This document shows, piece by piece, positions 1 to 64,000 of a stretch of DNA of 64,000 nucleotides. Within the stretch, counting starts at the first letter, position 1, and every line of letters starts with the position of its first letter. The notes below the pieces were generated by a model, which saw only the letters and a program-made list of their open reading frames with translations, ran no database searches and was not told the origin of the DNA. Where the stretch lies: the IMG/VR virus record IMGVR_UViG_3300028394_002328, positions 124,001 through 188,000 of that record. The stretch is one strand, 5' to 3'. Made by a program: the position numbers and the translations under genes.

Positions 1-3000
1 CAGTTTAATGCCACAACTGGACAATTTACACTACAAAATCCTATTGTTATTACTGATGAAGCTTATATAAGTGCTGGATCCCCTGTTAACAGTATAGGTA
101 ATATCGGCGACTACGCAGTAATAGCTAATCAACTAACCGGGACTCCAACTTCTGCAAAACAATTCTTTTACAAGACTAGTAGCAATACTTGGACATTTAT
201 TGGCTCTTCTGCATGGAAAGCAGATTGGCCCACAATTCAAGGTACCGCTTCAAATCCTGTATTAAACGCAGGCGACACATTTGATCTTCTTATATCCGAT
301 GGTTCTAATGTTACTATTACTGTTCCTGATGCTGGAGGTGGTAATGGCACAGTTTCCGGAGTTGCAAGTGCAATCAATGCTTTGGGTTGGGGAAATATGT
401 CTGCTTCTGTAAGAAGTGGAAAACTTTGTATATTTGGAAAAAGCACTGAATACATAGATGATAATCCACAATATGTCAGTATCACAAATAACAGTGGTAC
501 TGCTCTTGACGATATGGGAATTGCTGAGGGTTACTATTATCAGCCTTTACTGGAATCAGGAACTTCAGCACAACAACCTTTATGGCAAACTGGACAAACT
601 TATCCTCGTCCTACTGGTTCGGTGTGGATGAAAATTGGATCAGCCGGTACTGGACTACAGCCATATGTTTCTCAATGGGATTCTACCATAGCATCTTGGG
701 TAAATAGAAATGTATCATTAGCTACAAGTGACTGGGCTGCTTCAGCAGCACTAGATGCTACCGGTGGTCAAGCTATTCCTGCAGGAACAGTGTATGGTCA
801 ATATCAATTTAACGATACGTTAAGACCTAGTCCTTTATTTTTATGGGAAAGATATGCAACAGGTCCTACAGTAGTTACTGGCACAAATACTAGCCCATCA
901 TTTACAGCCGGGCCCTATACTTTAACAGTTTATGTTTCTATTCCAGGTAGTACATCCCTGTCTAGTGGTTATACTATGTCTTTAGGTGATAATACTGATG
1001 CTACTGATTTTGTTACAGCATGGTCAGCGGCTGGTATTGATTATACTACTGCTAGTGTAACAACTGATGGTGCAATACAATTAACACATACTGAAGGTGG
1101 TGAGATTGTTCTTGATGATGTAATTGCTGCAACAGGAGTTTCTTCTGGATTGATAACCGAAGCTGGATTTGTTATCGGTGATACTAATGTTAAATATGGA
1201 TCTCCTATAACAACATCATTTAGTAACGTCGCGGTTACCGGTGGAGCAGGTACGAGTGGTGTAGTAAATGTTTCAATAATTAGTGGTAACTATGTTGATA
1301 TCACAGCATCGGGCGGAACTAGTTATGTTGTGGGCAACACACTTACAGTTTTAGGGGCTAATCTAGGGGGAGCTACTCCTGCAAATAACTTAGTTTTAAA
1401 AGTTACAGCAATTGGAGGTAGCGGAAGCTTATCTGAAGTAACTTACGTGTCTGGCACTCCAAATATAGATTTTGCGGTGCAACTAAGCAATTGGTCTGAA
1501 TTTACTTATACAGCAAACGAAGGTGCCCCTGTTGCAGCTCCTGCTAACAATACAAATTGGTTCTACAGTGTTGTTAACCAAGTTGATATTATGGTAAATA
1601 TCCCAGTTGATGGTTGGGTAGGCTATAAAATGATTAACTATGATTCCAATGGTTTCCCAATTCCAACAGGTAGTAATACTACTGATCCAGCTGGGCCAAT
1701 AGTAAGTCCAACTGAGCCAACTACACAAAGTGATGGAACAGCATTGGAATATGGTGATATATGGGTTAACACTACTAACTTAGAAGATTATCCTGTCATT
1801 TCTCGTTGGCAATCAGTTGATGGTACAGATACATGGGTTCTAATAGATAATACAGATCAAGTTAATAGTACTGGTATAGTATTTGCGGATGCTCGTTGGG
1901 CAACTAACGATAATACGAATCCAGCAGATGATCCTATTCCAACAATAGCAAGTTTGTTAAGTAGTGATTATTTAGATTTAGATGCACCAAGCTCAAGTCT
2001 ATATCCAGTAGGAATGTTATTGTTCAACACACGCCGTTCAGGTTACAATGTTAAGCAATACAAAGTTAACTATTTTAACTCAGCTAGTTTCCCTGGAGAA
2101 ACATTACCTACTCAAACAGATGCATGGGTATCATCAAGTGGCTTACAGTCTAACGGTAGTCCATATATGGGTCGTAAAGCACAGAGAGCAATGGTTGTAG
2201 AATCATTACGCTCTACAATTGATACTAATCAAGCTATCCGTGATGAAGATAACTTCTTCAACCTAATGGCTACTCCTAACTATCCTGAACTACAACCTAA
2301 CATGGTCGTACTAAACGCCGATCGTGGTGAAACAGGTTACATATTAGGTGACACACCATTAGGGTTACCTGATAATGCTACTGATATTCAAGCATGGGCG
2401 ACAAACGCAGCAGGTGCTACAAGTACAGGTGAAGAAGGTTGTGTAACACGCAATACTTACTTAGGCTTGTTCTATCCAAGTGGAATAGCATTTGATTTAT
2501 CTGGTAACGAAGTTGCAGTTCCATCATCACATATGATGCTACGCACATTCTTACGCAATGATAATATTGCTTATCCTTGGTTAGCAGCAGCAGGTACACG
2601 AAGAGGTGTTATTGATAATGCAGCAAACATTGGTTATGTAGATAGAACAACTGGTGAATTCCAAGTTATTAAAACTAGATTAGGAATTCGTGATGTTTTA
2701 TATATTAACTTTATCAATCCAATGGTATTCTTTACAGGAAATGGCTTGTTGAATTATGGTAATAAGACAAGCTTTGACTCATCAAGTGCATTGGATAGAA
2801 CTAACGTTGCAAGATTGATTGCTTACATCCGTCGTCAATTGACAATTGCGGCTCGTCCGTTTGTCTTTGAACCTAACGATGCATTTACTAGAGGTCAAAT
2901 TGCAAACTCAGTAACATCACTAATGCTTGACTTACAAGCAAAACGTGGTATCTATGATTATCTAGTTGTGTGTGATGAGTCAAACAACACTCCTGCTAGA

Positions 3001-3111
3001 ATTGATAGAAATGAGCTTTGGGTAGACGTTGCGATTGAGCCTGTTAAGGCAGCTGAATTCATCTACATCCCAGTTCGTATTTTGAATACAGGTGAGTTAG
3101 CAGCACTATAA
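1..3111 (+). CDS. gp18: Contractile tail sheath protein (T4 gp18-like), 5'-truncated by window
   Basis: Frame is open from base 1 (QFNATTGQ...), so the gene starts upstream of the track start at 382. The C-terminus has sheath motifs: PSSHMMLRT..PWLAAAGTRRG, RTNVARLIAYIRR, FVFEPND, YDYLVVCDESNNTPARIDRNELWVDVAIEPVKAAEFIYIPVRI. Confidence 0.95.
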   Translation, partial: QFNATTGQFTLQNPIVITDEAYISAGSPVNSIGNIGDYAVIANQLTGTPTSAKQFFYKTSSNTWTFIGSSAWKADWPTIQGTASNPVLNAGDTFDLLISDGSNVTITVPDAGGGNGTVSGVASAINALGWGNMSASVRSGKLCIFGKSTEYIDDNPQYVSITNNSGTALDDMGIAEGYYYQPLLESGTSAQQPLWQTGQTYPRPTGSVWMKIGSAGTGLQPYVSQWDSTIASWVNRNVSLATSDWAASAALDATGGQAIPAGTVYGQYQFNDTLRPSPLFLWERYATGPTVVTGTNTSPSFTAGPYTLTVYVSIPGSTSLSSGYTMSLGDNTDATDFVTAWSAAGIDYTTASVTTDGAIQLTHTEGGEIVLDDVIAATGVSSGLITEAGFVIGDTNVKYGSPITTSFSNVAVTGGAGTSGVVNVSIISGNYVDITASGGTSYVVGNTLTVLGANLGGATPANNLVLKVTAIGGSGSLSEVTYVSGTPNIDFAVQLSNWSEFTYTANEGAPVAAPANNTNWFYSVVNQVDIMVNIPVDGWVGYKMINYDSNGFPIPTGSNTTDPAGPIVSPTEPTTQSDGTALEYGDIWVNTTNLEDYPVISRWQSVDGTDTWVLIDNTDQVNSTGIVFADARWATNDNTNPADDPIPTIASLLSSDYLDLDAPSSSLYPVGMLLFNTRRSGYNVKQYKVNYFNSASFPGETLPTQTDAWVSSSGLQSNGSPYMGRKAQRAMVVESLRSTIDTNQAIRDEDNFFNLMATPNYPELQPNMVVLNADRGETGYILGDTPLGLPDNATDIQAWATNAAGATSTGEEGCVTRNTYLGLFYPSGIAFDLSGNEVAVPSSHMMLRTFLRNDNIAYPWLAAAGTRRGVIDNAANIGYVDRTTGEFQVIKTRLGIRDVLYINFINPMVFFTGNGLLNYGNKTSFDSSSALDRTNVARLIAYIRRQLTIAARPFVFEPNDAFTRGQIANSVTSLMLDLQAKRGIYDYLVVCDESNNTPARIDRNELWVDVAIEPVKAAEFIYIPVRILNTGELAAL

Positions 3112-3115
3112 GAAG

Positions 3116-3141
3116 ATTAAGGGGCAGAAATGCCCCTTAAT
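3116..3141 (+). terminator. Stem-loop after tail sheath (terminator or processing hairpin)
   Basis: ATTAAGGGGCA-GAAA-TGCCCCTTAAT: perfect 11-bp stem, GAAA tetraloop, 4 nt after the stop; no strong U-tract. Confidence 0.7.
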
Positions 3142-3145
3142 AAAA

Positions 3146-3153
3146 GATAAATA
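3146..3153 (+). promoter_or_regulatory. T4-like late promoter core
   Basis: GATAAATA upstream of SD AGGAG and the tail tube ATG at 3175. Confidence 0.7.
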
Positions 3154-3174
3154 ATATTAACAGGAGAAATTAAA

Positions 3175-3807
3175 ATGGCGATAGCCTCACAAACACTAGT
3201 TAATCTATCAGCAAGCGATACCAATAATGGTAATCAAACTTTGTTGATGCCAAAGTTACAGTTTAGATTCCGTCTAAACTTTTTTAACTTTGGTGATAAT
3301 GATGGACTTGAATTAACAAGACAAGTTATTGATTGTTCTAGACCAAACCTTTCGTTCGCTAAGATTACATTACCAGTATACAACTCTACCATTTTCATGG
3401 CAGGTAAGCATACATGGCAGACCATGACTGCTAACATTCGTGACGATGCCTCAGGTGCAGTATCTAGATCAGTTGGTGCACAGGTTCAAAAGCAATTAGA
3501 CATGGCAGAACAAGCCAGTGCTGCGTCAGCAAGTGACTATAAGTTTTCAATGACTTTAGAAATTTTAGACGGTGGTAATGGAGTTGCAGTACCCCAAGTA
3601 CTTGAAACATGGTATTTAGTTGGATGTTTCTTAGAATCAGTTAACTATAACACTGTCAACTATGGTACTAACGAAGACGTTAGAATAGCATTAACCATAC
3701 AATACGACAACGCAATCCAAACAGGATACAACGGAGTCGAAGAAGGCGTAGGACAGACTGCACAGCAACAGAGAAACCCAACAGATACAGCTACCAGCGT
3801 AGCCTAA
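3175..3807 (+). CDS. gp19: Tail tube protein (T4 gp19-like)
   Basis: LMPKLQFRFRL, RPNLSF, AGKHTWQTMTANIRDD, LETWYLVGCF, IALTIQYDNA; directly follows the sheath; good SD. Confidence 0.9.
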   Translation: MAIASQTLVNLSASDTNNGNQTLLMPKLQFRFRLNFFNFGDNDGLELTRQVIDCSRPNLSFAKITLPVYNSTIFMAGKHTWQTMTANIRDDASGAVSRSVGAQVQKQLDMAEQASAASASDYKFSMTLEILDGGNGVAVPQVLETWYLVGCFLESVNYNTVNYGTNEDVRIALTIQYDNAIQTGYNGVEEGVGQTAQQQRNPTDTATSVA

Positions 3808-3817
3808 GAGGTAACGC

Positions 3818-4777
3818 ATGGCTAACTCTAACGGGCAAAACCTACAAAGAAGGACCGGGGCTCCCGGTCCTCCTAATGACGGTAAATCCTATTCTGCTTC
3901 AGGTGCAAATCTGCGTGATGCTCAACACGCAGCAAAAATATTTAGAACAGGTGTTTATGAACGAGCACCTAAACTTAAATTTTTATTTCATGTATATTTT
4001 GATGTTAACCAAACAGCATACGATCAGAATATAAATACTGGTGCTAATTTTGGTCTTTTAGTTAAAAGTGTTAAATTGCCTAGCTATCAAATAAACACTG
4101 TTGACATGAATCAATATAATAGAAAAAGAATCGTACAGACTAAAATTAAATATAATCCTGTTACTATTAATTTTCACGATGATAGTAATAATATGATTAC
4201 CAAATTATGGGATGCATATTATACATATTATTATAAAGATGGTTCAAATTTTGGTGCTGTTTTTCAAGGTGCTAGAGGTGGAATTGCTAGACCAACTACG
4301 GATAACGGTGGATCTGTGCAAGCAGCCACAGATGCTAATTATAATTATAGAAACATTTACACAAACACAGATAATATTGTTGGGAATAATAATTGGGGTT
4401 ATTGGGGAGAAAGTCCTAATCCTAGTTTAGTTAAAGTACCCTTCTTCAAAAATATAACTATATTTGGATTTAACCAACATAAGTTTACTGCATATACATT
4501 AATTAATCCAATGATTAATTCATTAAATCATGATACCTACAATTATTCAGAAGGTGGTGGTACAATGGATATTCAAATGGATTTAGGATATGAAACAGTA
4601 GTTTATAATGCAGGCGCTATGGATGGTCAAACTCCGAGTAATATTGTTCAAGGATTTGGTTTAGACGGCTCATATGATAAGATACTAAGTCCAGTTACAC
4701 CAAAAGGTAATAATAGACCTGTTGCAGGAAAAAGTGTTTACATTCCACCTGCTGGTGGATTTATGAGTCCATATTAA
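3818..4777 (+). CDS. Tail tube-like / baseplate tube initiator (gp54/gp48-like)
   Basis: LFHVYF..GLLVKSVKLPSYQINTVDMNQYNRKRIVQTKIKYNPVTINFHDD, a gp19-superfamily pattern, adjacent to the tube gene. Confidence 0.7.
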   Translation: MANSNGQNLQRRTGAPGPPNDGKSYSASGANLRDAQHAAKIFRTGVYERAPKLKFLFHVYFDVNQTAYDQNINTGANFGLLVKSVKLPSYQINTVDMNQYNRKRIVQTKIKYNPVTINFHDDSNNMITKLWDAYYTYYYKDGSNFGAVFQGARGGIARPTTDNGGSVQAATDANYNYRNIYTNTDNIVGNNNWGYWGESPNPSLVKVPFFKNITIFGFNQHKFTAYTLINPMINSLNHDTYNYSEGGGTMDIQMDLGYETVVYNAGAMDGQTPSNIVQGFGLDGSYDKILSPVTPKGNNRPVAGKSVYIPPAGGFMSPY

Positions 4778-4789
4778 GAAAGGTATAAT

Positions 4790-5065
4790 ATGTCGTTAAA
4801 CAATCCAAATGTAGCTTATAACTATCAAAAAACACCAGGGTTAGTTACTTCAGATGCATTGCAATCTGTGGCAGGATTATCAGTAGCATTAAGAAATAAT
4901 CCAAATTATAATAGAAACTTATCTACTTTATATCCTATTGGTCAATCTACACCTAATCCAGGCGCCGGTTATCCTACAATGCTAGCACTACAATCTCCCA
5001 AAGGAATTGGTGAATATCCTTATGCAGGTTCACAAGTAACATATATAGGTGGAACAAGTGGCTAG
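4790..5065 (+). CDS. Hypothetical protein (91 aa)
   Basis: ORF fills the gap in the operon, with AAGG SD; no motif recognised. Confidence 0.6.
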   Translation: MSLNNPNVAYNYQKTPGLVTSDALQSVAGLSVALRNNPNYNRNLSTLYPIGQSTPNPGAGYPTMLALQSPKGIGEYPYAGSQVTYIGGTSG

Positions 5066-5420
5066 AATAATAGATAACAGATCCAATTTAGATCAAACTA
5101 TTAGAATTTTTGATTCTTTTTATTCTACTGATGTAAGAGTTGGTGCAGACCAATTTGATATTGTATATGGATACTTCACTAGCGTATGTGAAACTAAAAC
5201 TATAGCACAAAATTTTACAGCAGTTTTGTTTAGGGCAGCAACTGAAACAGGATTAAATGTATTAGATTTATTAGACGAAATACAGGGCAGCGGTAATAAA
5301 TTACAAATGAATAAAATTATTTGTTATTACCTAAACAGTTTGAAATCAAAAACTTCTTTGTATGGGGTAAGTGTTGTGCCTAGACCCAATCAACCTGTAG
5401 CGAGAAATGTAGTACAATGA
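5049..5420 (+). CDS. Conserved-type hypothetical phage protein
   Basis: In-operon ORF; GTG at 5058 (SD AGGTGG) is an equally plausible start. Confidence 0.7.
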   Translation: MEQVARIIDNRSNLDQTIRIFDSFYSTDVRVGADQFDIVYGYFTSVCETKTIAQNFTAVLFRAATETGLNVLDLLDEIQGSGNKLQMNKIICYYLNSLKSKTSLYGVSVVPRPNQPVARNVVQ

Positions 5421-5421
5421 T

Positions 5422-5859
5422 ATGGGGAAATGGGCACAAGGGTTTTATACTCCTAAAAATCCTCAAAAATATATAGGAAAACATACTCCTAAATATCGTT
5501 CAGGATGGGAACTCACATTTATGACATTTTGTGACAGTAACAATAATGTACTGTACTGGGCTAGTGAAGCATTAAGAATTCCATATAAACACCCATTCAC
5601 AGGTAAACCAACTATCTATGTTCCTGATTTTTTTGTAGTCTATGAAAATAAGTTCGGCAAGAAAATAGCAGAAGTTGTAGAAATTAAACCTAAAAAACAA
5701 AGTATTATAGAAAGTAAAGCAGCCAGTGCAAAAGATAGAATGGTTGTTGCTATAAATCATGCTAAGTGGCAAGCGGCTATGGGATATTGTAAAAGTCAAG
5801 GATATACATTTAGAGTAATTACTGAATCCGATTTATTTAGAAATGGTAACCAAACCTGA
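5422..5859 (+). CDS. gp4: Head completion nuclease (T4 gp4-like, TnsA-N/PD-(D/E)xK fold)
   Basis: QGFYTPKNPQKYIG, YRSGWELTFMTFCD, WASE, YVPDF, EIKP, KWQAA, FRVITESDL. Confidence 0.9.
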   Translation: MGKWAQGFYTPKNPQKYIGKHTPKYRSGWELTFMTFCDSNNNVLYWASEALRIPYKHPFTGKPTIYVPDFFVVYENKFGKKIAEVVEIKPKKQSIIESKAASAKDRMVVAINHAKWQAAMGYCKSQGYTFRVITESDLFRNGNQT

Positions 5860-5860
5860 C

Positions 5861-5866
5861 TAAATA
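5861..5866 (+). promoter_or_regulatory. Late promoter core, 5 nt before ATG
   Basis: TAAATA-ATATT-ATG(5872), no SD. Confidence 0.6.
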
Positions 5867-5871
5867 ATATT

Positions 5872-6354
5872 ATGACCAAACGTTTAGAAGAATTATTTGA
5901 ACTGCCACAAGAAGAGATTGAATCTCTGTCTAAACCTATTCCTGAAAATGCAATAGAAGTTACTAAAGAAGCGTTAACTAATTTAGAAAAAATAGAAAAT
6001 GCTTTACCTCAAGTAAGAGGATTAGAAGTTGCTGATATTGAAATGGACAGTCTAGCTGATTTAGCTACTAATAGTTATAAAGACCTTATGGACTTAGGTA
6101 TGCAAGTAGATAGCAGATTTAGCAGTGAAATATTTAGCGTAGCTAGTAACATGTTAAATCATGCCATTACTGCTAAGACAGCTAAAATTAATAAGAAACT
6201 TAAAATGATAGAATTACAATTAAAGAAAGCTGCATTAGACCACAAAACCAATCCTGCCGTAGAAGAAATAGCAAATACTCCATTAGGTGAAGGTAAGGCT
6301 CTTGATAGAAATGAGTTGTTAAAAATTCTAGCAGCTAAAAAGAATGATGAATGA
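5872..6354 (+). CDS. Helical protein, possible small terminase subunit (gp16-like)
   Basis: Two-helix pattern SYKDLMDLG..SRFSSEIFSVASNMLNHAITAK..KMIELQLKK resembles gp16-type helices; position next to gp4. Assignment is tentative. Confidence 0.45.
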   Translation: MTKRLEELFELPQEEIESLSKPIPENAIEVTKEALTNLEKIENALPQVRGLEVADIEMDSLADLATNSYKDLMDLGMQVDSRFSSEIFSVASNMLNHAITAKTAKINKKLKMIELQLKKAALDHKTNPAVEEIANTPLGEGKALDRNELLKILAAKKNDE

Positions 6355-6365
6355 TAAATACTAGA
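6353..6365 (+). promoter_or_regulatory. Late promoter, extended GATAAATACTAGA copy 1
   Basis: Exact 13-mer also at 9484 and 27092. Confidence 0.7.
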
Positions 6366-6379
6366 TACGGGAACATGCA

Positions 6380-7006
6380 ATGAAAAGCCTTAAAAAATAT
6401 ATTACTGAAAGTGTGCATACATATAACTGCACGATTAAAATTGCAGGTGATGTTGATAAAAACTTCTTAGATTTATTCAAGTACAATCTAAGTAAGTTTG
6501 ATCCTATCGATATCAGTGCTCCTACAACCACGCCTATTCAAAAAGATCCATATGGTTTTCCTAATTTAAGCAATCAATCTGTAACTATTATCAAATGTAA
6601 ATTTAGATATCCAGCTACAGAACCAATGGTTCAACAAATAGCACAGTTGTGTGGATATAATGTTGATATGGTTCGTTTAGTTAATACTGATTATAACGAC
6701 AGTATTAATACAGAATCAGATGAGTATGCTAACCAAATGAAAGAAAGCCCATTATTGACTAAAAACGAAATGGGTTCAGCACCAGGCAGTAAAGAGGCTA
6801 GCAAAGCATATGGCGAGTCATATTTGACAAGCATTAAAGATCAAATGAAGGATAATGAAATTGATATTCCTTATTCAGGACAAAAAACTCAACCAGCATT
6901 TGATCCATTCAAAGTTATACCTCAAGATCCTAGGGGCGACAATAGCCCAATGAGTAAGATTACTAGACCAAATAAACCAGCGACTGGCGCTAAGTTCAAT
7001 AGATAA
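6380..7006 (+). CDS. Putative internal head protein with T4-like capsid-targeting N-terminus
   Basis: N-terminus MKSLKKYITE aligns with T4 CTS MKTYQEFIAE; late promoter upstream. Confidence 0.6.
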   Translation: MKSLKKYITESVHTYNCTIKIAGDVDKNFLDLFKYNLSKFDPIDISAPTTTPIQKDPYGFPNLSNQSVTIIKCKFRYPATEPMVQQIAQLCGYNVDMVRLVNTDYNDSINTESDEYANQMKESPLLTKNEMGSAPGSKEASKAYGESYLTSIKDQMKDNEIDIPYSGQKTQPAFDPFKVIPQDPRGDNSPMSKITRPNKPATGAKFNR

Positions 7007-7017
7007 GGAACACAAAA

Positions 7018-9414
7018 ATGGACATGAAAGATTTATTATCAAAAATGGCTCAGCTTAATGAGGCTAAAGAAGCAAGCTATTCACCATCATACCGTGTAGG
7101 TAAGACTGGTGATTTTAGTGATAAGCCTAATATGAAAAGAGGCACACCAGTTGCTGGTAAAATAGGTAAGTATGGAAAAACATCAGATGAGTTAGGTGAT
7201 CCTGATCAAGATCCTGATGATGATACCTCTTCTAGCGCAGAGAAGCGTGGTCGTGGTCGTCCCAAGAAAGCAGGTGGAGAAGCATATACTAAAGATAGAT
7301 ACTCTGGTGCAAAAGACCTACAAAGTGTTATGATTGGTAAAATGCCTAAATCATTACCAGGTAAAAAAGGTACAGTACATAAATCTCCTCAAGATAAAGA
7401 AGAAGGCGCTACTAAAAAGAAAAGTTTAAAAGATTGGGTTGAAAGAGTAGAAAGCGTATTAGCAGAAAATACTGCTACCACAACATCAACTGCTACTGCA
7501 CCTAGTCCTTCACAGAAAGTAATGGTAAAGCCAGGCCAGCCTGCTGGACAAAAGCCTCCTGCAACAATGACTACACAAACAGGTCAAACTATTGCTGTAG
7601 GTTCAGCAGACCAAGTTAAAAAATTAGGTGATTTAGTTAACACAGGGCAAGTACAATTAACAAAGCCTGGTACAACTCAGCCACTAGATGAAGAAGATAT
7701 GGAAGAAGGTAATGAAAAGTGGATCAAAGGCGCTATCAAGCATCCAGGTGCTTTCACTAAAAAAGCAAAATCACATGGAATGAGTACATCTTCATTTGCT
7801 AGTAAAGTATTATCTAATAAAGAAGATTATCCTGCTAGTACTGAAAAGCAAGCAAATCTTGCAAAAACTTTAGGTAAGTTCCGTAAAAAAACTGACGAGG
7901 CTGATATTCCTCCAAATGACAGTTTAATGAGTCCTATTAGCGAAGCAAAGAAAAAAGCCGATGCAGCAGCAAAGAAAGATGATAAGGCTGAAAAAGCAGG
8001 CAAGAAAGTAGCTAAAGATATTGAGTATGATGAAAAAGTAAAAGATAGCATACATGGTAAAAAGCGCAGTGCTGAGGATAATAAAGCAGAACGTGCGGGT
8101 AAAAAAGTTGCTAAGGACATTGAATACGATATGAAAAAGAAAACAGTTAAAGAAGCCGCTAAGCCAGATTTCCCTGATATTGACAATGACGGCAATACAA
8201 AAGAATCTATGAAAAAGGCTGCAGCCGACAAGAAAAAGAAGGCTGTTAAAGAAGGTAGAGACCATCACTTAAAAGCAGCCTATCATGAAGGTAAGGCACA
8301 TGGTTTAAGCAAACAAGCATATAACTGTCGCCATGATGATATGGAAGAAGCAAGACAGTATCATGAAGGTTACAAGTGTGGTCTTGATGAGTGCTATGGT
8401 CAACAACCTATTTTAGGTTATGTCGGTGAAGAATCACAACATGATGTAGTTGACACAATGGCTAGTTACGGTGCTCATGGATTAGAAGAAGATGATATGA
8501 TGGAAGTTGGTCGTGGTGAATACATGAAGCAACAAGCCCGTAAGCCAGGCGATACATTCAAAGCGTTTGGTCAAACTTTCAAAGATAGCGATGTACTAGA
8601 TGAATTTGCTTTTGAATCATGGGATAAGCAATTAACTGCTATCTTAGAAGGTAAAGAAGTAAATGAAGGTATGACTGTTTCTATCTCTAAAGGTCATCAA
8701 GGTTCCCCTGATTCAGTAAGCGTATCAGCACAAGATGGCGAAGCCGACCAGTTGTTAGGCTTAATCAAATCAGCAGGCTTAGGTTTGTTTGGTGGAGATG
8801 AAAGCAAAGGGTTCGCACCCGGTGAAGAAACTCCTAGAACAGCACCAGGTGGTATTGAAGTAGTTGATGATCATGATGGTATGATGGCATTAATGAAAAA
8901 ATTAACTGGCGGTGACACGTCAGGTAGTGATGGAGATTACGAAGAAGAACAAGGTCATACCGATCACGACCATGGAGATCATGAAGAAGAGTGTAATGAG
9001 TGTGGTTACATGGAAAGCGATTGCCAGTGTGATGACAAAGAAATGGTTGATGAAGTAGAATCAGAAGACCAAATGACTTACAATGTAGCAGAAGATAATC
9101 CTCCTGATTCAGGCGCAGCAGAAACAACTGCTGATGAAAATGCTGAAGCAGCGGAAGATCAGGCAATTGCAACAGACGATGAATTTCAAAATGTCAATGA
9201 ATGGGCTAATCAAGTTGGTGGAGGTCCAGGCAAAGGGACAGATGCAGGATTTGAGCAAGATATTGCGTTTATGACTAAAGTTATTTCAGGTGGCTTGAAT
9301 AAGCAAAAATCAACTGGTCAGACAACTATCCCAGTGATTGCTCATCAGGGGCAGCGTACTGGTGTTAATGAAAATTTTGTGGCTGATTGGAAGAAATTAG
9401 CAGGAATAAAGTAA
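7018..9414 (+). CDS. Large charged low-complexity protein, putative prohead core/internal protein
   Basis: 798 aa, Lys/Glu/Asp-rich, many [LIVM]-x-E motifs, AT-hook KRGRGRPKK, DxDxDG motif, His/Cys cluster, ends DWKKLAGIK. Confidence 0.65.
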   Translation: MDMKDLLSKMAQLNEAKEASYSPSYRVGKTGDFSDKPNMKRGTPVAGKIGKYGKTSDELGDPDQDPDDDTSSSAEKRGRGRPKKAGGEAYTKDRYSGAKDLQSVMIGKMPKSLPGKKGTVHKSPQDKEEGATKKKSLKDWVERVESVLAENTATTTSTATAPSPSQKVMVKPGQPAGQKPPATMTTQTGQTIAVGSADQVKKLGDLVNTGQVQLTKPGTTQPLDEEDMEEGNEKWIKGAIKHPGAFTKKAKSHGMSTSSFASKVLSNKEDYPASTEKQANLAKTLGKFRKKTDEADIPPNDSLMSPISEAKKKADAAAKKDDKAEKAGKKVAKDIEYDEKVKDSIHGKKRSAEDNKAERAGKKVAKDIEYDMKKKTVKEAAKPDFPDIDNDGNTKESMKKAAADKKKKAVKEGRDHHLKAAYHEGKAHGLSKQAYNCRHDDMEEARQYHEGYKCGLDECYGQQPILGYVGEESQHDVVDTMASYGAHGLEEDDMMEVGRGEYMKQQARKPGDTFKAFGQTFKDSDVLDEFAFESWDKQLTAILEGKEVNEGMTVSISKGHQGSPDSVSVSAQDGEADQLLGLIKSAGLGLFGGDESKGFAPGEETPRTAPGGIEVVDDHDGMMALMKKLTGGDTSGSDGDYEEEQGHTDHDHGDHEEECNECGYMESDCQCDDKEMVDEVESEDQMTYNVAEDNPPDSGAAETTADENAEAAEDQAIATDDEFQNVNEWANQVGGGPGKGTDAGFEQDIAFMTKVISGGLNKQKSTGQTTIPVIAHQGQRTGVNENFVADWKKLAGIK

Positions 9415-9428
9415 AAGCAACTGATAAG

Positions 9429-9457
9429 AAATACCCAGCTTAGCTGGGTATTTTTTT
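9429..9457 (+). terminator. Rho-independent terminator
   Basis: AAATACCCAGC-TTA-GCTGGGTATTT followed by a T-run. Confidence 0.9.
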
Positions 9458-9483
9458 GGCTATGGCGTTCTTTATCTCAAAAC

Positions 9484-9496
9484 GATAAATACTAGA
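9484..9496 (+). promoter_or_regulatory. Late promoter, extended GATAAATACTAGA copy 2
   Basis: Between the terminator and the ATG at 9516. Confidence 0.75.
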
Positions 9497-9515
9497 ATAA
9501 AGAGGTAATGATAGG

Positions 9516-12500
9516 ATGAGCCAGCAGAATATAGACTTTGGTACGTTTCCTGACGATCCGGATGCGGATGCGATAAGAACGGCCTTTCAAAAAGTACAAG
9601 AAAACTTTACAGAAATTTATTCAGGCCTACAAGGCGCAGCGGTTTCATCAATCAATAGGACTCCTGGAGCTGGTATAACAGTAAGTAGTCCAACTGGTAA
9701 TGTTATCGTTACTGCTAACATTGCCTGCGTTCAAGTTCACACAAGCACACTAAGCATAGGTCGTGATGCTAATGGTAGTCAAGATACCTCTATTACTTCT
9801 AGCTCTCAGACTCTATGGGTTGACCTACCTACTACTATTTCTAACGTTACTAATATTATATTATCTGGTAATGCTTCAATAGGTGGAAATTTATTAGTAA
9901 ATGGTTTTTCTAATTTAGCTAATATTATAGCCACTGGATATGCTAACATAGGTAGTAATCTTACGGTCACTGGAAATATATCTTCAAATGCAATCTCTGC
10001 AACGGGTAATATTAGCACAACTGCTAATCTTAGTGGAGCAAACATTAGCAGTACAGGGACATTGACAGTATCCGGTAACGTTAATTTTACTGGCACAAGT
10101 AATGTTACATTAGGTAGTACATCTAACATACACATGTCTGGTGGAACTAGCGGATATATATTACAGACTGATGGTTCAGGAAATTTATCTTGGATTAATC
10201 CAAGTTCAGCAGTTGGGTCGGGAACATCAGGTACAAGTGGATATACAGGTATAAGTGGTTATAGTGGTATCAGCGGGTACACAGGAGTTTCAGGATATAC
10301 CGGTGTTAGTGGTGTTTCAGGTACATCGGGATATTCAGGTGTTTCAGGTACAAGCGGATACAGTGGATATACTGGTTATTCAGGTGCAGTAGGAACATCA
10401 GGAACTAGTGGATACACCGGAACATCAGGTACAAGTGGATATACCGGTGTTTCAGGATATACTGGAACGTCAGGCTTTACAGGAATCAGTGGATACTCAG
10501 GCACTTCAGGATATACTGGAACATCGGGTACATCGGGTACATCAGGTACTAGTGGATACTCAGGTACAAGTGGTACATCAGGTACATCAGGTACGAGTGG
10601 ATACACCGGTACATCAGGTACATCAGGTACGAGTGGATATACCGGTACATCAGGATATTCAGGTACTAGCGGTATTAGTGGTTACACGGGGGCAAGCGGT
10701 ACATCAGGCATCAGTGGATATACAGGTACTTCAGGAACTTCGGGATACTCAGGAACTTCGGGCTATTCAGGAACAAGTGGTATAAGTGGACATTCAGGCA
10801 TCAGTGGTTACACGGGGGCAAGCGGTACATCAGGCATCAGTGGATATACAGGTACTTCAGGATATACTGGAACGTCAGGCTATACAGGTGTCAGTGGATA
10901 CTCAGGCACAAGTGGTATATCAGGTTATACAGGAGATAGTGGTACATCGGGGATATCTGGTTATACTGGCACATCAGGTACTTCAGGGATATCTGGTTAT
11001 ACTGGTGCAATCGGTACATCAGGGTATACTGGTATCAGTGGTTACACCGGGGTCAGTGGTTATACTGGGGTCAGTGGTTACACAGGAACATCAGGTATAT
11101 CAGGTTATACAGGAGCTAGTGGTACATCGGGGATATCTGGTTATACTGGCACATCAGGTACTTCAGGGATATCTGGTTATACTGGTGCAAGCGGTACATC
11201 TGGGCATTCTGGGGTCAGTGGTTATACCGGCGTAAGTGGTTATACTGGGGTCAGTGGTTACACAGGAACATCAGGTATATCAGGTTATACAGGAGCTAGT
11301 GGTACATCGGGGATATCAGGATATACTGGTGCATCTGGACATTCTGGTATATCAGGTTATACCGGTGCTAGTGGCACATCGGGTATATCAGGGTATACTG
11401 GTATCAGTGGTTACACCGGGGTCAGTGGTTATACTGGGGTCAGTGGTTATACTGGAACATCAGGTATATCAGGTTATACAGGAGCTAGTGGTACATCGGG
11501 TACTAGTGGATATTCTGGTATTAGTGGTTATTCAGGGACAAGCGGTACATCAGGTGCAAGTGGTATTTCGGGTTATACTGGAACATCAGGTATATCAGGA
11601 TACACCGGAGCAAGTGGTACATCGGGAATATCAGGATATACTGGAACAAGTGGTACATCGGGATATTCAGGAACTTCTGGATATTCAGGAACTTCCGGGG
11701 CAAGTGGCACATCAGGGATTAGTGGTTATACAGGAGCTAGTGGTACATCGGGTATCAGTGGTTATACTGGTGTTTCAGGTTATACTGGTGTTTCAGGCTA
11801 CACAGGAACTTCCGGGGCAAGTGGCACATCAGGGATTAGTGGTTATACTGGAACAAGTGGTACATCAGGGATTAGTGGTTATACTGGAACAAGTGGTACA
11901 TCGGGTATCAGTGGTTATACTGGAACAAGTGGTACATCAGGGATTAGTGGATATACTGGTGTCAGTGGATACACCGGTACAAGCGGAACATCTGGTATAA
12001 GTGGTTATTCAGGTTCAGGCATCAGCGGCTACTCAGGTACAAGTGGCACATCAGGTACAAGCGGTACGACAGGAATTAGTGGATATACCGGTGTCAGCGG
12101 ATATACTGGAGTAAGTGGCACATCTGGTATAAGTGGTTATACGGGAGATAGTGGTACATCAGGTATCAGTGGCTACTCAGGAACAAGTGGTACATCAGGT
12201 ATCAGTGGATATACCGGTACTAGTGGTACATCAGGTATCAGTGGCTACTCAGGAACAAGTGGTACATCAGGTATTAGTGGATACACCGGTATTAGTGGAT
12301 ACACCGGTATTAGTGGTACATCAGGTGTCAGTGGTTATACTGGCGTAAGTGGATACACAGGCGTAAGTGGATACACAGGCGTAAGTGGATATTCAGGATC
12401 AGGCGTAAGTGGCTACTCAGGTACATCAGGTATCAGTGGTACATCAGGTAGAAGCGGATACTCAGGTCAATCAGTCGCTATTCAAGGTTCAGTTGCGAAC

Positions 12501-15500
12501 TCTACTTTATTACCATCTGGTCAACCTGCAGGATATTTATATATCGTTCTAGCTGCTGGTGGTGGATATAATGCAGGTGATGGTGCATTAAGTAATGGCG
12601 ATAACACATATACCAATATTGGACCACTTCAAGGTCCATCAGGATTCTCAGGTGTAAGTGGTTATTCAGGATCAGGTATAAGTGGTTATACTGGTACAAG
12701 CGGATATACTGGTACATCAGGAACAAGTGGTTACACTGGAACAAGTGGTACATCAGGTATCAGTGGATATTCAGGTAGTAGCGGGTATTATGGTCAAGAC
12801 GGAACAAGTGGATATTCAGGAACAAGTGGCTACTCAGGTACTTCAGGAGTAAGTGGGTATACTGGTACATCAGGTACAAGCGGATATACTGGTGCTAGTG
12901 GTACCTCAGGTACAAGCGGATATACTGGTACAAGCGGATATACTGGTACAAGCGGATATACTGGTACATCAGGAACAAGTGGTTATACAGGCACTTCAGG
13001 AATAAGTGGAACATCAGGAATAAGCGGTACATCAGGCATAAGCGGGTACACTGGTACAAGTGGTACATCAGGTATCAGTGGTACATCAGGTATCAGTGGA
13101 TACTCAGGATCAGGTATTAGTGGTTATTCGGGTACAAGTGGTTACACAGGTACTTCAGGCATAAGTGGTTACACAGGTACTTCAGGCATAAGCGGCACAT
13201 CAGGCATAAGTGGATATACTGGAACAAGCGGCTACTCAGGTACTTCAGGCATAAGTGGAACATCAGGCATAAGTGGAACATCAGGCATAAGTGGTTATAC
13301 TGGTGTTAGTGGTTATTCAGGTACATCAGGAATAAGTGGTTATACAGGTGTAAGTGGAGAATCTGGTATAAGCGGATATAGTGGTACTTCAGGTATAAGC
13401 GGTACATCGGGTATCAGTGGATATACAGGAGTAAGTGGATATTCAGGTGCATCGGGCGCATCAGGTACTAGCGGATACACTGGTACAAGTGGTACAAGTG
13501 GTACAAGTGGATATACAGGAGTAAGTGGATACAGTGGTACATCAGGTTTAAGCGGTTATAGTAGTTCTAGCGGTGTTAGTGGATACAGCGGTGCCTCAGG
13601 TACTAGTGGTAAACAAGGTACATCAAGTAGTTACTTCAATTATCTTGCTGATACTAGTACACAAAGTGCGCCTCCTGCAACTGGGGATATTATTTGGAAC
13701 AATAGTACACAAACTAGTGCTACTCAGATATATGTAAACCATGTTACTTCAGATGGAGTAGATATTGAGATATTCTTAGCATTACTAAGTCAAACAGAAT
13801 TAATTACTTTACAAGATGCTGCCGAAAGTAATAATTATCAAATATTTGAAATCAATGGTACTCCTACAAATAATACAACTTATTGGACACTTCCAGTAGT
13901 ATCAACAGGTTCGGGAGGAACAGGTTCTACTAATTTTGGTAATAATTTACCTCTAATCTTAGCATTAACTAATGGTGTTAGTGGATTCTCGGGAGCATCA
14001 GGTAGCAGTGGTTATTCAGGAACTTCAGGGTATACTGGTGTAAGTGGATACACAGGTGTCAGTGGATATACTGGTACATCGGGTATAAGTGGATACACAG
14101 GGGTAAGTGGTTATACTGGTGTTAGTGGCTACTCAGGTACATCAGGTATAAGCGGTACATCAGGTATAAGCGGTACATCAGGTATAAGCGGTACATCAGG
14201 TATAAGTGGTGCATCAGGTATAAGTGGCTATACTGGAACAAGTGGATATACTGGTACATCAGGTATTAGTGGTTACACTGGAACATCAGGTATAAGCGGA
14301 ACATCAGGTATAAGTGGATACACTGGAACAAGTGGATACTCAGGCACATCAGGTACTAGTGGCACATCGGGTATAAGCGGTACTTCAGGAATAAGCGGCT
14401 ACTCAGGATCAGGTATTAGTGGATATACTGGTACATCAGGTATAAGTGGATACACTGGTGTTAGTGGATATACAGGTGTAAGTGGATACTCAGGTACATC
14501 AGGAATAAGTGGTTACACTGGTACAAGTGGCACATCAGGTATCAGTGGTACATCAGGTATCAGTGGTACATCAGGTATCAGTGGATACTCAGGATCAGGT
14601 ATAAGCGGATATACTGGTACATCAGGGATAAGTGGTTACACTGGTGTTAGTGGTTACACTGGTGTTAGTGGATATACAGGGGTAAGTGGATACACTGGTG
14701 TTTCAGGTGTAAGTGGTTACACTGGTACAAGTGGTACATCTGGTATCAGTGGATACACCGGCACATCAGGGAGAAGTGGATACTCAGGTACTTCAGGCAT
14801 AAGTGGATACACAGGTATATCAGGATATACAGGCGTAAGTGGTACATCAGGTATCAGTGGATATACTGGGGTCAGTGGGTACACCGGAATAAGTGGATAC
14901 ACAGGTGTCAGTGGATACTCAGGTAATGCAGGTGTAAGCGGATACTCAGGATCAGGTGTAAGTGGATATTCTGGTACATCAGGATACAGCGGTGTTGCAG
15001 GTACGTCAACATCACTCAACGCAACAAATGATACAACAACTAACCCATTATACCCAGTAATGGTTGCCGCTGCAGGAAGCACTCAAACAGTAAAAGTAAG
15101 TACTAGTGGTCTAGCGTTTAATGCTAGTAGTAATGTTCTCACTGTTGGTAGCGGTACAGGTGGTAATATTACTGGTTCTAACGTAATAAGTGCTAACACC
15201 TTTATCGGTACCCTTGCTAATGGTAATAGTAACGTTTATATTGCTACAGCAAACGGTAACGTGACAATAGCAGCGGTTGGTAATACTACATTGACAATTA
15301 CTGGTACTGGTGCAAATATCAGCGGTACAGCAAATATTTCAGGTAATGCTAACGTTGGTAATATTGGAACTGCTCAAGTACTTGCTTCAGCAAACGTTAC
15401 TTCACCTCAACTAATATCAAACATAGCAACCGGTACTGCGCCGTTAGTAGTAACAAGTACAACTCGTGTTTCTAATCTTAGTGTTGCTTATGCTAACGTT

Positions 15501-17378
15501 TCGGACTATAGTACTATTACTACAGCATCTACAGGTAACTATTATGTTAACTTTACTAATGCATTAACAGGTAACGTACAAATGAACGCTAACGCTGCGT
15601 TCGTTGCAAACACAAGTAATGGTGCATTATACGCAACTACATTTGTTGGTAATCTATATGGTATTTTAGCCAACGGTAATAGTAATGTCAACATTGCAAC
15701 TGCAAACGGCAATGTCACAATAGCGGCTGTTGGTAATACTACATTGACAATTACTGGTACTGGAGCAAATATTAGTGGTACAGCAAATATTTCAGGTAAT
15801 GCTAACACTGGTAACTTAGGTACAACAACATTAATTGCTACAACAGGTAATATTACTACAGTTAATGGTAACATAGCAAACGCTTCTACTATCATTGCTA
15901 ATGCAGCAAACGGAACTGTATTTGCAAATAACTATACAGCATCAGGTGCTGCTACAGGTAATGCCAATGTATCAACTATAACAGGTAATTTGGGTATTCG
16001 TGCAATATTCTCTACCTATACAGATAATTCAGCAGCAGCCAGTGCTACTATCGCTAATGCAGCAATACACGCAATAGCAGCACCAAACTTAGCAGCAGCA
16101 AATGCTACTGTTACATTTACTAACGCAGCAACGTTTTATATTGCAGGTGCGCCAGTTGCTAATACAAATGCTACAATTACTAATCCATATTCATTATTTG
16201 TAGCAGCAGGTAATAGTTATCTTGCAGGTAACGTTACTTTTGCAGGTAACTTAATCGGTATTCATGCAAATGGTAATAGTAACGTCAATATACCTGCCGC
16301 TAATGGAAACGTTAATATAAGTGCAGCAGGTAATGCTAATGTGTTCGTTGTAACCGGCACTGGTGCTAATATCACCGGTACAGCAAATATTTCAGGTAAT
16401 GCTAACGTAGGTAGCTTAGGCTTTGGTAGTGGTGTAATTACTGGTACCGGCAACATTACTGGTGGTAACTTAATTGGTATTATCGCTGCTGGGTCAAATA
16501 CAATTACTACTACTGGTAATATTACTGGTGGTAACTTGATTGGTATTCACGCAAACGGTAATAGTAATGTTAATATACCTGCTGCTAACGGAAACGTTAA
16601 TATAAGTGCGGTTGGTAATGCTAATGTGCTAGTTGTAACTGGAACTGGTGCAAACATCACTGGTACTGCTAACATCACTGGTAATACTAACGTTGGTAAT
16701 ATTACAGTAGGCTCTGGAACCGGTGGTAATATTACTGGAGCAAACTTAGTAAGTGCTAATTATTTTACTGGTACATTTATTAATGGTAACAGCAACATAT
16801 CTATTGTAGCAAATGCCAATATTAATTTATCAGCAGTTGGTAATGCTAATGTGTTCGTTGTAACCGGCACTGGTGCTAATATCACCGGTACAGCAAATAT
16901 TTCAGGTAATGCGAACGTCGGTAACTTAGGCTTTGGTAGTGGGGTAATTACTGGTACAGGTAATATAACTGGCGGTAATTTAATTGGTATCGTGGCTGCT
17001 GGTAGTAATACTATTAGTACTACTGGTAATATATCAGCAGGTAATGTAACAGTAACATCATATCACATACGTTCAGTTGGTACTGCAATATCAGCAGCAG
17101 GTTCTACTCAAGGTACTGCTACAGCATTGACTAAAGAGATGAACATTGTTTCTACTGTTCTATCTGGCAATGGTGTAGTATTACCAACAGCAGTAGCTGG
17201 TATGGTATTAACTATTACTAATAGTAGTGCAAACAGTTTATTAGTATACCCTGCAACTGGGGCAGCAATTAATGCACTAGCAGCCAATGCAGGATTGACG
17301 CAAGTTGCGAACGCAACAATACAATTTATTGCACCAACTACAACTCAGTGGTATACAGTAGGCGCTACATACGCATAA
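9516..17378 (+). CDS. Giant fibre protein: gp9/gp10-like N-terminal anchor, Gly-X-Ser/Thr repeat, Asn/Gly-rich shaft
   Basis: N-terminus QNIDFGTFPDDPDADAIRTAFQKVQENFTEIY matches the T4 gp9/gp10 N-terminal pattern (IxxG...DG.GD.LR.AF.K.N.NF.E.Y); three Gly-X-Y blocks; C-terminal GNI/NGNSNV fibre repeats. Confidence 0.85.
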   Translation: MSQQNIDFGTFPDDPDADAIRTAFQKVQENFTEIYSGLQGAAVSSINRTPGAGITVSSPTGNVIVTANIACVQVHTSTLSIGRDANGSQDTSITSSSQTLWVDLPTTISNVTNIILSGNASIGGNLLVNGFSNLANIIATGYANIGSNLTVTGNISSNAISATGNISTTANLSGANISSTGTLTVSGNVNFTGTSNVTLGSTSNIHMSGGTSGYILQTDGSGNLSWINPSSAVGSGTSGTSGYTGISGYSGISGYTGVSGYTGVSGVSGTSGYSGVSGTSGYSGYTGYSGAVGTSGTSGYTGTSGTSGYTGVSGYTGTSGFTGISGYSGTSGYTGTSGTSGTSGTSGYSGTSGTSGTSGTSGYTGTSGTSGTSGYTGTSGYSGTSGISGYTGASGTSGISGYTGTSGTSGYSGTSGYSGTSGISGHSGISGYTGASGTSGISGYTGTSGYTGTSGYTGVSGYSGTSGISGYTGDSGTSGISGYTGTSGTSGISGYTGAIGTSGYTGISGYTGVSGYTGVSGYTGTSGISGYTGASGTSGISGYTGTSGTSGISGYTGASGTSGHSGVSGYTGVSGYTGVSGYTGTSGISGYTGASGTSGISGYTGASGHSGISGYTGASGTSGISGYTGISGYTGVSGYTGVSGYTGTSGISGYTGASGTSGTSGYSGISGYSGTSGTSGASGISGYTGTSGISGYTGASGTSGISGYTGTSGTSGYSGTSGYSGTSGASGTSGISGYTGASGTSGISGYTGVSGYTGVSGYTGTSGASGTSGISGYTGTSGTSGISGYTGTSGTSGISGYTGTSGTSGISGYTGVSGYTGTSGTSGISGYSGSGISGYSGTSGTSGTSGTTGISGYTGVSGYTGVSGTSGISGYTGDSGTSGISGYSGTSGTSGISGYTGTSGTSGISGYSGTSGTSGISGYTGISGYTGISGTSGVSGYTGVSGYTGVSGYTGVSGYSGSGVSGYSGTSGISGTSGRSGYSGQSVAIQGSVANSTLLPSGQPAGYLYIVLAAGGGYNAGDGALSNGDNTYTNIGPLQGPSGFSGVSGYSGSGISGYTGTSGYTGTSGTSGYTGTSGTSGISGYSGSSGYYGQDGTSGYSGTSGYSGTSGVSGYTGTSGTSGYTGASGTSGTSGYTGTSGYTGTSGYTGTSGTSGYTGTSGISGTSGISGTSGISGYTGTSGTSGISGTSGISGYSGSGISGYSGTSGYTGTSGISGYTGTSGISGTSGISGYTGTSGYSGTSGISGTSGISGTSGISGYTGVSGYSGTSGISGYTGVSGESGISGYSGTSGISGTSGISGYTGVSGYSGASGASGTSGYTGTSGTSGTSGYTGVSGYSGTSGLSGYSSSSGVSGYSGASGTSGKQGTSSSYFNYLADTSTQSAPPATGDIIWNNSTQTSATQIYVNHVTSDGVDIEIFLALLSQTELITLQDAAESNNYQIFEINGTPTNNTTYWTLPVVSTGSGGTGSTNFGNNLPLILALTNGVSGFSGASGSSGYSGTSGYTGVSGYTGVSGYTGTSGISGYTGVSGYTGVSGYSGTSGISGTSGISGTSGISGTSGISGASGISGYTGTSGYTGTSGISGYTGTSGISGTSGISGYTGTSGYSGTSGTSGTSGISGTSGISGYSGSGISGYTGTSGISGYTGVSGYTGVSGYSGTSGISGYTGTSGTSGISGTSGISGTSGISGYSGSGISGYTGTSGISGYTGVSGYTGVSGYTGVSGYTGVSGVSGYTGTSGTSGISGYTGTSGRSGYSGTSGISGYTGISGYTGVSGTSGISGYTGVSGYTGISGYTGVSGYSGNAGVSGYSGSGVSGYSGTSGYSGVAGTSTSLNATNDTTTNPLYPVMVAAAGSTQTVKVSTSGLAFNASSNVLTVGSGTGGNITGSNVISANTFIGTLANGNSNVYIATANGNVTIAAVGNTTLTITGTGANISGTANISGNANVGNIGTAQVLASANVTSPQLISNIATGTAPLVVTSTTRVSNLSVAYANVSDYSTITTASTGNYYVNFTNALTGNVQMNANAAFVANTSNGALYATTFVGNLYGILANGNSNVNIATANGNVTIAAVGNTTLTITGTGANISGTANISGNANTGNLGTTTLIATTGNITTVNGNIANASTIIANAANGTVFANNYTASGAATGNANVSTITGNLGIRAIFSTYTDNSAAASATIANAAIHAIAAPNLAAANATVTFTNAATFYIAGAPVANTNATITNPYSLFVAAGNSYLAGNVTFAGNLIGIHANGNSNVNIPAANGNVNISAAGNANVFVVTGTGANITGTANISGNANVGSLGFGSGVITGTGNITGGNLIGIIAAGSNTITTTGNITGGNLIGIHANGNSNVNIPAANGNVNISAVGNANVLVVTGTGANITGTANITGNTNVGNITVGSGTGGNITGANLVSANYFTGTFINGNSNISIVANANINLSAVGNANVFVVTGTGANITGTANISGNANVGNLGFGSGVITGTGNITGGNLIGIVAAGSNTISTTGNISAGNVTVTSYHIRSVGTAISAAGSTQGTATALTKEMNIVSTVLSGNGVVLPTAVAGMVLTITNSSANSLLVYPATGAAINALAANAGLTQVANATIQFIAPTTTQWYTVGATYA
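10221..15008 (+). repeat. 9-bp-period Gly-X-(Ser/Thr) coding repeat in three blocks (10221-12473, 12633-13625, 13974-15008)
   Basis: Triplets GTS, GYT, GYS, GIS, GVS, GAS; about 751+331+345 aa by coordinate count. Confidence 0.95.
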
Positions 17379-17387
17379 GGAAATATT

Positions 17388-18008
17388 ATGATAACATTAG
17401 ATATATTAAGAGCAATTTGTCCAAAAACAAAACCTGCAATTTTAGAAAATTACGTTGAACCGATTAACACAGTGGGTCAATATTATGAAATGTTTGACAA
17501 CCCAAAAAGAATAGCAGGGTTTTTAGCACAAGTAGCACACGAATCAGGTGGGTTTACTGCTATAAAAGAAAATTTAAATTATAGTGCTAAAGGGTTGATG
17601 ACTACTTTCAAAAAATACTTCCCCGATGAAGCTACTGCAAAGCAATACGAGAAGAAACCAGAAAAGATTGCTAATCGTGTATATGCTAACAGAATGAAAA
17701 ATGGTTCTGAAGAATCAGGTGATGGATATCGTTTTTGTGGGCGTGGATTAATACAGTTAACAGGAAGAGATAATTATACTAAGTTTGCACAGGCACTGGA
17801 CATGAGTATTGATGATACAGTAGCCTATTTAGAAACTCCAAACGGCGCATTAGTTAGTGCAGCATGGTTTTGGGATAATAATAAATTAAATCAATATTGC
17901 GACCGTGATGATTTTGTTACATTGACTAAAAGAATTAATGGCGGAACTATTGGATTGGAAGATAGAAAGCATCATTATCAAATTGCATTGAATTTGCTTC
18001 AAGGGTAA
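17388..18008 (+). CDS. Glycoside hydrolase family 19 (chitinase/lysozyme-like) lysin
   Basis: AGFLAQVAHESGGF, ENLNYS, GDGYRFCGRGLIQLTGRDNY, SAAWFW, TKRINGG.GLEDR. Confidence 0.93.
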   Translation: MITLDILRAICPKTKPAILENYVEPINTVGQYYEMFDNPKRIAGFLAQVAHESGGFTAIKENLNYSAKGLMTTFKKYFPDEATAKQYEKKPEKIANRVYANRMKNGSEESGDGYRFCGRGLIQLTGRDNYTKFAQALDMSIDDTVAYLETPNGALVSAAWFWDNNKLNQYCDRDDFVTLTKRINGGTIGLEDRKHHYQIALNLLQG

Positions 18009-18009
18009 A

Positions 18010-20529
18010 ATGGCACAACCAATTTGGACTACACCAGCAGGAACTTTAGGAACTTTCCCATCGGGAATTTCTACTATTACGCAATTAATAGCCACACCAG
18101 TGGCTCCTGCCACCAGTGTAACTTATACATTACTAAGTGCTATTTTACCGGCAGGATTATCAATTGATATCCTAGGAACAATCTACGGTACACCTTCATT
18201 AGTAACACAAGAAACTACATCAACTTTTACTATAAGAGCCACTGATAATTTAGGAAACATAAGAGATAGAACATTTTCAATGACTATCTCTGGCACTGCA
18301 ATACCATCTTTTGTCACCCCATCTGGTAGTATTTTAACGTCAAACGACAGTGTGTGGATAGAACTTCAAATTGAATATGCTAATCCTGATTCAGAGAATC
18401 CTGTAACTATTTCATTGATAGAGGGAGCGCTGCCCGTAGGACTAGAAATTAATCAAACTGGATTAATAAGAGGATATGCTGAACCACCTACAGCGTCAGT
18501 GACATTACCTGAAGTTGTTACAGCGGCAACTGTAACAGAAACTACTAATATAATTACATGTTTAACTACAACAGGATTCGCTCTTGGTAGACCAGTCGTG
18601 TTTACCGGGGCCTCGGTATTTGGTGGTTTAGAAGCAGGTATTACTTATTATATTAAAAGTATCATAGATAGTACTACTTTTACAATAAGTACTACTCAAA
18701 ACGGTCCTACATTAGCGCTTGCTAGTGGTACAGGATTTATGACAGTTACATTGCCTACACTTTCAATTGGACAACCAACTATTAGGTCATATGTTTTTAC
18801 ATTAACATTAAACAGTCCATTAGGAGGAGATTCAGGGTCATATAGTATGACTATCATAAATCAGAATACTCCCATAAGTCAAGGTGGTCCAGGCTTTCCT
18901 GCAAATAGCAGAACACCTACAATATATAATACTAGACCACAATCATTTAACATAACTGATGCTGATCCATATTATGGATATTATGTATTACCGCCGATAG
19001 ATAGTGGATATAATGATACATATCCCCCAAGTTCACTGGCATTTATTGGAACTATCCAAAGTGATAATTATTTTGCATTTAAGATAATTGGACATGATTT
19101 TGATGGCAATGGTATTACTTATGTATACTCAGAGTTACCATCTGCACTTACCGGTGACAGTGCAACAGGTTGGATAACAGGTACTCCTTCGATATCAACT
19201 GAAGGTATTAACCAATTTAATTTTGGTGTTGCTGTTTATAAAACAGCCAACCCAACAATACAAACACCCTTTTTTAACTTCTCATTTAATTTAGCAAATG
19301 CAATAACAGGTGTTATTACATGGGTTACTCCTAGTAATTTAGGAACTATTTTTAATGGTACTGTAAGTACAAAAGGTGTATCAGCGACAGCAGATGTTGC
19401 ATTACAATTTAGGGTTATAGACGGGGAATTGCCCCCGAATTTAACACTTTTGTCTAATGGACAAATAACTGGGTATGTAGCAGATCAACCTACCGCTAAT
19501 TTATTAGAACAAGGTGATAACACAGTATTTACCTTTACAATACAAGCATACTCACCAATTTATCCTATAGTATTTTCTAATAGAACCTTTACATTAACTG
19601 TATTGCAAGAATTTAGTCAACCTACTGATACATTGTACATAAAAGCTACTCCTAGTATACAAGATAGAGTTATGATTGATTCTTTATTGAATGATGATAC
19701 ACTAATACCTTATGATTTATTATATCGTCCCAATGACATTTATTTTGGTAAAGCATCTAGTGTAATTTACGAACACGCATATGGTATATATGCTAGTGAT
19801 GTAGCTGAGTACATTGCGGCTGTAACTAGAAATCATTATTGGAGGAACATTACATTAGGCGAATTAAAAACTGCCATTGCAAGAGATGAGAATGGTAATA
19901 TAATTTATGAAGTAGTGTATAGTCAAGTTATAGATAATTTAGTTAACCCTAAGGGTGTTAGTGTGGCAAGTTCAATATATTGGCCAGTATTAATTGATTT
20001 AGGTCAAGGTCCATGGTATACTAGTGTAACAAATGTGTTTACCAGCTATGAAGATATATTAGGACAACTGTACTATACCAGCTTAACTCCAGGATACGCC
20101 CGTACATTATATCCAAATAGTTTATATAATATGCGTAACCGAGTAGCACAAGTATTGGGGCAAGAATATGATAGTAGATTGTTACCATTATGGATGACTA
20201 GTCAACAAATAGATGGTAGTACATTGGGGTATACTCAAGCTTGGGTAATATGTTATACTCAACCGGGTGGTGCAGAAATTATAAAAAATAATATTAATAA
20301 TAATTGGACACAGGCTGATGGTTTGCCATATACATTAAATATGATTAATTTTAGAATTGATAGATTTAGTGTAGACAAGAGTATGACATATAACTATGAT
20401 AATAGGTTAGTACCGCCCACGTGGACTGGTTTACCTAGTGGAACACCTGTTCCCGATCCTGTTGATAGTAAAGATTTTTATGTACTATTCCCCCGTCAAA
20501 CAATTTTACCTGACGAATCTCAGTACTAA
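18010..20529 (+). CDS. Virion structural protein with putative-Ig (He_PIG-like) repeats, probable baseplate component
   Basis: Repeated W.TP.G.LG..LP.GL.I...G.I.GTP...FTIRATD units; small beta module (TGFALGRPVVF..TYYIKS..TTFTIS) shared with the next gene. Confidence 0.7.
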   Translation: MAQPIWTTPAGTLGTFPSGISTITQLIATPVAPATSVTYTLLSAILPAGLSIDILGTIYGTPSLVTQETTSTFTIRATDNLGNIRDRTFSMTISGTAIPSFVTPSGSILTSNDSVWIELQIEYANPDSENPVTISLIEGALPVGLEINQTGLIRGYAEPPTASVTLPEVVTAATVTETTNIITCLTTTGFALGRPVVFTGASVFGGLEAGITYYIKSIIDSTTFTISTTQNGPTLALASGTGFMTVTLPTLSIGQPTIRSYVFTLTLNSPLGGDSGSYSMTIINQNTPISQGGPGFPANSRTPTIYNTRPQSFNITDADPYYGYYVLPPIDSGYNDTYPPSSLAFIGTIQSDNYFAFKIIGHDFDGNGITYVYSELPSALTGDSATGWITGTPSISTEGINQFNFGVAVYKTANPTIQTPFFNFSFNLANAITGVITWVTPSNLGTIFNGTVSTKGVSATADVALQFRVIDGELPPNLTLLSNGQITGYVADQPTANLLEQGDNTVFTFTIQAYSPIYPIVFSNRTFTLTVLQEFSQPTDTLYIKATPSIQDRVMIDSLLNDDTLIPYDLLYRPNDIYFGKASSVIYEHAYGIYASDVAEYIAAVTRNHYWRNITLGELKTAIARDENGNIIYEVVYSQVIDNLVNPKGVSVASSIYWPVLIDLGQGPWYTSVTNVFTSYEDILGQLYYTSLTPGYARTLYPNSLYNMRNRVAQVLGQEYDSRLLPLWMTSQQIDGSTLGYTQAWVICYTQPGGAEIIKNNINNNWTQADGLPYTLNMINFRIDRFSVDKSMTYNYDNRLVPPTWTGLPSGTPVPDPVDSKDFYVLFPRQTILPDESQY

Positions 20530-20532
20530 ATA
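20527..20532 (+). promoter_or_regulatory. Late promoter core overlapping stop codon
   Basis: TAAATA built on the TAA stop at 20527-20529. Confidence 0.55.
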
Positions 20533-20549
20533 CTATATGGAAATGAATT

Positions 20550-21824
20550 ATGAGTAGCGCAATTAATACAAACGGAATAGATGTTAATTATCCTACACCC
20601 GGGCAGAATAATAGTAGCCAAGGGTTTAGGAATAATTTCAATGCTATAAAAACTAATATTGATACCGCCGGTACGGAGATCACTGATTTACAAAACAAAG
20701 TTGTTGTCAAGTCCGCATTAAATAATACCACTGTAGACAATAACATGGCTAATACTTTGATTAGCAATGCCAGTACGAGAAGTTTTAGAGCAACTACTTT
20801 TAATTTGGGCAATAGCTTATCCGGCACAGTATTAGTTGATGTTTCATTAGGTGACGTACAATATGGTACTGTTACGGCTAATACTACCTTTCAATTTGGT
20901 AACTGGGCTCCTACTGGCACTCAGAGTAATGTTCAATTACAATTGGCAATTAGTAATGCAAATGCGGTAATCACTTGGCCTAGCGAAGTAGTAGTATCAA
21001 ATAACAATTTTGGTTTAACTAGTTTAGAAAATTATATTATTGGTACTTCAAATATTACTACCCCTTATAATGTATCTCAACTAGATTACAGATTAAGTAG
21101 TTTAGATTGCGGTAATACTATTACAATTGAACCATATAATAGACCAAGACAATCTACACAAATTCAACAAAGAAGTCCAGCACCAACTGGATTTCAAGGT
21201 GATGTAGCAGGAACAGTAGCAGTTGATCCTAGCGTTAATCAATTAACAATCACCGTTGCTAATACAGACCCATATCTTACAACTTCAGGCAATACTACAC
21301 AACTATATACTGATTTACCAATAGTATTTACCGGTACTTCACTTGCAGGTAATATCGTAGTAGGAACAACATATTATGTAAGAAATGTAGTGTCTAGTAC
21401 TACATTTACTGTGTCATCATCTATCGGTGGGGCTAATATTGCAATTGGGGCAAATGCTTCAGGCACTACAATGTTTGCTAATCCTGCAAGATACTTGTAT
21501 GTATCTACTGATGATTATAATTCTACAGTTTATAATAAAAATGTTGCAAACACTACAGTGACAACCAATGTGATAACATTAAACAATACCACTAGTCTAG
21601 TAGTTAATGCTCCAATCATTTTTACAGCAAATATTGCAGAAATAGTTGCAAATACAGTCTATTATATTAAAACTATATCTAGCCCGAATATAACTATTAG
21701 TCAATCTAGGACAAATGGTGTAGCAGGTACAACATTAACATTAAGTTCTAATGCTACTGCTACAACTGCTAACATATATGTAGGGTCTGATATTTGGCGA
21801 AGAATTCCTCTTAATTCATGGTAA
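20550..21824 (+). CDS. Virion structural protein
   Basis: N-terminal YP.PGQNNSSQGFRNNF.AIK coiled-coil anchor; two copies of the PIVFT..T.YY...TFT.S module; ends IWRRIPLNSW. Confidence 0.7.
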   Translation: MSSAINTNGIDVNYPTPGQNNSSQGFRNNFNAIKTNIDTAGTEITDLQNKVVVKSALNNTTVDNNMANTLISNASTRSFRATTFNLGNSLSGTVLVDVSLGDVQYGTVTANTTFQFGNWAPTGTQSNVQLQLAISNANAVITWPSEVVVSNNNFGLTSLENYIIGTSNITTPYNVSQLDYRLSSLDCGNTITIEPYNRPRQSTQIQQRSPAPTGFQGDVAGTVAVDPSVNQLTITVANTDPYLTTSGNTTQLYTDLPIVFTGTSLAGNIVVGTTYYVRNVVSSTTFTVSSSIGGANIAIGANASGTTMFANPARYLYVSTDDYNSTVYNKNVANTTVTTNVITLNNTTSLVVNAPIIFTANIAEIVANTVYYIKTISSPNITISQSRTNGVAGTTLTLSSNATATTANIYVGSDIWRRIPLNSW

Positions 21825-21828
21825 TTAA

Positions 21829-22065
21829 ATGCATCCATTCATAACTGATTTATCTGATAAAAAACTAGAAGACTTACAAACTACGATATCTGATCTCACT
21901 GGAAAATTAAATTTTGCTTATAGGACTGGAAATGGTCCATTAATTCATCAATTACAAATGGCAATCGGTAGTTATAAAGATGAATACCAAAAGAAAATGG
22001 ATGATCTCATAAAAAAACAAAATATTAGTTCAAAGATTGATATAAAGAAACAAAATGAGCGCTAG
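21829..22065 (+). CDS. Small hypothetical coiled-coil protein
   Basis: In-operon ORF overlapping the next start. Confidence 0.7.
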   Translation: MHPFITDLSDKKLEDLQTTISDLTGKLNFAYRTGNGPLIHQLQMAIGSYKDEYQKKMDDLIKKQNISSKIDIKKQNER

Positions 22066-22654
22066 AGTATCAAAAGATTTTGCCTTTCAAGCAGGATTAT
22101 ATTATGAAAATAAATTCCTAATTAATACCTATAATATTAGGCTTTATATGGAAGTAACGGTTGAAGATATATCAATACAAAATATCGCACTAGACCGTAT
22201 TAAGCATTTGTTTATCAATGGATTAGACAATTGTATTTTTGTACATGAAACTAATAAAACTGTAATTGAAAATTATATTAAAGCAGGATTAAGAGTTTGT
22301 ACATTGCCCGAAGAACCATATGATCAGATAATAGCTTTGGTGTTATTAAAAAAGATTAATACTATTACTGACAGTAAATTATATGTCACACAAATAAAAA
22401 TTTCATCATTAATATCCGATGATGTAGAGTTTTATGTTACCCATGATGAACATGTTGATTTTTGGAATAGAAATGTTTCTTGGTGGAATAATTCTGGACC
22501 CTGTATTACAGATTGGGCAAAGAAATTAAACAAAAAAGACAAAATAGTTGAACTTAAAAAAGATACCAATGATTGGATCGATTTGGGATTAGCTTGGAAG
22601 CAAAAAGACAGTTCTACTGACAACGAGATTGTTTTCTTGAATTTGGACAAGTAA
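22055..22654 (+). CDS. Hypothetical protein, faint QueD/T-fold resemblance
   Basis: LDNCIFV and PEEPYDQIIALVL echo QueD LDH.FL and .PTAENIA..; catalytic His residues absent. Confidence 0.55.
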   Translation: MSARVSKDFAFQAGLYYENKFLINTYNIRLYMEVTVEDISIQNIALDRIKHLFINGLDNCIFVHETNKTVIENYIKAGLRVCTLPEEPYDQIIALVLLKKINTITDSKLYVTQIKISSLISDDVEFYVTHDEHVDFWNRNVSWWNNSGPCITDWAKKLNKKDKIVELKKDTNDWIDLGLAWKQKDSSTDNEIVFLNLDK

Positions 22655-22657
22655 CTC

Positions 22658-22686
22658 TTGATATTTACCTTAAGAGGTGTTACAAT
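22658..22686 (+). promoter_or_regulatory. Sigma70-type promoter for the dnaE fragment
   Basis: TTGATA-N17-TACAAT with extended TG; ATG 5 nt downstream at 22692. Confidence 0.7.
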
Positions 22687-22691
22687 CAGTT

Positions 22692-23198
22692 ATGAAAACA
22701 GATTTGTACGGGCAGCAAATTTACACAGAAAGTGATATCTGTGAAATATATTTGAGGGACCCTGTACGAAAACTAAAACAAGTTTTGGTAGAAAAACCCA
22801 TACAGTTTTCAGATATATTAGATTTGTCTGATGTACCACATACTACAGTCTATTCCGATCCTAAATTAACTATTGAAGAATTTGACAATAGGTTACAAAA
22901 TAATTGGTTAATGCCCGAAGAGTATAAGAATTTTGACATTGCCAAATATGTATTAGACTTGTGTAAAAACGATGAAGAACTACAAAGAGTTGGTGAAGAA
23001 TTAATATTATTCCAAGAACGGGAAATGTTTGATTTGTTACGCTATCTCAAGTATTTTGTAGATACTATGAGAGCAAATAATATAGTATGGGGCGTGGGTA
23101 GAGGTAGTAGTGTAGCCAGTTTTGTACTATTTTTGTTAGGAGTTCACCGTATTAATTCATTATATTATGATTTATCAATTGATGAATTCTTAAAATAA
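22692..23198 (+). CDS. dnaE (fragment): DNA polymerase III alpha (DnaE) fragment, stand-alone palm/thumb piece
   Basis: RVGEELILF..LRYLKYFVDTMRANNIVWGVGRGSSVASFVLFLLGVHRINSLYYDLSIDEFLK corresponds to DnaE GPGRGS..GSLVAYAL.IT..DP..DLLFERFL. The ATG at 22692 is preferred because the track start at 22677 lies inside the promoter. Confidence 0.85.
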   Translation: MKTDLYGQQIYTESDICEIYLRDPVRKLKQVLVEKPIQFSDILDLSDVPHTTVYSDPKLTIEEFDNRLQNNWLMPEEYKNFDIAKYVLDLCKNDEELQRVGEELILFQEREMFDLLRYLKYFVDTMRANNIVWGVGRGSSVASFVLFLLGVHRINSLYYDLSIDEFLK

Positions 23199-23201
23199 AT
23201 A
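23196..23201 (+). promoter_or_regulatory. Late promoter core overlapping stop codon
   Basis: TAAATA on the TAA stop, followed by SD AGGAG. Confidence 0.55.
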
Positions 23202-23222
23202 TTCTATATAAGGAGTTTCATT

Positions 23223-23645
23223 ATGAAATATAAAACAGCAATGGGAAAAGTAGTAGACATGGGAGCATTGGCTGCTAAAAACGAAAAGGCAAGAGCAGTT
23301 GGTAATATGAAAGTTAATGCTCGCGGTGACACAATTGATTCTACTGGAAAGGTAATCAAAAGCGCTACTAATAGAGTTAACGAAAACTATGCAAAAACTG
23401 TAGGTAACCGTTCAGCCAATGTAGTTAGAAAACCATCTCAGCCCATTGAAAGAAACAAGGTCAAACCTGACGTAGTTAAAGAAGAATTAACCACATTTGA
23501 AAAAGAACTTGAGGCTGAGTTTGAAGATGATTTAGAAGTTGAAGAAATTAAGGCTTTAGAAGTCAAAGAAAGTAAAGTGGAAGTTAAAGAAATTAAATCA
23601 AAGGAGATTAATAGTAAAAATGGCAATACAACCACACAAGATTAA
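23223..23645 (+). CDS. Hypothetical protein (basic N-terminus, acidic C-terminus)
   Basis: Strong SD AGGAG; G..VDM.AL..KNE..RAVGNM.VNARGD motif. Confidence 0.75.
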   Translation: MKYKTAMGKVVDMGALAAKNEKARAVGNMKVNARGDTIDSTGKVIKSATNRVNENYAKTVGNRSANVVRKPSQPIERNKVKPDVVKEELTTFEKELEAEFEDDLEVEEIKALEVKESKVEVKEIKSKEINSKNGNTTTQD

Positions 23646-23973
23646 TAATTTACGAGCCTTGCATGATGCAGTTATTGTGTCAGACATGGCATTTGATGAG
23701 CGTATCAGTGCAGGTGGAATTATTATTCCCAATGATGATATGAAAAATTCAGGTATCAGACCTCGTTGGGGTCGTGTATATGCGATTGGACCTGAACAAA
23801 AAGATGTTCAAGTTGGTCAATATATTTTAATTAGCCACGGTCGTTGGACTCGCGGTATTAAAATTGAAGATAGTTCAGGTGAACTTACTATCCGTAAAGT
23901 AGATAACAATGATATTTTAATGGTTAGTGACGAACCTGTGCTAGATCATACTATGGGTGATAAGGTAATCTAA
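23620..23973 (+). CDS. groES: Co-chaperonin GroES/Cpn10 (T4 gp31 analogue)
   Basis: LRALHDAVIV, E.ISAGGIIIP, WGRVYAIGP, VQVGQYIL, DNNDIL. Confidence 0.9.
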   Translation: MAIQPHKINNLRALHDAVIVSDMAFDERISAGGIIIPNDDMKNSGIRPRWGRVYAIGPEQKDVQVGQYILISHGRWTRGIKIEDSSGELTIRKVDNNDILMVSDEPVLDHTMGDKVI

Positions 23974-24267
23974 ATGCAATTTATTATTCGTTGGCTTAAC
24001 AAAAAATTCAATAGTTCTTTGAAAGATGCTAGTGTTGGAGAAGTTTATGCAAACCAAACTATTGCTGGTTCACCCAAGACCTCTAACCTAAATTCATTTG
24101 GCATGAACTTCACTGTGTATAAAGCAAATGGTGGATTCATCGTTGAATACCATCAATACGATAGACACCGTGACCGTAGCGAAAATAAATTACATATTGT
24201 TACTGAGGATAAAGACCTTGGTGAAGAGTTAGGTAAGATTATTAGTTTTGAAACATTAAGGAGTTAA
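23974..24267 (+). CDS. Hypothetical protein
   Basis: Abuts groES; F.VY.ANGG.IVE..YD...DR...LH.. motif. Confidence 0.7.
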   Translation: MQFIIRWLNKKFNSSLKDASVGEVYANQTIAGSPKTSNLNSFGMNFTVYKANGGFIVEYHQYDRHRDRSENKLHIVTEDKDLGEELGKIISFETLRS

Positions 24268-24269
24268 TT

Positions 24270-24947
24270 ATGTTTTATACCCCTAGAGTTTATCCAGACG
24301 CTACTACAATCAATACAGCAATGGCTGGTGTTTATAAGAACATGAGTCTTGCTGTTTTGGTCAGTATGCTTGTTAGTTATTTTGTTGGTACATCACCCCA
24401 ATTACTAGCATTTTTCTTTACTGGTGTAATGAAATGGATCGTGATGTTTTCACCTCTCATTGCTATTTTTGCGATTACTTTTGTACTATCTCGTAGCCCA
24501 TCTAGGGAAGTAGCATTTCTTATGCTATATGGATTTGCCGCCCTTATGGGACTAAGTTTTGCTACCATTTTTGCTGTGTTTCAAATGGGTAGTATCATTA
24601 CTGCATTTATGGGTGCGGCAGTACTATTTGGTGTTATGAGTTTTTATGGATATTTCACGAAGACAAACCTTGATAGTATGGGTCAGTTTATGTTTGTTGG
24701 CCTTATTGCTATTATCATTGCCAGTATCATTAATATTTTTATTGGTAGTACTGTATTTCAAATGGTAATCTCAGCACTTGCTATCATCATCTTTTTGAGT
24801 TTGACTGCGTATGATACCCAAAAGATTAGAGAAATGCTGTTTTATGATGAAACTGGGACAGCAGAAGTCACGGGAGCCTTGACTTTATACCTAGATTTCA
24901 TTAATATCTTCTTGTCGTTACTTCAATTATTTGGTGAGAAAAAATGA
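24270..24947 (+). CDS. yccA: BAX inhibitor-1/YccA (TMBIM) family membrane protein
   Basis: About 7 hydrophobic segments; VY..M, AF..AA..F..MS.YG..TK..L, LTAYDTQKI, GALTLYLDFINIFLSLLQL. Confidence 0.92.
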   Translation: MFYTPRVYPDATTINTAMAGVYKNMSLAVLVSMLVSYFVGTSPQLLAFFFTGVMKWIVMFSPLIAIFAITFVLSRSPSREVAFLMLYGFAALMGLSFATIFAVFQMGSIITAFMGAAVLFGVMSFYGYFTKTNLDSMGQFMFVGLIAIIIASIINIFIGSTVFQMVISALAIIIFLSLTAYDTQKIREMLFYDETGTAEVTGALTLYLDFINIFLSLLQLFGEKK

Positions 24948-25870
24948 AAAATAGGCTTTGGGTTGAGAAATTTCGTCCCACAAATGTAGATGAATATGTG
25001 TTTACTGATGACCGACTGAAAAGTCAGGTCAAGCAATGGATTAGTGAAGGATCTATTCCCCATCTTTTATTAAGTGGGGATCCAGGTACAGGTAAGACTA
25101 CACTTGCTAAGGTTCTTATTAAAGAACTAGGTGTGGAAGAGTATGATGTACTAGAAATCAATGCCAGCCGTGAAAATGGTATTGATAATATGCGTGAAAA
25201 AATCAATGGCTTTGTTCAAACAATGCCTTTTGGTAAATTCAAAATCGTTCTACTAGATGAGGCTGATTATCTAACTCAGCCAAGTCAGGCAGCATTGCGC
25301 GGTGATATGGAAACATATCATATGACTGTTAGGTATATCTTAACTTGTAACTATGAGCATAAGATTATCCCTGCATTGCGTAATAGCAGGTGTCATAAGA
25401 TTCATATCGCAAAACCTGATATGAATGAGTTTACTGCTAGGGCCGCAACTGTTCTTGTTACTGAGGGCGTAGAGTTTGACTTAGATACACTAGATAACTA
25501 TATTCGTGGAACTTATCCTGATCTTAGGCGTTGTCTAAACCAACTTCAAGTAAACAGTAATACAGGTAAACTCATTTCTAATGTAGATACTAATTCAAGT
25601 GAAGATTCTATTCTAGTTGAAGCCGCACAATTGTTTAAAAGTGGTAAAATTATAGAAGGTCGTCAACAACTGCTACATTATATTGCGTTGTATCCAACAC
25701 GCATTGAAGATACATATAAATGGATGTACGACAATCTTGACCTTTGGGGCACAACTAATGAACGGCGTGATGCTAATATTATAATCATTCGCAATGGTCT
25801 TGCCAATCTACCATTGGTAGGTATTCCTGAAATTTCATTAGCAGCAACTTTGGCAGAATTGTCATTATGA
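24944..25870 (+). CDS. gp44: Sliding clamp loader AAA+ subunit (T4 gp44/RFC-small-like)
   Basis: LWVEKFRP, PHLLLSGDPGTGKTT, EINASRENG, KIVLLDEADYLT..QAALR, ILTCNY, PDLRR. Confidence 0.95.
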   Translation: MKNRLWVEKFRPTNVDEYVFTDDRLKSQVKQWISEGSIPHLLLSGDPGTGKTTLAKVLIKELGVEEYDVLEINASRENGIDNMREKINGFVQTMPFGKFKIVLLDEADYLTQPSQAALRGDMETYHMTVRYILTCNYEHKIIPALRNSRCHKIHIAKPDMNEFTARAATVLVTEGVEFDLDTLDNYIRGTYPDLRRCLNQLQVNSNTGKLISNVDTNSSEDSILVEAAQLFKSGKIIEGRQQLLHYIALYPTRIEDTYKWMYDNLDLWGTTNERRDANIIIIRNGLANLPLVGIPEISLAATLAELSL

Positions 25871-26133
25871 GATATTTGTTTATACAATTTATAAGAAAGC
25901 CTAACGGTCAAATTGACGAGGCTGTATCCATGTCTAGGCGTGTAAAATTAACCGATCAACAGTTAATGAATGTTATTTTAGACTATGCCGAAAAGAAAGT
26001 CTTAAAATGCGTTATTGAAGGAAAGGTTGTAGATACAGATTGGGACAGGATGAATGATTATTATAAAAAAATTTATCCAGCATTGATTGGGCAGCTAGAG
26101 AAAGAAGCCCATATAACAGCTAAAGAAAAGTAA
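25867..26133 (+). CDS. Hypothetical protein
   Basis: ATGA overlap with the clamp loader stop. Confidence 0.7.
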   Translation: MRYLFIQFIRKPNGQIDEAVSMSRRVKLTDQQLMNVILDYAEKKVLKCVIEGKVVDTDWDRMNDYYKKIYPALIGQLEKEAHITAKEK

Positions 26134-26158
26134 AAACGGGGCCTAGGCCCCGTTTTTT
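26132..26158. terminator. Bidirectional rho-independent terminator
   Basis: AAAAACGGGGC-CTAG-GCCCCGTTTTT between convergent genes; A-run and T-run on either side. Confidence 0.92.
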
Positions 26159-26936
26159 ATGAGTACAACTTTAAGACATGTTCAATAATTTTATGTCTTT
26201 GTACGTCACGCACATCAAATTTACAAGATGTTAGACCTGGAACTTGATACTGTCCCAGTCTATCTATTAGATCCATAAGACCATTTTGTGAAGTTTTTCT
26301 GTCTGCTTGTTCAATATCTCCTGTGATTATTAATTTACTGCCAACTCCGATTCTTGTCATAATCATCTTTAGTTGACTAGGTGTGGCATTTTGTGCTTCA
26401 TCTAGAATAATATAGCTATGTTTGAAGTTTCTACCTCTACAAAATGCTAGTGGTGCTATCTCAATGATTTGTTCGTCTAGCATTTGGGCTATTTCTTTAA
26501 CTGAATAATATTCTTTTAAAACATCAAGTAATGGACGAGTCCAAGGTTCCATTTTGGCATTTAAGTCGCCAGGCAAGAAGCCATGTTTTTCGTCATCAAC
26601 GCCGACCGCGGGTCTGGTTAAAATAATTTGTTCGCAGACACCTTCTCTCATAGCCTTAATAGCGGCTAACATTCCAAGATAAGTTTTGCCCGTACCTGCA
26701 GGTCCTGAAACTACGACTATATCGGTTTCATCATCTAGGAGGGCCATCATGTATTTTTCTTGGTTTTGAGACTTTGGAATCAATTCAACAGCTTTCCGTT
26801 TGGCTCGGGGTTGAGCTTGGCTGAAGTCTATTGTTTTAGATTGATTCATGTAGAATGTTTTCACTTCGTTTCTGTTTTGTTGTATTTGTCTAGGATCTTC
26901 TTTACTGCGTAACGCACTAGTTTTTCTTTTACTCAA
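26157..26936 (-). CDS. phoH: PhoH family ATPase
   Basis: SGPAGTGKT, LTRPAV, GFLPGDL..KM.PW..P, PLAFCRGRNF, ILDEAQN, GD..QAD, DVQRH. TTG at 26936 has SD AAAGGAGA, so it is preferred over the track start at 26978. Confidence 0.95.
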   Translation of the reverse strand: MSKRKTSALRSKEDPRQIQQNRNEVKTFYMNQSKTIDFSQAQPRAKRKAVELIPKSQNQEKYMMALLDDETDIVVVSGPAGTGKTYLGMLAAIKAMREGVCEQIILTRPAVGVDDEKHGFLPGDLNAKMEPWTRPLLDVLKEYYSVKEIAQMLDEQIIEIAPLAFCRGRNFKHSYIILDEAQNATPSQLKMIMTRIGVGSKLIITGDIEQADRKTSQNGLMDLIDRLGQYQVPGLTSCKFDVRDVQRHKIIEHVLKLYS

Positions 26937-26981
26937 CTTGATCTCCTTTGTTAGAGCTAAGAATGTAATCACATTCAAAAG

Positions 26982-26987
26982 TATTTA
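26982..26987 (-). promoter_or_regulatory. Possible late promoter core for phoH
   Basis: TAAATA on the minus strand 46 nt upstream of the TTG start. Confidence 0.4.
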
Positions 26988-27091
26988 AAGATTGTTCAGG
27001 TATGATATAACGTACTAGGTAAACACAGAGATAATTGATAAATATTAGGCTCAACATATTTTTTTGATTCTACATAAATATATTCCTCTAA

Positions 27092-27104
27092 GATAAATAC
27101 TAGA
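27092..27104 (+). promoter_or_regulatory. Late promoter, extended GATAAATACTAGA copy 3 (last A is the A of ATG)
   Basis: Further TAAATA cores at about 27039 and 27075 in the same intergenic region. Confidence 0.7.
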
Positions 27105-27709
27105 TGAAACAACATTCCGCAGATAACTTTTTTAATGACATTGACTTTGTAAGTATTGTAAGCTCCATAAAAGGAGTATTTACAAGCGATGGTACAATGT
27201 CCATATTACTTGATTTTGAGCGTGTATTAGATGAAGCCGATCTTTATGCTTATAAAAATTGGCTACTAGGGGAATTAGTACAGGGCCCAGACATAGGTAA
27301 ATATAGTGTCACATGTGTATTCATGTGGCCATATAAATTAATGCCAGACCCACGTGGGGCAAAACGACTAGCAACTATTGGATGTGATGTAGCGTTTGCT
27401 AAATCAAGAATCAAAGTTCCTGTTGAAGTAAAAAATTATGAAGATTTCGTACAGGGAACTCGCTATCCAAAAATGGAAGAGCGCCCTGTTTGGTTTGTAC
27501 AAATAAGAATGCCTAAAGAATTGATGAACGATATTAAAGAAGGTTCAATTGATTTGGCTGATCAAACTATTGACTTAGAAGAAATTGAGAATGCCTATGA
27601 GGACGATTTAGATAAACAAGACGCCGGAGATCAAGGCGCTCAATCTCCAATGGATATGGGTGCACCACTTGGAGCACCTCCTGCATCACCTGTACAGGCA
27701 CCAGTATAA
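27104..27709 (+). CDS. Conserved-type hypothetical jumbo-phage protein
   Basis: LLDFERVLDE.DLYAYKNW..GELV.GP, FMWPY..MPDP.G..RL motifs; Pro-rich tail. Confidence 0.75.
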   Translation: MKQHSADNFFNDIDFVSIVSSIKGVFTSDGTMSILLDFERVLDEADLYAYKNWLLGELVQGPDIGKYSVTCVFMWPYKLMPDPRGAKRLATIGCDVAFAKSRIKVPVEVKNYEDFVQGTRYPKMEERPVWFVQIRMPKELMNDIKEGSIDLADQTIDLEEIENAYEDDLDKQDAGDQGAQSPMDMGAPLGAPPASPVQAPV

Positions 27710-27711
27710 TT

Positions 27712-28263
27712 ATGAATAATAAAACCTATATTACCGAAGGCTTAGATTACCATGATATGGAAAATCAAATAGTTTCAACCGTATCGGTAGATGAATATGC
27801 CGCTAAAATGGGTAAAGATAAGGACGTTGTAACACTAGCCTTTATTGTTAAATCTTCAGCAGCAGGTGAAGATTTAGTAGATTGGTTTGAGCGTGGATAT
27901 GATTGGGTATTAGATGCTAGTCTTAGTGATGGTGAAATTGAGATTGGTAAATATTTAGTATTTGTAGAGATGAATCGCCGTTCCAATGCACCTGGCAGAA
28001 TTGTAGAATTATTATCAGATTTAACAACACTTACAGATATAAAAGTTAATGAATGGACAGTAACAGTTGACGGTGAAGATTACGAACCTGACGAACAAGT
28101 ATTACAACAGGTTATCATACTAAATCCAAATAAATATAAAATAGACAAAGAGCGTGAAGAAGAATTAAACGAAATGAGACTGTTAGCTAAGATAGAACCC
28201 AAACCTATATATTCTAGTAATGATACAGAATTAAAGAACTTTAAAGCCATGGCAGGATTATAA
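27712..28263 (+). CDS. Hypothetical, probable head-associated protein
   Basis: N-terminus MNNKTYITE (CTS-like), C-terminus NFKAMAGL. Confidence 0.7.
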   Translation: MNNKTYITEGLDYHDMENQIVSTVSVDEYAAKMGKDKDVVTLAFIVKSSAAGEDLVDWFERGYDWVLDASLSDGEIEIGKYLVFVEMNRRSNAPGRIVELLSDLTTLTDIKVNEWTVTVDGEDYEPDEQVLQQVIILNPNKYKIDKEREEELNEMRLLAKIEPKPIYSSNDTELKNFKAMAGL

Positions 28264-28264
28264 T

Positions 28265-28639
28265 ATGAGACTTGAAGATTTAATAGGACCGGGTAAAACA
28301 GTTAATATTCAAACTTTGAATTTAATTATTTCACCTGAAGAAGAAGTTACCAAACCAAATCCTCAGCAGCCAGTAGTAGCAGCTCCTGACTGTGATAAAA
28401 AAACTGTAATTAATCCAGGCATTGAATATGGCAGTGATGGTAAAGCTAAATGGAGTCCTCCTTTACAACAACAATTATCTACTATGAAAGATGCCGTAGG
28501 TGTTGAAACTGATGATGTAACAGTTGAGCCTACCGTTCAAGATGAAATAGACGCAGAAGAAGAATCTACTGGTACTGATTTAGAAAGACTTAAAAAACTA
28601 GCAGCGGTATTTTCCCCGCACAATTTTCCTGCAGGGTAA
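28265..28639 (+). CDS. Hypothetical protein
   Basis: In-operon ORF; WSPPLQQ motif; RLKKLAAV near the C-terminus. Confidence 0.7.
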   Translation: MRLEDLIGPGKTVNIQTLNLIISPEEEVTKPNPQQPVVAAPDCDKKTVINPGIEYGSDGKAKWSPPLQQQLSTMKDAVGVETDDVTVEPTVQDEIDAEEESTGTDLERLKKLAAVFSPHNFPAG

Positions 28640-28645
28640 AGGAAT

Positions 28646-30433
28646 ATGCCATCGACACATATTCAAAAATTCTTTACAAGTAGAGATAATAGGGTAGATA
28701 ACCCAGATGAATTTGTAGGTCAAGAAGGTCGTTTATGGTATGATCCAGACACGAATACGATTCGTGTTTATACCGGTGACCCGGGTGGTATGGCTGTTGG
28801 CGGTGGTGGAACTGGTAATCCAGGTGGTAGTAACCGTGCGGTTCAATTTAATGATAGCGGTGGTTTTGGTGGCGAATCCGCTTTTACTTATGATAAAACT
28901 ACTGATACACTGACAATATCTAATGCTGTTAATTCAGGATTATTTATTGGTAGTGGTGCTAACTTAACTAACTTACCTGCTGCTAATTTAGTTGGATCTG
29001 TTCCATTAGCGGCTGCGGTTAGTAATAATGCCCAACCCAACATAACTAGTGTAGGTACACTAACCTCACTCACAATGGGTGGGAACATTCTTTCTAATGC
29101 AAACATTAGTTATGACATAGGTAATACTACTCATAGATTTAGAGATTTATGGTTGGCAAGCAGCACCATATATATGGGAAATATCAGACTTAGTGCAGAC
29201 ACAACTAATTTAGTAGTTTCAGGAAATGTTGTTGCACCAATCGTTAAAGTTACTCAGCAAATTATAGTTCCCGCAAATGCGGATATGATTGCTAATGGTA
29301 ATGTAGATTTTACTCATAGTCCTTATATAAATTTAGGTAATGTTAATACTGTACATATTAGTGGTGGAAACAGTGGATATGTATTGTCTACCGATGGCGC
29401 AAGCAATTTAAGTTGGATAGCACAATCAGGAGGCAATGGTGGTAATTCTGCTAATGCGAATTATGCTAACTTTGCAGGAACTAGCTTTAATGTAAATGCT
29501 TCTAACATTGTTGGTACTGTTGCCAACGCAAACTATTCCTTATACTCTAGTGTAGTATTAACTGGTAATCAATCATTGATTACTGGATTAGGTACTCTAA
29601 CTTCTTTAACTACTAGTGGAAATATTTACGCTAATACCGGTACAGTGTACGGTAACTTATTTGCAGGTGATGGCGGATTACTTACCAACATTGCTGCCGC
29701 AGCAGGCACTTACCTTGTAAACGGTACTAGTAATGTAGCTGTTTTACCAAATGGTAATGTTACATTTAGAGTCGCTAATACTGCCAATGTATTAACTGTT
29801 ACAAACAACAGTCTACGAGTAGTTGGCACTACTTACTTTGGTAATTTAGCAACTGGTAATTATTTAACATCTACATTGGGTTGTGTCACAATTGGCTCGG
29901 GTACAGTTGTAACTACTGGCAATACAGCAGGAATATTTAATTCATCAATCAATAACATTAATCTAGGATTGCAGTCAAATGTAACAATGGGTTCTATAAC
30001 AGGTACTGTTACAGCCAGAGGTAATTTAGTTGCCAATTCTATTAGTGCTATTAATTTAACTGCAACAGGTGCAGTAAATTTTGCTGGAACAAATTTATTA
30101 GTAAACACTTTAACTAGCCAAGGGTTAATTTCTAGTAAACAATCAATACAAGTAGATATTGATACGATTGTAGATAGTTTTTTATTAACCACATATCGAT
30201 CGGTAAAATACACATTTAGAGTAGGTGCAGACGAGGGTTATCAGGCCATTGAGGTCCTTTTAGTTCATGACGGCATAAATAGTATAGTTACTATATACGG
30301 GAGCTTATCAACAACCGGTGATGATCTTATAATGTTATCAACAGACATAGAGGGAGACACTGTTTATTTGTTGGGTACTGGATTAGGAACAAATGTTACT
30401 GTAAATTATATTGGGACATATATTCCCGATTAA
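28646..30433 (+). CDS. Fibre/structural protein with Mtd_N-like N-terminus
   Basis: FVGQEGRLWYDPDTNTIRV; AQPNITSVGTL and NGTSNV fibre repeats; C-terminal D.F....YRSVKY...EVLLVHDG...TIYG domain. Confidence 0.75.
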   Translation: MPSTHIQKFFTSRDNRVDNPDEFVGQEGRLWYDPDTNTIRVYTGDPGGMAVGGGGTGNPGGSNRAVQFNDSGGFGGESAFTYDKTTDTLTISNAVNSGLFIGSGANLTNLPAANLVGSVPLAAAVSNNAQPNITSVGTLTSLTMGGNILSNANISYDIGNTTHRFRDLWLASSTIYMGNIRLSADTTNLVVSGNVVAPIVKVTQQIIVPANADMIANGNVDFTHSPYINLGNVNTVHISGGNSGYVLSTDGASNLSWIAQSGGNGGNSANANYANFAGTSFNVNASNIVGTVANANYSLYSSVVLTGNQSLITGLGTLTSLTTSGNIYANTGTVYGNLFAGDGGLLTNIAAAAGTYLVNGTSNVAVLPNGNVTFRVANTANVLTVTNNSLRVVGTTYFGNLATGNYLTSTLGCVTIGSGTVVTTGNTAGIFNSSINNINLGLQSNVTMGSITGTVTARGNLVANSISAINLTATGAVNFAGTNLLVNTLTSQGLISSKQSIQVDIDTIVDSFLLTTYRSVKYTFRVGADEGYQAIEVLLVHDGINSIVTIYGSLSTTGDDLIMLSTDIEGDTVYLLGTGLGTNVTVNYIGTYIPD

Positions 30434-30451
30434 TATTAAAGAGAAAAAAAT

Positions 30452-33184
30452 ATGACCACAAGAAATTTTGTCGTAAAAAATGGGTTACAAGTAGGCAATG
30501 TAACAATTGATGCATCTAATAGTAATATTAATGCAGGTAATATTAATGCAGGCAATTTATTACTTGCGAATTTTGCTAATATTACTAGCAATATAGTATC
30601 TAACAATGTAACTGTTAATTTAGAACTTAGCGGAAACACTGCTAATTTTAGTGGTAATATTAAAACGCTAAATGCTAACTTAGGTAATCTTGGTACTGCT
30701 AATTTCCTAAGCGTCACCTCAAATGTAACATCAAACAATTCTACTGTTAATTTACAATTAACGGGTAATACAGCCAATTTTAGCGGAAACGTTTCTGTAT
30801 CAGGGATTAAAACAGATAACTATTACTATTCAAATGGTAGTCCAGTAGATTTTCAACAACCGGCAGGATCTAATACACAGATTCAATATAATAGTAATAA
30901 TGACTTTGGTGCTAGTGCTAACTTTACATTTAACAGTTCTACTAATACACTAACCGTTACTGGCAATGTACTTGGCAGTAATATCTACGCAAACTCAGGA
31001 ACTGTTGGAGCAAGTTTATTAACTGGTACATTAACAACTAATGCTCAACCAAATGTCACAAGTGTTGGTACACTAAGTAGTTTAGTAGTTTCAGGCAATA
31101 TTCAATCTAATACTAATGTAATTACCGATTATGTATTAGGTAAGTCAACCAGTGTTACTATTACAGCAGCGGCAGGAAATAACAATGTTGATTTAAGACC
31201 TACTGGAACTGGTACAGTAGATGTTGGTAATTTTAGAATCACTTCATTAGCAACTCCTACTCAAGCAACCGATGCTGCAACAAAAGATTATGTTGATACA
31301 GCAGCACAAGGTCTAGATCCTAAAGGCAGTGTTCAGTTTGCGTCCTACACAGCACTGCCTAATTATACATATAATAACGGAACATCAGGAGTTGGTGCAA
31401 CTATTACTGCTAGTGCTAATGGTGCATTAACACTTGACGGTGGAACACCAAGCGCAGGTGCTAGAGTTCTTATTAAAAATGAGATTAATGCTAATCAACC
31501 TTATAATGGTATATATGTAGTTACTGCAACAGGTTCTGCTAGTGCAGTATTCGTACTAACACGAGCTACTGATTTTGATAACAATTCTCCTAGCGGTGAG
31601 ATTCCAGGAGCATTCGTATTCGTAGAAGAAGGTACAGTTAACGCTGATACAGGTTGGGTATGTACTACTAATAGTCCAGTTACTGTTGGTACAACTAACA
31701 TTACATTTGTTCAATTCTCTGGGGCAGGTAGTTATACAGCTGGCACTGGATTAACTTTAAACGGTAGTCAATTTAGTATTAGCAACACAACAGTAACAGC
31801 CGGTTCATATGGTGGCAGTGATCAAGTAGCAACATTTACAGTAAATGAGCAAGGTCAATTAACTGCTGCAAGTAATACTTATATTCAAGCAAATGCAGCT
31901 AATTTAAGCGGTACTACTCTTGCTAGTGGCGTTACAACTTCAAGTTTAACTAGTGTTGGTACATTAGGAAATCTTAGTGTTACTGGAAATACAACTAGTG
32001 GCAATGTTTACGCTAACTCAGGTATTATTGGTGCTAACACATTACAAGCATCTGCTAATATAACTGGTGGTAATTTAATATCAAATGGCGTTGCTAATAT
32101 TACTGGCAACTTATCTGCTAATAATATTACTAGTACTAATAAAATAACTGCTAGTTCAGCAAACATTAGTGGAAATGCTAATGTTGGTGGTATTTTAACA
32201 GACAACTATTACTATGCGAATGGTAGCCCAGTTGACTTCCAACAAGCAGCAGGGTCGAATACTTATATACAATTTAATAGTAATGGTGATTTTGGCGCTA
32301 GTGCTAACTTCACATTTAATAGTTCAACTAATCTTCTTACAGTAGTCGGCAGTGCTAACTTAGGCAATGCTGTAACAGCAAATTATTTCATTGGTAGTGG
32401 AGCTAATTTAGCAAATATTACTGGAGCTAATGTTACAGGTACAGTTGCAAATGCAACTCATGCTGTATCGGCTGATAGTGCGACTACAGCAGGAACAGTA
32501 ACAACAGCAGCACAACCAAATATTACAAGCGTTGGTAATTTAACATCACTAATAGTAAGTGGAAATCTTAGTAGTGGCAATGCTAACTTAGGTAATGTTG
32601 CTACAGCAAATTATTTTACAGGCACATTAACTACTAATGCTCAACCAAATATAACCAGTGTTGGTACATTACTCTCATTAGCAGTTACCGCAAATATTAC
32701 AGCAGGTAATATCTATGCTAACTCAGGAACAATTGGCGCTAGTTTATTAACTGGTACATTAACTACAGCAGCACAACCAAATATAACCAGTGTTGGTACA
32801 TTAAGCAATTTAGTAGTTTCAGGTAATACAACTACAGGTAACTTAAAACTTAACGGTGGACTAACAAGCAATAGAACAAACGTTGCTGTAACTACAAATA
32901 CAGTTCTTGACCAATTTAATCCGTCGACTTACCGAACTGCTAAATATGTCGTATCAGCAGCAGGAGATGACGGATATCAATCAGTAGAGGCTTTATTAGT
33001 ACATGATGGATCAAATTCATATATAACAGTGTATGGTTCAATTTGTTCTAATGTAACAGCGGATATTGTTGAAATAACAAGTAATATTAATGGAATATCA
33101 GGTAATGTGGCAGTTTATGCAACTACACTAAGTGGAAATACTAAGGTAAATCTTGTGGCAGCATATATTCAACCAACCAGTTAA
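30452..33184 (+). CDS. Tail fibre-like protein
   Basis: RNFVVKNGL start; DAATKDYVD..GLDPK, RVLIKNE..NGIYVVT..VLTRATDFD module; internal duplication of TDNYYY.NGSPVDFQQ; same C-terminal domain as 28646. Confidence 0.8.
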   Translation: MTTRNFVVKNGLQVGNVTIDASNSNINAGNINAGNLLLANFANITSNIVSNNVTVNLELSGNTANFSGNIKTLNANLGNLGTANFLSVTSNVTSNNSTVNLQLTGNTANFSGNVSVSGIKTDNYYYSNGSPVDFQQPAGSNTQIQYNSNNDFGASANFTFNSSTNTLTVTGNVLGSNIYANSGTVGASLLTGTLTTNAQPNVTSVGTLSSLVVSGNIQSNTNVITDYVLGKSTSVTITAAAGNNNVDLRPTGTGTVDVGNFRITSLATPTQATDAATKDYVDTAAQGLDPKGSVQFASYTALPNYTYNNGTSGVGATITASANGALTLDGGTPSAGARVLIKNEINANQPYNGIYVVTATGSASAVFVLTRATDFDNNSPSGEIPGAFVFVEEGTVNADTGWVCTTNSPVTVGTTNITFVQFSGAGSYTAGTGLTLNGSQFSISNTTVTAGSYGGSDQVATFTVNEQGQLTAASNTYIQANAANLSGTTLASGVTTSSLTSVGTLGNLSVTGNTTSGNVYANSGIIGANTLQASANITGGNLISNGVANITGNLSANNITSTNKITASSANISGNANVGGILTDNYYYANGSPVDFQQAAGSNTYIQFNSNGDFGASANFTFNSSTNLLTVVGSANLGNAVTANYFIGSGANLANITGANVTGTVANATHAVSADSATTAGTVTTAAQPNITSVGNLTSLIVSGNLSSGNANLGNVATANYFTGTLTTNAQPNITSVGTLLSLAVTANITAGNIYANSGTIGASLLTGTLTTAAQPNITSVGTLSNLVVSGNTTTGNLKLNGGLTSNRTNVAVTTNTVLDQFNPSTYRTAKYVVSAAGDDGYQSVEALLVHDGSNSYITVYGSICSNVTADIVEITSNINGISGNVAVYATTLSGNTKVNLVAAYIQPTS

Positions 33185-33221
33185 CCTCTATTAGTTAAGC
33201 TTTACAGGGATATATGGAACT

Positions 33222-34520
33222 GTGGCAAATAGAAATTTCGTAGTTAAAAACGGCCTTACGGTCGGAAATATCACATTAAATGCTAGTAATAGCAATGTAA
33301 TTACTACGGGAAATGTCACAGCCAATTTTTACATAGGTAATGGTAGTTTACTAACTGGTATATCAACTACTCCACTAACCGTTGCTCTAAGTAATGCAAC
33401 CGGTGGCAATGTCACTAATAGCATTGCTAGCGTTAGCACACTAAAATTTGATAGTACTAGTGGATTTGGTGTTACCGATCTTGGATCAGGCAACGCATTA
33501 ATAACATTAGGTAGTACTTTTAAGACTTGGCAAGTAACAGGACAACCTAGTCTTGTTGCTGTAGGTGAAGATACAGTACAATTTATTGCTGGTACTGGAA
33601 TAACTATTACTACTAGTAATACTAGTAATCCAAAAAGTATTACTTTTAATAGTACTGGCGGAGGTGGCGGATCAGGTGCTAATGTAACAGTAGATGATTT
33701 CACAGGAAATGGTGTTCAAACTACATTTCAATTAAGTACAACACCTGGTAATATTAACCAAACCAGTGTTAACTATAATGGCGTAACTCTACTTAGAAAT
33801 TCATATACTCTATCAGGGGCAAATATAACATTTGTAAGTCCTCCTGCCAATGGTGCTCAAATTGAAGTATCTACACTTCAAGCTGGTAATTCAAGTCCAG
33901 GGATACCAGGTGGATCAAATACCCAACTACAATATAACGCAAATGGTTCATTTGGTGGCATACCCAATGTCACATTCAATGGTAGTAATTTAAGTTTAGG
34001 CAATGTAGCCAATATTAATATTACCGGTGGTAGCAATGGACAAGCACTAACTACTGATGGTAATGGCATATTAACTTGGTCTACTGTAGCAGGAAGTCCC
34101 GGTGGATTTAACACTTATGTTCAGTTTAACGATTCAGGTAATTTTGCTGGAAGTAGTAGATTTTTATTTAATAAATTATCTAATACGCTTACTGTTAGCA
34201 ATGTAACCGTATTAGGTGCAGGTAATACTTTAAGTTTTCAAAACGCAGCGGGTAATAAAGTAAGTTTAGCAGCACCTACAAACATAGCCGCAAATGTATC
34301 ATTTACTGTTCCTAATACAGTTGGTACAACGCAACAAGTATTAGGAGTAATCGCTGACGGGGCATCACAGACATTAGGTTGGAAAACTGTACCTACATAT
34401 TATGTCACTGTAAATTTAAGAAATGGTAATAGTTATCTATCATCACCTAATCCTGTTCTTAGACAATACCCAATACGACTAAGATCAGGATCATTTTTAA
34501 ATGTATCTGTTACCGAATAA
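33222..34520 (+). CDS. Fibre/structural protein
   Basis: GTG start; MANRNFVVKNGL like 30452; FTGNGVQTTF beta module; PGGSNTQLQYN hinges. Confidence 0.75.
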   Translation: MANRNFVVKNGLTVGNITLNASNSNVITTGNVTANFYIGNGSLLTGISTTPLTVALSNATGGNVTNSIASVSTLKFDSTSGFGVTDLGSGNALITLGSTFKTWQVTGQPSLVAVGEDTVQFIAGTGITITTSNTSNPKSITFNSTGGGGGSGANVTVDDFTGNGVQTTFQLSTTPGNINQTSVNYNGVTLLRNSYTLSGANITFVSPPANGAQIEVSTLQAGNSSPGIPGGSNTQLQYNANGSFGGIPNVTFNGSNLSLGNVANINITGGSNGQALTTDGNGILTWSTVAGSPGGFNTYVQFNDSGNFAGSSRFLFNKLSNTLTVSNVTVLGAGNTLSFQNAAGNKVSLAAPTNIAANVSFTVPNTVGTTQQVLGVIADGASQTLGWKTVPTYYVTVNLRNGNSYLSSPNPVLRQYPIRLRSGSFLNVSVTE

Positions 34521-34523
34521 ATA
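34518..34523 (+). promoter_or_regulatory. Late promoter core overlapping stop codon
   Basis: TAAATA on the TAA stop, then SD AAGGA. Confidence 0.55.
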
Positions 34524-34540
34524 TAGTGAAGGAATTTTAA

Positions 34541-37438
34541 ATGGCAAATAAGTACCCGTTAGTTGCAAACTCGTCAACGCTAACAATTGAAGAACTAAGA
34601 AGTAATGACACCTTATTGGTTGATAATTTAACTACAACAGGTATTAGTAATTTAGGTCCAATCGCTAATCTATATCTTACCGGCGGTAGTGCAGGTCAAT
34701 ATTTACAAACAGACGGAGCCGGTAATTTAAGTTTTACTACAGTTAGTGTCACTACATCAGGTATAAGCAATGGCACAAGTAATGTAAATATACCTGCTGT
34801 TAATGGTAATGTTACTATTGGTGTAGCAGGTAATAGTGGAGTTGTTACCGTTACCGGTACTGGCATGGTTGTAGCAGGTAATATCAATCCAAGCGCCAAT
34901 GTAACATATAATTTGGGCAATGCTACTAATCGTTGGAATAATTTATATCTAGCAGGTAATACTATTGTACTAGGTAATGCTACTATTAGTGCTAATGGTA
35001 ATGCTATTATCATGACCAACCCAGATGGTGGTAATTTTGTAATATCAGGAAATAGTAATACAGGTACATCGGGCACTAGTAACGGTACATCAAATGTAAA
35101 TATTCCTGTAGCAAATGGTAATATTACATTTAGTGCTAATGGTACTGGTAATGTTATACAAGTATCTAGTTCAGGAATGATTATTACGGGTAATATTATT
35201 CCTACAAGTAACAATACATTTAGTCTAGGCAACACAACTTCATATTTTAAAGACGCTTTCATTGGTCCAGGATCTCTTTACATTAACGGTGTAAAAGCAC
35301 TAGAGCAAAGTAGCAATACGATTGTTGTTAGTGCTGACATTAATCAATCTGTTAAATTAAGTACAAGTGGTTCAGGTGATATTCAGTTTAATCCAACTGG
35401 CAGTGGTGTAATCGCCGTAAAAGGTCCACTACAGATTCAAGCAGGTAATTATGTAACTAGTAGCAACGGCGGACCAGTTGGATTTAGTAACCCAATCAAT
35501 GTTGATACACTTTCATCTCTAACTGCTAATACTAATTTGACAATTACTGCTAATGGTAGTGGTTCAGTTTCAATTAATGACGATGTTACTATTACTGGTA
35601 ACTTAAATGTTAATGGTGGTGGTGGTAATTTAAGCGTTACTAGTTTAACAGTAGAAGATAATATTATTGATATTAGTGCTGAAACTACAGGTGCACCTAG
35701 CAATAACGCTGGATTAAGAGTAGTTCGCGGTGATCAAGCAGCAACACAATTGCGTTGGACAGAAAGTGCTGGTCAATGGCAGTTTACTAATGATGGTGCT
35801 ACATATTTAGCAATGGTTGGTTCTAATACAAGCACCGGTAATGCTAATATTGGTAATATTGGAACAGGTATAGTATTAGCATCAGGAAATATTACTGGTG
35901 CAAATATTAGAAGTAATGGTTCTGCGAATATTGCTAATGGATTGACAGTTTCAAATGGTGGCGCTAGTATTACAGGTGCTGTTGGAATTACGGGAAATAT
36001 TAATGTAACCGGTAACTTTAATGTTACGGGTAATTTGAACTATAGCAATGTTACAGATTTGGTTGTAGGTGACCCACTTATCATTATGGGCGCTAATAAT
36101 ACAGGTAACTTGTATGATTTAGGTATTGTAGCCAGTTTTACTACTGGTAGTTATTATTATACAGGATTTGTTAGAGATCATAATGATGGTGTTTGGAAAT
36201 TATTTACTAATGTAGCAACAGAACCAACTACTGTAATTGATTGGGCTAACTCTACATTTGCACCAATGAAATCAGGTGCATTTACAAGTAATAGTACGAT
36301 TACAGCAAATGGTAACATAACTGGCAGTAATATTATAACTGCTGGACAATTAGTATCTAGCATTGCCACTGGAACTAGTCCTTTAACAGTTACTAGTACT
36401 ACATTAGTTACTAATCTAAACGCTGACTTATTAGATGGATATAATACCGCAACAGCAGCAACAGCAAATACAGTAGCGGTTCGTAATAGTGATGGTAATA
36501 TTACTGCTAACTTCTTTGTTGGTAATGGTAGTCAATTAACTGGTTTAAGTACAAATGGAGTTAGTAACGGCAATAGTAATGTTGCTATTGCTACAGCGAA
36601 TGGTAATGTAACAATCGCAGCAGTTGGTAACACCGTATTGACAGTAACTGGTACTGGAGTAAATGTAGCCGGTACTATTACAACTGGTGCAGGATCAGGT
36701 GGAAATATTAGTGGAGCTAATTACATAAGTGCTAACTATGTAACTGGTACATTAACAACAGCAGCACAACCAAATATAACCAGTGTTGGTACGTTAACAG
36801 GATTAACTAGTCTAGGAACTGTTAATTTTACTAGTGCTAGTAATGTATCATTAGGTCCTGTAGGTAATGTAAAGATTACTGGTGGAACAAATGGTCAATA
36901 CCTAACTACTGACGGTGCAGGTAATTTAAGTTTTGGTACGGTTACTGTTAGTTCAGCAAGTATAAGCAATGGCACTAGTAATGTCAACATAGGAAGTTCA
37001 GGTGGTAATGTTACATTCGGTGTAGCAGGTAATGCCGCAATTCTTACTGTAACTGGTACTGGTGCTAATATTGCAGGTACAGGCAATGTTACTGGTAATT
37101 TAAATGTTGGTAATTTAACTTGTAGTTCGGGTACAGTAACAGCAGCAACTATAACAGAAACATCAAGTATTACTCTTAAAGAAAATTTAAATCCAATCAC
37201 AAATGCACTAGATAGTATTGTACAATTAATGGGATTCACTTATGATCGTAAAGATGGTACTGCTAAAGGAGAAGCAGGGTTGATTGCTGAAGAAGTAAAT
37301 AACATATTACCTAACTTGATTAGTTATGATGAGACAGGTAAGCCATACAGTATTAATTATAGTAAATTAACCGTGTATTTAATTGAAGCAATGAAAACTC
37401 TTAAATCAGAGTTAGATTCACTTAAAAGTCAAAGATAA
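34541..37438 (+). CDS. Tail fibre with C-terminal intramolecular chaperone (Peptidase_S74-like)
   Basis: TSSITLKENL.PI.NALD.I.QL.G.TYD...GLIAEEV..ILP.L...INY.KL...LIEA.K.L coiled coil. Confidence 0.88.
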   Translation: MANKYPLVANSSTLTIEELRSNDTLLVDNLTTTGISNLGPIANLYLTGGSAGQYLQTDGAGNLSFTTVSVTTSGISNGTSNVNIPAVNGNVTIGVAGNSGVVTVTGTGMVVAGNINPSANVTYNLGNATNRWNNLYLAGNTIVLGNATISANGNAIIMTNPDGGNFVISGNSNTGTSGTSNGTSNVNIPVANGNITFSANGTGNVIQVSSSGMIITGNIIPTSNNTFSLGNTTSYFKDAFIGPGSLYINGVKALEQSSNTIVVSADINQSVKLSTSGSGDIQFNPTGSGVIAVKGPLQIQAGNYVTSSNGGPVGFSNPINVDTLSSLTANTNLTITANGSGSVSINDDVTITGNLNVNGGGGNLSVTSLTVEDNIIDISAETTGAPSNNAGLRVVRGDQAATQLRWTESAGQWQFTNDGATYLAMVGSNTSTGNANIGNIGTGIVLASGNITGANIRSNGSANIANGLTVSNGGASITGAVGITGNINVTGNFNVTGNLNYSNVTDLVVGDPLIIMGANNTGNLYDLGIVASFTTGSYYYTGFVRDHNDGVWKLFTNVATEPTTVIDWANSTFAPMKSGAFTSNSTITANGNITGSNIITAGQLVSSIATGTSPLTVTSTTLVTNLNADLLDGYNTATAATANTVAVRNSDGNITANFFVGNGSQLTGLSTNGVSNGNSNVAIATANGNVTIAAVGNTVLTVTGTGVNVAGTITTGAGSGGNISGANYISANYVTGTLTTAAQPNITSVGTLTGLTSLGTVNFTSASNVSLGPVGNVKITGGTNGQYLTTDGAGNLSFGTVTVSSASISNGTSNVNIGSSGGNVTFGVAGNAAILTVTGTGANIAGTGNVTGNLNVGNLTCSSGTVTAATITETSSITLKENLNPITNALDSIVQLMGFTYDRKDGTAKGEAGLIAEEVNNILPNLISYDETGKPYSINYSKLTVYLIEAMKTLKSELDSLKSQR

Positions 37439-37449
37439 TGTAGGTTATA

Positions 37450-39276
37450 GTGGCCACGCTAAAGAATACAACTATTAACGATACCGGGTTTGTTACATTA
37501 CCAGTTGGTAATACAGTACAACGACCTGATACTCCAACAGTTGGAATGATGAGATATAACTCAACTAGTGGCTATGCTGAAGTTTATACTAGTGGTGGTT
37601 GGGCTATTTTTGGTTCTTCTCCACCATCTATTAGCACTATATCACCTGGCACTTATAGTGGTGAACAAGGTACATCTTTTACTATTAATGGTGCTAACTT
37701 TAGTAATGATGCCACAGTTAAATTTATTGATGTAAATAATACTGAATACAATGCTGCTGTTGTTACTTTTGTTAATAGCAGCCAATTAACTGCTACAACT
37801 CCCCAAGATTTTACTATAGCACAGGGTCCACTTGATGTTAAAGTATCACAGGCTAGTGGTACAGTTACCAAATTAGATTGTATTGACACGGGCGGAAGTC
37901 CTGGATGGGTTACTACTGCTGGTCAAATAGGTGGTACTATTTATAGAAATGGATCAGTTAGCGTAACTGTTTCAGCCACAGATCCTGACTCAGGTGCTAC
38001 GGTTACTTATTCAGTGTATTCAGGCGCACTTCCATCTGGGTTATCTCTAAACGCAAGCACTGGTGCTATTACAGGGACTGCTCCCAATGTAGGCAGTGAT
38101 ACAACTTACAATTTTACATTGCGAGCAACTGACAACGCAGGTAATACATCTGACCGTGCGTTTAGTATGGTAATATTACAGGGCGCACCTGGAGCACCTA
38201 CTATAGGTACTGCTACTGCAACAAGCGCAACAACTGCAACCGTAGTATTTACGGCACCTGCTAATACAGGTGGAAGTACAATTACTAGTTACACTGCTGT
38301 GTCAAGTCCAAGTAGTATTACCGGTACACTAAGTCAAGCTGGTTCAGGTACTATTACAGTTAGTGGATTAGCTGCTGGTACAAGTTACACCTTTACTGTA
38401 TATGCTACTAATTCGTATGGTAATAGTACTAGTAGTTCGGCAAGTAACAGTATAACAACAAATCAAGTAGCACCATCAACAGTTGAATACTTAGTGCTTG
38501 CAGGCGGTGCTGGTGGTGGAACTAATCACGCAGGTGGTGGTGGTGCAGGTGGTATGTTGACTTCTACATTATCGGTTTCAGCGAGTACTAATTATACAGT
38601 TACAGTTGGTGGTTCTGGAACAGGCGGAATTGGTGGATATGGTAATAGAGGAACTAATGGTTCAACTAGTCAATTTGCTAGTATTAGTACAACAGGTGGT
38701 GGCGGCGGCGGTGGCAGAGGCGGAGGTCCTGGTATTGCTGGCGGATCAGGTGGTGGCGGTGGCGGAGGTAGCGGAGATGAAGGATACGGAGGCACTACTG
38801 ATGCAAGCCAAGGTTATAGAGGTGGCCAAGCAGTTGACTTATATGGAGCTGGCGGCGGCGGCGCCGGCGGTCAAGGTGGTGATAGATCCGGATCTAGCGG
38901 TGGAGCCGGTGGATCGGCAGCGTATAGTAGCATAACAGGCACATCTACCGCTTATGGTGGTGGAGGTGGTGGAGGTGGCTATGGTAGTGGAACAGCTACA
39001 GCCGGTGGATCTGGTATTGGCGGAAATGGTGGTGATGGTAATTCAGGAACTCCTGGTTATTCAGCACCATATGCTAACACAGGATCTGGTGGAGGCGGCG
39101 GCGGTCCTGCTTGGGGAGCCGGCGGAAATGGATCATCCGGAGTTGTAATCATAGCCTATCCAAATACATTTAAAACACTATCTTCAATTGGCGGTGGATT
39201 AAGTTACGATCAACCAAGTAGATCAGGTTATAGGGTATATCGCTTTACCGGTGGCACAGGTTCAATAAGTTGGTAA
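37450..39276 (+). CDS. Modular adhesin 1: LPxG..QRP anchor, IPT/TIG, He_PIG, FN3, glycine-rich tip
   Basis: Domains readable in the translation; ends GYRVYRFTGGTGSISW. Confidence 0.8.
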   Translation: MATLKNTTINDTGFVTLPVGNTVQRPDTPTVGMMRYNSTSGYAEVYTSGGWAIFGSSPPSISTISPGTYSGEQGTSFTINGANFSNDATVKFIDVNNTEYNAAVVTFVNSSQLTATTPQDFTIAQGPLDVKVSQASGTVTKLDCIDTGGSPGWVTTAGQIGGTIYRNGSVSVTVSATDPDSGATVTYSVYSGALPSGLSLNASTGAITGTAPNVGSDTTYNFTLRATDNAGNTSDRAFSMVILQGAPGAPTIGTATATSATTATVVFTAPANTGGSTITSYTAVSSPSSITGTLSQAGSGTITVSGLAAGTSYTFTVYATNSYGNSTSSSASNSITTNQVAPSTVEYLVLAGGAGGGTNHAGGGGAGGMLTSTLSVSASTNYTVTVGGSGTGGIGGYGNRGTNGSTSQFASISTTGGGGGGGRGGGPGIAGGSGGGGGGGSGDEGYGGTTDASQGYRGGQAVDLYGAGGGGAGGQGGDRSGSSGGAGGSAAYSSITGTSTAYGGGGGGGGYGSGTATAGGSGIGGNGGDGNSGTPGYSAPYANTGSGGGGGGPAWGAGGNGSSGVVIIAYPNTFKTLSSIGGGLSYDQPSRSGYRVYRFTGGTGSISW

Positions 39277-39279
39277 TAT

Positions 39280-40332
39280 ATGGCAACCCTTAAAAATTCA
39301 ACCATTAACGATACACAATTCTTTACATTGCCTGCAGGTACTACGGCACAACGGCCAGCTAGCCCTGTACAGGGCATGACACGCTATAATACAACATTAG
39401 GTTATATTGAGTGGTACGATAGTGTAAGTGCAACATGGCGACCTATCTATCAAAGTCCAAGTATTGAAGTAACTTATTTAGTAGTTGGTAGTGGCGGAGG
39501 CGGCGGAGGTGGCTTTAGTACAGATGCCGCAGGTGGAGGTGGAGGTGCCGGCGCATATATAGAAGGCACTGAGTATCTAGTGTCAGGCACCTCCAAAATA
39601 ATTACTGTTGCAGCCGGTGGTGAAGGTGGTGCAGGTTCTGTTGGTGTTAGAGGTGGTGTTGGTAGTAACACAGTGTATGGTAGTGTCACTGCTAATGGTG
39701 GCGCAGGTGGTGGAACATATAGTGGAAACCCTGCTTATAATCAGGGTATGGATGGCACCAGTAATGGCAATGCATCTGGATCTGGTGGTGCAGGTGCGGG
39801 ATCTGCAACAAATCCAGGAGGAGCCGGGGGAGCATACGGAAATGCAGGTGGATCGCACACGGGTACAGGACAAAGTAACAAATCTACATCATGCGGTGGT
39901 GGGGGTGGGGCAGGCGCAGCAGGTGGAAATGGTACTGCAAATAGCACCGGCGGTGCAGGTGGTATCGGAAAATTAAGCGCTATGACAGGTTTGTATTATG
40001 CTGGTGGAGGTGGAGGTGGTTCTACACAGGGATCAACTGCACAAGGTGGTAATGGAGGTGGCGGTAATGCCGGAGCACCCCCTGGAACTGGTGGAGGGGG
40101 TAATAATGGTTCTGCTGGAACGACAAATCGCGGAGGAGGCGGTGGGGGAGCCAGTGCAGGTAGTGTAACTGTTACAGGTGGAAACGGTGGAAGTGGGGTC
40201 GTAATATTAAGAATAGGCGCTAGTTATATTGTGACTATCGGTGTTGGATTATCATATTCACTAGATACTTCAAATCCAGTATATAAAATTTATACGTTTA
40301 CCTCAGGAACAGGCACAATAACATTTAGTTAA
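39280..40332 (+). CDS. Adhesin 2: anchor plus one glycine-rich domain
   Basis: MATLKNSTIND..LPAGTTAQRP; YLVVGSGGGGG..; ends YKIYTFTSGTGTITFS. Confidence 0.8.
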   Translation: MATLKNSTINDTQFFTLPAGTTAQRPASPVQGMTRYNTTLGYIEWYDSVSATWRPIYQSPSIEVTYLVVGSGGGGGGGFSTDAAGGGGGAGAYIEGTEYLVSGTSKIITVAAGGEGGAGSVGVRGGVGSNTVYGSVTANGGAGGGTYSGNPAYNQGMDGTSNGNASGSGGAGAGSATNPGGAGGAYGNAGGSHTGTGQSNKSTSCGGGGGAGAAGGNGTANSTGGAGGIGKLSAMTGLYYAGGGGGGSTQGSTAQGGNGGGGNAGAPPGTGGGGNNGSAGTTNRGGGGGGASAGSVTVTGGNGGSGVVILRIGASYIVTIGVGLSYSLDTSNPVYKIYTFTSGTGTITFS

Positions 40333-40349
40333 TTAAAAAGGAGAAAAAA

Positions 40350-40718
40350 ATGGCACATTATGCTTTTTTAGATGAAAATTATGTAGTAACAGAAGTTATA
40401 GTTGGTAAAGACGAAAGCAACTTTGATTGGGAAAGACACTATGGTGATTTCCGTGGTCAATTGTGTAAGCGTACTAGTTATAACACAATAGGTGGACAAC
40501 ACACATTAGGTGGACAACCTTATAGAAAAAATTATGCAGGCATAGGTTATACTTATGATCCACAGCGTGATGCTTTCATTCCACCTCAACCATATCCAAG
40601 TTGGACATTAAACGAGGATACTTGTAATTGGGATCCATATAAACCATATCCTAGTGATGGTGGTAGATATACTTGGGATGAAGATCAATTAGATTGGATA
40701 GCAGTACCTACTGAATAA
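40350..40718 (+). CDS. Small aromatic-rich 'MAHYAF' protein 1 (unknown function)
   Basis: Strong SD AGGAG; MAHYAFLDEN.VV.EVIVG..KRTSYNT..YRKNYAGIGYTYD..RDAFIPPQPYPSW. Confidence 0.85.
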   Translation: MAHYAFLDENYVVTEVIVGKDESNFDWERHYGDFRGQLCKRTSYNTIGGQHTLGGQPYRKNYAGIGYTYDPQRDAFIPPQPYPSWTLNEDTCNWDPYKPYPSDGGRYTWDEDQLDWIAVPTE

Positions 40719-40725
40719 TATGTAA

Positions 40726-43434
40726 ATGGCCACCCTTAAAAACACTACAGTAAACGATACTGGTTACTTACAGTTACCAGTTGGTACAACTGATCAAAGA
40801 CCAGTTAGCCCCGCCAACGGCTATACTAGATACAATACCGACTTGCGTGTAGTAGAATATTATGATGCTAACTACAGTAGTTGGATGAGTGTAGTAAGTG
40901 GTGCTAGTGGTACTACACTTAGTGTTGATTTTCTTGTGGTAGCCGGGGGTGGAGGTGGCGGGTTTGACGTATCTGGTGCTGGTGGTGCAGGCGGATTGAG
41001 AACCAGTGCAGGAACCAGTGGCGGTGGTGCCTCAGCCGAAAATGTAGTAACAGCTACCGTTGGCACTGCATATACTGTTACTGTAGGCAGCGGAGGTGCC
41101 GGAAACACATCATCAGGTGTTGGCACCAATGGTAGTAATTCTGTTTTTGGTTCTATTACCGCAATTGGTGGGGGTGGCGGTGGCGGTGCTGCTTACGCAG
41201 GTGTTGCTGGAGGCAGTGGCGGTGGCGGTGGCGCCGGGGCTACTTACACTGGCGGTTTGGGCACAGCCAGTCAAGGGTACGTTGGCGGTACCAGTTATCA
41301 AGCAGGCACCAATTACAGTGCTGGTGGCGGTGGTGGGTCGGGTTCTGTCAGCTCTGCTGCGTCAGCAAGTAAAGGTGGCGACGGTGGGGCAGGAACTGCT
41401 TCTACAATTACTGGCAGTGCAGTAACATATGCTGGTGGAGGTGGAGGTGGATTCTTAAGTACCGCCGGTGCTGCTTCTGCCAGCTCTCGTGGCATAGGTG
41501 CTGCTGGTGGTGGTTCAGGTGGGGTTAGTAGTAGTACTACAATAGTATTTTCATCAACCTCTGCTACATCAAATACAGGTAGTGGCGGCGGTGGCAGTGG
41601 TTGGACCAATGGATCAAATGGGTCGGGTGGTTCGGGTGGTTCAGGTATAGTTGTACTCAAATTCCCAGCTGCATTCTATTTGACAGCCGATGCAGGATTG
41701 ACTAGTAGCGTGGTTACTAGTGGTGCTTATAAGATTGCTACATTCACTGCTGGCACGGGCCCAGTTTATTTTAGTAATACTTCGCCACTTGATGTAAGTT
41801 ATTTAGTGGTTGCTGGTGGCGGTGGATCAGGTGGTCCTGGCAATAGATCAGCTTATACTAATTCTTCAGCATGGTCAGGTGGAGGTGGCGCTGGTGGGTT
41901 ACTAACTGGAACTATTAGCACTATACTTTTAGGGGCCAGTTATACAGTTACAGTTGGTGCTGGTGGGTCAGTAGACAATAATGGAACAAATAGCGTGTTT
42001 AATACATACACCGCTATAGGGGGCGGAGCCGGCGGTGATTCATCTACTGGGGGAGATAACGGTAATAGTGGTGGCTCAGGTGGAGGAGGAGGCGGAGACG
42101 TTGCAACCTCAGGCGGATCGGCTACCGCAGGACAAGGTTACGCAGGTGGAGCTGGACAAGACCTTTCGCCAGAATCTGGAGGTGGCGGTGGAGGCGCCGG
42201 GGGTGTTGGCAATCCAGGCACAACAACAGGAGCAGGTGGTGTTGGATATGCAAGTTCTATTACAGGTACTTCTACTTACTACGCAGGTGGAGGCGGTGGT
42301 GGTGCAGGAGTCGGAACACGAACTACCAATACTGGTGGATTAGGTGGAGGTGGAAATGGTACTACTGTTGCATACGGTTCGACTTCAACAGCTACTCCTG
42401 GTACACCAAATACTGGTGGTGGTGGCGGAGCAGGTCCAACAGCAGGTGGATCCGGTGTAGTCATACTAGCATACGCATCTAATTATTATATTAATGTTGG
42501 CTCAGGTCTAACAGCAGACACAAGTTTGTCAAATGGTGTTAAATATACCAAATTCACAGCAGGTACTGGCTCAATTTCATTTACTACTAGTCCCACTTTT
42601 ACAGTAGATTATCTAGTAGTTGCTGGTGGAGGTAGTGGTGCTACATATACACCTAGCAGTGGTTATGCTAGTGGTAATACAGGTAGTGCTAGTGTTTTTA
42701 ACATTATAACCGCATCAGGTGGAGGTTATGGAGGAGCTTGGAACGCTGCTAGTGGCACTGTAGGAGGAGCAGGTGGTTCCGGTGGTGGCGGCGGTCCTAT
42801 AAATGTAGCAAATCAATCAATAGCAGGCGGAGCTGGCACTGCTGGTCAAGGTTATGCAGGTGGTTCAGGAGTATACACTGGTTCAGCTTATGTAAGCGGT
42901 GGAGGTGGTGGTGCTGGTGGTATTGGTGGTAATGGATCAGGAAGCACATGTGGTGCTGGTGGTGTTGGATATGGTAGTGCGATCAATGGCACCCTTACTT
43001 ATTATGCTGGTGGTGGTGGGGGAGGTACGGCAATCGGTTCTGCTGGAGCAGGTGGAAATGGAGGTGGAGGTGCAGGTGGTAGAGGCGCGAATGGTACATC
43101 CGGTACTCCTAACACCGGAGGTGGCGGGGGTGGCGCAGATTCTGGAATAGGTGCTGGTAATGGTGGAGGTGGCGCCGGTGGATTGTTAGCCAATGTCGCT
43201 TCTAACTTGTCTACCGGTGTTTCATATACTGTAACTATTGGGGCAGGTGCAGCATCGGTTGGTACTGGCACAGGTACTAGTGGCGCAGGTGGTTCAGGTA
43301 TCGTCATACTGCGTGTACCAAGTAATTACTCAGCGACCTTCTCAGGTGGATTAACTACTAGTCTAAGCACTTCAGTAACCGGTTATAAAACCTACACAGT
43401 AACAGCCGGCACTGGTACGGTAACCTTTAGTTAA
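40726..43434 (+). CDS. Adhesin 3: anchor plus three tandem glycine-rich domains
   Basis: Three (V/Y)LVVAGGG..GSGIV(V/I)L..FTAGTG units; ends YKTYTVTAGTGTVTFS. Confidence 0.8.
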   Translation: MATLKNTTVNDTGYLQLPVGTTDQRPVSPANGYTRYNTDLRVVEYYDANYSSWMSVVSGASGTTLSVDFLVVAGGGGGGFDVSGAGGAGGLRTSAGTSGGGASAENVVTATVGTAYTVTVGSGGAGNTSSGVGTNGSNSVFGSITAIGGGGGGGAAYAGVAGGSGGGGGAGATYTGGLGTASQGYVGGTSYQAGTNYSAGGGGGSGSVSSAASASKGGDGGAGTASTITGSAVTYAGGGGGGFLSTAGAASASSRGIGAAGGGSGGVSSSTTIVFSSTSATSNTGSGGGGSGWTNGSNGSGGSGGSGIVVLKFPAAFYLTADAGLTSSVVTSGAYKIATFTAGTGPVYFSNTSPLDVSYLVVAGGGGSGGPGNRSAYTNSSAWSGGGGAGGLLTGTISTILLGASYTVTVGAGGSVDNNGTNSVFNTYTAIGGGAGGDSSTGGDNGNSGGSGGGGGGDVATSGGSATAGQGYAGGAGQDLSPESGGGGGGAGGVGNPGTTTGAGGVGYASSITGTSTYYAGGGGGGAGVGTRTTNTGGLGGGGNGTTVAYGSTSTATPGTPNTGGGGGAGPTAGGSGVVILAYASNYYINVGSGLTADTSLSNGVKYTKFTAGTGSISFTTSPTFTVDYLVVAGGGSGATYTPSSGYASGNTGSASVFNIITASGGGYGGAWNAASGTVGGAGGSGGGGGPINVANQSIAGGAGTAGQGYAGGSGVYTGSAYVSGGGGGAGGIGGNGSGSTCGAGGVGYGSAINGTLTYYAGGGGGGTAIGSAGAGGNGGGGAGGRGANGTSGTPNTGGGGGGADSGIGAGNGGGGAGGLLANVASNLSTGVSYTVTIGAGAASVGTGTGTSGAGGSGIVILRVPSNYSATFSGGLTTSLSTSVTGYKTYTVTAGTGTVTFS

Positions 43435-43444
43435 AGAGTAAAAA

Positions 43445-44050
43445 ATGGCACATTATGCTTTCTTAAATGAATATTTGATTGTTACAGAAGTTATCACTGG
43501 ATTAGATGAAAATAACTATGATTGGGAAACTCATTATGGTAATTTTCGTAGACAACTTTGTAAACGCACTAGTTACAATACATACGGTGGTGTACATAAT
43601 CTAGGTGGCACACCATATAGAAAAAACTATGCTGGTATTGGTTTTAGTTATGACCCACAGCGTGATGCGTTTATACCACCAAAACCAAATGATTATTGGT
43701 TGTTGAACGAAGAAACATGCTTATGGGAAGAACCCTCACCAACAAATTGTGAAGGTGTTTACTTTGCTAGGTTAGATGAAGATAATATTGTTCAACAATT
43801 ATTTTATGTTAAAAATTCTGATACTTCACTCGATGGTGTTATAAACGAAAACATAGGATTAGCATTCTGTAGAAGTGTTTTTGGTAGTGATACAAATTGG
43901 AAGCAAACTAGTCACGATCCACATTTTAGATTTCATTTTGGTGATATTGGCTATAGTTATGATGAAAACTATGATGCTTTTATACCACCTCAACCCGATC
44001 CAAATTGGGTATTAGACTATGATACATTCACTTGGTATTCACCTAGATAA
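43445..44050 (+). CDS. 'MAHYAF' protein 2, tandem two-domain version
   Basis: First half closely parallels 40350; second half (YFARLDEDNIV..WKQTS..GYSYDENYDAFIPPQP) is a second copy of the domain. Confidence 0.85.
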   Translation: MAHYAFLNEYLIVTEVITGLDENNYDWETHYGNFRRQLCKRTSYNTYGGVHNLGGTPYRKNYAGIGFSYDPQRDAFIPPKPNDYWLLNEETCLWEEPSPTNCEGVYFARLDEDNIVQQLFYVKNSDTSLDGVINENIGLAFCRSVFGSDTNWKQTSHDPHFRFHFGDIGYSYDENYDAFIPPQPDPNWVLDYDTFTWYSPR

Positions 44051-44055
44051 AGACA

Positions 44056-44061
44056 TAAATA
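44056..44061 (+). promoter_or_regulatory. Late promoter core, 4 nt before ATG
   Basis: CATAAATA-CAGT-ATG(44066), no SD. Confidence 0.65.
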
Positions 44062-44065
44062 CAGT

Positions 44066-46645
44066 ATGTCAGGAAATATCACCCAAATAGAACCGTTTAA
44101 CCTAAACAATGCTGGAAGTTATACTTTCGGCAATGCTACCGTAACCGGTAATACTGATTTAGGGATAGTAGGCAATGTTACTATTACAGGTGGTACTAGT
44201 GGTTATATATTACAAACTGATGGATCAGGTAATTTAAGTTGGGTCAACCCAGTAGATACATCAGGGTACAGTGGCGCTAGCGGCTATTCAGGTGTCAGTG
44301 GCTATAGTGGTATTTCAGGATACACCGGTATAAGTGGTTACACTGGAGTATCAGGGTATACAGGCGTAAGTGGTGTTAGTGGATACACTGGGGTCAGTGG
44401 ATACACTGGGGTCAGTGGATATAGTGGTGCATCAGGTTCTAGTGGATATTACGGACAAGATGGAGCTAGTGGTTATTCAGGTGTAAGCGGATATACTGGA
44501 GTAAGTGGTTACACAGGTACTAGTGGATACACTGGAATTAGTGGCTATACTGGTACTAGTGGTACTTCAGGTTATACTGGTGCAAGTGGATACACTGGAA
44601 TTAGTGGCTATACAGGTGCATCAGGCACAAGTGGATACACCGGAGTCAGTGGTTATTCAGGTGGTACAGGTAGTAATGGGGCTAGTGGTTATTCAGGGGT
44701 ATCAGGATTCTCTGGATTTAACGCTAATGTAACTTATTCAAGTACTCCACCTGTTAGTCCTCATATAGGTGATTTGTGGGTTAACTCTGATACAGCAGTT
44801 TTGACAATGTACTTCAATGATGGGGTATCAAACAATTGGGCAGAATTAGAAGCAGCACAATCATTTAGTACATCAGGTAGCAGTGGATATTCAGGTTATA
44901 GTGGACTAGGTATAAGTGGTTATAGCGGTTACTCAGGTGGTACTGGTAGTAATGGAGTTAGTGGCTATTCAGGTATAAGTGGATATAGCGGCGGTACTGG
45001 TAGTAATGGTGCTAGTGGTTACTCAGGAATAAGTGGTTATTCAGGTGGCACTGGTAGTAATGGTGCTAGTGGTTATTCAGGAACTAGTGGAGCTACTGGA
45101 CCAAGTTCTATTACAGCAATCAACAATCAACAAAATACAGGTACTGGTGCATTAGGTTTACCAGTTGGAACTACGGCAGAAAGACCCGCTACTGCGTATA
45201 ATGGATATACTAGAATCAATACTAGTACAACCTTTATGGAAATTTACTATAATGGAAATTGGATTAGTGCAGTATCATTGATAACTGCGCCGAACGCACC
45301 AACAATTGGTACTGCTACAGTAGTGAGTTCAACTAGTGCTACTGTCACATACACTGCTCCAGCATACGATGGTGGAGCAACAATTACTAGTTACACGGCT
45401 GTTAGTAGCCCGGGAAATATTACAGGAACATTAAGTCAAGCAGGGTCAGGTACTATTACTGTTAATGGATTGACTACTGGTACTGCTTACACATTTACTG
45501 TATATGCTACTAATAGTGTCGGAAATAGCGTTGCAAGTAGTGCAAGCAACAGTATTACAACTTGGTCAGTACCTGGTGCACCTACTATCGGTACTGCTAC
45601 CGCCACTGGGACAACAACGGCAACAGTTACATTTACTGCACCTGCTAGTAATGGCGGTACAGCGATTACTCAGTATATTGCTACATCAAGTCCAGGTAGT
45701 GTCACTGGAACATTAAGTCAAGCAGGGTCAGGCACTATTAGTATTAGTGGACTAACTCAAGGTACAAGTTATACATTTACAGTTAAAGCGGTTAATGCTG
45801 TTGGTCAAAGTGCTGCAAGTAGTGCAAGTAATAGTATAACTACACAATCTGCAACACCTACATCAGTTGAATATCTAGTGGTTGCTGGTGGAGGTGGTGG
45901 AGGTGGTGCATCTGGTGGTAGAGGTGGCGGTGGAGGTGCAGGCGGAATGTTAACCAGCACTCTATCTGTTTCAGCAAGTACTGCATACACTGTAACCGTT
46001 GGCGGTGGCGGACCTGGTAGTAATTTAACTGCAGGACGAGGATCTAATGGAACAGCTAGTCAATTTGCTTCGATTAGTACAGTAGGAGGAGGAGGTGGCG
46101 CCGGTGACGACGGTGGAGGTATTGGTTATGGATCTGCTGGTGGATCCGGTGGTGGTGGCCATTATGATGGTGCTGGCGGTGCTGGCACAGCCGGACAAGG
46201 TAATAATGGTGGCTCTGGTATAACCAGTCCAAACTTTGGATCAGGCGGTGGCGGTGGCGCCGGAGCTGTTGGACAAAGTGGACAAACTTATAAAGGCGGC
46301 GATGGTGGTATAGGAAATCTATCTAGTATAACTGGTTCATCTACATACTATGCAGGCGGTGGTGGTGGCCAACTTAATGGCGGTACTGCTGGATCTGGCG
46401 GTGCAGGTGGTGGTGGTGCAGGTAACGGCCAAAATAATGGCTTTAGTAATACTGGAGGCGGTGGAGGTGGAAATGGCTCTGGTGGTACAGCAGGTGCCGG
46501 TGGTTCTGGAGTAGTTATCATTGCTTATCCTGACTCATACAATGCGCCTGCATCAATTTCCGGCGGATTAACTTACGATCAACCAAGCAGGTCAGGTTAT
46601 AGAGTGTATCGTTTCACACAAGGTACTGGTACTATTACTTGGTAA
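44066..46645 (+). CDS. Adhesin 4: Gly-X-Ser repeats, anchor motif, 2x FN3, glycine-rich tip
   Basis: Gly-X-Ser blocks at about 44264-44720 and 44870-45100; LPVGTTAERP; two APTIGTAT FN3 units; ends GYRVYRFTQGTGTITW. Confidence 0.8.
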   Translation: MSGNITQIEPFNLNNAGSYTFGNATVTGNTDLGIVGNVTITGGTSGYILQTDGSGNLSWVNPVDTSGYSGASGYSGVSGYSGISGYTGISGYTGVSGYTGVSGVSGYTGVSGYTGVSGYSGASGSSGYYGQDGASGYSGVSGYTGVSGYTGTSGYTGISGYTGTSGTSGYTGASGYTGISGYTGASGTSGYTGVSGYSGGTGSNGASGYSGVSGFSGFNANVTYSSTPPVSPHIGDLWVNSDTAVLTMYFNDGVSNNWAELEAAQSFSTSGSSGYSGYSGLGISGYSGYSGGTGSNGVSGYSGISGYSGGTGSNGASGYSGISGYSGGTGSNGASGYSGTSGATGPSSITAINNQQNTGTGALGLPVGTTAERPATAYNGYTRINTSTTFMEIYYNGNWISAVSLITAPNAPTIGTATVVSSTSATVTYTAPAYDGGATITSYTAVSSPGNITGTLSQAGSGTITVNGLTTGTAYTFTVYATNSVGNSVASSASNSITTWSVPGAPTIGTATATGTTTATVTFTAPASNGGTAITQYIATSSPGSVTGTLSQAGSGTISISGLTQGTSYTFTVKAVNAVGQSAASSASNSITTQSATPTSVEYLVVAGGGGGGGASGGRGGGGGAGGMLTSTLSVSASTAYTVTVGGGGPGSNLTAGRGSNGTASQFASISTVGGGGGAGDDGGGIGYGSAGGSGGGGHYDGAGGAGTAGQGNNGGSGITSPNFGSGGGGGAGAVGQSGQTYKGGDGGIGNLSSITGSSTYYAGGGGGQLNGGTAGSGGAGGGGAGNGQNNGFSNTGGGGGGNGSGGTAGAGGSGVVIIAYPDSYNAPASISGGLTYDQPSRSGYRVYRFTQGTGTITW

Positions 46646-46649
46646 ACAA

Positions 46650-46655
46650 TAAATA
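46650..46655 (+). promoter_or_regulatory. Late promoter core, 5 nt before ATG
   Basis: CAATAAATATAATCATG; near-identical copy at 48873. Confidence 0.7.
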
Positions 46656-46660
46656 TAATC

Positions 46661-48871
46661 ATGGCAATACTTCAAATAGACCCTAGTTCAATAAATTCTA
46701 GTTCATCATATTCTTTTGCGAATGTGACGGCTAATACATTCACTGCCACTGAAAATTTACAAATTCCTAATGGTAATACGGCACAACGACCTAATAGTCC
46801 AGCATATGGATTAATGAGATATAATACAGAAACTGGTCTTGCTGAAATATATACTAGCAGTGGGTGGGGAGTATTTGGATCACAACCACCTACAATAAGC
46901 ACAGTATCACCAGGTACTTTTAATGGAGAAATAGGTACATCTTTTACTATTAATGGAGCTAATTTTACTAATGACGCTACTGTTAAATTTGTTGATGTAA
47001 ATAACACAGAATACAGTGCAGCGATTGTTACTTTTGTTAACTCTAGTCAATTACTTGCTACTACACCGCAAGACTTTACAGTAGCACAGGGACCACTTGA
47101 TGTTAAAGTAGTTCAACTAAGTGGAACGGTTACTAAATTAAATTGTATTGATACTGGTAGTAGTCCTGGTTGGTATACTCCCGCAGGACAAATTGGTGGT
47201 ACAATTTATAGAAACGGAATAGTTAGTATAACGGTTGTTGCTACTGACCCTGACCCAAGTGCTACTATCACTTATAGTGTGCTTTCAGGCGCACTTCCAA
47301 GCGGATTATCATTGGATTCTAGTACCGGTGTTATCTCTGGTACTGCTCCCGATATTGGTAGTGATACTACATACAACTTCACACTAAGAGCCACAGACAA
47401 CGCAGGTAATACATCTGACCGCGCATTTAGTATAATAATATTACAGGGAGCACCTGGTGCACCTACTGTAGGTACTGCAACAAGATCGGCAAGTCAATCA
47501 GTTCAAGTGACATTTACTGCACCTGCAAATGTTGGTGGTAGTGCAATTACCAGTTACACAGTTACAAGTAGCCCAGGCAGCCTTACAGGGACAGGTGCAA
47601 CAAGTCCTATAACTGTAACTGGTTTGACAAATGGCACAGCATACACATTTACTGTAACCGCTACAAACAGTTATGGCACTAGTGTGGCTAGTAGCGCAAG
47701 TAACTCCGCTACACCGTATACAGTACCTGGTGCACCTACTATTGGTAGTGCTACTTCTACTGGTACTACCACTGCTACAGTTGCTTTCACTGCACCTGCA
47801 AGCAACGGTGGAAGCACTATAACAAGTTACACAGCGGTAAGTAGTCCTGGTAGTATAACCGGTACACTAAGTCAAGCAGGTTCGGGTACTATTACAGTTA
47901 GTGGATTAACCCCAGGTACAAGTTATACATTTACTGTATATGCAACTAATGCAGGTGGTAATAGTTCTAATAGTAGTGCAAGTAATAGCATAACAACAAC
48001 TCAAGTAGCCCCAACATCTGTTGAATATCTTGTTGTTGCTGGTGGAGGTGGAGGTGGGTCAAGATTTGGTGGCGGTGGTGGAGCTGGTGGTATGTTGACT
48101 TCTACTTTATCAGTTTCTGCGAGCACTGGTTATACAGTTACAGTCGGTGGTGGAGGTTCAGGTGGAGCAGGCAGTGGTGGACCTAATACTAATGGAGCAA
48201 CTAACGGCGGTCCAGGTAATAATTCAGTATTTGCATCTATAACCACAATTGGTGGTGGATACGGTGCAGCAGGTGATACTGGAAACGGTGGATCTGGTGG
48301 ATCTGGAGGTGGTGGAGCTGGACGATTTAACAGCAGTGGTGGTAGCGGTACAGGTGGGCAAGGAAATGCCGGTGCTTCTACACTTGGACAAGATGGCGGA
48401 TCAGCATCATTTAATGGTGGTGGTGGTGGTGGAGCAGGAGCAGCAGGACCTTATAATTCATTTGGTGTTGGTGGAAATGGTTCAGCTAGTTCTATTACAG
48501 GATCATCAGTAACATACGCAGGTGGTGGCGGTGGCGGCGGAACAGGAGATGGCGGCGGTCCAGGTGGCGTGAGAAACGGTGGTGCCGGAGGGTCTGGCGG
48601 TGGCGGTGCGGGTGGACCATATTCTGGTGGATCCGCTACAGGTGGTACTAATAACTTGGGTGGAGGAGGCGGAGGTGGAGCCTACAACGCTACATTTAGT
48701 GGTGATAACCAACCCGGTGCTTCTGGTGGATCTGGTGTAGTTATCATTGCTTATCCAAACACATTTTTACCATTGTCATCAATTAGCGGTGGACTCAGTT
48801 ACGATCAACCTACTAGATCAGGTTATAGAGTATATCGCTTTACTGGCGGTACAGGCACTATCTCTTGGTAA
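46661..48871 (+). CDS. Adhesin 5: anchor, IPT, He_PIG, 2x FN3, glycine-rich tip
   Basis: Same architecture as 48887; ends GYRVYRFTGGTGTISW. Confidence 0.8.
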   Translation: MAILQIDPSSINSSSSYSFANVTANTFTATENLQIPNGNTAQRPNSPAYGLMRYNTETGLAEIYTSSGWGVFGSQPPTISTVSPGTFNGEIGTSFTINGANFTNDATVKFVDVNNTEYSAAIVTFVNSSQLLATTPQDFTVAQGPLDVKVVQLSGTVTKLNCIDTGSSPGWYTPAGQIGGTIYRNGIVSITVVATDPDPSATITYSVLSGALPSGLSLDSSTGVISGTAPDIGSDTTYNFTLRATDNAGNTSDRAFSIIILQGAPGAPTVGTATRSASQSVQVTFTAPANVGGSAITSYTVTSSPGSLTGTGATSPITVTGLTNGTAYTFTVTATNSYGTSVASSASNSATPYTVPGAPTIGSATSTGTTTATVAFTAPASNGGSTITSYTAVSSPGSITGTLSQAGSGTITVSGLTPGTSYTFTVYATNAGGNSSNSSASNSITTTQVAPTSVEYLVVAGGGGGGSRFGGGGGAGGMLTSTLSVSASTGYTVTVGGGGSGGAGSGGPNTNGATNGGPGNNSVFASITTIGGGYGAAGDTGNGGSGGSGGGGAGRFNSSGGSGTGGQGNAGASTLGQDGGSASFNGGGGGGAGAAGPYNSFGVGGNGSASSITGSSVTYAGGGGGGGTGDGGGPGGVRNGGAGGSGGGGAGGPYSGGSATGGTNNLGGGGGGGAYNATFSGDNQPGASGGSGVVIIAYPNTFLPLSSISGGLSYDQPTRSGYRVYRFTGGTGTISW

Positions 48872-48875
48872 TCAA

Positions 48876-48881
48876 TAAATA
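48876..48881 (+). promoter_or_regulatory. Late promoter core, 5 nt before ATG
   Basis: CAATAAATATAATTATG. Confidence 0.7.
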
Positions 48882-48886
48882 TAATT

Positions 48887-51031
48887 ATGTCATTACTTAG
48901 AATTGAACCAGCCGCGGTAAATGCCAATTCATCATTCTCTTTTGCAGGAGTAAATGCTACAGGCAATTTACAGTTACCTACTGGAAATACTGCTCAACGG
49001 CCAGGAAGTCCAATAGCCGGGACAATTAGATATAATTCACAAACAGGTTTCGCGGAAATATATACTAGCAGTGGATGGGCAACATTTGGTGCTCCTCCTC
49101 CAACTATCAGTACCGTATCACCTGGTACTTATAATGGAGAAACAGGTACTGAATTTACTGTAAATGGGGCTAATTTTACTAATGACGCTGTAGTTAAATT
49201 TGTTGATGTAAACAATACAGAATATAGCGCTACTGTAGTTACATTTGTAAATTCAAGTCAATTAATAGCCACTACACCTCAAGATTTTACCGTAGCACAA
49301 GGACCACTTGATGTTAAAGTAACACAATTAAGTGGAACAGTTACTAAACTAGCCTGTATAGATACTGGTGGTAGTCCCAGTTGGGTTACTACTGCTGGTC
49401 AAATAGGCGGTACAATTTATAGAAATGGCTCAGTTAGTGTAACTGTCTCAGCTACCGATCCTGATGCAAGTGCTACGATTACTTACAGTGTGCTTTCAGG
49501 TGCATTGCCAAGTGGATTAAGTTTGAATTCAAGTACAGGTGCTATTACTGGTACTGCACCTGATGTAGGTAGTGATACTACTTACAATTTTACATTGCGA
49601 GCAACTGACAATGCAGGTAATACATCTGACCGTGCGTTTAGTATGGTAATATTACAAGGTGCTCCAGGTGCACCTGTTATCGGTACAGCAACAAGATCAG
49701 CCAGCCAATCAGTTCAAGTTACATTTACCGCACCTGCAAATGTTGGCGGTAGTAGTATTACTAGTTACACTGCTACCAGTAGTCCAGGTAGTATTACAGG
49801 CACCGGTGCAAGCAGTCCAGTTACTGTAACTGGGTTGACAAATGGAACTGCATATACATTTACTGTTACTGCTACTAATAGTTATGGTACTGGTACTGCC
49901 AGTGGTGCTAGTAATTCTGCTACTCCATATGGTGTACCTGGTGCACCTACTATTGGTACTGCTACTTCTACTGGTACTACAACTGCTACTGTATCATTTA
50001 CCGCACCTGCAAGCAACGGCGGTAGTACAATAACCAGTTACACTGCGGTTAGTAGCCCTGGCAATGTCACTGGCACATTAAGTCAAGCAGGATCAGGTAC
50101 TATTACAGTAAGTGGATTAAGCGCAGGTACAAGTTACACATTTACAGTATATGCTACAAATGCCGCAGGTAATAGCGCTAATAGTTCAGCAAGTAATCAG
50201 ATAACAACAACTCAAGTAGCTCCAACTTCAGTTGAATACTTAGTATTAGCTGGTGGAGGTGGCGGCAGAGATTGTGGTACAGCAATTGGATCATCTGGTG
50301 GCGGTGGTGCTGGTGGATATTATAATTCAACTATAGCAGTATCGGGAAGTACTAGTTACACTGTAACAGTTGGTGGTGGAGGTACAAGAAATAATAATGG
50401 ATCAAACAGTGAATTTGCTAGCGTACTCGCATATGGTGGCGGTACTGGAGGAACAGGTACTCACGGTGCTGGCGAAAACGGAACTTCAGGTGGATCAGGT
50501 GGTGGCGGTGGTTGGGGTGATAATTCATACGGATATGGTGGATCCAGTCTAGGTGGCGGTAATGCAGGTGGAGTGGGCGGTACACGAAGTCAACCCGGTG
50601 GTGATCCGCCGTATGGTGCAGGTGGAGGAGGAGGCGCTGGTAGTGCTGGTGGTAACTACAGTGGTGGTGCAGGTGGATCAGGCGCTTCTAGTTCTATTAC
50701 AGGATCTTCGGTTACTTACGCAGGTGGCGGCGGCGGTGGTAATGAGTTAGGAACACCTGGTAGTGGTGGATCAGGAATAGGTGGTGCAGGTGGCACAAAT
50801 GGTGGTGGATACAATGCACCCACCGCTAACACAGGTGGCGGTGGAGGAGGAGCAGGTGGATATAATGGTGGCGCCGGAGGATCCGGTTCTTCTGGGGTAG
50901 TTATCATAGCATATCCAAATACATTTTTACCATTGTCATCAATATCTGGCGGACTCAGTTATGATCAACCCAGCAGAAGTGGTTATAGAGTATATCGCTT
51001 TACTGGCGGTACAGGTCCTATTAGCTGGTAA
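48887..51031 (+). CDS. Adhesin 6: anchor, IPT, He_PIG, 2x FN3, glycine-rich tip
   Basis: Tandem paralogue of 46661; ends GYRVYRFTGGTGPISW. Confidence 0.8.
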   Translation: MSLLRIEPAAVNANSSFSFAGVNATGNLQLPTGNTAQRPGSPIAGTIRYNSQTGFAEIYTSSGWATFGAPPPTISTVSPGTYNGETGTEFTVNGANFTNDAVVKFVDVNNTEYSATVVTFVNSSQLIATTPQDFTVAQGPLDVKVTQLSGTVTKLACIDTGGSPSWVTTAGQIGGTIYRNGSVSVTVSATDPDASATITYSVLSGALPSGLSLNSSTGAITGTAPDVGSDTTYNFTLRATDNAGNTSDRAFSMVILQGAPGAPVIGTATRSASQSVQVTFTAPANVGGSSITSYTATSSPGSITGTGASSPVTVTGLTNGTAYTFTVTATNSYGTGTASGASNSATPYGVPGAPTIGTATSTGTTTATVSFTAPASNGGSTITSYTAVSSPGNVTGTLSQAGSGTITVSGLSAGTSYTFTVYATNAAGNSANSSASNQITTTQVAPTSVEYLVLAGGGGGRDCGTAIGSSGGGGAGGYYNSTIAVSGSTSYTVTVGGGGTRNNNGSNSEFASVLAYGGGTGGTGTHGAGENGTSGGSGGGGGWGDNSYGYGGSSLGGGNAGGVGGTRSQPGGDPPYGAGGGGGAGSAGGNYSGGAGGSGASSSITGSSVTYAGGGGGGNELGTPGSGGSGIGGAGGTNGGGYNAPTANTGGGGGGAGGYNGGAGGSGSSGVVIIAYPNTFLPLSSISGGLSYDQPSRSGYRVYRFTGGTGPISW

Positions 51032-51040
51032 GGACTATTA

Positions 51041-52738
51041 ATGACAACGCAAATAACAACAGACAATATACAAACTAGTTCGGTTTATAGCCTCCAAGGA
51101 CCTAGAATCACTACTATTCAAATAACCAATAGTAGTTATGTTGTATTAGATGATACTGCTGTTAGCACCTCAGGTGGATATATTAAAATTACTGGTACTG
51201 GATTTACTAGTGGTAGTCAAGTATTAGTAAACAGTGTTGCAGCAACTAGTACTACTTTTGTTAGTGCTGTAGAATTAAGGGCACAACTACCGGCTACAGC
51301 CGCTGGTACTTATATATTATATGTAGCGGATACAAATGGTGGATTGGCTAGTAAAGTAAATGGTATTACATTTAGTGGTACTCCTACTTGGGTTACAGGT
51401 AGTACATTAACTAGTGGTATTTCTGCTGTTGCTTACAGTACACAACTTTCGGCTACTAGTGATAGTGCTATAACATACGCATTACAAGCAGGTAGTACAT
51501 TACCTACAGGATTGTCATTATCTAGCAGTGGATTACTTAGTGGTACTGTGACTATTGGATCGGATACTACATATAGTTTTACTATTACTGCTACCGACGT
51601 TGAATTACAAGATAGTCCTAGAACATTTAGTTTAACAATTATTGCGGCTACGGTGCCTGGAGCACCTACAATAGGTAGTGCTACAGCAACTGGTAGTAGT
51701 ACTGCTACAGTTACATTCACCGCACCAGTGTCAAATGGAGGTAGTACAATTACTTCTTACACCGCAGTTAGCAGTCCTGGTAGTATTACTGGTACACTAA
51801 GTCAGGCTGGTTCAGGTACTATTACTGTAAGTGGTTTAACACCGAGTACAAGTTACACCTTTACTGTATATGCTACAAATTCTATAGGCAATAGTGCAAA
51901 TAGCGCAGCGAGTAATAGTATTACTACTGCTCAGGTAGCACCAACTTCAGTTGAATATCTAGTTGTTGCCGGTGGCGGTGCGGGCGGAGCGGGTGCTAGT
52001 GGAGGTGGTGGAGCGGGCGGATTATCTTATAATTCATCGTTTGCAGTTAGCGCATCAACTGGATATACAATTACAATCGGTGGTGGTGGAGCTAGTGTAT
52101 CATATCCATCACTTAGTAATCCTGGTTCTAGCTCAGTATTTGCTAGTGTAACCTCACTGGGCGGCGGTTATGGTGGAGCTGGGCTTTCAGACACAACAAG
52201 AAATGGTGGAAGCGGAGGATCGGGTGGCGGTGGAGGTGCACCAGATGGATCCGGAGGTGCAGGCACCGCCGGACAAGGCAATAATGGTGGAGCAAATCAT
52301 CCAGGTGGATCATATGCAGGTGGTGGTGGCGGCGGCGCTGGCGGTGCTGGTGCAAACGGTACACAAGATACTGGAGGACCAGGCGGCGTAGGATTGTCAT
52401 ATAGTATAATAGGCGCGGCAACTTATTATGCAGGCGGTGGTGGCGGTGCCGGCAATTCCAACAGCGGTGCAGGCGGCAGTGGCGGAGGCGGAGCGGGCGG
52501 AGGCGGAGATCCTAGTAGTGGTATTGCAGGAACTCCCAACACTGGTGGTGGTGGCGGAGGTTCAAGAGGAGGAGGACCAGTTAGTGGGCCAGGCGGCTCC
52601 GGAGTAGTCATTATAGCCTATCCAAATACATATTTACCATTATCATCAATTAGTGGTGGACTCTCTTACGACCAACCTACAAGATCAGGTTACAGAGTAT
52701 ATCGCTTTACTGGTGGTACAGGTACTATCTCTTGGTAA
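51041..52738 (+). CDS. Adhesin 7: IPT, He_PIG, FN3, glycine-rich tip
   Basis: GGYIKITGTGFTSGSQVLV (IPT), LPTGLSLSSSGLLSGT (He_PIG), FN3, Gly-rich; ends GYRVYRFTGGTGTISW. Confidence 0.8.
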   Translation: MTTQITTDNIQTSSVYSLQGPRITTIQITNSSYVVLDDTAVSTSGGYIKITGTGFTSGSQVLVNSVAATSTTFVSAVELRAQLPATAAGTYILYVADTNGGLASKVNGITFSGTPTWVTGSTLTSGISAVAYSTQLSATSDSAITYALQAGSTLPTGLSLSSSGLLSGTVTIGSDTTYSFTITATDVELQDSPRTFSLTIIAATVPGAPTIGSATATGSSTATVTFTAPVSNGGSTITSYTAVSSPGSITGTLSQAGSGTITVSGLTPSTSYTFTVYATNSIGNSANSAASNSITTAQVAPTSVEYLVVAGGGAGGAGASGGGGAGGLSYNSSFAVSASTGYTITIGGGGASVSYPSLSNPGSSSVFASVTSLGGGYGGAGLSDTTRNGGSGGSGGGGGAPDGSGGAGTAGQGNNGGANHPGGSYAGGGGGGAGGAGANGTQDTGGPGGVGLSYSIIGAATYYAGGGGGAGNSNSGAGGSGGGGAGGGGDPSSGIAGTPNTGGGGGGSRGGGPVSGPGGSGVVIIAYPNTYLPLSSISGGLSYDQPTRSGYRVYRFTGGTGTISW

Positions 52739-52739
52739 C

Positions 52740-52745
52740 TAAATA
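52740..52745 (+). promoter_or_regulatory. Late promoter core
   Basis: TAAATA 2 nt after the stop and 19 nt before the ATG at 52765. Confidence 0.55.
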
Positions 52746-52764
52746 CTATTAAGATAAAAATATT

Positions 52765-55700
52765 ATGGCAACCTTTGTATTCCCAACATCTCCTACAGTA
52801 GGACAAACCTATACTTTTAGTACTAAAACTTGGGTTTGGACAGGATATGCTTGGGTATTACAAGCGAACGGTGCAATCAATAACTTACCAATTGGCAATG
52901 CTACTCCTAGCACTGGCGTATTTACTACATTACAAGCAACTACTAGTGCTAATTTAGGCACTGTATCTAATGTTTATATAGCTGGTGGCACTAGTGGTTA
53001 CATATTAAAGACAGATGGATCAGGTAATTTAACTTGGACTGATCCTACTGGCTATAGCGGCTATTCAGGTATTAGTGGATACTCAGGTGGTACTGGTAGT
53101 AACGGATCTAGTGGATATTCAGGCACCTCAGGAATTAGTGGATATACTGGCGTAAGTGGTTACACCGGTACTTCGGGTATCAGTGGTTATACAGGTGCAA
53201 GTGGTATATCTGGATATACCGGTATATCAGGTGCTAGTGGTTATACAGGTACATCAGGTATTAGTGGATATACTGGCGTAAGTGGATACTCAGGCAGCAG
53301 TGGGTATTACGGTCAGGATGGCGCTAGTGGATATTCAGGCATGTCTGGATACACTGGTGCTTCGGGTATAAGCGGTTACACAGGTGCAAGTGGTACATCA
53401 GGCTATACTGGCGTGAGTGGATATTCAGGTACATCGGGGTACACGGGTACTTCAGGAATATCTGGATATACTGGTATATCAGGTGCCAGTGGTTATACAG
53501 GTACATCAGGTATTAGTGGATATTCAGGTGTCACAGGTAGCAATGGTACTAGCGGATATTCAGGTGTTAGTGGATACTCAGGCAGCAGTGGCTATTACGG
53601 ACAAGATGGCGCTAGTGGTTATTCAGGTATTAGTGGTTATAGTGGAATAGGCATTAGTGGATACAGTGGCGCAGCAGGCCCATCAAATACTATACTTGCT
53701 ACAAATGATACAAGCACTACTACATTATATCCTGTACTAGTTGGTGCAGCAGGTAGCAATCAAACAGCAAAAGTAAATACAGGTAACTTTGTTTTTAATG
53801 CTAGTACAAATACTTTTAGCACAGGTAATATTAATGTAAGTGGAGTCAGTAATTTAGGTCCTGTAGGTAATGTCATTATTACTGGTGGTTCTAATAACGC
53901 TATATTGTCTACTAATGGTAGTGGTAATCTATCTTGGTCTACATTAAGTTCAGTATTAGGAAATTTTAATACTATTAATTATACAGGTAATGGTGTTCAA
54001 ACAACCTTTACTGTAACTTCAGGCGATACTGCTAATGGCATATTCGTCACTCAAAACGGTTTACTTCAAGTTCCGATAACTGATTATACAGTATCAGGCT
54101 CAAATTTGGTATTTACCAGCGCCCCTGCTAATGGAGTGGCTATTAGTATTCGTGAACTTGCTGGATTAAGTGGATATTCAGGTGGCACCGGTGGTAGCGG
54201 ATCTAGTGGTTATTCGGGTATCAGTGGATATTCAGGGTCGGGTATAAGTGGTTATTCAGGTTCGGGTATTAGCGGATACTCAGGCTTAGGTATCAGTGGG
54301 TATTCAGGAGAATCAGGGTATTCAGGAGTGAGTGGATATACAGGGACTTCAGGTTATACTGGTGTAAGTGGATACTCAGGTACATCGGGCGTAAGTGGAT
54401 ACTCAGGTACATCGGGCGTAAGTGGGTATACAGGTATATCAGGTGTTAGTGGTTATTCAGGTACATCAGGCGTAAGTGGTTATTCAGGTGGTACTGGTAG
54501 CGATGGTATTAGTGGTTATTCAGGTGTAAGTGGATATTCAGGATCAGGAATCAGTGGATATTCAGGGTTAGGTATAAGTGGATACTCAGGTGCAGCAGGT
54601 ATAAGCGGTTATACAGGTGTAAGTGGTTATAGTGGACAAGGTGGCACACTAACTTCAACAGTAGATAATTTTACAGGTGATGGATCTCAAACTGCATTCA
54701 CACTGTCTACTACACCTACAAATATAAATTATACAATAGTATCTGTAGGTGGTGTATTACAACCACAAACAACATACTCAGTTACAGGATCTACATTAAC
54801 ATTTAGTTCGGCTCCAGTAAACACAGTAGTAATACAGGTTACAACTTTTGGGGGAAATGTATTTGCACCAGGTGCTGTATCAGGTTACAGCGGTTATTCA
54901 GGGTTAGGTATCAGTGGATATACTGGTGCTAGCGGATATACCGGAGTAAGTGGATACACAGGTGTCAGCGGGTATACTGGAACAAGTGGATACTCAGGTG
55001 CATCAGGTGTAAGTGGCTATTCAGGTGGAACTGGTAGTGATGGTGCTAGTGGTTATTCAGGTCTTTCGGGGTACACCGGTACTTCGGGTATCAGTGGGTA
55101 TACTGGTGTCAGTGGGTATTCAGGTCTTTCGGGCTACACCGGTACTTCGGGTGTCAGTGGGTATACTGGTGTCAGTGGTTACACAGGTACATCAGGTGTT
55201 AGTGGATATTCAGGCGAAAGTGGCTATTCAGGTGTCAGTGGATATACAGGCATAAGTGGATATACAGGCATAAGTGGATATACAGGCATAAGTGGATATT
55301 CAGGTACATCAGGTGTAAGTGGATATACAGGTATTAGTGGTTATTCAGGTACCTCGGGCGTAAGTGGGTATACAGGTACATCAGGCATAAGTGGATATTC
55401 AGGTACATCAGGTGTTAGTGGATATTCAGGCGAAAGTGGTTATACCGGCGTTAGTGGATACTCAGGTACATCAGGTGTTAGTGGATACTCAGGTACATCA
55501 GGTGTTAGTGGATACTCAGGTACATCAGGTATCAGTGGTTACACAGGAACAAGTGGATACTCAGGTACATCGGGCGTAAGTGGTTATACTGGAACAAGTG
55601 GTACATCAGGTGTAAGTGGTTATACTGGAGTAAGTGGATATTCAGGTACATCAGGTATAAGTGGCTATACTGGAGTAAGTGGTTATACAGGTGCATCAGG

Positions 55701-57792
55701 TGTAAGTGGATATTCAGGATCAGGTGTAAGTGGATATTCAGGATCAGGAATCAGTGGATATTCAGGTCTTTCAGGCTTTAGTGGTAGCCCGGGTATTTCA
55801 AGTAGTTACTTCAACTATCTCGCTGATGCTAATACTCAGAGTGCGCCACCTGGACTTGGTGATATTATTTGGAATAATAGTACACAAATAAATTCTACTC
55901 AACTGTTCATAAATCATATAACCACAGATAGCATTGATATTGACATATTCTTAGCATTACTAAGCCAAACAGAAAATATTACTATACAAGATACCTCACT
56001 GAGTGACAATTATCAGATATTTGAAATTAATGGTACTCCTACAAATAATACTGGATATTGGACTGTCCCAGTAGTGGCAGTGGGTTCAGGCGGAACAGGC
56101 ACTACTAATTTTGCTAATAACTTACCCGTAATCTTAGCAATAACTAACGGTGTAAGTGGATTCTCAGGTTATTCAGGTGTAAGTGGATATAGTGGAATAG
56201 GTGGTACATTAACTTCAACTGTAGATAATTTTACTGGCAATGGATCTCAAACAGCATTCACACTAAGTGTGACACCTACAAGTATTAATTATACACTAGC
56301 AGCAGTAGGCGGTGTGTTACAACCTGTTACAGCATACACTGTAGTAGGTACAACTTTGACATTTAGTTCTGCACCAAGTAATGGAGAAATAATACAAGTC
56401 ACAACTCTAGGTGGATATGCTTATGCGCCGGGCGCTATATCAGGATATAGTGGTTATTCAGGTACATTGGGTGTAAGTGGCTATTCAGGTGTTTCAGGAT
56501 ATACTGGAACTAGCGGATATACAGGCATCAGTGGCTATACTGGAGTAAGTGGATATTCAGGTTCAGGTATCAGTGGATATACTGGAGTAAGTGGTTACAC
56601 AGGTGTCAGTGGATATTCAGGATCAGGCATCAGTGGGTATTCAGGTACTTCAGGCTATACTGGAGTAAGTGGTTACACAGGTGTTAGTGGTTACACAGGT
56701 GTCAGTGGTTACTCAGGAGTAAGTGGATATTCAGGAGTAAGTGGATATTCAGGTACATCAGGTGTTAGTGGGTATTCAGGCATAAGTGGTTATACTGGTG
56801 TCAGTGGATACACCGGTGTCAGTGGTTACACAGGTACTTCAGGATACACCGGTGTCAGTGGTTACACAGGTACTTCAGGATATACCGGAACAAGTGGATA
56901 TTCAGGTACATCAGGTGTAAGTGGCTATACTGGAGTAAGTGGATATTCAGGTATCAGTGGCTACTCAGGGTCAGGTATAAGTGGTTATTCAGGTCTAGGT
57001 TACGGAGGGCTAACATCTGGAACAAGTCTAACAATTGTAAGTAGTGGGACAGTCACATTCACTACAAATTTATCAGATACACAAACCGCATTTAGAACCG
57101 GTCAACGAGTAAGAGCATTCTTCACTACAGCAAACACCAACTATATGGAAGGCACTATTAATTCATTTAGTGGTACTACACTACAATTAAGTGTGACTAA
57201 TTCTTCTACTGCGGGGATTGGCCCTCTTAGTTCTTGGGCTTTTGTAGCTGCTGGCGTACAAGGTGACAGTGGAACTAGCGGGTACACGGGTATCAGCGGT
57301 TATACGGGTACTTCAGGATACACTGGCACTAGTGGTTATTCAGGTGCTACAGGTCCTGTCGGAGGATCTAATACACAAGTTTTATATAATAATGGTGGTG
57401 TAGCGGCTGGATCTGCTAATTTAACATGGAGCGGTACAACACTATCAATAACTGATGGCGCTTCAAATATGTATGCTGTTGGTTATAAAGCAGTACCACA
57501 AAGTGCTACTACATCAGGTAATTTTGCCTTAACAGATAGCGCTAAACATGTTTATGTATCTGCCGGGGTAACAGTGCCTCCTAATAGTACCGCAGCATTT
57601 GATATAGGTACTGTATTGACCGTTGTAAATTCTAGTGCTTCTTCAATAACTGTTACACAAGGTGTAGGAGTAACTATGAGACAAACCGGTACAGCAAGTA
57701 CTGGTAATAGAACTCTTGCTAGTTATGGCTTATGCAGTATTATTAAAGTTGCTACTGATACTTGGTATATTTCAGGAACTGGGTTGACTTAA
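52765..57792 (+). CDS. Second giant Gly-X-Ser fibre protein (1675 aa) with interspersed globular modules
   Basis: FP.SPTVGQTYT..KTW.W.G..W N-terminus; six Gly-X-Ser blocks; three FTG.G.QT.F modules; YFNYLAD module shared with 9516; C-terminal GTASTGNRTLASYGL..IIKVATDTW..SG.GL domain. Confidence 0.85.
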   Translation: MATFVFPTSPTVGQTYTFSTKTWVWTGYAWVLQANGAINNLPIGNATPSTGVFTTLQATTSANLGTVSNVYIAGGTSGYILKTDGSGNLTWTDPTGYSGYSGISGYSGGTGSNGSSGYSGTSGISGYTGVSGYTGTSGISGYTGASGISGYTGISGASGYTGTSGISGYTGVSGYSGSSGYYGQDGASGYSGMSGYTGASGISGYTGASGTSGYTGVSGYSGTSGYTGTSGISGYTGISGASGYTGTSGISGYSGVTGSNGTSGYSGVSGYSGSSGYYGQDGASGYSGISGYSGIGISGYSGAAGPSNTILATNDTSTTTLYPVLVGAAGSNQTAKVNTGNFVFNASTNTFSTGNINVSGVSNLGPVGNVIITGGSNNAILSTNGSGNLSWSTLSSVLGNFNTINYTGNGVQTTFTVTSGDTANGIFVTQNGLLQVPITDYTVSGSNLVFTSAPANGVAISIRELAGLSGYSGGTGGSGSSGYSGISGYSGSGISGYSGSGISGYSGLGISGYSGESGYSGVSGYTGTSGYTGVSGYSGTSGVSGYSGTSGVSGYTGISGVSGYSGTSGVSGYSGGTGSDGISGYSGVSGYSGSGISGYSGLGISGYSGAAGISGYTGVSGYSGQGGTLTSTVDNFTGDGSQTAFTLSTTPTNINYTIVSVGGVLQPQTTYSVTGSTLTFSSAPVNTVVIQVTTFGGNVFAPGAVSGYSGYSGLGISGYTGASGYTGVSGYTGVSGYTGTSGYSGASGVSGYSGGTGSDGASGYSGLSGYTGTSGISGYTGVSGYSGLSGYTGTSGVSGYTGVSGYTGTSGVSGYSGESGYSGVSGYTGISGYTGISGYTGISGYSGTSGVSGYTGISGYSGTSGVSGYTGTSGISGYSGTSGVSGYSGESGYTGVSGYSGTSGVSGYSGTSGVSGYSGTSGISGYTGTSGYSGTSGVSGYTGTSGTSGVSGYTGVSGYSGTSGISGYTGVSGYTGASGVSGYSGSGVSGYSGSGISGYSGLSGFSGSPGISSSYFNYLADANTQSAPPGLGDIIWNNSTQINSTQLFINHITTDSIDIDIFLALLSQTENITIQDTSLSDNYQIFEINGTPTNNTGYWTVPVVAVGSGGTGTTNFANNLPVILAITNGVSGFSGYSGVSGYSGIGGTLTSTVDNFTGNGSQTAFTLSVTPTSINYTLAAVGGVLQPVTAYTVVGTTLTFSSAPSNGEIIQVTTLGGYAYAPGAISGYSGYSGTLGVSGYSGVSGYTGTSGYTGISGYTGVSGYSGSGISGYTGVSGYTGVSGYSGSGISGYSGTSGYTGVSGYTGVSGYTGVSGYSGVSGYSGVSGYSGTSGVSGYSGISGYTGVSGYTGVSGYTGTSGYTGVSGYTGTSGYTGTSGYSGTSGVSGYTGVSGYSGISGYSGSGISGYSGLGYGGLTSGTSLTIVSSGTVTFTTNLSDTQTAFRTGQRVRAFFTTANTNYMEGTINSFSGTTLQLSVTNSSTAGIGPLSSWAFVAAGVQGDSGTSGYTGISGYTGTSGYTGTSGYSGATGPVGGSNTQVLYNNGGVAAGSANLTWSGTTLSITDGASNMYAVGYKAVPQSATTSGNFALTDSAKHVYVSAGVTVPPNSTAAFDIGTVLTVVNSSASSITVTQGVGVTMRQTGTASTGNRTLASYGLCSIIKVATDTWYISGTGLT
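53050..57360 (+). repeat. Interrupted 9-bp-period Gly-X-(Ser/Thr) coding repeats
   Basis: Blocks at about 53050-53685, 54163-54645, 54883-55800, 56152-56205, 56440-57006, 57259-57360. Confidence 0.9.
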
Positions 57793-59570
57793 TGACCTCA
57801 CTATTAGGAATGTTATTGGGTAGTTTAGGTACTTCATCGGGTAATGTACCAGGTGCACCTGGCATTGGTGCAGCTGGTAGGTTGGATAATACTAGTGTTA
57901 CAGTACAATATACCGCACCAGCAAGCGATGGCGGTAGTCCTATTACTAAGTATACCGCAGTTTCTACCCCCGGCGGTATTACAGGAACACTAAATCAGGC
58001 AGGTTCAGGTGTTATTATAGTTAGTGGATTGACAACAGGTACTGCATATACATTTGTAGTATATGCAACTAATAGCGCAGGTAATAGTGCAAATAGTGCT
58101 GCGAGTAATTCTGCAACACCTGCAGGACTACCAGGGACTCCCACAATTGGTACTGCTACAGCCACTGGAACAACAACTGCGACTGTATCATTTACTGCAC
58201 CATCAAGTGACGCTGGTAGTGCTATTACTAGTTATACCGCGGTTTCTACACCTGGCAATATTACTGGAACACTAAGTCAATCAGGTTCAGGTACTATTAG
58301 TGTAAGTGGATTAACCAGTGGCACAGCATACACATTTCAAGTATATGCGACTAATGGTGTTGGTAATAGTTACAATTATAGTGGCAATAGTAATTCTATA
58401 ACAACTTATAGTGTGCCGGTTAATACAGTTGCCCCGGCAGTAACGGGTACAGCAACAAACGGTCAAACTCTTTCAACTACTACAGGTTCGTGGACAGGCA
58501 CTCCAGCCAGTTTTAGTTATGCTTATCAATGGCAAAGATCCGGTACGAATATCGGTAGTGCTAATTCTAGCACATATACTCTAGTCGCGGCTGATGTAGG
58601 TAATACTATTCGGTGTCAAGTAACCGCTACAAATTCAGCTGGTAGTACCGCGGCTAATTCTAATTCTACTGCGGCAGTTGCAGCAATTGTACCAGGTGCA
58701 CCTACTATCGGTGCGGCTACGGCTACCGGAGCATCTACTGCTACTGTCGCATTTACTGCTCCAGCAGATAATGGAGGAGCTACTATTACTAGTTATACCG
58801 CGGTATCTAGTCCCGGCGGTATTACAGGTACATTAAGTCAATCAGGATCCGGTACTATTACTGTTAGTGGCTTAAATGGTAATACCGGGTATACATTTAC
58901 AGTTTATGCAACTAACTCAGCAGGTAATAGTCCTAATAGTGGCTCAAGTAATAGTATAACTACCTCTAGCCAATTATACCAAGCTTTCTTCAATGCTGCT
59001 ACAAATACTCAACTTTATGTAGGTGTTAGCGGTTCATCTATTGCTGCTAGCCAAAACTTTACCGTAGAATGTTGGGGGTATAGACTTAATAGCAATACTC
59101 ATAATTTTTGGAGTATTGGAACTGAAACAACAGGTAGATTACAACTACAGGCTACTTTAGTAGAAGTTTTTGGAGGTGCGTTTACTAGAGGATTTACAGC
59201 ACCTTCAATAAATGCTTGGCATCATTATGCTTTGGTTAGAAATAGTAATGCAATCCAGCTGTATATAGATGGTACAGCACGACTTAGTGCAGGTAGTTAT
59301 AGTAATGCCTTAGGTAATACTGGTCCAGTATACATTGGTACTAGAAGTAATGGTAATATTAATCGTCTTAATGGTTACATGTCAAATTTCCGCATAGTAA
59401 TAGGTACTGCTGTGTATACAGGAACCTTTACTCCACCAAGAACCAATTTACCCGCAATATCGGGCACTAGCCTGTTGACCTTACAAAATTCAAGTGCGAT
59501 TGATAATAGTGGTAATAATCGTACTATAACTAATACTGCTGTAACATTTAGTACACTTAGTGGCTATTAA
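57792..59570 (+). CDS. 3x FN3 + Ig-like + C-terminal LamG/concanavalin-A-like lectin protein
   Basis: ATG at 57792 overlaps the upstream stop (TAATG); NFTVECW, WHHYALVR, LYIDG, NGYMSNFRIV..AVYT..FTPP are LamG_3 motifs. Confidence 0.82.
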   Translation: MTSLLGMLLGSLGTSSGNVPGAPGIGAAGRLDNTSVTVQYTAPASDGGSPITKYTAVSTPGGITGTLNQAGSGVIIVSGLTTGTAYTFVVYATNSAGNSANSAASNSATPAGLPGTPTIGTATATGTTTATVSFTAPSSDAGSAITSYTAVSTPGNITGTLSQSGSGTISVSGLTSGTAYTFQVYATNGVGNSYNYSGNSNSITTYSVPVNTVAPAVTGTATNGQTLSTTTGSWTGTPASFSYAYQWQRSGTNIGSANSSTYTLVAADVGNTIRCQVTATNSAGSTAANSNSTAAVAAIVPGAPTIGAATATGASTATVAFTAPADNGGATITSYTAVSSPGGITGTLSQSGSGTITVSGLNGNTGYTFTVYATNSAGNSPNSGSSNSITTSSQLYQAFFNAATNTQLYVGVSGSSIAASQNFTVECWGYRLNSNTHNFWSIGTETTGRLQLQATLVEVFGGAFTRGFTAPSINAWHHYALVRNSNAIQLYIDGTARLSAGSYSNALGNTGPVYIGTRSNGNINRLNGYMSNFRIVIGTAVYTGTFTPPRTNLPAISGTSLLTLQNSSAIDNSGNNRTITNTAVTFSTLSGY

Positions 59571-59580
59571 TTGTAATTAA

Positions 59581-59588
59581 TATAAATA
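59581..59588 (+). promoter_or_regulatory. Canonical T4 late promoter TATAAATA
   Basis: Exact consensus in the gap before the holin-like gene. Confidence 0.8.
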
Positions 59589-59611
59589 CATAATAATAAA
59601 AAAGGTGTAAA

Positions 59612-60262
59612 ATGTCACAAACAATACTACCAAAGAAAACTGATTTTGAACAGCCAACAGTAACTGATGATTCCCATCATGAATTATTAGCTAACGATCC
59701 AGCAGTTACAGCGATCCCAAAAGGGACAACATATGACAGCTTTAACTCAACAACCAACATACCTGCAAGTGGGCCTACAGCATTTGGCACACCACCAGCA
59801 GGTGAATTCGGGGCATTCGGTGGTTTTGATTCATCAGCAACAACAGGTTTTGGGGCAAATCCAGGGTTCGGGGCGTCAACAAGTTCATTTGGTGGAACAA
59901 CCAACAGCATGGGATCCACCGGCACAAACAATATGAATACGGGCAATCAACCTATACTTACAGGATCAGGTCCGAATGCTGCACAAGGTTCAGATATATT
60001 AGTTACCAATAACAACACAGATTGGATAAATAAAAAATGGCGTCCGGCAATGGGCTGGATATATATGTTAACATGTACTATGGACTTTGTTGTGTTCCCC
60101 ATATTATGGAGTTTATTACAATCCTTGAGTCATGGTAGTGTAACTAGCCAATGGCAACCATTAACACTTCAAGGTGCAGGTCTTTACCATATTGCAATGG
60201 GTGCAGTATTGGGTATAGCGGCATACGGCAGAACAAAAGAAAAAGTTGCCGGGATGTCTTAA
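59612..60262 (+). CDS. 3TM holin-like protein (GTA holin type) with long low-complexity N-terminus
   Basis: DWINKKWRPAMGW.Y...C..DF..FP.LW, W.PLTLQG.GL.H.AMGA.LG..A.GRT.EK. Confidence 0.75.
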   Translation: MSQTILPKKTDFEQPTVTDDSHHELLANDPAVTAIPKGTTYDSFNSTTNIPASGPTAFGTPPAGEFGAFGGFDSSATTGFGANPGFGASTSSFGGTTNSMGSTGTNNMNTGNQPILTGSGPNAAQGSDILVTNNNTDWINKKWRPAMGWIYMLTCTMDFVVFPILWSLLQSLSHGSVTSQWQPLTLQGAGLYHIAMGAVLGIAAYGRTKEKVAGMS

Positions 60263-60282
60263 TTTTTTAAAGGAAATATTAA

Positions 60283-61227
60283 ATGAAAAAAATAATAGAA
60301 ATACTAACAGCAACACTGTTAAGTATTACTTCATCAGTTGTACTTGCTCAAAGTCAAACTCCAGTAAATATCACAACAACTTCTCCACAAGGTAGTCCTG
60401 TTCAGTTTACTAGTTACAGTGGGTTGAATGCTACCTTTACATTTCAAACACAAAACACATTAAATTCTGCATTTTGTAATAGTGGAGCAGGTGATGTATG
60501 TACTCTAGCCACATCACCCAGTGGTGTAAATGCATATCCTATTGCCAATACACGTTGGGGAACATATAAACTTAATAACCCCAATGCAGGTAGTTGTTCC
60601 CCTAGCATTACATTTGGTGGTTCTCAATACTGTTTATTAGAATTTCACTTTCATGGACCATCAGAGCACTGGATAAACAATTCTGTTACTGACCTAGAAG
60701 TACACTTTGTTTATTTTAAACTAGCTGATGTTACAGGTCCTTATGGATTATGTAATGCAGATAGTTTGTTAGTATTAGGTCAACGCATGGTTGGTAACGG
60801 TAGTACACCAAATGCAGCTTGGACCAATGTGTTTAATGCGATTCCAGCTGCTAACAGCACAGGTGCATTATCAGGTCAGACTGTTAGTTTTAACATTGCA
60901 ACAATGATGGGCATGGCCAACTTCAACACAGCACCAAGTTATAGATACAGCGGTGGATTGACTGCACCAATTTCTATTGGCACGTTGGGTGCCGCTAGTA
61001 CCTGTGTTGCAACTACCGATCCTGCTAACAGTCGTCCATGGTGGGGTAATCCACAGCGTCAACTAACACAAGAATCATATCCTCAAATTGTTTCTTGGGT
61101 ATTGTTTAGACAACCAATACAATTGTCTGTGGCACAAGTACAACAATTTAAAACTGTTTTTGCAGATGGCAATGCCCGTGCTGTACAACCAGTAGGTGCT
61201 ACTATTTATTTTGCTAATCCAAACTAA
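60283..61227 (+). CDS. cah: Secreted alpha-class carbonic anhydrase
   Basis: Signal peptide MKKII..VVLA; QTPVNI; EFHFHGPSEH; LEVHFV; YRYSGGLTAP; VSWVLFRQPIQLS..Q; NARAVQP. All three Zn-ligand His residues are present. Confidence 0.9.
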   Translation: MKKIIEILTATLLSITSSVVLAQSQTPVNITTTSPQGSPVQFTSYSGLNATFTFQTQNTLNSAFCNSGAGDVCTLATSPSGVNAYPIANTRWGTYKLNNPNAGSCSPSITFGGSQYCLLEFHFHGPSEHWINNSVTDLEVHFVYFKLADVTGPYGLCNADSLLVLGQRMVGNGSTPNAAWTNVFNAIPAANSTGALSGQTVSFNIATMMGMANFNTAPSYRYSGGLTAPISIGTLGAASTCVATTDPANSRPWWGNPQRQLTQESYPQIVSWVLFRQPIQLSVAQVQQFKTVFADGNARAVQPVGATIYFANPN

Positions 61228-61256
61228 TTGACGGCATACAATTTGTATGCTATATT
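61228..61256 (+). promoter_or_regulatory. Sigma70-type promoter with fully palindromic 17-bp spacer
   Basis: TTGACG-[GCATACAA T TTGTATGC]-TATATT, extended TG; ATG 6 nt downstream. Confidence 0.75.
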
Positions 61257-61262
61257 CATTGA

Positions 61263-62066
61263 ATGACAGATCACTATCAGACTTTGGGGGTAGCTAAAAA
61301 TGCTACCCCTGATGAAATTAAAAAAGCATACCGTAAACTCGCTAGTCAAAATCACCCAGATAAAGGCGGTGATACTGCTACCTTTCAACGAATTGAAGAG
61401 GCATACCGTACACTAAGTGATTCGGAAAAGAGGCAACAATACGACAATCCCATGCCTCAAGGGTTTCCTGGTGGATTCCCCGGTGGATTTCATTTTCAGC
61501 AAGGACCTGACATTAATGACATATTTGGTCAAATGTTTGGTATGCGTCAAGGTAATCCATTTCAACAACCTGGCCATCAAGTATTCAGAACTCAGGTAAT
61601 GCTTACCCTAGAAGAAATGTATACAGGAACACAAAGAGTTCTTAATCTACAATTGCCTACTGGGCTTAAAGCAGTCAATGTTGATGTACCTAAAGGAGTT
61701 GAATCAGGTAGTCAAATTAAATATGAAAACATTGTAAAGAATGGAGTATTAGTTATAGAATTCCATGCCATGCAACATCTTAGATTTGAGCGTAAAAATG
61801 CCGATTTGTATTGTAATCAAAGCATAAGTGTGTTAGACTTGATTGTAGGTACAAGTTTTCATTTCAACACTATTAGTGGAAAAACATTAGAAGTTCAAGT
61901 ACATCCCAAAACACAACCGTGGATGCAACTAAAAATACCAAGACAAGGTATGCCCATACCAAACTCGCATTTATACGGAGACCAAATTATATTGCTTAAA
62001 CCCTTCATTCCTGATACTATGCCCGATGAAATCTCTGAAACTATTTTGCGACACAGAACTGTGTAA
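61263..62066 (+). CDS. dnaJ: DnaJ-class co-chaperone (J domain, G/F region, C-terminal domain, no Zn finger)
   Basis: DHYQTLGV..A..DEIKKAYRKLA..HPDKGG..F..I.EAY..LSD..KR..YD; GFPGGFPGGF. Confidence 0.95.
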   Translation: MTDHYQTLGVAKNATPDEIKKAYRKLASQNHPDKGGDTATFQRIEEAYRTLSDSEKRQQYDNPMPQGFPGGFPGGFHFQQGPDINDIFGQMFGMRQGNPFQQPGHQVFRTQVMLTLEEMYTGTQRVLNLQLPTGLKAVNVDVPKGVESGSQIKYENIVKNGVLVIEFHAMQHLRFERKNADLYCNQSISVLDLIVGTSFHFNTISGKTLEVQVHPKTQPWMQLKIPRQGMPIPNSHLYGDQIILLKPFIPDTMPDEISETILRHRTV

Positions 62067-62069
62067 ATA
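62064..62069 (+). promoter_or_regulatory. Late promoter core overlapping the dnaJ stop
   Basis: TAAATA on the TAA stop, then SD AAGGA before the GTG at 62087. Confidence 0.5.
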
Positions 62070-62086
62070 TTTAAAAGGAAACTAAT

Positions 62087-64000
62087 GTGAGTAATTCACC
62101 CGAAATTGAAACTATCATTGAAAGGGCTATTGCCTTTGCTAAAGAAAAAAATCATCAATATTGCACAGTAGAACATCTGTTATTGTCTCTTATTAACTTT
62201 CCACCATTCAAAAAGTGTTTAGTTAATTTTGGTGCAGATATTGATACAATGAACGATGAAGTGAATGCATATCTTAACGGAATGCATGCCATTGAATCTA
62301 AAAATAATGAAACTACTCCAAGAAAAACCAATAGTTTAGAGCGTGTTATTAACCGTAGCGTAACACAAGTATTGTTTACAGGTCGTCGCCAAGTAACAAC
62401 TATTGACCTTTATCTTAGTATTGCTAGCGAGGGTAATAGCCATGCTCATTATTTCTTGTTGAAATATGGTATTAATAAGGCTGAGTTCGTTCAACACTGG
62501 CAGAAAACATATAAGGGTCAAGAATATACAGGTAATTTGTCTGACCAACAAGCAGATGAAATCTTAGAAGAATATACTATCAATCTTACTACACTAGCCA
62601 AAGAAAATAAACTAGAACCTGTTATTGGTCGTAGCAAAGAACTTGATGATATTATCAATGTATTGGCTAAACGGTTTAAGTCAAATGTACTAATGGTAGG
62701 TGACCCAGGTGTAGGTAAAACTGCTATTGTTGAAGGTCTAGCACAGGCTATCAACAATGGAGATATCCCCCAGTTTCTCAATGGTTATCAATTGTATTCA
62801 CTTGAGATTGGTAGTCTACTTGCTGGTAGTAAATATCGCGGTGACTTTGAAGAAAAAGTCAAACATGTTATTGACGCACTTAACACCAAAAAGAAAGCAA
62901 TTCTCTTTATTGATGAAGCACATACTATGCAGGGTGCGGGTGGTGCTAGCAATGGTAGTGTAGACTTTGCTAATATGATTAAGCCAGCAATTACTAAAGG
63001 TACACTTAAGGTTATTGCTAGTACTACTTGGGAAGAGTTTTACGAAAGTTTTGAAAAAGATCGGGCGCTAATGCGTAGGTTCTATCGTATTGGTATTGAT
63101 GAGCCAAGTCAGGATAGTACTGTTCGTATCTTGTCAGGATTAAGCACTAGGTTGAATGATTTCCATCAAGTAGAAATCACTGATGAAGCAATCAAAGCCG
63201 CAGTAGAAAGTTCAGGCCGTTATATTCATGACCGTAAAAATCCTGATAAGTCTATTGATTTGCTTGATGCAGCCTGTGCTAAACAGCGTGTATTGGGTAA
63301 TGAAGGTGCGGTAATTACTAAAGAACTTATCTTTGAACAAGTAGAAAAATATACTGGAGTACCTGCTGATAAACTAAAAGGTGATAATTTCAGTAAGATT
63401 CAGAACTTGGAAATTAATATCAAAGGTAAACTCTACGGTCAAAATGAAACCGTTGAAAAAGTCCTTGAGCGAGTATATGTTAGTTTTGCAGGTATTGGTA
63501 ATGATACTAAGCCTACAGCAAGTTTCTTGTTCTTAGGCCCAACTGGTACAGGTAAAACTGAACTTGCGAAATTGTTAGGTAAGAACCTTGATATGCCTTT
63601 ACTTAAGTATGACATGACCGAATATGGAGAAAAACATAGCGTTAGCAGTTTGATTGGACCTCCCCCAGGTTATGTTGGGTTTGGTGATAGTCAAGTATCA
63701 GGTGGTCGTTTGATTAACGATTTGAGTAAGAACCCACATAGTATTCTATTGTTTGATGAGGTAGAAAAAGCTCACCCAGATATTTTTAATATCTTTTTAC
63801 AAATGCTAGACGAAGGACGTATTACCGGTAGTAATGGTAAAGAAGTAAGTTGTAAGAATACTATTATTATCATGACCAGTAACTTGGGATCGAGTGATAG
63901 TGAACGCAATAACATTGGCTTTGGTGATCAAGAAAAAACAGGTGAAGATGACCGAGCGTTGAAAGAATTCTTCAAGCCTGAGTTTAGAAATCGTTTGGAT
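62087..64000 (+). CDS. clpA: ClpA-type Hsp100 AAA+ ATPase, 3'-truncated (not in ORF track)
   Basis: Manually translated from GTG: HQYCTVEHLLL, PVIGR, GDPGVGKT, KYRGDFEE, LFIDEAH, PDKSIDLLD, FLGPTGTGKTELAK, LIGPPPGYVG, LFDEVEKAHPD, KPEFRNRLD. No ClpB-type long middle domain between the two AAA modules. Confidence 0.95.
   Translation, partial: MSNSPEIETIIERAIAFAKEKNHQYCTVEHLLLSLINFPPFKKCLVNFGADIDTMNDEVNAYLNGMHAIESKNNETTPRKTNSLERVINRSVTQVLFTGRRQVTTIDLYLSIASEGNSHAHYFLLKYGINKAEFVQHWQKTYKGQEYTGNLSDQQADEILEEYTINLTTLAKENKLEPVIGRSKELDDIINVLAKRFKSNVLMVGDPGVGKTAIVEGLAQAINNGDIPQFLNGYQLYSLEIGSLLAGSKYRGDFEEKVKHVIDALNTKKKAILFIDEAHTMQGAGGASNGSVDFANMIKPAITKGTLKVIASTTWEEFYESFEKDRALMRRFYRIGIDEPSQDSTVRILSGLSTRLNDFHQVEITDEAIKAAVESSGRYIHDRKNPDKSIDLLDAACAKQRVLGNEGAVITKELIFEQVEKYTGVPADKLKGDNFSKIQNLEINIKGKLYGQNETVEKVLERVYVSFAGIGNDTKPTASFLFLGPTGTGKTELAKLLGKNLDMPLLKYDMTEYGEKHSVSSLIGPPPGYVGFGDSQVSGGRLINDLSKNPHSILLFDEVEKAHPDIFNIFLQMLDEGRITGSNGKEVSCKNTIIIMTSNLGSSDSERNNIGFGDQEKTGEDDRALKEFFKPEFRNRLD

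What the first reader, a model, noticed from the sequence alone, without database searches (positions are those of the whole stretch)
37450..52738. Array of seven paralogous adhesins carrying nine glycine-rich tip domains with variable loops
Seen: each domain keeps a fixed scaffold (VEYLV(V/L)AGGG..GGGAGG..YTVTVG.GG..S.F..I...GGG.G..GGSGGGG..QG..GG..GGGGAG..Y(A/G)GGGGG..NTGGGGGG..GGSGVVI) while the inter-glycine loops all differ; stalks vary in IPT, He_PIG, FN3 (11 FN3 copies from 37450 to 59570) and Gly-X-Ser content. Established: T-even gp38 adhesins use conserved glycine-rich motifs flanking hypervariable receptor-binding loops on a polyglycine-II scaffold, normally one gene per phage. Inference: a parallel, antibody-like receptor repertoire displayed at different stalk lengths, diversified by duplication and recombination rather than by a DGR or invertase.
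Basis: partly seen in the sequence, partly recalled or inferred. Interest (0 to 1): 0.72.

Follow-up and report, generated by a model that had tools for sequence, protein, structure and literature searches.

The report
Paralogous glycine-rich phage fibre tips
An uncultured 335-kb freshwater phage carries a large family of tail-fibre genes, seven of them in this window, that each end in a known polyglycine binding domain with different loops; this is an unusually large set of probable host-binding tips, but it is a fixed and conserved set, not an antibody-like variable one.

Summary
Seven same-strand ORFs (37450-52738) carry nine copies of Pfam PF21722 (Gly_rich_2), and there are 11 FN3 copies as stated. 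The window is part of a 335,035-bp IMG/VR jumbo myophage from freshwater. That genome holds a second cluster just past the window, giving 12 genes and 15 domains.

An AlphaFold model of one tip (pLDDT 96) matches the distal TNF-like plus polyglycine domain of the cyanophage Pam3 tail fibre gp24 (Z 13.7) and a Bxb1 tail-tip chain (Z 12.2). It matches ALK/LTK only weakly, and S16 gp38 does not appear. The closest known relative is therefore the Pam3-type polyglycine-rich domain, not gp38.

Paralogues keep the glycine scaffold (88% identity) and differ in the loops (33%, with indels). Orthologous tips in related phages, however, are 82-91% identical without gaps (dN/dS 0.13-0.24), while their stalks are only 38-61% identical. 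The tips are conserved cassettes that are exchanged between phages, not hypervariable sites. No reverse transcriptase or invertase was found.

A small gene family (phrog_7759) abuts these genes and weakly resembles the Pam3 fibre chaperone.

Verdict: a new variant of a known kind. Receptor binding and co-display on the virion remain untested.

The parts
37450..39276 (+). Fibre gene A (608 aa). Layout: N-terminal LPxGTTxQRP module, TIG, He_PIG, one fn3, then a polyglycine-rich domain (PGD) at nt 38473-39273.
   Evidence: Pfam hits; domain borders; N-module motif.
39280..40332 (+). Fibre gene B (350 aa). The shortest form: the N-terminal module is joined directly to a PGD at nt 39460-40329.
   Evidence: The ESM Atlas structure neighbours of residues 1-60 are the N-termini of other phage tail proteins (a lead only).
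40350..40718 (+). Small ORF S1a (122 aa, phrog_7759). Candidate fibre-assembly chaperone.
   Evidence: phrog_7759 at E 1.8e-35. The family abuts PGD genes in 28 of 40 loci, against 3 of 34 loci without a PGD. The AF2 model has pLDDT 95. Its best PDB match is the N-domain of Pam3 chaperone gp25, at Z 4.8.
40726..43434 (+). Fibre gene C (902 aa). The N-terminal module is followed by three tandem PGDs at nt 40915-41784, 41785-42594 and 42595-43431. The third PGD has one strand-pair element moved to nt 43162-43257.
43445..44050 (+). Small ORF S1b (201 aa). A tandem double of the S1 domain.
   Evidence: phrog_7759 at E 1.8e-51 with two stretches; sequence.
44066..46645 (+). Fibre gene D (859 aa). 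Layout: GGxxGxxLxTDGxGNLSW-type N-terminus, two collagen-like blocks, an internal LPxGTTxERP module, two fn3, then a PGD at nt 45857-46642.
46661..48871 (+). Fibre gene E (736 aa). Layout: N-module, TIG, He_PIG, two fn3, then a PGD at nt 48011-48868.
   Evidence: An orthologous tip in the related phage G005 is 82% identical.
48887..51031 (+). Fibre gene F (714 aa). Same layout as E, with the PGD at nt 50222-51028.
   Evidence: Orthologous tips are 91% (G002) and 83% (G005) identical without gaps, on stalks about 215 aa shorter.
51041..52738 (+). Fibre gene G (565 aa). Layout: TIG-like domain, He_PIG, one fn3, then a PGD at nt 51941-52735. This is the domain that was modelled.
   Evidence: The AF2 model has pLDDT 96.2 and pTM 0.93. 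It matches Pam3 gp24 at Z 13.7 and Bxb1 9d93_Qa at Z 12.2.
34541..37438 (+). Upstream tail fibre (965 aa) with a C-terminal Peptidase_S74 intramolecular chaperone. It marks the start of the fibre module.
   Evidence: PHROG long-tail-fibre families; PF13884.
52765..57792 (+). Giant collagen-like fibre protein (1675 aa) directly after the array. It has no PGD.
   Evidence: Collagen repeats at E 2e-97; tail-fibre PHROGs.
57762..59570 (+). Protein with three fn3 domains and a Laminin_G_3 end (602 aa). The same stalk parts carry a different distal domain.
   Evidence: FN3 copies.
61263..64000 (+). Context genes: DnaJ (61263-62066) and a ClpB/ClpA-like AAA+ chaperone (62087 onward, running off the window). 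They lie between the two fibre clusters of the genome.

Best explanation
The region is the first of two clusters of tail-fibre (side-fibre) genes of an uncultured 335-kb freshwater jumbo myophage.

Build of each protein. Each is assembled from exchangeable parts. A short N-terminal anchor module comes first. Then comes a stalk of Ig-like domains (TIG, He_PIG, FN3) or collagen-like triple helix, of varying length. The protein ends in one to three polyglycine-rich domains (PGD, Pfam PF21722).

The PGD. It is a TNF-like beta-sandwich from which hairpins of polyglycine-II strands project. The glycine runs form the rigid lattice, and the turns between them form the variable surface.

Inferred function. 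By analogy with Pam3 gp24 and, more distantly, S16 gp38, that surface is inferred to contact the host envelope. On this reading the phage carries 15 different, genetically fixed binding surfaces on 12 proteins, for several receptors or several hosts.

Origin of the set. It arose by old duplications. It is maintained by purifying selection and is reshuffled between related phages as whole tip cassettes. It is not diversified in place.

Companion gene. The abutting small S1 proteins probably help these fibres fold, as gp25 does for Pam3 gp24.

Shown: domain identity, predicted fold, copy number, conservation pattern, and absence of reverse transcriptase and invertase. Inferred: presence in the virion, receptor binding, distinct specificities, the chaperone role.
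For: - Family: PF21722 above cut-off in all seven ORFs and phrog_2295.
- Fold: the AF2 model of tip G has pLDDT 96.2. Among 48,161 PDB chains, only Pam3 fibre 7ypx_A (Z 13.7, 166 aligned residues, rmsd 2.5) and Bxb1 tail tip 9d93_Qa (Z 12.2, 35% identity) stand out. The next rows drop to Z 5 (springtail antifreeze protein, ALK GRD).
- Literature: PMC9608196 describes gp24 as a TNF-like plus glycine-rich distal domain proposed to bind the receptor, with chaperone gp25.
- Context: sheath, tube, head closure, a Peptidase_S74 fibre and collagen-like fibres lie on the same strand, and gaps inside the array are 3-26 nt.
- Whole genome: 12 genes and 15 domains.
- Related contigs hold 8-11 matches each. 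Other phage contigs hold 1-3.
- The tree gives one-to-one orthologues of the paralogues.
- Orthologous tips are 82-91% identical without gaps, against 38-61% for the stalks.
- Tip dN/dS is 0.13-0.24. Tip dS is 0.45-0.66, against 0.9-1.4 in the adjacent FN3.
- No RT or resolvase.
- S1 adjacency has Fisher p 7e-8, and the best structural match of S1 is Pam3 gp25.
Against: - No experiment or proteome places any of these proteins in a virion, and no receptor is known, even for Pam3 gp24.
- PGDs occur in tandem (gene C), and in metagenomic giants with up to 19 matched stretches. Many copies therefore cannot be terminal, which weakens a simple 'tip' picture.
- I could not map loop variability onto the model, because no coordinates are returned. 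That the variable loops form one distal face rests on the Pam3 paper, not on a test here.
- The S1-gp25 match is weak (Z 4.8). Foldseek and sequence profiles found nothing, and the complex prediction gave no verdict.
- The low tip dS may partly reflect codon constraint in the glycine runs, although the non-glycine codons show the same trend.
Confidence: 0.65

Rival explanations
1. The proteins are virion appendages, but the PGDs are low-specificity 'brush' domains. On this reading they give weak, generic adhesion to lipids, polysaccharide, slime or particles. The many copies would then add avidity and reach, not distinct specificities.
For: - Papers on mycobacteriophage PGDs propose contact with lipid through exposed hydrophobic residues and call them brush domains (PMC13243795; bioRxiv 10.64898/2026.07.24.740622; PMC13252515).
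- Ig-like stalks are typical of weakly adhesive phage decorations (general knowledge).
- Tandem PGDs occur in gene C, and giants with many copies exist.
- The domain is very widespread in aquatic viruses, including algal viruses, which fits a generic role.
Against: - Each paralogue keeps its own loop set under purifying selection across phages, with one-to-one orthologues. That is more than a generic sticky surface would need.
- The tips are poor in large hydrophobic residues: F 1.6%, L 2.9%, W 0.4%. They are rich in S, T, N and Y.
Confidence: 0.25
2. The loops are diversified in place, by a diversity-generating retroelement, an invertible-segment switch or another hypermutation process, so that individual phages differ in their tips.
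For: The conserved scaffold with variable loops looks superficially like a DGR target. Glycine codon runs could in principle slip.
Against: - No RVT_1 and no Resolvase match in the 88-kb contig or the 335-kb genome.
- No inverted repeats, and no repeat pair above 84% identity, in 34000-60000.
- There are 0 mismatches over 27 kb between two assemblies.
- Exact tip stretches occur in contigs of other samples from 2017, and a near-exact one in a sample from 2022.
- Orthologues have no indels and low dN/dS.
Confidence: 0.03
3. The proteins are not virion parts. They could be made in the infected cell for another purpose, such as surface modification or exclusion of other phages. Alternatively, the similarity could be a low-complexity artefact.
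For: There is no direct evidence of virion location. All database relatives are named 'hypothetical' or 'glycine-rich domain-containing'.
Against: - The genes lie inside the tail and fibre gene block on the same strand.
- The fold matches two solved virion proteins.
- The N-terminal module is shared with other phage tail proteins (a lead only).
- Invariant non-glycine anchor residues and a pLDDT-96 model argue against an artefact.
Confidence: 0.04

Closest known systems
Distal TNF-like plus glycine-rich domain of cyanophage Pam3 tail fibre gp24 (PDB 7YPX, 7YFW), with its chaperone gp25
   Same: - Best structural match: Z 13.7, 166 aligned residues, 26% identity.
- The only sequence-level PDB hit: E 4e-4.
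- Both have glycine-rich motifs with less conserved turns.
- A small gene lies next to the fibre gene, and its N-half is nearest to the N-domain of gp25.
   Different: - Pam3 has one fibre gene with an alpha-helical N-terminal domain. Here there are 12 genes with Ig-like or collagen-like stalks and a different N-terminal module.
- The domain here is larger. I count roughly 14-16 glycine segments by eye, against 12 in gp24.
- It has an extra C-terminal stretch of about 35 residues that the match does not cover (model residues 234-265).
- S1 lacks the C-terminal helical domain of gp25.
Polyglycine-rich 'brush' domains of mycobacteriophage tail proteins (Bxb1 tail tip, PDB 9D93; gp33 and gp29 according to PMC13243192)
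   Same: Second-best structural match, Z 12.2-12.4 with 35-36% identity over about 164 residues. These are also parts of a virion adhesion device.
   Different: They belong to siphophages of Gram-positive-like hosts and are proposed to bind lipid through hydrophobic loop residues. Here the loops are mostly S, T, N, Y and A. I could not read the primary Bxb1 paper.
T-even/S16 gp38 adhesin (PDB 6F45, Pfam PF05268)
   Different: - No PF05268 hit.
- 6F45 is absent from both VIA lists.
- gp38 is a small separate protein that caps the gp37 trimer. Here the domain is fused to its own stalk.
ALK/LTK extracellular TNF-like plus glycine-rich supradomain (PDB 7LS0, 7NX0; Pfam PF12810)
   Same: A beta-sandwich from which polyglycine-II strands project. 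It is a partial structural match, Z 4.4-5.3 over 103-111 residues. The Pam3 paper notes the same likeness.
   Different: No PF12810 hit. It is an animal receptor that binds a cytokine. The Z-score is in the range the tool itself calls common.
Multi-RBP sets of large myophages, such as branched tailspike or depolymerase sets of jumbo Klebsiella phages and CBA120-like phages (from my own knowledge, not tested here)
   Same: Many receptor-binding proteins are encoded side by side in one large phage and presumably displayed together to widen host or receptor range.
   Different: Those sets use beta-helix depolymerase tailspikes of unrelated sequence. Here all members share one small non-enzymatic binding domain. 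No depolymerase-type Pfam domain was found in the array.

Membership tests
Pfam PF21722 Gly_rich_2 / phage polyglycine-rich domain (PGD) | Match to the family HMM above the curated cut-off (24.3 bits) | tested here: met
   All seven ORFs score 39-120 bits. There are 15 domains in the whole genome.
Pfam PF21722 Gly_rich_2 / phage polyglycine-rich domain (PGD) | Fold: beta-sandwich core carrying a bundle of extended glycine-rich strands, as in Pam3 gp24 | tested here: met
   The AF2 model has pLDDT 96.2. It matches 7ypx_A at Z 13.7 and 9d93 at Z 12.2-12.4, far above the next rows. This is a predicted model, not a solved structure.
Pfam PF21722 Gly_rich_2 / phage polyglycine-rich domain (PGD) | Located on a virion fibre and contacts the host | not testable with these tools
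   Only gene context and analogy are available.
T-even gp38 adhesin (PF05268) | Sequence membership in the GP38 family | tested here: not met
   No PF05268 hit at E<=0.01 in the seven proteins, and none in the 335-kb genome. The control genomes were silent in that search, so one search is the stronger test.
T-even gp38 adhesin (PF05268) | A small separate protein that caps the tip of another fibre protein | tested here: not met
   The domain is the C-terminal part of proteins of 350-902 aa that have their own stalks.
T-even gp38 adhesin (PF05268) | Conserved glycine-rich motifs flanking variable segments | tested here: met
   Scaffold columns are 88% identical and loops 33%, with indels only in the loops.
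T-even gp38 adhesin (PF05268) | Fold similarity to S16 gp38 (6F45) | tested here: inconclusive
   6F45 is not among the 50 rows shown in either VIA list or the 50 Foldseek rows shown. The tool states that a missing match does not show that the folds differ.
ALK/LTK glycine-rich domain (PF12810) | HMM match and fold match | tested here: inconclusive
   There is no HMM hit. The structural Z of 4.4-5.3 over about 110 residues shows a related arrangement but is not decisive.
Diversity-generating retroelement target | Reverse transcriptase nearby, and a template/variable repeat pair | tested here: not met
   No RVT_1 in the contig or the genome. No repeat pair above 84% identity in 34000-60000.
Invertible tail-fibre switch (Gin/Cin/Hin type) | Serine invertase and inverted repeats flanking the fibre ends | tested here: not met
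   No Resolvase match and 0 inverted repeats. All the genes are on one strand.
Tail-fibre assembly chaperone (Pam3 gp25 / Mu Tfa type), for the small ORFs 40350-40718 and 43445-44050 | Gene directly next to the fibre gene it serves | tested here: met
   S1 is present in 28 of 40 loci with a PGD against 3 of 34 without (p 7e-8). It is nearly always within 36 nt on the same strand, and mostly downstream.
Tail-fibre assembly chaperone (Pam3 gp25 / Mu Tfa type), for the small ORFs 40350-40718 and 43445-44050 | Fold or sequence likeness to a known chaperone, and binding to the fibre | tested here: inconclusive
   - The best of 48,161 chains is gp25 residues 3-56, but only at Z 4.8. Mu Tfa is at Z 2.5.
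- Foldseek and the profile search found nothing.
- The complex prediction gave no verdict.

The most novel reading that the evidence does not exclude
The polyglycine-rich domain may serve this clade of freshwater jumbo phages as a general binding scaffold held as a fixed, inherited repertoire. One particle would carry 15 distinct tips on fibres of different reach. Each tip would be tuned to its own ligand. The tips would move between co-occurring phages as cassettes cut at the conserved VEYLV border, and a dedicated, so far unnamed chaperone family (phrog_7759) would fold them. If so, host range in these phages would be set by which cassettes they hold, and the cassettes could be read directly from metagenomes.
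Probability: 0.3. Interest if true: 0.7.

Novelty: new variant of a known kind. Interest (0 to 1): 0.5.

Why it matters
Polyglycine-rich domains have only recently been recognised as parts of phage adhesion devices, in S16, Pam3 and the mycobacteriophages. Their ligands are mostly unknown.

The profile built here finds about 30,000 representative proteins (clusters at 50% identity). They include proteins of pelagiphages, cyanophages and algal viruses. Almost all of them are named 'hypothetical'.

This phage clade offers natural material for studying the domain. It has 15 variants of one scaffold in one genome, with orthologues in sister phages that show which positions are free to vary and which are held fixed.

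The finding that tips are better conserved than stalks, and look more recently shared, bears on how host range evolves in large uncultured phages.

The tight link with a small uncharacterised gene family gives a testable candidate for the folding helper. Such a helper would be needed to produce these domains in the laboratory.

Tried and rejected
- Megablast of the locus and tblastn of gene G against the 50,697 GenBank phage records gave no match. BLAST's low-complexity filter masks the glycine runs, so this says little.
- Complex prediction of gene B with S1a scored 0.00 and gave no verdict. It is not evidence either way.
- Read laying could only use Logan contigs, which are short, mix in paralogues and related phages, and drop rare variants.
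  - It did show exact tip stretches in two other 2017 samples, and a stretch with 5 differences in 983 nt in a 2022 sample.
  - It could not measure within-population loop diversity.
- Foldseek against the PDB aligned the tip model poorly (TM 0.33-0.43), although it ranked the right entries first. VIA-align was needed.
- For S1, Foldseek, a profile search of PDB sequences, Pfam and the ESM Atlas gave no named relative.
- The promoter and terminator scan found nothing above the shuffled expectation. There are no tRNA genes in the window.
- The primary Bxb1 structure paper is not held in the library.
- Considered and rejected: a DGR, an invertase switch and a composition artefact (see the rival explanations).
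- Considered but not tested: whether this phage belongs to the 'moraphage' lineage of PMC12619734.
- Mapping variability onto the 3-D model was not possible, because no coordinates are returned.


Full report
WHAT IS IN THE SEQUENCE

Between 37450 and 52738 there are seven long ORFs on the + strand, separated by gaps of only 3-26 nt. Two small ORFs are interspersed at 40350-40718 and 43445-44050.

All seven long ORFs match Pfam PF21722 (Gly_rich_2) above its curated cut-off, and also phrog_2295, a family of unknown function. The 902-aa ORF carries three copies, so the window holds nine domains. Their borders are listed.

TIG/IPT, He_PIG, fn3 and collagen-like repeats are present in different numbers. 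Eleven FN3 copies lie between 38181 and 58984.

The nine domains are 44-66% identical pairwise. Besides the glycine runs they share invariant non-glycine anchors, so the likeness is homology and not composition. Glycine makes up 35.8% of their residues.

WHERE IT COMES FROM

The window is part of an 88-kb IMG/VR virus record. The same sequence lies in a 335,035-bp record that CheckV rates 95% complete. The two records show no mismatch over window positions 37001-64000.

The sequence is found in freshwater metagenomes from 2017 to 2025.

The window also encodes a tail sheath, tail tube, head-closure protein, a lysozyme-like protein, a fibre with a Peptidase_S74 chaperone end, and giant collagen-like proteins. 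The sheath is 43-44% identical to those of the jumbo myophages Atu_ph07, Phosso and PA5oct. This is therefore a large contractile-tailed phage, and the array lies in its fibre gene block.

THE ARRAY IS LARGER THAN SEEN

In the 335-kb genome a second cluster begins about 5 kb past the window end. It has five more genes and six more domains, giving 12 genes and 15 domains in total.

Between the two clusters lie a collagen-like fibre gene, an FN3 plus Laminin_G_3 protein, a holin-like protein, a carbonic-anhydrase-like protein, DnaJ and a ClpB-like ATPase.

Related contigs from other samples hold 8-11 matches each. Other phage contigs that share stalk domains hold 1-3, and one complete 67-kb genome holds one. 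Atu_ph07 and PA5oct have none, and Phosso has two. The expansion is thus a trait of this clade.

WHAT THE DOMAIN IS

An AlphaFold2 model of the last tip, built on an alignment of 62 sequences, has mean pLDDT 96.2 and pTM 0.93.

An exhaustive structural comparison with 48,161 PDB chains gave two clear matches.
- The cyanophage Pam3 fibre (7ypx_A): Z 13.7, 166 residues aligned, rmsd 2.5.
- A chain of the Bxb1 tail tip (9d93): Z 12.2, 35% identity.

The next rows fall to Z 5: a springtail polyproline-II antifreeze protein and the ALK glycine-rich domain.

The Pam3 fibre is also the only clear sequence-level PDB hit, and a weak one.

The Pam3 paper (PMC9608196) describes this part of gp24 as a TNF-like beta-sandwich that extends into a glycine-rich domain. 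It describes a conserved stem and a less conserved distal tip that is proposed to bind the receptor. It also notes likeness to S16 gp38 and to ALK. Later papers call such modules polyglycine-rich or brush domains (PMC13243192, PMC13243795, PMC13252515, bioRxiv 10.64898/2026.07.24.740622).

S16 gp38 itself did not appear in my structure lists, and PF05268 gave no hit.

The family is very large. The nine-domain profile finds 30,502 representative proteins at E<=0.001, some with up to 19 matched stretches. Predicted viral structures with TM up to 0.92 include proteins of uncultured phages, a pelagiphage, cyanophages and prasinoviruses.

HOW THE COPIES DIFFER AND HOW THEY EVOLVE

Among the paralogues, glycine-scaffold columns are 88% identical, strands 50% and loops 33%. 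All length variation lies in the loops.

A tree of 39 domains from this phage and three related contigs shows well-supported one-to-one orthologues for most paralogues.

For three of them (D, E, F) the orthologous tips are 82-91% identical. Two have no gaps, and E has six gap positions. Their stalks are only 38-61% identical and differ by more than 100 residues in length.

Tip dN/dS is 0.13-0.24, or 0.21-0.33 for non-glycine codons. Tip dS is about half that of the adjacent FN3 domain.

From this I infer three things.
- The paralogues are old.
- Each tip, loops included, is held by purifying selection.
- Whole tips have been exchanged between phage lineages more recently than their stalks.

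This supports 'duplication and recombination' but not ongoing antibody-like variation.

In line with that, there is no reverse transcriptase and no serine invertase in the genome. The region has no inverted repeats and no near-identical repeat pair. Contigs from other samples carry exact or near-exact tip stretches. Contigs hide rare variants, so this last point is only partial.

COMPANION GENES

The small ORFs belong to phrog_7759. In 74 related loci this family is present in 28 of 40 loci with a tip domain and in 3 of 34 without (Fisher p 7e-8). It almost always lies within 36 nt of a tip gene on the same strand, usually just downstream.

Its AlphaFold model (pLDDT 95.3) has as best match, among 48,161 chains, the N-terminal domain of Pam3 gp25. 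[quoted passage not shown] The Mu fibre chaperone is fourth. The scores are low, however (Z 4.8 and 2.5), and other searches found nothing.

I therefore propose, with modest confidence, that this is a fibre-assembly helper.

The shared N-terminal 60 residues of five of the fibres resemble, in predicted structure, the N-termini of phage tail proteins that carry quite different distal domains (a lead only). That fits an anchor module.

MECHANISM PROPOSED

Fibres of different length are anchored through a common N-terminal module. Each presents one to three rigid polyglycine lattices whose turns form a specific surface.

The 15 surfaces are fixed in the genome. They are probably expressed together, given the tight same-strand packing with no terminator-like sites in the gaps. 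They give the particle several specificities or high avidity.

Shown: family, predicted fold, number, conservation pattern, and absence of diversifying enzymes. Inferred: virion location, binding, distinct ligands, the chaperone role.

The main rival is that the domains are generic low-specificity brushes. The paralogue-specific conservation argues against it but does not exclude it.

VERDICT

This is a new variant of a known kind: a known phage binding domain expanded into a 12-gene family, with conserved, exchangeable tips and a candidate dedicated chaperone.

Noticed in passing
window 40350-40718 and 43445-44050; also L084:16033-16389: A small virus-only gene family (phrog_7759) almost always abuts Gly_rich_2 fibre genes in related loci. 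The N-half of its model is nearest to the Pam3 fibre chaperone gp25. The 201-aa copy is a tandem double.
   Followed up: yes
window 42595-43431 (third domain of the 902-aa ORF); moved element at 43162-43257: The element of about 32 residues (GGGGAGGLL...SYTVTIGAG) lies at domain positions 21-53 in seven of the other eight copies (copy B gave no clear alignment). In this copy it sits just before the last strand. This is a segment transposition inside the domain, and the family HMM matches the copy in two pieces.
   Followed up: partly
window 60283-61227: A protein with an alpha-type carbonic anhydrase domain (PF00194, E 6e-17) is encoded among the phage structural and lysis genes. This is unusual for a phage.
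   Followed up: no
window 61263-62066 and 62087-64000 (continues to about 64351 in L084): DnaJ and a ClpB/ClpA-like double AAA+ chaperone are encoded between the two fibre clusters. They may help fold the glycine-rich and collagen-like fibres, or serve another role. DnaJ is reported as typical of the freshwater 'moraphages' (PMC12619734). That link was not tested.
   Followed up: partly
window 9516-17378: A 2620-aa ORF with 16 collagen-repeat stretches and raised G+C (0.43-0.46, against about 0.36 nearby). It shares the N-terminal GGxxGxxLxTDGxGNLSW motif with the fibres at 34541, 44066 and 52765.
   Followed up: partly
L084:11771-12142 (about 4.8 kb past the window end), with orthologues in G002, G003 and G005: A second small conserved ORF family (123 aa, begins MANPNI...) lies directly upstream of the first gene of the second fibre cluster. 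It has no family match.
   Followed up: no
window 37450-37620, 39280-39450, 40726-40900, 46720-46890, 48980-49100; internal in 44066-46645 near aa 370: A module of about 55 residues (LPxGTTxQRP...RYN...W) heads five of the fibres and sits inside a sixth, after its collagen-like part. Its predicted-structure neighbours are the N-termini of phage tail proteins with other distal domains (PTL_trimer, Collar, Fibrinogen_C).
   Followed up: partly
last ~37 codons of five tips (genes A, D, E, F, G): 39163-39273, 46532-46642, 48758-48868, 50918-51028, 52625-52735: The last 37 or so residues (…YPNTF.PLSSISGGLSYDQP.RSGYRVYRFTGGTG.ISW) are 82% identical among five paralogues and up to 95% identical in proteins of other phages. 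That is far more conserved than the rest of the tip. The match to Pam3 gp24 does not cover this stretch.
   Followed up: partly

What the first reader, a model, noticed from the sequence alone, without database searches (positions are those of the whole stretch)
39280..44050. Two-gene module: '-TFS' type glycine-rich adhesin always followed by a 'MAHYAF' partner
Seen: the glycine-rich genes fall in two C-terminal classes. The five ending YDQP.RSGYRVYRFT.GTG.I(S/T)W have no partner gene; the two ending YK.YT.T.GTGT.TFS are each immediately followed by a MAHYAF gene. The single-domain adhesin has a one-domain partner and the three-domain adhesin has a tandem two-domain partner. The partner is rich in conserved Tyr/Trp/Pro (YAGIG..YD..RDAFIPP.P..W). 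Inference: a dedicated chaperone, cap or adaptor for polyglycine tips; I know of no described function for this family.
Basis: partly seen in the sequence, partly recalled or inferred. Interest (0 to 1): 0.68.

Follow-up and report, generated by a model that had tools for sequence, protein, structure and literature searches.

The report
Glycine-rich phage adhesin with dedicated partner
A small, very common but unannotated phage protein ("MAHYAF") is encoded right behind glycine-rich tail adhesins in water phages of many kinds and is predicted to clamp onto them, most likely as their folding and assembly helper.

Summary
There are seven Gly_rich_2 (PF21722) adhesin genes. Five end in ...YRVYRFTxGTGxI(S/T)W and have no partner. 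Two end in ...TFS and are each followed 10-17 nt later by a MAHYAF gene, of 122 aa (one domain) and 201 aa (two domains).

The two rules drawn from this do not hold elsewhere. In IMG/VR, 48 of 77 adhesins of the "partnerless" YRVYRFT class are directly followed by a partner. Multi-domain adhesins elsewhere have single-domain partners (6 of 6).

What does hold is the module itself. The partner (PHROG 7759; no Pfam or NCBIfam; 6,322 clusters at 50% identity) lies just downstream of a Gly-rich adhesin in at least 70 of 82 cases. It does so in podo-, sipho- and myoviruses of four host phyla.

The adhesin folds like the Pam3 gp24 and Bxb1 tail-tip TNF-like plus glycine-rich domain (Z 11.6 and 13.4). 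The partner's best PDB-wide match, though weak (Z 4.4), is the fibre-binding N-domain of the Pam3 chaperone gp25.

A complex model scores 0.87 against 0.00 for controls. It uses the same elements as gp25 (strand 2 and helix 1).

Most likely this is a new family of tail-fibre chaperone or transient cap. No experiment supports this yet.

The parts
39280..40332 (+). Adhesin 1, 350 aa. It has an N-terminal anchor motif (TLPxGTTAQRP..G..RYN) and one TNF-like plus glycine-rich (TG / Gly_rich_2) domain, and ends ...YKIYTFTSGTGTITFS.
   Evidence: PF21722 E 1.1e-9. AF2 model pLDDT 85. Residues 59-318 match Bxb1 tail tip chain Q (Z 13.4, 171 aa, 36% id) and Pam3 fibre gp24 (Z 11.6, 177 aa, 28% id).
40350..40718 (+). 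Partner 1, 122 aa, one domain. It starts MAHYAF and has an AGGAG ribosome-binding site 7 nt upstream of its ATG.
   Evidence: phrog_7759 E 1.8e-35, no Pfam. AF2 pLDDT 94.6. Complex model with adhesin 1 scores ipSAE 0.87 against 0.00 for the best control. Sequence.
40726..43434 (+). Adhesin 2, 902 aa. It has the same N-terminal anchor motif and three tandem TG domains, ending ...FTAGTGPVYFS, ...FTAGTGSISFT and ...VTAGTGTVTFS.
   Evidence: PF21722 E 2.2e-34. phrog_2295 E 1.7e-105 in 3 stretches. Sequence.
43445..44050 (+). Partner 2, 201 aa, a tandem of two partner domains. Domain 1 is about 43445-43762 and domain 2 about 43763-44047. Domain 2 is more diverged and lacks the last Trp hairpin.
   Evidence: phrog_7759 E 1.8e-51 in 2 stretches. 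Own-genome search gives 66% and 33% identity to partner 1. Profile E 1.4e-49 and 6.1e-27.
37450..39276 (+). Adhesin of the 'W class', 608 aa: TIG, He_PIG, fn3 and TG domains. No partner gene directly behind it.
   Evidence: It keeps the predicted partner-contact residues (TVG.GG, G-S/T, SG, T.GTG).
44066..46645 (+). Adhesin of the 'W class', 859 aa: collagen repeats, 2 fn3 and a TG domain. No partner behind it.
46661..48871 (+). Adhesin of the 'W class', 736 aa. No partner behind it.
48887..51031 (+). Adhesin of the 'W class', 714 aa. No partner behind it.
51041..52738 (+). Adhesin of the 'W class', 565 aa. No partner behind it.

Best explanation
The MAHYAF protein is a dedicated accessory protein of phage adhesins that carry a TNF-like plus glycine-rich ('TG', polyglycine or 'brush', Pfam Gly_rich_2) receptor-binding domain.

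It is made from the gene just behind the adhesin gene and binds one TG domain. Binding uses its N-terminal small beta-sandwich (strand 2 and helix 1, plus the MAHY N-terminus and the RKNYAGIG loop). The site lies on conserved residues at the base of the glycine-rich loops and on the last TNF-like hairpin, which I infer to be the junction of the two subdomains.

Its most likely job is to hold this glycine-rich, hard-to-fold region while it folds and assembles, and then to leave. It may stay for a while as a protective cap. This is what the Pam3 chaperone gp25 does for the structurally related fibre gp24.

The partner differs from gp25 and the Tfa proteins in its C-terminus. It lacks their helical trimerisation domain and instead carries one to five Trp/Pro-rich beta-hairpin units.

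Shown: the synteny, the fold of the adhesin, and the absence of any annotated family. Predicted only: binding and its geometry. Inferred: the chaperone role and release before or after virion completion.
For: Synteny with the adhesin:
- Of 82 distinct partner genes in 80 IMG/VR loci, 60 lie 0-40 nt downstream of a Gly-rich ORF.
- Ten more have one gene in between, mostly a PF13759 oxygenase and once a second partner copy. Two of the unresolved cases (L006, L083) also show the adhesin-oxygenase-partner order by eye; the others were not checked further and several lie at contig ends.
- Only 8 of 73 have a Gly-rich gene downstream.

The same pairing is seen in cultured phages of three morphotypes and four host phyla:
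- HTVC025P (podovirus of Pelagibacter).
- CRP-207 (Roseobacter).
- Melnitz-2 (myovirus of Methylophilales; 3 adhesins and 3 partners).
- Bellamy and S-RSM4 (cyanomyoviruses).
- HTVC023P.
- phiPsal1 (siphovirus of an actinobacterium).
Unusual partner architectures (P0129, P0136) also sit behind Gly-rich genes.

Adhesin fold: Pam3 gp24 (Z 11.6) and Bxb1 tail tip protein (Z 13.4) stand far above the next hits, ALK/LTK at about 5.

Partner fold:
- Among 48,161 PDB representatives the top match is 7ypx chain a, a 162-residue chain. I take it to be Pam3 gp25, because the paper gives gp25 as Met1-Phe162.
- The match covers gp25 residues 3-56, its fibre-binding beta-sandwich (Z 4.4, 54 aa).
- The third match is the Mu tail-fibre chaperone.

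Complex model:
- ipSAE was 0.87, 0.87 and 0.86, against 0.00 for the best of 3 controls.
- That mark was reached by 58 of 80 solved complexes and 2 of 110 mismatched pairs.
- The runs share at least 83% of contacts, and the partner pLDDT is at least 84.
- The lowest-error contacts use partner residues 15-19 (strand 2) and 31, 34 (helix 1). The Pam3 paper reports that gp25 binds gp24 'mainly by beta2 and alpha1' (PMC9608196).

Conservation:
- The partner is more conserved than its adhesin (mean pairwise identity 0.65 against 0.49) across hosts of different phyla.
- This fits a housekeeping role on the conserved part of the domain rather than receptor reading.
- The distance matrices of paired partner and adhesin correlate (Mantel r 0.32; 1 of 999 permutations reached it). 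This is confounded by shared descent.
Against: - There is no experimental datum: no solubility, pull-down or virion proteomics for any member.
- The fold match to gp25 is weak. Z 4.4 is below what unrelated models often reach as their best score, so it counts only because of what the hit is.
- The complex model may lean on memory of the solved Pam3 gp24-gp25 complex, and it used my own alignments.
- Predicted interface residues are not enriched for conservation: 15 observed against 14.0 expected on the partner (p 0.42), and 0.55 against 0.52 on the adhesin.
- The partner lacks the helical domain that defines Tfa-type chaperones.
- Many adhesins of the same family have no partner gene next to them: 5 of 7 in the window, about 9 of 12 in the whole genome, and 25 of 77 in the reverse scan.
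- The model has more than 100 contacts, far more than I would expect from the 550 A2 gp25 interface (my own comparison). Together with the repeatable C-terminal hairpins, this would also suit a protein that stays bound.
Confidence: 0.58

Rival explanations
1. The partner is a lasting virion component. In this reading it is a cap, adaptor or co-receptor subunit that stays on the TG domain in the mature fibre, as gp38 stays on gp37 in T2/S16-type phages or as Mu Tfa stays on its fibre. Its Trp/Pro-rich hairpins would contribute to binding of host surface glycans or extend the fibre.
For: - The predicted interface is large, 107-120 contacts.
- The C-terminal unit PYPSWxLNExTxxWxxPxPxPxDxxxYxWxExxxxW is repeated up to about five times in some relatives (P0129). 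Other relatives carry long helical inserts, in which NCBIfam finds only weak coiled-coil-type matches (TIGR03794 E 6.8e-4, SMC E 4.2e-3). Both features look structural.
- Aromatic-rich hairpin repeats are typical of glycan and choline-binding modules. Weak Foldseek rows include LytB choline-binding repeats and OCRE domains.
- Chaperones that remain as caps are documented for Mu and for Alteromonas phages (PMC10579305).
Against: - The partner is highly conserved (about 65% identity) across phages of Alpha- and Betaproteobacteria, Actinobacteria and Cyanobacteria. Receptor-reading parts are normally hypervariable.
- One partner gene serves genomes with 6-12 adhesin genes (Bellamy 1 to about 6; this phage 3 to 12). 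That is hard to square with a stoichiometric subunit of each fibre.
- The nearest solved analogue, gp25, is absent from virions by mass spectrometry (PMC9608196).
Confidence: 0.22
2. The partner belongs to a post-translational modification system. It would present the adhesin to a phage 2OG-Fe(II) oxygenase (PF13759) that hydroxylates the adhesin, or it would itself be that enzyme's substrate.
For: - In 14 of 82 loci a PF13759 oxygenase of about 200 aa sits exactly between adhesin and partner.
- In S-RSM4 a PF13759 protein lies directly behind the partner, followed by two genes annotated as 2OG-Fe(II) oxygenase-like. In HTVC023P, genes annotated as 2OG-Fe(II) oxygenase-like lie one gene behind the partner; the gene directly behind it had no Pfam hit.
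- In S-CAM8 an annotated 2OG-Fe(II) oxygenase and a hypothetical protein, together with a carbamoyltransferase, separate adhesin and partner. The hypothetical protein, which is directly upstream of the partner, had no Pfam hit.
Against: - Most loci (68 of 82) have no oxygenase at the site.
- The 95%-complete genome of this phage has no PF13759 gene at all, yet keeps three partners.
- The complex model needs no third protein.
Confidence: 0.07
3. The adjacency is only co-transfer. The partner would have an unrelated role, for example in lysis timing, exclusion or host takeover, and would travel with adhesin cassettes during recombination.
For: Adhesin cassettes are recombination hot spots. Many adhesins lack a partner. 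Interface residues are not enriched for conservation.
Against: - The order and spacing (adhesin, then partner 0-40 nt later) are kept across three virion morphotypes and four host phyla, and across architectural variants.
- In small genomes the counts are 1 to 1 or 3 to 3.
- The complex score is 0.87 against 0.00 for controls.
- Every IMG/VR locus, cultured-phage record and variant contig that I examined had a Gly-rich gene nearby. For S-CAM8 that gene lies three genes upstream.
Confidence: 0.08

Closest known systems
Cyanophage Pam3 tail fibre gp24 with its chaperone gp25 (PDB 7YPX; Wei et al. 2022, PMC9608196)
   Same: - The fibre carries a TNF-like plus glycine-rich distal domain of the same fold as the window's adhesins (Z 11.6, 177 aa, 28% id).
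- The helper gene lies just behind the fibre gene.
- The helper has a small N-terminal beta-sandwich, which is the best PDB-wide match of the partner (Z 4.4).
[quoted passage not shown] These are the same elements that make the lowest-error contacts in the complex model here.
   Different: - There is no detectable sequence similarity. gp25 is found by BLAST and HHpred as a Tfa-type protein, whereas the partner hits no Pfam, NCBIfam or PDB sequence.
- gp25 has a C-terminal four-helix domain that trimerises. The partner has only beta hairpins rich in Trp, Tyr and Pro after residue 60.
- The gp25 interface is small (about 550 A2), and the one predicted here is much larger.
- Pam3 has one fibre and one chaperone. 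This phage has 12 adhesins and 3 partners.
Tail fibre assembly proteins: Mu Tfa (PDB 5YVQ), lambda Tfa / Caudo_TAP (PF02413), Phage_tail_APC (PF16778)
   Same: - They are small proteins encoded directly downstream of the fibre gene and bind the distal part of the fibre.
- Mu Tfa is the third-best structural match of the partner's N-domain (Z 2.6).
- Some remain on the fibre as caps (PMC10579305).
   Different: - The partner is not a member. No member of its alignment matches PF02413 or PF16778, even at E 10.
- hhalign against the PF16778 protein of Melnitz finds nothing.
- Melnitz and CRP-207 encode true PF16778 chaperones elsewhere, for other fibres, in addition to the MAHYA partner.
gp38 adhesin of T2/T6/S16-type phages on the tip of gp37 (PDB 6F45)
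   Same: It is a two-protein fibre tip in which polyglycine-II-type glycine-rich motifs form the receptor-binding domain.
   Different: There the small, separately encoded protein (gp38) is itself the glycine-rich adhesin and is hypervariable. Here the glycine-rich domain is part of the large protein. The small protein is glycine-poor (7 of its 122 residues are Gly; sequence) and strongly conserved.
Mycobacteriophage Bxb1 tail tip protein (PDB 9D93 chain Q), the 'brush' / polyglycine-rich domains of mycobacteriophage tail proteins
   Same: It is the best structural match of the adhesin's TG domain (Z 13.4, 171 aa, 36% id). The domain is deployed on the distal tail as a presumed anti-receptor (PMC13243795).
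   Different: I found no information on a MAHYA-type partner in Bxb1, and the Bxb1 papers were not available to read. No Mycobacterium phage appears among the ten commonest organism names of the 37 phage records that hold a partner.

Membership tests
PHROG 7759 (unknown function) | Significant full-length match to the family profile | tested here: met
   E 1.8e-35 (residues 1-120 on profile positions 1-122 of 125) for 40350-40718. E 1.8e-51 in 2 stretches for 43445-44050.
Tfa-type tail fibre assembly chaperones (Pam3 gp25 / Mu Tfa / PF02413 / PF16778) | Gene immediately downstream of the fibre or adhesin gene it serves | tested here: met
   Gaps of 17 and 10 nt in the window. 60 of 82 direct and 10 more with one gene between in IMG/VR. 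Seven cultured phages.
Tfa-type tail fibre assembly chaperones (Pam3 gp25 / Mu Tfa / PF02413 / PF16778) | Sequence membership in PF02413 or PF16778 | tested here: not met
   No Pfam hit at E 0.1 for the window proteins. None of the 84 alignment members hits either family at E 10. hhalign against a PF16778 protein gives probability 0.1%.
Tfa-type tail fibre assembly chaperones (Pam3 gp25 / Mu Tfa / PF02413 / PF16778) | N-terminal beta-sandwich that binds the distal fibre domain | tested here: inconclusive
   The top PDB-wide match is the gp25 N-domain, but only at Z 4.4 (rmsd 3.0, 54 aa). Mu Tfa scores Z 2.6. Foldseek gives E 2.0 for the same chain. The complex model uses strand 2 and helix 1 as gp25 does.
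Tfa-type tail fibre assembly chaperones (Pam3 gp25 / Mu Tfa / PF02413 / PF16778) | [quoted passage not shown] | tested here: not met
   The AF2 model (pLDDT 94.6) has a single helix, 27-35. Residues 60-122 are short strands only. Some relatives carry a long helical insert after strand 1 (P0136, P0211), but the window proteins do not.
Tfa-type tail fibre assembly chaperones (Pam3 gp25 / Mu Tfa / PF02413 / PF16778) | Improves folding or solubility of the fibre; absent from (or only loosely bound to) the virion | not testable with these tools
   This needs co-expression and virion proteomics. None was found in the literature searches.
Gly_rich_2 (PF21722) / TNF-like plus glycine-rich 'TG' receptor-binding domain (the adhesins) | Pfam match above the gathering score, and the fold of Pam3 gp24 / ALK-LTK TG domains | tested here: met
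   All seven genes pass PF21722 at 39-120 bits against a cut-off of 24.3. The model matches 9d93_Qb at Z 13.4, 7ypx_A at Z 11.6 and ALK/LTK at Z about 5.
gp38-type polyglycine adhesin (as identity of the partner) | Glycine-rich motifs forming a PGII sandwich in the small protein | tested here: not met
   Only 7 of the partner's 122 residues are Gly (sequence). Its model shows no extended Gly lattice.

The most novel reading that the evidence does not exclude
The partner would define a new class of fibre chaperone built to recognise polyglycine-II / polyproline-II-type helices. Its conserved Trp/Tyr/Pro hairpin unit (SWxLNExTxxWxxP...YxWxExxxxW), which can be multiplied up to about five times, would read the flat glycine lattice in the way WW, OCRE and related aromatic modules read PPII helices. 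In about a sixth of lineages (14 of 82 loci) it would work together with a dedicated 2OG-Fe(II) oxygenase that modifies the adhesin. One or a few partners would then serve a whole battery of exchangeable adhesins (12 in this jumbo phage) in trans.
Probability: 0.15. Interest if true: 0.72.

Novelty: new variant of a known kind. Interest (0 to 1): 0.5.

Why it matters
Glycine-rich 'TG' or brush domains are emerging as a widespread receptor-binding device of phages: S16 gp38, Pam3 gp24, mycobacteriophage tail tips, and here seven to twelve copies in one jumbo phage. They are hard to express and fold.

The partner family is very large: 6,322 clusters at 50% identity, and more than 8,000 at 90% identity within the query's length window. 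It is restricted to viruses and has no annotation anywhere. It occurs in some of the most abundant aquatic phage groups, including phages of Pelagibacter, Roseobacter, OM43 Methylophilales and cyanobacteria.

Knowing that it is the adhesin's helper would have three uses:
- It would allow thousands of 'hypothetical proteins' to be annotated.
- It would flag the neighbouring gene as the host-recognition protein.
- It would give a practical recipe, co-expression, for producing these adhesins for host-range and structural work.

The recurrent oxygenase in the same cassette also gives a testable lead on the long-unexplained 2OG-Fe(II) oxygenases of marine phages.

Tried and rejected
- Megablast of the region against GenBank phages gave no match.
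- tblastn of the 350-aa adhesin against phages gave no match, probably because of the low-complexity filter. The fraction of adhesins that have a partner could therefore not be estimated from cultured genomes this way.
- The search for related loci with a W-class TG domain returned only the phage itself, because the glycine-rich patterns are too unspecific. I replaced it with a DNA pattern for GYRVYRFTxGTG.
- Pfam (also at E 10 on all 84 members), NCBIfam, a PDB sequence profile search, Foldseek against PDB, and the ESM Atlas named clusters gave nothing for the partner. BFVD and Atlas structure hits are all 'uncharacterized'.
- hhalign of the partner profile against the annotated 'tail assembly chaperones' of Melnitz gave no relation.
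- A metal or disulfide site was considered because C39 and C92 are conserved among close relatives. I rejected it because CRP-207, Melnitz and S-CAM8 lack these cysteines.
- Conservation enrichment at the predicted interface was absent, so I do not use it as support.
- I tested whether the partner is linked to the downstream rather than the upstream adhesin. It is not (8 of 73).
- I tested whether partner length tracks adhesin domain number. It does not.
- I could not test whether W-class adhesins are also predicted to bind the partner, because only one complex job is allowed.
- The Bxb1 (PMC12124961) and Cambillau & Goulet (PMC10062164) papers are not held.
- The reads tools were not used.
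Full report
**1. What is in the window**

The window comes from a myovirus. It has a tail sheath at 382-3111, a tail tube at 3818-4777 and a clamp loader at 24944-25870. Its G+C is about 36%, rising to 45-48% over the glycine-rich genes.

It belongs to an 88-kb IMG/VR record estimated at 26% complete. A 335,035-bp, 95%-complete contig, IMGVR_UViG_3300028394_002328, matched one 275-residue adhesin segment of the window at 100% identity. I take it to be the near-complete genome of the same or a near-identical phage; identity over the rest was not checked. So this is a jumbo phage.

Between 37450 and 52738 lie seven + strand genes, packed with gaps of 3 to 17 nt. Each ends in a Gly_rich_2 domain (PF21722, phrog_2295).

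- Five of them end ...YDQP(S/T)RSGYRVYRFTxGTGxI(S/T)W.
- The other two are 39280-40332 (350 aa, one domain) and 40726-43434 (902 aa, three domains). They end ...GTGTxTFS.
- Each of these two is followed by a gene starting MAHYAF: 40350-40718 (122 aa) and 43445-44050 (201 aa).
- The 201-aa protein is a tandem of two copies of the 122-aa unit.

**2. Does the pattern hold elsewhere?**

The partner is PHROG 7759 ('unknown function') and has no Pfam or NCBIfam family. It is very common.

- More than 8,000 clusters at 90% identity lie within the length window of the word search. All are unnamed or called 'hypothetical'.
- An exhaustive profile search found 6,322 clusters at 50% identity, 3,298 of them at E <= 1e-10.
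- At least 598 IMG/VR stretches encode a relative.
- Atlas clusters of the same fold are 100% viral.

In 80 IMG/VR loci I found 82 distinct partner genes.

- Sixty lie directly (0-40 nt) downstream of an ORF with more than 20% Gly in its last 250 residues.
- Ten more have exactly one gene in between. Mostly this is a 200-aa 2OG-Fe(II) oxygenase (PF13759); once it is a second partner copy.
- The other 12 were left unresolved by my ORF finder. Several lie at contig ends. By eye, L006 and L083 also show the adhesin-oxygenase-partner order.
- The gene downstream of the partner is Gly-rich in only 8 of 73 cases. The link is therefore to the upstream gene.

Cultured phages show the same arrangement:

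| Phage | Morphotype / host | Arrangement |
|---|---|---|
| CRP-207 | Roseobacter phage | adhesin then partner |
| HTVC025P | T7-like pelagiphage | adhesin then partner |
| HTVC023P | pelagiphage | adhesin then partner |
| Melnitz-2 | OM43 myovirus | adhesin then partner |
| Bellamy, S-RSM4 | cyanomyoviruses | adhesin then partner |
| phiPsal1 | actinobacterial siphovirus | adhesin then partner; the Gly-rich ORF is present but not annotated |

Per genome, the adhesin-to-partner counts are 1:1 in CRP-207, HTVC025P and S-RSM4, and 3:3 in Melnitz-2 (each pair adjacent). Bellamy has about 6:1. The complete genome of the window's phage has 12:3.

Only in S-CAM8, a 35%-identical relative, is the adhesin three genes away. 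A carbamoyltransferase, an annotated 2OG-Fe(II) oxygenase and a hypothetical protein lie between them.

**3.

I scanned IMG/VR for the DNA pattern of GYRVYRFTxGTG, the signature of the 'partnerless' class.

- Of 77 evaluable Gly-rich genes with this ending, 48 have a partner directly behind them, 4 have one within 1.6 kb, and 25 have none.
- Endings ...GTISW and ...GTITW occur among those with a partner.
- Upstream adhesins in the first set end in many ways...GNVSWS...GTISW...GTVTV...GTITF. Some stop right after GSGIVIIRY, with no final hairpin at all.
- Adhesins with two or three TG domains elsewhere have ordinary single-domain partners (6 of 6). Lengths do not correlate (rho -0.05).
- The residues that the complex model puts in contact with the partner are kept in the W-class domains of the window as well.

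So nothing in the sequence says that the W class could not use the same partner in trans.

**4. What the two proteins are**

*The adhesin.* Its model has pLDDT 85. Over residues 59-318 it matches the Bxb1 tail tip protein (9d93 chain Q; Z 13.4, 171 aa, 36% id) and the Pam3 fibre gp24 (7ypx_A; Z 11.6, 177 aa, 28% id). The next hits are the TG domains of ALK/LTK at Z about 5.

This is the TNF-like plus glycine-rich fold. In Pam3 it forms the receptor-binding end of the fibre (PMC9608196). Other authors call it a polyglycine-rich or 'brush' domain (PMC13243795).

*The partner.* Its model is very confident (pLDDT 94.6, pTM 0.84).

- It has an N-terminal hairpin (2-7, 12-19), one helix (27-35) and a strand (38-42).
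- After that come only short hairpins carrying the conserved Tyr, Trp and Pro residues.
- Foldseek finds nothing in the PDB.
- An exhaustive alignment to 48,161 representative chains gives only weak scores. The first hit is 7ypx chain a, residues 3-56 (Z 4.4, rmsd 3.0, 54 aa). The third is the Mu tail-fibre chaperone 5yvq_B (Z 2.6).

Chain a has 162 residues. The Pam3 paper gives gp25 as Met1-Phe162, so I take chain a to be the chaperone gp25. Residues 1-55 are its beta-sandwich 'tentacle', which grips the fibre.

A Z of 4.4 would mean nothing on its own. It counts here because the hit is the helper of the very fibre that the neighbouring gene resembles.

**5. Predicted binding**

One complex job was run with adhesin 39280-40332 and partner 40350-40718, using my own alignments A2 and A1.

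- The three runs scored ipSAE 0.87, 0.87 and 0.86. The best of three controls scored 0.00.
- In the tool's calibration this mark was reached by 58 of 80 solved complexes and by 2 of 110 mismatched pairs. The tool notes that these counts hold only roughly with user alignments.
- The runs share at least 83% of their contacts, and the partner pLDDT is at least 84.

The contacts with the lowest expected error link partner residues 15-19 (strand 2), 31 and 34 (helix 1), 3-4 and 65 with adhesin residues 109-114, 128-129, 305 and 342-345. These include the conserved TVGxGG, G-S-N and S-G motifs and the TxGTG turn.

[quoted passage not shown] The agreement is striking. However, the solved Pam3 complex may be in the model's memory, so this shows likeness rather than proof of binding.

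Interface residues are not more conserved than the rest: 15 against 14.0 expected on the partner (p 0.42), and 0.55 against 0.52 on the adhesin. I therefore do not count conservation as support.

Paired partner and adhesin distances correlate (Mantel r 0.32; 1 of 999 permutations reached it). Shared descent alone could produce this.

**6. Most likely mechanism**

The partner is a dedicated helper of TG-domain adhesins. It is translated from the next gene; partner 1 has a strong AGGAG site. It grips the side of the nascent TG domain with its N-terminal sandwich and shields the glycine-rich loops while they pack. It is then released, or kept for a time as a cap.

Two points favour a helper over a receptor-reading subunit.

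- The partner is much better conserved than the adhesin (0.65 against 0.49 mean pairwise identity). It is conserved across phages whose hosts belong to four phyla.
- One to three partner genes accompany six to twelve adhesin genes in the large genomes.

In Pam3, gp25 is needed for soluble, trimeric gp24 and is absent from virions.

Two points leave the structural-cap rival open. The predicted interface is large, and the C-terminal part of the partner looks structural (section 7). I give 0.58 to chaperone or transient cap and 0.22 to a lasting virion subunit. I give 0.07 to a role in an oxygenase-driven modification system and 0.08 to mere co-transfer.

**7. How it differs from what is known**

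It is not a member of the Tfa families.

- There is no sequence match to PF02413 or PF16778, even at E 10.
- There is no relation by hhalign.
- It has no C-terminal helical trimerisation domain.
- Melnitz and CRP-207 carry true PF16778 chaperones for other fibres, beside the MAHYA partner.

Instead, the C-terminal half is a unit of about 40 residues: PYPSWxLNExTxxWxxPxPxPxDxxxYxWxExxxxW.

- Relatives repeat this unit up to about five times (P0129).
- Others carry a helical insert of about 100 to 180 residues between strands 1 and 2 (P0136, P0211, P0174, P0265).
- The two variants whose contigs I fetched, P0129 and P0136, still sit behind Gly-rich genes.

The unit recalls aromatic modules that bind polyproline-II helices, such as WW and OCRE domains. 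One alignment member hits the OCRE family at E 0.014, and weak OCRE rows appear in Foldseek. That is a lead, not a finding.

**8. Verdict**

The window observation is real. The 'class' and 'domain number' rules are local accidents.

The two-gene module itself is a robust, widespread and so far unannotated pairing of adhesin and helper. It works like the Pam3 gp24-gp25 pair, but with a helper of a different family. I file it as a new variant of a known kind.

All functional statements rest on synteny and prediction. The decisive experiments are simple and are listed separately.

Noticed in passing
L030:3396-3998, L083:3393-3998, L022, L034, L043, L045, L054, L073, L075 and others; also L086:4592-5152 (S-RSM4), L004 (S-CAM8), L088 (HTVC023P): A 2OG-Fe(II) oxygenase of about 200 aa (PF13759, E 1e-21 in L030 and L083) sits exactly between adhesin and partner in 14 of 82 loci. 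In S-RSM4 a PF13759 protein lies directly behind the partner. In HTVC023P and S-CAM8, genes annotated as 2OG-Fe(II) oxygenase-like lie one gene away from the partner. The genes directly next to the partner there (L088:4560-5060, L004:5354-5959) had no Pfam hit. This suggests that some lineages hydroxylate the adhesin or the partner. The window's own 335-kb genome has no such gene.
   Followed up: partly
L087:about 2890-3998 (Pontimonas phage phiPsal1, MG835450.1, about 15640-16750): A Gly-rich adhesin ORF ending ...GSGIVIVRYAV lies directly upstream of the partner (phiPsal1_024) but is not annotated. The record instead annotates two ORFs in another frame (phiPsal1_022 and 023, 'no BlastP matches'), whose translations are Val/Leu/Ala-rich. 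They look like off-frame readings of the glycine-rich ORF.
   Followed up: yes
L213 (G001:C1:192000-202000), outside the window: A 95%-complete, 335-kb contig that I take to be this phage's near-complete genome holds a second cluster of five TG-adhesin genes. A third partner gene (118 aa, MAHFAKV...) lies there behind a 306-aa adhesin ending ...SSGSITF. In total there are 12 adhesin genes and 3 partner genes in one jumbo phage.
   Followed up: yes
P0129, P0136, P0211, P0174, P0265 (relatives from metagenomes); L211, L212: The partner family has architectural variants. In some, the C-terminal Trp/Pro hairpin unit is repeated up to about five times. In others, an acidic, helical insert of about 100 to 180 aa lies between strand 1 (MAHYA...) and strand 2. 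NCBIfam finds only weak coiled-coil-type matches in the P0136 insert. P0129 and P0136, the two whose contigs were fetched, lie directly behind Gly-rich genes.
   Followed up: partly
window 9516-17378 and 52765-57792: There are two very long collagen-like proteins. One is 2,620 aa with 16 Pfam Collagen stretches (E 8.6e-182). The other is 1,675 aa (E 2.3e-97) and also has DUF4183. Adhesin 44066-46645 also starts with collagen repeats (GYSGxSGYTG...).
   Followed up: no
window 39280-39450, 37450-37620, 40726-40900, 46661-46870, 48887-49090: Several adhesins share an N-terminal motif: (L/I)PxG(T/N)TxQRPxxPxxGxxRYNxxxGxxExY. In the model, residues 16-58 match a C-terminal piece of the CBA120 tailspike TSP3 (5w6f 583-623; Z 3.9, 38% id). 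This may be a common attachment or adaptor module.
   Followed up: no
window 34541-37438: The 965-aa gene just upstream of the adhesin array matches long-tail-fibre distal-subunit PHROGs over its C-terminal 400 residues (phrog_5668 E 1.4e-21, among others). Its C-terminal sequence looks like the self-cleaving intramolecular chaperone domain of fibres and spikes. That reading is an inference from the sequence and was not tested against Pfam.
   Followed up: no
window 40333-40349 compared with the other intergenic gaps in 39277-52764: Partner 1 is preceded by a strong Shine-Dalgarno sequence (AAAAAGGAGAAAAAAATG). The adhesin genes and partner 2 have AT-rich gaps with no clear AGGAG. This may reflect different translation levels.
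   Followed up: no

What the first reader, a model, noticed from the sequence alone, without database searches (positions are those of the whole stretch)
60283..61227. Phage-encoded, exported alpha-carbonic anhydrase with remodelled active-site surroundings, in a late operon with the holin
Seen: Zn ligands H-x-H (60646, 60652) and H (60703), the SEH glutamate and the L-T of the GSLTTP motif (GGLTAP) are intact, with a Sec-type signal peptide. Atypical: the usual N-terminal W.Y..W..C segment is missing, no NGHT proton-shuttle His is evident, a ~35-aa insertion replaces TPPC, and six Cys could form new disulfides. No terminator or promoter separates it from the holin gene downstream of TATAAATA. 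Established: alpha-CAs hydrate CO2 in the periplasm; vaccinia D8 is an inactive CA fold used for attachment. I do not recall alpha-CA as a described bacteriophage auxiliary gene. Inference: periplasmic pH/bicarbonate control late in infection (carbon supply, lysis timing) or a repurposed Zn hydrolase/adhesin.
Basis: partly seen in the sequence, partly recalled or inferred. Interest (0 to 1): 0.82.

Follow-up and report, generated by a model that had tools for sequence, protein, structure and literature searches.

The report
Exported alpha-carbonic anhydrase of freshwater jumbo phages
A large uncultured freshwater phage carries an intact, secreted, zinc-type (alpha) carbonic anhydrase next to its holin gene; the gene family is conserved in many related lake phages, often inside their lysis gene cluster, and I found no description of it in the papers I could search.

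Summary
ORF 60283..61227 (+) encodes a 314-aa alpha-carbonic anhydrase (Pfam PF00194, 62.5 bits; AlphaFold pLDDT 90.9; best structural matches are solved alpha-CAs). The three zinc histidines, Glu106/Thr199, Glu117 and the CO2 pocket are kept in all 33 phage homologues examined (median dN/dS 0.13).

I add a 30-aa insert at the His64 loop and three co-occurring Cys pairs. Most oddities are shared with a cellular sister subfamily (Acidobacteria-like, at most 34% identical).

The gene is viral. The window matches IMG/VR contigs of 88 and 335 kb, and the phage sequences form one clade.

In relatives the gene lies beside the holin in five gene orders, often between endolysin, holin and a spanin-like gene. 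In T4-like relatives it lies among structural genes. A late-promoter-like motif precedes the holin, none precedes the CA.

Most likely it is an active periplasmic CA made late. Its purpose is inferred: periplasmic pH/PMF control tied to lysis, or inorganic-carbon supply. No activity, export or timing was measured. No alpha-CA occurs in PHROGs or in annotated GenBank phages.

The parts
59581..59588 (+). TATAAATA(C), a late-promoter-like motif 24 nt before the holin start codon
   Evidence: One search shows only 2 copies on the + strand in 64 kb. In one search the core ATAAATA lies within 45 nt upstream of a start codon in 11 of its 16 + strand occurrences (binomial P about 1e-14). Its function as a promoter is inferred.
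59612..60262 (+). Holin (216 aa): a 130-aa low-complexity N-terminal extension plus a conserved C-terminal membrane domain
   Evidence: Pfam GTA_holin_3TM E = 1.5e-5, above its cut-off. PHROG 3427 holin E = 5e-7. The C-terminal 82-84 aa are 65-73% identical to the holins next to the CA gene in relatives.
60270..60274 (+). Shine-Dalgarno-like AAGGA, 8 nt before the CA start codon
   Evidence: Read directly from the sequence. The same aaggaaa is seen before the CA gene of relatives.
60283..61227 (+). Alpha-carbonic anhydrase gene (314 aa including the signal peptide)
60283..60348 (+). Predicted Sec signal peptide, residues 1-22, cleavage after VLA
   Evidence: Read by rule: basic n-region, hydrophobic core, small residues at -3 and -1. 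The pattern is conserved in all homologues. Modelled as a separate helix 2-16 with low pLDDT. No predictor was run.
60469..60558 (+). Insert of about 30 aa (residues 63-92) at the position of the proton-shuttle His64 loop, with C65 and C73
   Evidence: In the alignment the canonical NNG|HTIQ is interrupted and the His column holds G93. pLDDT is 63-69 and falls below 50 at residues 77-84. The Cys pair co-occurs across the family.
60646..60705 (+). Zinc-binding core: H122, H124 (His94/96), E128 (Glu106), E139 (Glu117), H141 (His119), V143 (Val121)
   Evidence: The three His are invariant in 118 of 118 sequences. E128 and E139 are present in 116 of 118.
60952..60969 (+). GGLTAP, the Leu198-Thr199 gatekeeper motif with Thr200 replaced by Ala
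   Evidence: The profile alignment to solved alpha-CAs places YRYSGGLTAP on Y-x-GSLTTP. L is present in 117 of 118 and T in 117 of 118 sequences.
60970..61089 (+). 40-residue segment (230-269) replacing the canonical P-C-x-E-G, with C241
   Evidence: It is modelled with pLDDT above 90. A shorter version (about 22 aa) exists in the cellular sister subfamily.
61228..61256 (+). Sigma-70-like TTGACG-17-TATATT overlapping an 8-bp hairpin (61233..61251) between the CA and DnaJ genes
   Evidence: The total number of such matches is no higher than in shuffles, so this is weak. The hairpin lacks a good T-run.
61263..62066 (+). DnaJ-type co-chaperone (267 aa)
   Evidence: Pfam DnaJ plus DnaJ_C. It is syntenic with the CA gene in relatives.
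62090..64000 (+). ClpA/ClpB-family AAA+ chaperone, which runs off the window
   Evidence: Open frame. The relatives' gene carries Clp_N/AAA/AAA_2/ClpB_D2-small. The nearest Atlas clusters are ClpA-like.
17388..18008 (+). Endolysin homologue (GH19-like, phrog_181), here 42 kb away from the holin-CA pair
   Evidence: 53% identical to the endolysin that is adjacent to the CA gene in L092. PHROG endolysin E = 7e-75.

Best explanation
The gene encodes a zinc-dependent alpha-class carbonic anhydrase. It is exported by the Sec pathway into the periplasm of a Gram-negative host, where three disulfides stabilise it. There it speeds the interconversion CO2 + H2O <-> HCO3- + H+.

It is made late in infection. 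It shares the holin's late-type promoter, and in relatives it has its own late-type motif or is tightly coupled to the preceding late gene.

The fold, the catalytic residues, purifying selection, viral origin and gene context are shown. Export, activity and timing are inferred.

My preferred purpose is inference only, at about 0.35. The enzyme changes how fast the periplasm and the membrane pH gradient respond to CO2 and bicarbonate at the end of infection. It would do this in one of two ways. It could hydrate outgoing respiratory CO2 and so acidify the periplasm, sustaining the proton-motive force until the holin fires. Or it could speed a bicarbonate/CO2 proton shuttle that helps collapse the pH gradient. 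Either way it would tune lysis timing in bicarbonate-buffered lake water.

Lacking His64, it is probably a slower, buffer-dependent CA, as CA III and CA V are.
For: Family and fold:
- Pfam PF00194, 62.5 bits.
- AlphaFold pLDDT 90.9, pTM 0.89.
- Foldseek against PDB: the top 50 matches are all alpha-CAs, E down to 1.4e-15, target TM up to 0.76.

Catalytic set:
- His94/96/119, Glu106, Glu117, Leu198, Thr199, Val121/143/207, Trp209, Tyr194 and Arg246 are identical in all 33 phage homologues; Asn244 is kept in 32 of 33 (Asp in one).
- Pairwise dN/dS has a median of 0.13.

Export:
- The signal-peptide pattern is conserved in every homologue.
- Cys residues appear only as pairs (65/73, 105/117, 157/241) across 118 sequences, with one exception.
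- All known bacterial alpha-CAs carry signal peptides (PMC5746736).

Viral origin:
- Identical copies lie on IMG/VR contigs of 335 kb and 88 kb; relatives lie on contigs of up to 347 kb.
- Phage genes flank the gene on both sides.
- The phage sequences form one clade with SH-aLRT 100.
- The best cellular identity is 32-34%.
- The ESM Atlas cluster is labelled 100% Viruses, commonest Uroviricota.

Late and lysis context:
- The CA gene is within one gene of the holin in 11 of the 18 contexts tabulated (some near-duplicates), in five gene orders. These include endolysin-CA-DUF4337-holin, holin-endolysin-p288-CA-spanin-like, and CA-holin.
- The ATAAATA motif is enriched before late genes, present before the holin and absent before the CA gene. 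It is present before the CA gene in L001, L094, L095 and L097.

Expression:
- A lake metatranscriptome holds mismatch-free contigs on the holin, on the CA gene and on the CA-DnaJ junction, but none on the 1.8 kb upstream.

Bicarbonate is reported to perturb the bacterial PMF and pH gradient (PMC11901407).
Against: No enzyme activity, zinc binding, export or timing was measured.

The proton-shuttle His64 is missing and the mature protein has no spare histidine. Thr200 is Ala and Gln92 is Glu. Two large inserts flank the active-site mouth. I could not inspect the model's coordinates, so I do not know whether the cavity stays open.

The link to lysis genes is not universal. In T4-like relatives the gene sits after the major capsid protein (L003) or after the neck proteins (L104). 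Seven loci show no holin of this type within the flanks.

Much of the holin-CA synteny may simply reflect common descent of closely related jumbo phages.

A catalyst cannot shift the equilibrium pH, so any pH effect needs a net CO2 or HCO3- flux.

The RNA evidence is thin: depth 1-3, assembled contigs only, and DNA carry-over is not excluded.

The host is unknown.
Confidence: 0.45

Rival explanations
1. Inorganic-carbon auxiliary metabolic gene. The periplasmic CA converts lake bicarbonate to CO2, which diffuses into the cell (or traps leaking CO2). This feeds carboxylations needed for nucleotide and lipid synthesis, or carbon fixation if the host is an autotroph. On this view the position beside lysis genes is incidental, because cargo genes often sit at the end of late operons.
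For: The same biochemical evidence as for the best explanation applies. The accepted view of bacterial periplasmic alpha-CAs is supply of CO2 and bicarbonate for metabolism (PMC5746736). CA genes have been flagged as viral AMGs in metagenomic surveys. In T4-like relatives the gene is not next to lysis genes. Cellular relatives occur in Nitrosospira, Sphaerotilaceae and Acidobacteria.
Against: A late-type promoter context gives little time for a biosynthetic benefit. The gene keeps its place beside the holin through several rearrangements, even where the endolysin has moved 42 kb away. No bicarbonate transporter or carboxylase gene was seen nearby. The host and its carbon metabolism are unknown.
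Confidence: 0.3
2. Repurposed CA fold. The protein is a periplasmic zinc hydrolase or esterase acting on another substrate, for example an ester in the cell envelope that hinders the endolysin. Alternatively it is a binding module, as in poxvirus D8 or a holin regulator. In neither case would it be a CO2 hydratase.
For: His64 is lost, Thr200 is Ala, and inserts of about 30 and about 35 aa lie beside the active-site entrance. Alpha-CAs have side esterase activity (PMC5746736). The gene sits between endolysin, holin and spanin-like genes in relatives. The CA fold is used for attachment in poxviruses (for the fold match; the function is from my own knowledge).
Against: Every residue of the zinc site, the Thr199-Glu106 gate and the hydrophobic CO2 pocket is kept in all 33 phage sequences under purifying selection. 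To my knowledge, CA-fold binding proteins have lost zinc ligands. The same oddities occur in free-living bacteria, where no lysis role applies.
Confidence: 0.12
3. Artefact: a host gene on a chimeric contig, or a recent accidental pick-up with no function in the phage.
For: Canonical alpha-CAs in some IMG/VR 'viral' contigs from isolate genomes look like host flanks. So do those in unannotated GenBank 'Listeria/Enterococcus phage' fragments.
Against: The same gene in the same context was assembled independently in many samples. Phage structural and lysis genes lie on both sides. No cellular genome among 185,579 species representatives has a homologue above 34% identity. The phage sequences form a deep clade reaching down to 44% identity, under purifying selection.
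Confidence: 0.01

Closest known systems
Bacterial periplasmic alpha-carbonic anhydrases (Neisseria gonorrhoeae 1KOP, Sulfurihydrogenibium 4G7A/4X5S, Thermovibrio 4C3T, Helicobacter 4YGF)
   Same: Same fold (Foldseek E about 1e-15). Same zinc triad, same Glu106-Thr199 gate and Glu117, same CO2 pocket. Same N-terminal signal peptide and the short 'HFH-x-PSEH' loop typical of bacterial enzymes.
   Different: Only 17-20% identical over the structural alignment. The phage protein lacks the about 25-aa N-terminal segment, His64 and the canonical Cys pair. It has Thr200->Ala and Gln92->Glu, two inserts (about 30 and about 35 aa) and three other Cys pairs. It is encoded by a phage.
Uncharacterised cellular alpha-CA subfamily (Acidobacteriaceae MAG L007, Bryobacteraceae, Verrucomicrobia, Rhizobacter/Roseateles; metagenomic P0066-P0094)
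   Same: Sister group in the tree (clade support 100). It shares the truncated N-terminus starting at QSPINI, the absence of His64, GSLTAP, the C157/C241 pair, a Cys-containing loop at the His64 position and an insert after LTAP.
   Different: At most 34% identical by tblastn. Its inserts are shorter (about 11-20 and about 22 aa). It lacks the C105/C117 pair. It sits in a cellular rather than a viral context.
Virus-encoded carbonic anhydrases reported in metagenomic surveys
   Same: A CA gene on a phage contig, proposed as an auxiliary gene for CO2/bicarbonate or pH control.
   Different: The one study that classified them found phage CAs to be exclusively beta-class. None was reported as exported, linked to lysis genes, or forming a conserved lineage in jumbo phages.
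Poxvirus D8/OPG105 and giant-virus CA-like proteins
   Same: A viral protein with the alpha-CA fold (Foldseek against BFVD, E about 1e-10, TM about 0.5).
   Different: These are eukaryotic viruses and share 11-15% identity. From my own knowledge, D8 is a non-catalytic attachment protein. The phage protein keeps the complete catalytic set.
Accessory periplasmic proteins of phage lysis cassettes (for example T4 RI antiholin)
   Same: A small secreted protein encoded next to the holin. This is a resemblance in position only, recalled from my own knowledge.
   Different: No sequence or fold relation. The phage protein is an enzyme fold with an intact active site. No interaction with the holin has been tested.

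Membership tests
Alpha-carbonic anhydrase (Pfam PF00194) | Sequence match above the curated family threshold | tested here: met
   62.5 bits against a cut-off of 27, E = 6.3e-17. A profile of the family against PDB alpha-CAs gives E = 7.6e-29.
Alpha-carbonic anhydrase (Pfam PF00194) | Alpha-CA fold (central twisted beta-sheet) | tested here: met
   AlphaFold pLDDT 90.9. The 50 best Foldseek matches in PDB are all alpha-CAs, with target TM 0.65-0.76.
Alpha-carbonic anhydrase (Pfam PF00194) | Three histidine zinc ligands (His94, His96, His119) | tested here: met
   H122, H124 and H141 are invariant in 118 of 118 aligned sequences.
Alpha-carbonic anhydrase (Pfam PF00194) | Thr199-Glu106 gatekeeper pair and second-shell Glu117 | tested here: met
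   T227, E128 and E139 are present in 33 of 33 phage sequences. The placement of GGLTAP on GSLTTP comes from the profile alignment.
Alpha-carbonic anhydrase (Pfam PF00194) | Hydrophobic CO2 pocket (Val121, Val143, Leu198, Val207, Trp209) | tested here: met
   V143, V164, L226, V270 and W272 are present in 33 of 33 phage sequences.
Alpha-carbonic anhydrase (Pfam PF00194) | Proton-shuttle His64 (typical of fast isoforms but not universal: to my knowledge it is absent in CA III and CA V) | tested here: not met
   The canonical His column holds Gly in all 33 phage sequences and a 30-aa insert precedes it. The mature protein has only the four canonical His (His94, His96, His107, His119).
Alpha-carbonic anhydrase (Pfam PF00194) | Zinc binding and CO2 hydratase activity | not testable with these tools
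   Needs purified protein.
Bacterial-type periplasmic alpha-CA | N-terminal signal peptide | tested here: met
   By rule-based reading only: MKK, a hydrophobic core, then V-L-A|Q, with the same pattern in all homologues. The feature is as stated in PMC5746736. No predictor was run.
Bacterial-type periplasmic alpha-CA | Canonical disulfide between the N-terminal Cys and the Cys after LTTPP | tested here: not met
   Both positions are absent. Three other co-occurring Cys pairs replace them.
Phage auxiliary metabolic gene | A metabolic enzyme with cellular homologues, inside a bona fide phage genome with phage genes on both sides | tested here: met
   Tail sheath, tail tube, holin and endolysin lie in the window. 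The gene sits on contigs of 335-347 kb in IMG/VR. Cellular homologues are 24-34% identical.
Phage lysis cassette component | Conserved position among holin, endolysin and spanin genes | tested here: inconclusive
   Beside the holin in 11 of the 18 contexts tabulated, in five gene orders. Among structural genes in L003 and L104.
Phage lysis cassette component | An effect on lysis when removed or added | not testable with these tools
   No cultured phage-host pair is available.
Poxvirus D8-like non-catalytic CA-fold protein | Loss of catalytic and zinc residues, with use as a binding module | tested here: not met
   All catalytic residues are retained. There is only fold-level similarity.

The most novel reading that the evidence does not exclude
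The carbonic anhydrase is a working part of the lysis programme of these jumbo phages. It would couple the periplasmic CO2/bicarbonate/proton balance, and through it the proton-motive force that holds the holin in check, to host respiration or to lake-water alkalinity. It would thereby set when the holin fires. That would be a new kind of lysis regulator.
Probability: 0.2. Interest if true: 0.85.

Novelty: new variant of a known kind. Interest (0 to 1): 0.58.

Why it matters
Carbonic anhydrases are among the best-understood enzymes. I found no characterised phage alpha-CA, and I found none at all in cultured phage collections.

Here a whole lineage of abundant lake phages, with genomes up to about 345 kb, has kept an exported, apparently active one under purifying selection. 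The gene repeatedly sits next to the genes that burst the cell.

If it acts in lysis, it links lysis timing to inorganic-carbon chemistry and membrane energetics. If it acts in carbon supply, it is a viral handle on CO2/bicarbonate exchange in freshwater bacteria.

It also gives enzymologists a natural alpha-CA subfamily that lacks His64, with new disulfides and loops around the active site. The protein is small and can be tested directly.

Tried and rejected
- GenBank phages: blastn of the holin-CA-DnaJ region and tblastn of the CA gave no match. The phage has no cultured relative in that set.
- PHROGs: no family matched the window CA, and none matched canonical or sister-group alpha-CAs.
- tblastn with a canonical alpha-CA found only 7 unannotated 'Listeria/Enterococcus phage' fragment records, with the gene near record ends. 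I did not treat these as bona fide phage genes.
- IMG/VR contigs from isolate genomes (L105-L111) carry a canonical alpha-CA among PTS, GH1 and RpiR genes beside an integrase. I judged these to be host flank.
- TATAAATA as a general late promoter: only 4 copies against about 12 expected. The shorter core ATAAATA(C/T) is the enriched element.
- The intrinsic terminator and sigma-70 promoter scans give counts no higher than shuffles. I use them only as weak hints.
- Host prediction: a porin of a relative and the ClpA-like protein point loosely to Pseudomonadota or other Gram-negatives, nothing firmer. There are no tRNAs in the window.
- The 'moraphage' paper on freshwater jumbo phages with DnaJ/DnaK does not contain the term 'carbonic anhydrase'. 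I could not tell whether it describes the same lineage.
- The QLTQES motif at residues 260-265 as an alternative Thr199 site was rejected. The profile alignment and invariance favour GGLTAP.
- I could not read the model's coordinates. Disulfide geometry and cavity access were therefore not checked.
Full report
**1. What is there**

The window is one long co-directional array of phage late genes. A tail sheath (382..3111) and a tail tube (3818..4777) match PHROG tail families, followed by many very large fibre-like proteins.

The array ends with a holin at 59612..60262 (Pfam GTA_holin_3TM, PHROG holin). The ORF in question follows at 60283..61227, then a DnaJ at 61263..62066 and a ClpA/ClpB-type AAA+ chaperone that runs off the window.

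The ORF is real. It is 314 aa long and has an AAGGA ribosome-binding site 8 nt upstream. It matches Pfam PF00194 at 62.5 bits against a cut-off of 27. It matches solved bacterial alpha-CAs directly at E about 1e-10, and as a family profile at E = 7.6e-29.

**2. Fold and active site**

An AlphaFold model built on a 118-sequence alignment has mean pLDDT 90.9 and pTM 0.89. Its 50 best Foldseek matches in PDB are all alpha-CAs, including those of Neisseria, Photobacterium, Thiomicrospira and Sulfurihydrogenibium and human CA IV, II and XIII. E-values reach 1.4e-15 and target TM-scores 0.65-0.76.

The correspondences below come from the profile alignment to solved structures and from a MAFFT alignment with canonical bacterial enzymes.

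| Window residue | hCA II equivalent |
|---|---|
| H122, H124, H141 | His94, His96, His119 |
| E128 | Glu106 |
| E139 | Glu117 |
| L226-T227 | Leu198-Thr199 |
| V143, V164, V270, W272 | Val121, Val143, Val207, Trp209 |
| Y222 | Tyr194 |
| N297, R299 | Asn244, Arg246 |

All of these residues are identical in the 33 phage homologues aligned, except that one sequence has Asp at the Asn244 position. The three histidines are invariant in all 118 sequences.

The departures are as follows:
- The mature chain starts right at QTPVNI (Gln28-Ile33), so the usual first 25 or so residues are missing.
- The His64 column holds Gly. It is preceded by an insert of about 30 aa (residues 63-92) that carries C65 and C73 and is poorly modelled.
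- Thr200 is replaced by Ala and Gln92 by Glu.
- Residues 230-269 replace the five-residue P-C-x-E-G, a net gain of about 35 aa. This segment is confidently modelled.
- The canonical Cys pair is gone.

Across the 118 sequences the six Cys occur as pairs. The patterns are: none 57, all six 31, only 157/241 19, 65/73 plus 157/241 10, and one exception. I read this as three disulfides, which fits an oxidising compartment.

The N-terminus follows the Sec pattern in every homologue. [quoted passage not shown]

**3. The gene belongs to phages and is old there**

Identical copies lie on IMG/VR contigs of 335 kb and 88 kb. Relatives at 62-86% identity lie on contigs of up to 347 kb. The word-index search found 61 clusters at 45-94% identity. 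The DNA is held by many freshwater metagenome runs.

Contexts read from four long contigs are unmistakably phage. They include a T4-type portal, prohead protease, Gp23 capsid protein, gp15-like protein, holin and endolysin. The most basal member (L104, 44% identity) sits after the head-tail adaptor and head-closure genes.

In a maximum-likelihood tree the 17 phage sequences form one clade (SH-aLRT 100). Its sister is a group containing an Acidobacteriaceae MAG and metagenomic proteins. All of these nest in a distinct alpha-CA subfamily that also holds sequences from Bryobacteraceae, Verrucomicrobia and Sphaerotilaceae.

No genome among 185,579 species representatives has a homologue above 34% identity. 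The exhaustive HMMER search shows the same gap. Pairwise dN/dS within the phage clade has a median of 0.13. The ESM Atlas cluster is labelled 100% viral. Contamination or a chimeric contig is excluded.

Most of the 'remodelled' features are shared with the cellular sister subfamily. These are the truncated N-terminus, the absence of His64, GSLTAP, the C157/C241 pair and shorter versions of both inserts. The phage lineage lengthened the inserts and added the C105/C117 pair.

**4. Context**

In the window and its closest relatives the gene order is holin-CA-DnaJ-ClpA. Other relatives show different orders:
- endolysin-CA-DUF4337-holin (L092);
- endolysin-CA-holin (L091);
- endolysin, spanin-like gene, a secreted Cys-rich protein, CA, holin (L088);
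- endolysin-DUF4337-holin-p288-CA (L005, L102);
- endolysin, spanin-like gene, p288, CA, holin (L101);
- holin-endolysin-p288-CA-spanin-like gene (L001).

The CA gene is thus within one gene of the holin in 11 of the 18 contexts tabulated (some are near-duplicates of one another), in five arrangements. In the window the endolysin homologue has moved to 17388..18008, yet holin and CA remain adjacent.

Against a strict lysis role, L003 has capsid protein-p245-CA-fibre-like protein, and L104 has neck proteins-CA-large p288-domain protein. What stays constant is a late-gene context.

A motif resembling the T4 late-promoter core, ATAAATA(C/T), lies within 45 nt upstream of a start codon in 11 of its 16 + strand occurrences (binomial P about 1e-14). 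One copy precedes the holin (59582). None precedes the CA gene, which is only 20 nt downstream of the holin. In L001, L094, L095 and L097 the CA gene has its own copy.

Between the CA and DnaJ genes there is a weak hairpin and a sigma-70-like TTGACG-17-TATATT. This hints that the chaperone pair is a separate unit.

A lake metatranscriptome holds mismatch-free contigs on the holin, on the CA gene and on the CA-DnaJ junction, but none on the 1.8 kb upstream or on the rest of DnaJ. This is suggestive of transcription but thin. Depth is low and DNA carry-over is not excluded.

**5. How it most likely works**

The shown facts are an intact alpha-CA catalytic core under selection, features of export and disulfide bonding, viral ownership and a late or lysis gene context.

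From these I infer that the enzyme is exported to the periplasm of a Gram-negative host. Supporting hints are the spanin-like genes in relatives and the porin and OmpA genes in one relative. There it would catalyse CO2/bicarbonate interconversion late in infection, probably with a lower, buffer-dependent turnover because His64 is missing.

I rate an active exported CA at about 0.75. For its purpose I give three options:
- About 0.35: periplasmic pH and proton-motive-force control tied to lysis. Bicarbonate is reported to perturb the bacterial PMF (PMC11901407). From my own knowledge, holins fire when the PMF falls.
- About 0.3: inorganic-carbon supply, the accepted role of periplasmic alpha-CAs.
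- The remainder: another or an unknown role, including a changed substrate.

**6. Comparison and novelty**

The protein passes every structural and catalytic membership test for alpha-CA except His64 and the canonical disulfide, neither of which is universal in the family.

Viral CAs have been mentioned in metagenomic surveys. The one study that classified them found phage CAs to be exclusively beta-class. PHROGs has no alpha-CA family. In BFVD the matches at E <= 0.001 are poxvirus and giant-virus proteins plus two entries without names, and no named phage protein is among them. The jumbo-phage reviews and comparative papers that the search listed do not contain the term.

I therefore rate this as a new variant of a known kind: a known enzyme family, but a divergent subfamily in a new carrier and a new genomic setting. 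It is abundant in public data and already auto-annotated as 'carbonic anhydrase' by JGI. The novelty lies in recognising and explaining it, not in the sequence being unseen.

Noticed in passing
window + strand: 6354, 9485, 20527, 23195, 27074, 27093, 34517, 44055, 46649, 48875, 52740, 59582: An ATAAATA(C/T) motif, like the T4 late-promoter core, sits just upstream of many structural-gene start codons. 11 of its 16 + strand occurrences lie within 45 nt of a start (P about 1e-14). The full TATAAATA is depleted in the window (4 copies against about 12 expected).
   Followed up: partly
window 37450..52738 and 52765..57792: Consecutive large ORFs end with nearly the same C-terminal peptide (..YRFTGGTGTISW). 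This suggests a family of paralogous fibre-like proteins. The next ORF is a 1675-aa protein made largely of SGY/collagen-like triplet repeats. GC content rises to 42-48% over this stretch.
   Followed up: no
window 59612..60262; L005 8613..9164; L088 8958..9548; L092 9503..10066: The holin carries a low-complexity G/S/T/F-rich extension of about 130 aa. It is at the N-terminus in the window and L006, but an extension of the same kind (about 100 aa) is at the C-terminus in L005, L088 and L092.
   Followed up: no
window 17388..18008: A GH19-like endolysin homologue (phrog_181, E = 7e-75) lies inside the structural module, right after the 2620-aa ORF and 42 kb from the holin. In relatives the same gene is adjacent to the holin and the CA gene.
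   Followed up: partly
window 61263..64000: A phage-encoded DnaJ plus a ClpA/ClpB-type AAA+ chaperone pair is syntenic in all close relatives. It may have its own sigma-70-like promoter at 61228..61256.
   Followed up: partly
L001 9112..9978; L003 9233..9970; L005 9195..9980; L099, L100, L101, L102; L104 5180..8419 (N-terminal part): A 245-288-aa protein with no Pfam family (here called p288) precedes the CA gene in many relatives. Its domain opens the 1079-aa ORF after the CA gene in the basal relative. It is absent from the window. One member has a weak PHROG hit to a tail protein.
   Followed up: partly
L001/L002 145..696 and 5598..6761 (- strand): A 171-kb relative encodes an OmpA-family protein and a Pseudomonadota-type porin (Porin_4). 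This is a hint of a Gram-negative host.
   Followed up: partly
P0064, P0065, P0067, P0069, P0072 (metagenomic proteins): Proteins of 490-1841 aa are made of 2-6 tandem canonical alpha-CA domains. Their origin is unknown.
   Followed up: partly
L105-L111 (IMG/VR contigs from isolate genomes); GenBank OR846719, OR846721, OR846607 and others: A canonical alpha-CA appears in 'viral' contigs among PTS, GH1 and RpiR genes beside an integrase. It also appears near the ends of unannotated 'Listeria/Enterococcus phage' fragment records. These are probably host flanks rather than phage genes.
   Followed up: partly
window 25871..27103, including the - strand ORF 26157..26978: This is the only sizeable minus-strand ORF (273 aa). 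It lies in a 1.2-kb break of the otherwise co-directional gene array and was not examined.
   Followed up: no
L088 7388..7999: A secreted, Cys-rich 203-aa protein with no family match sits directly upstream of the CA gene in one group of relatives. L091 carries a copy downstream of its CA and holin genes, at the end of the locus.
   Followed up: no
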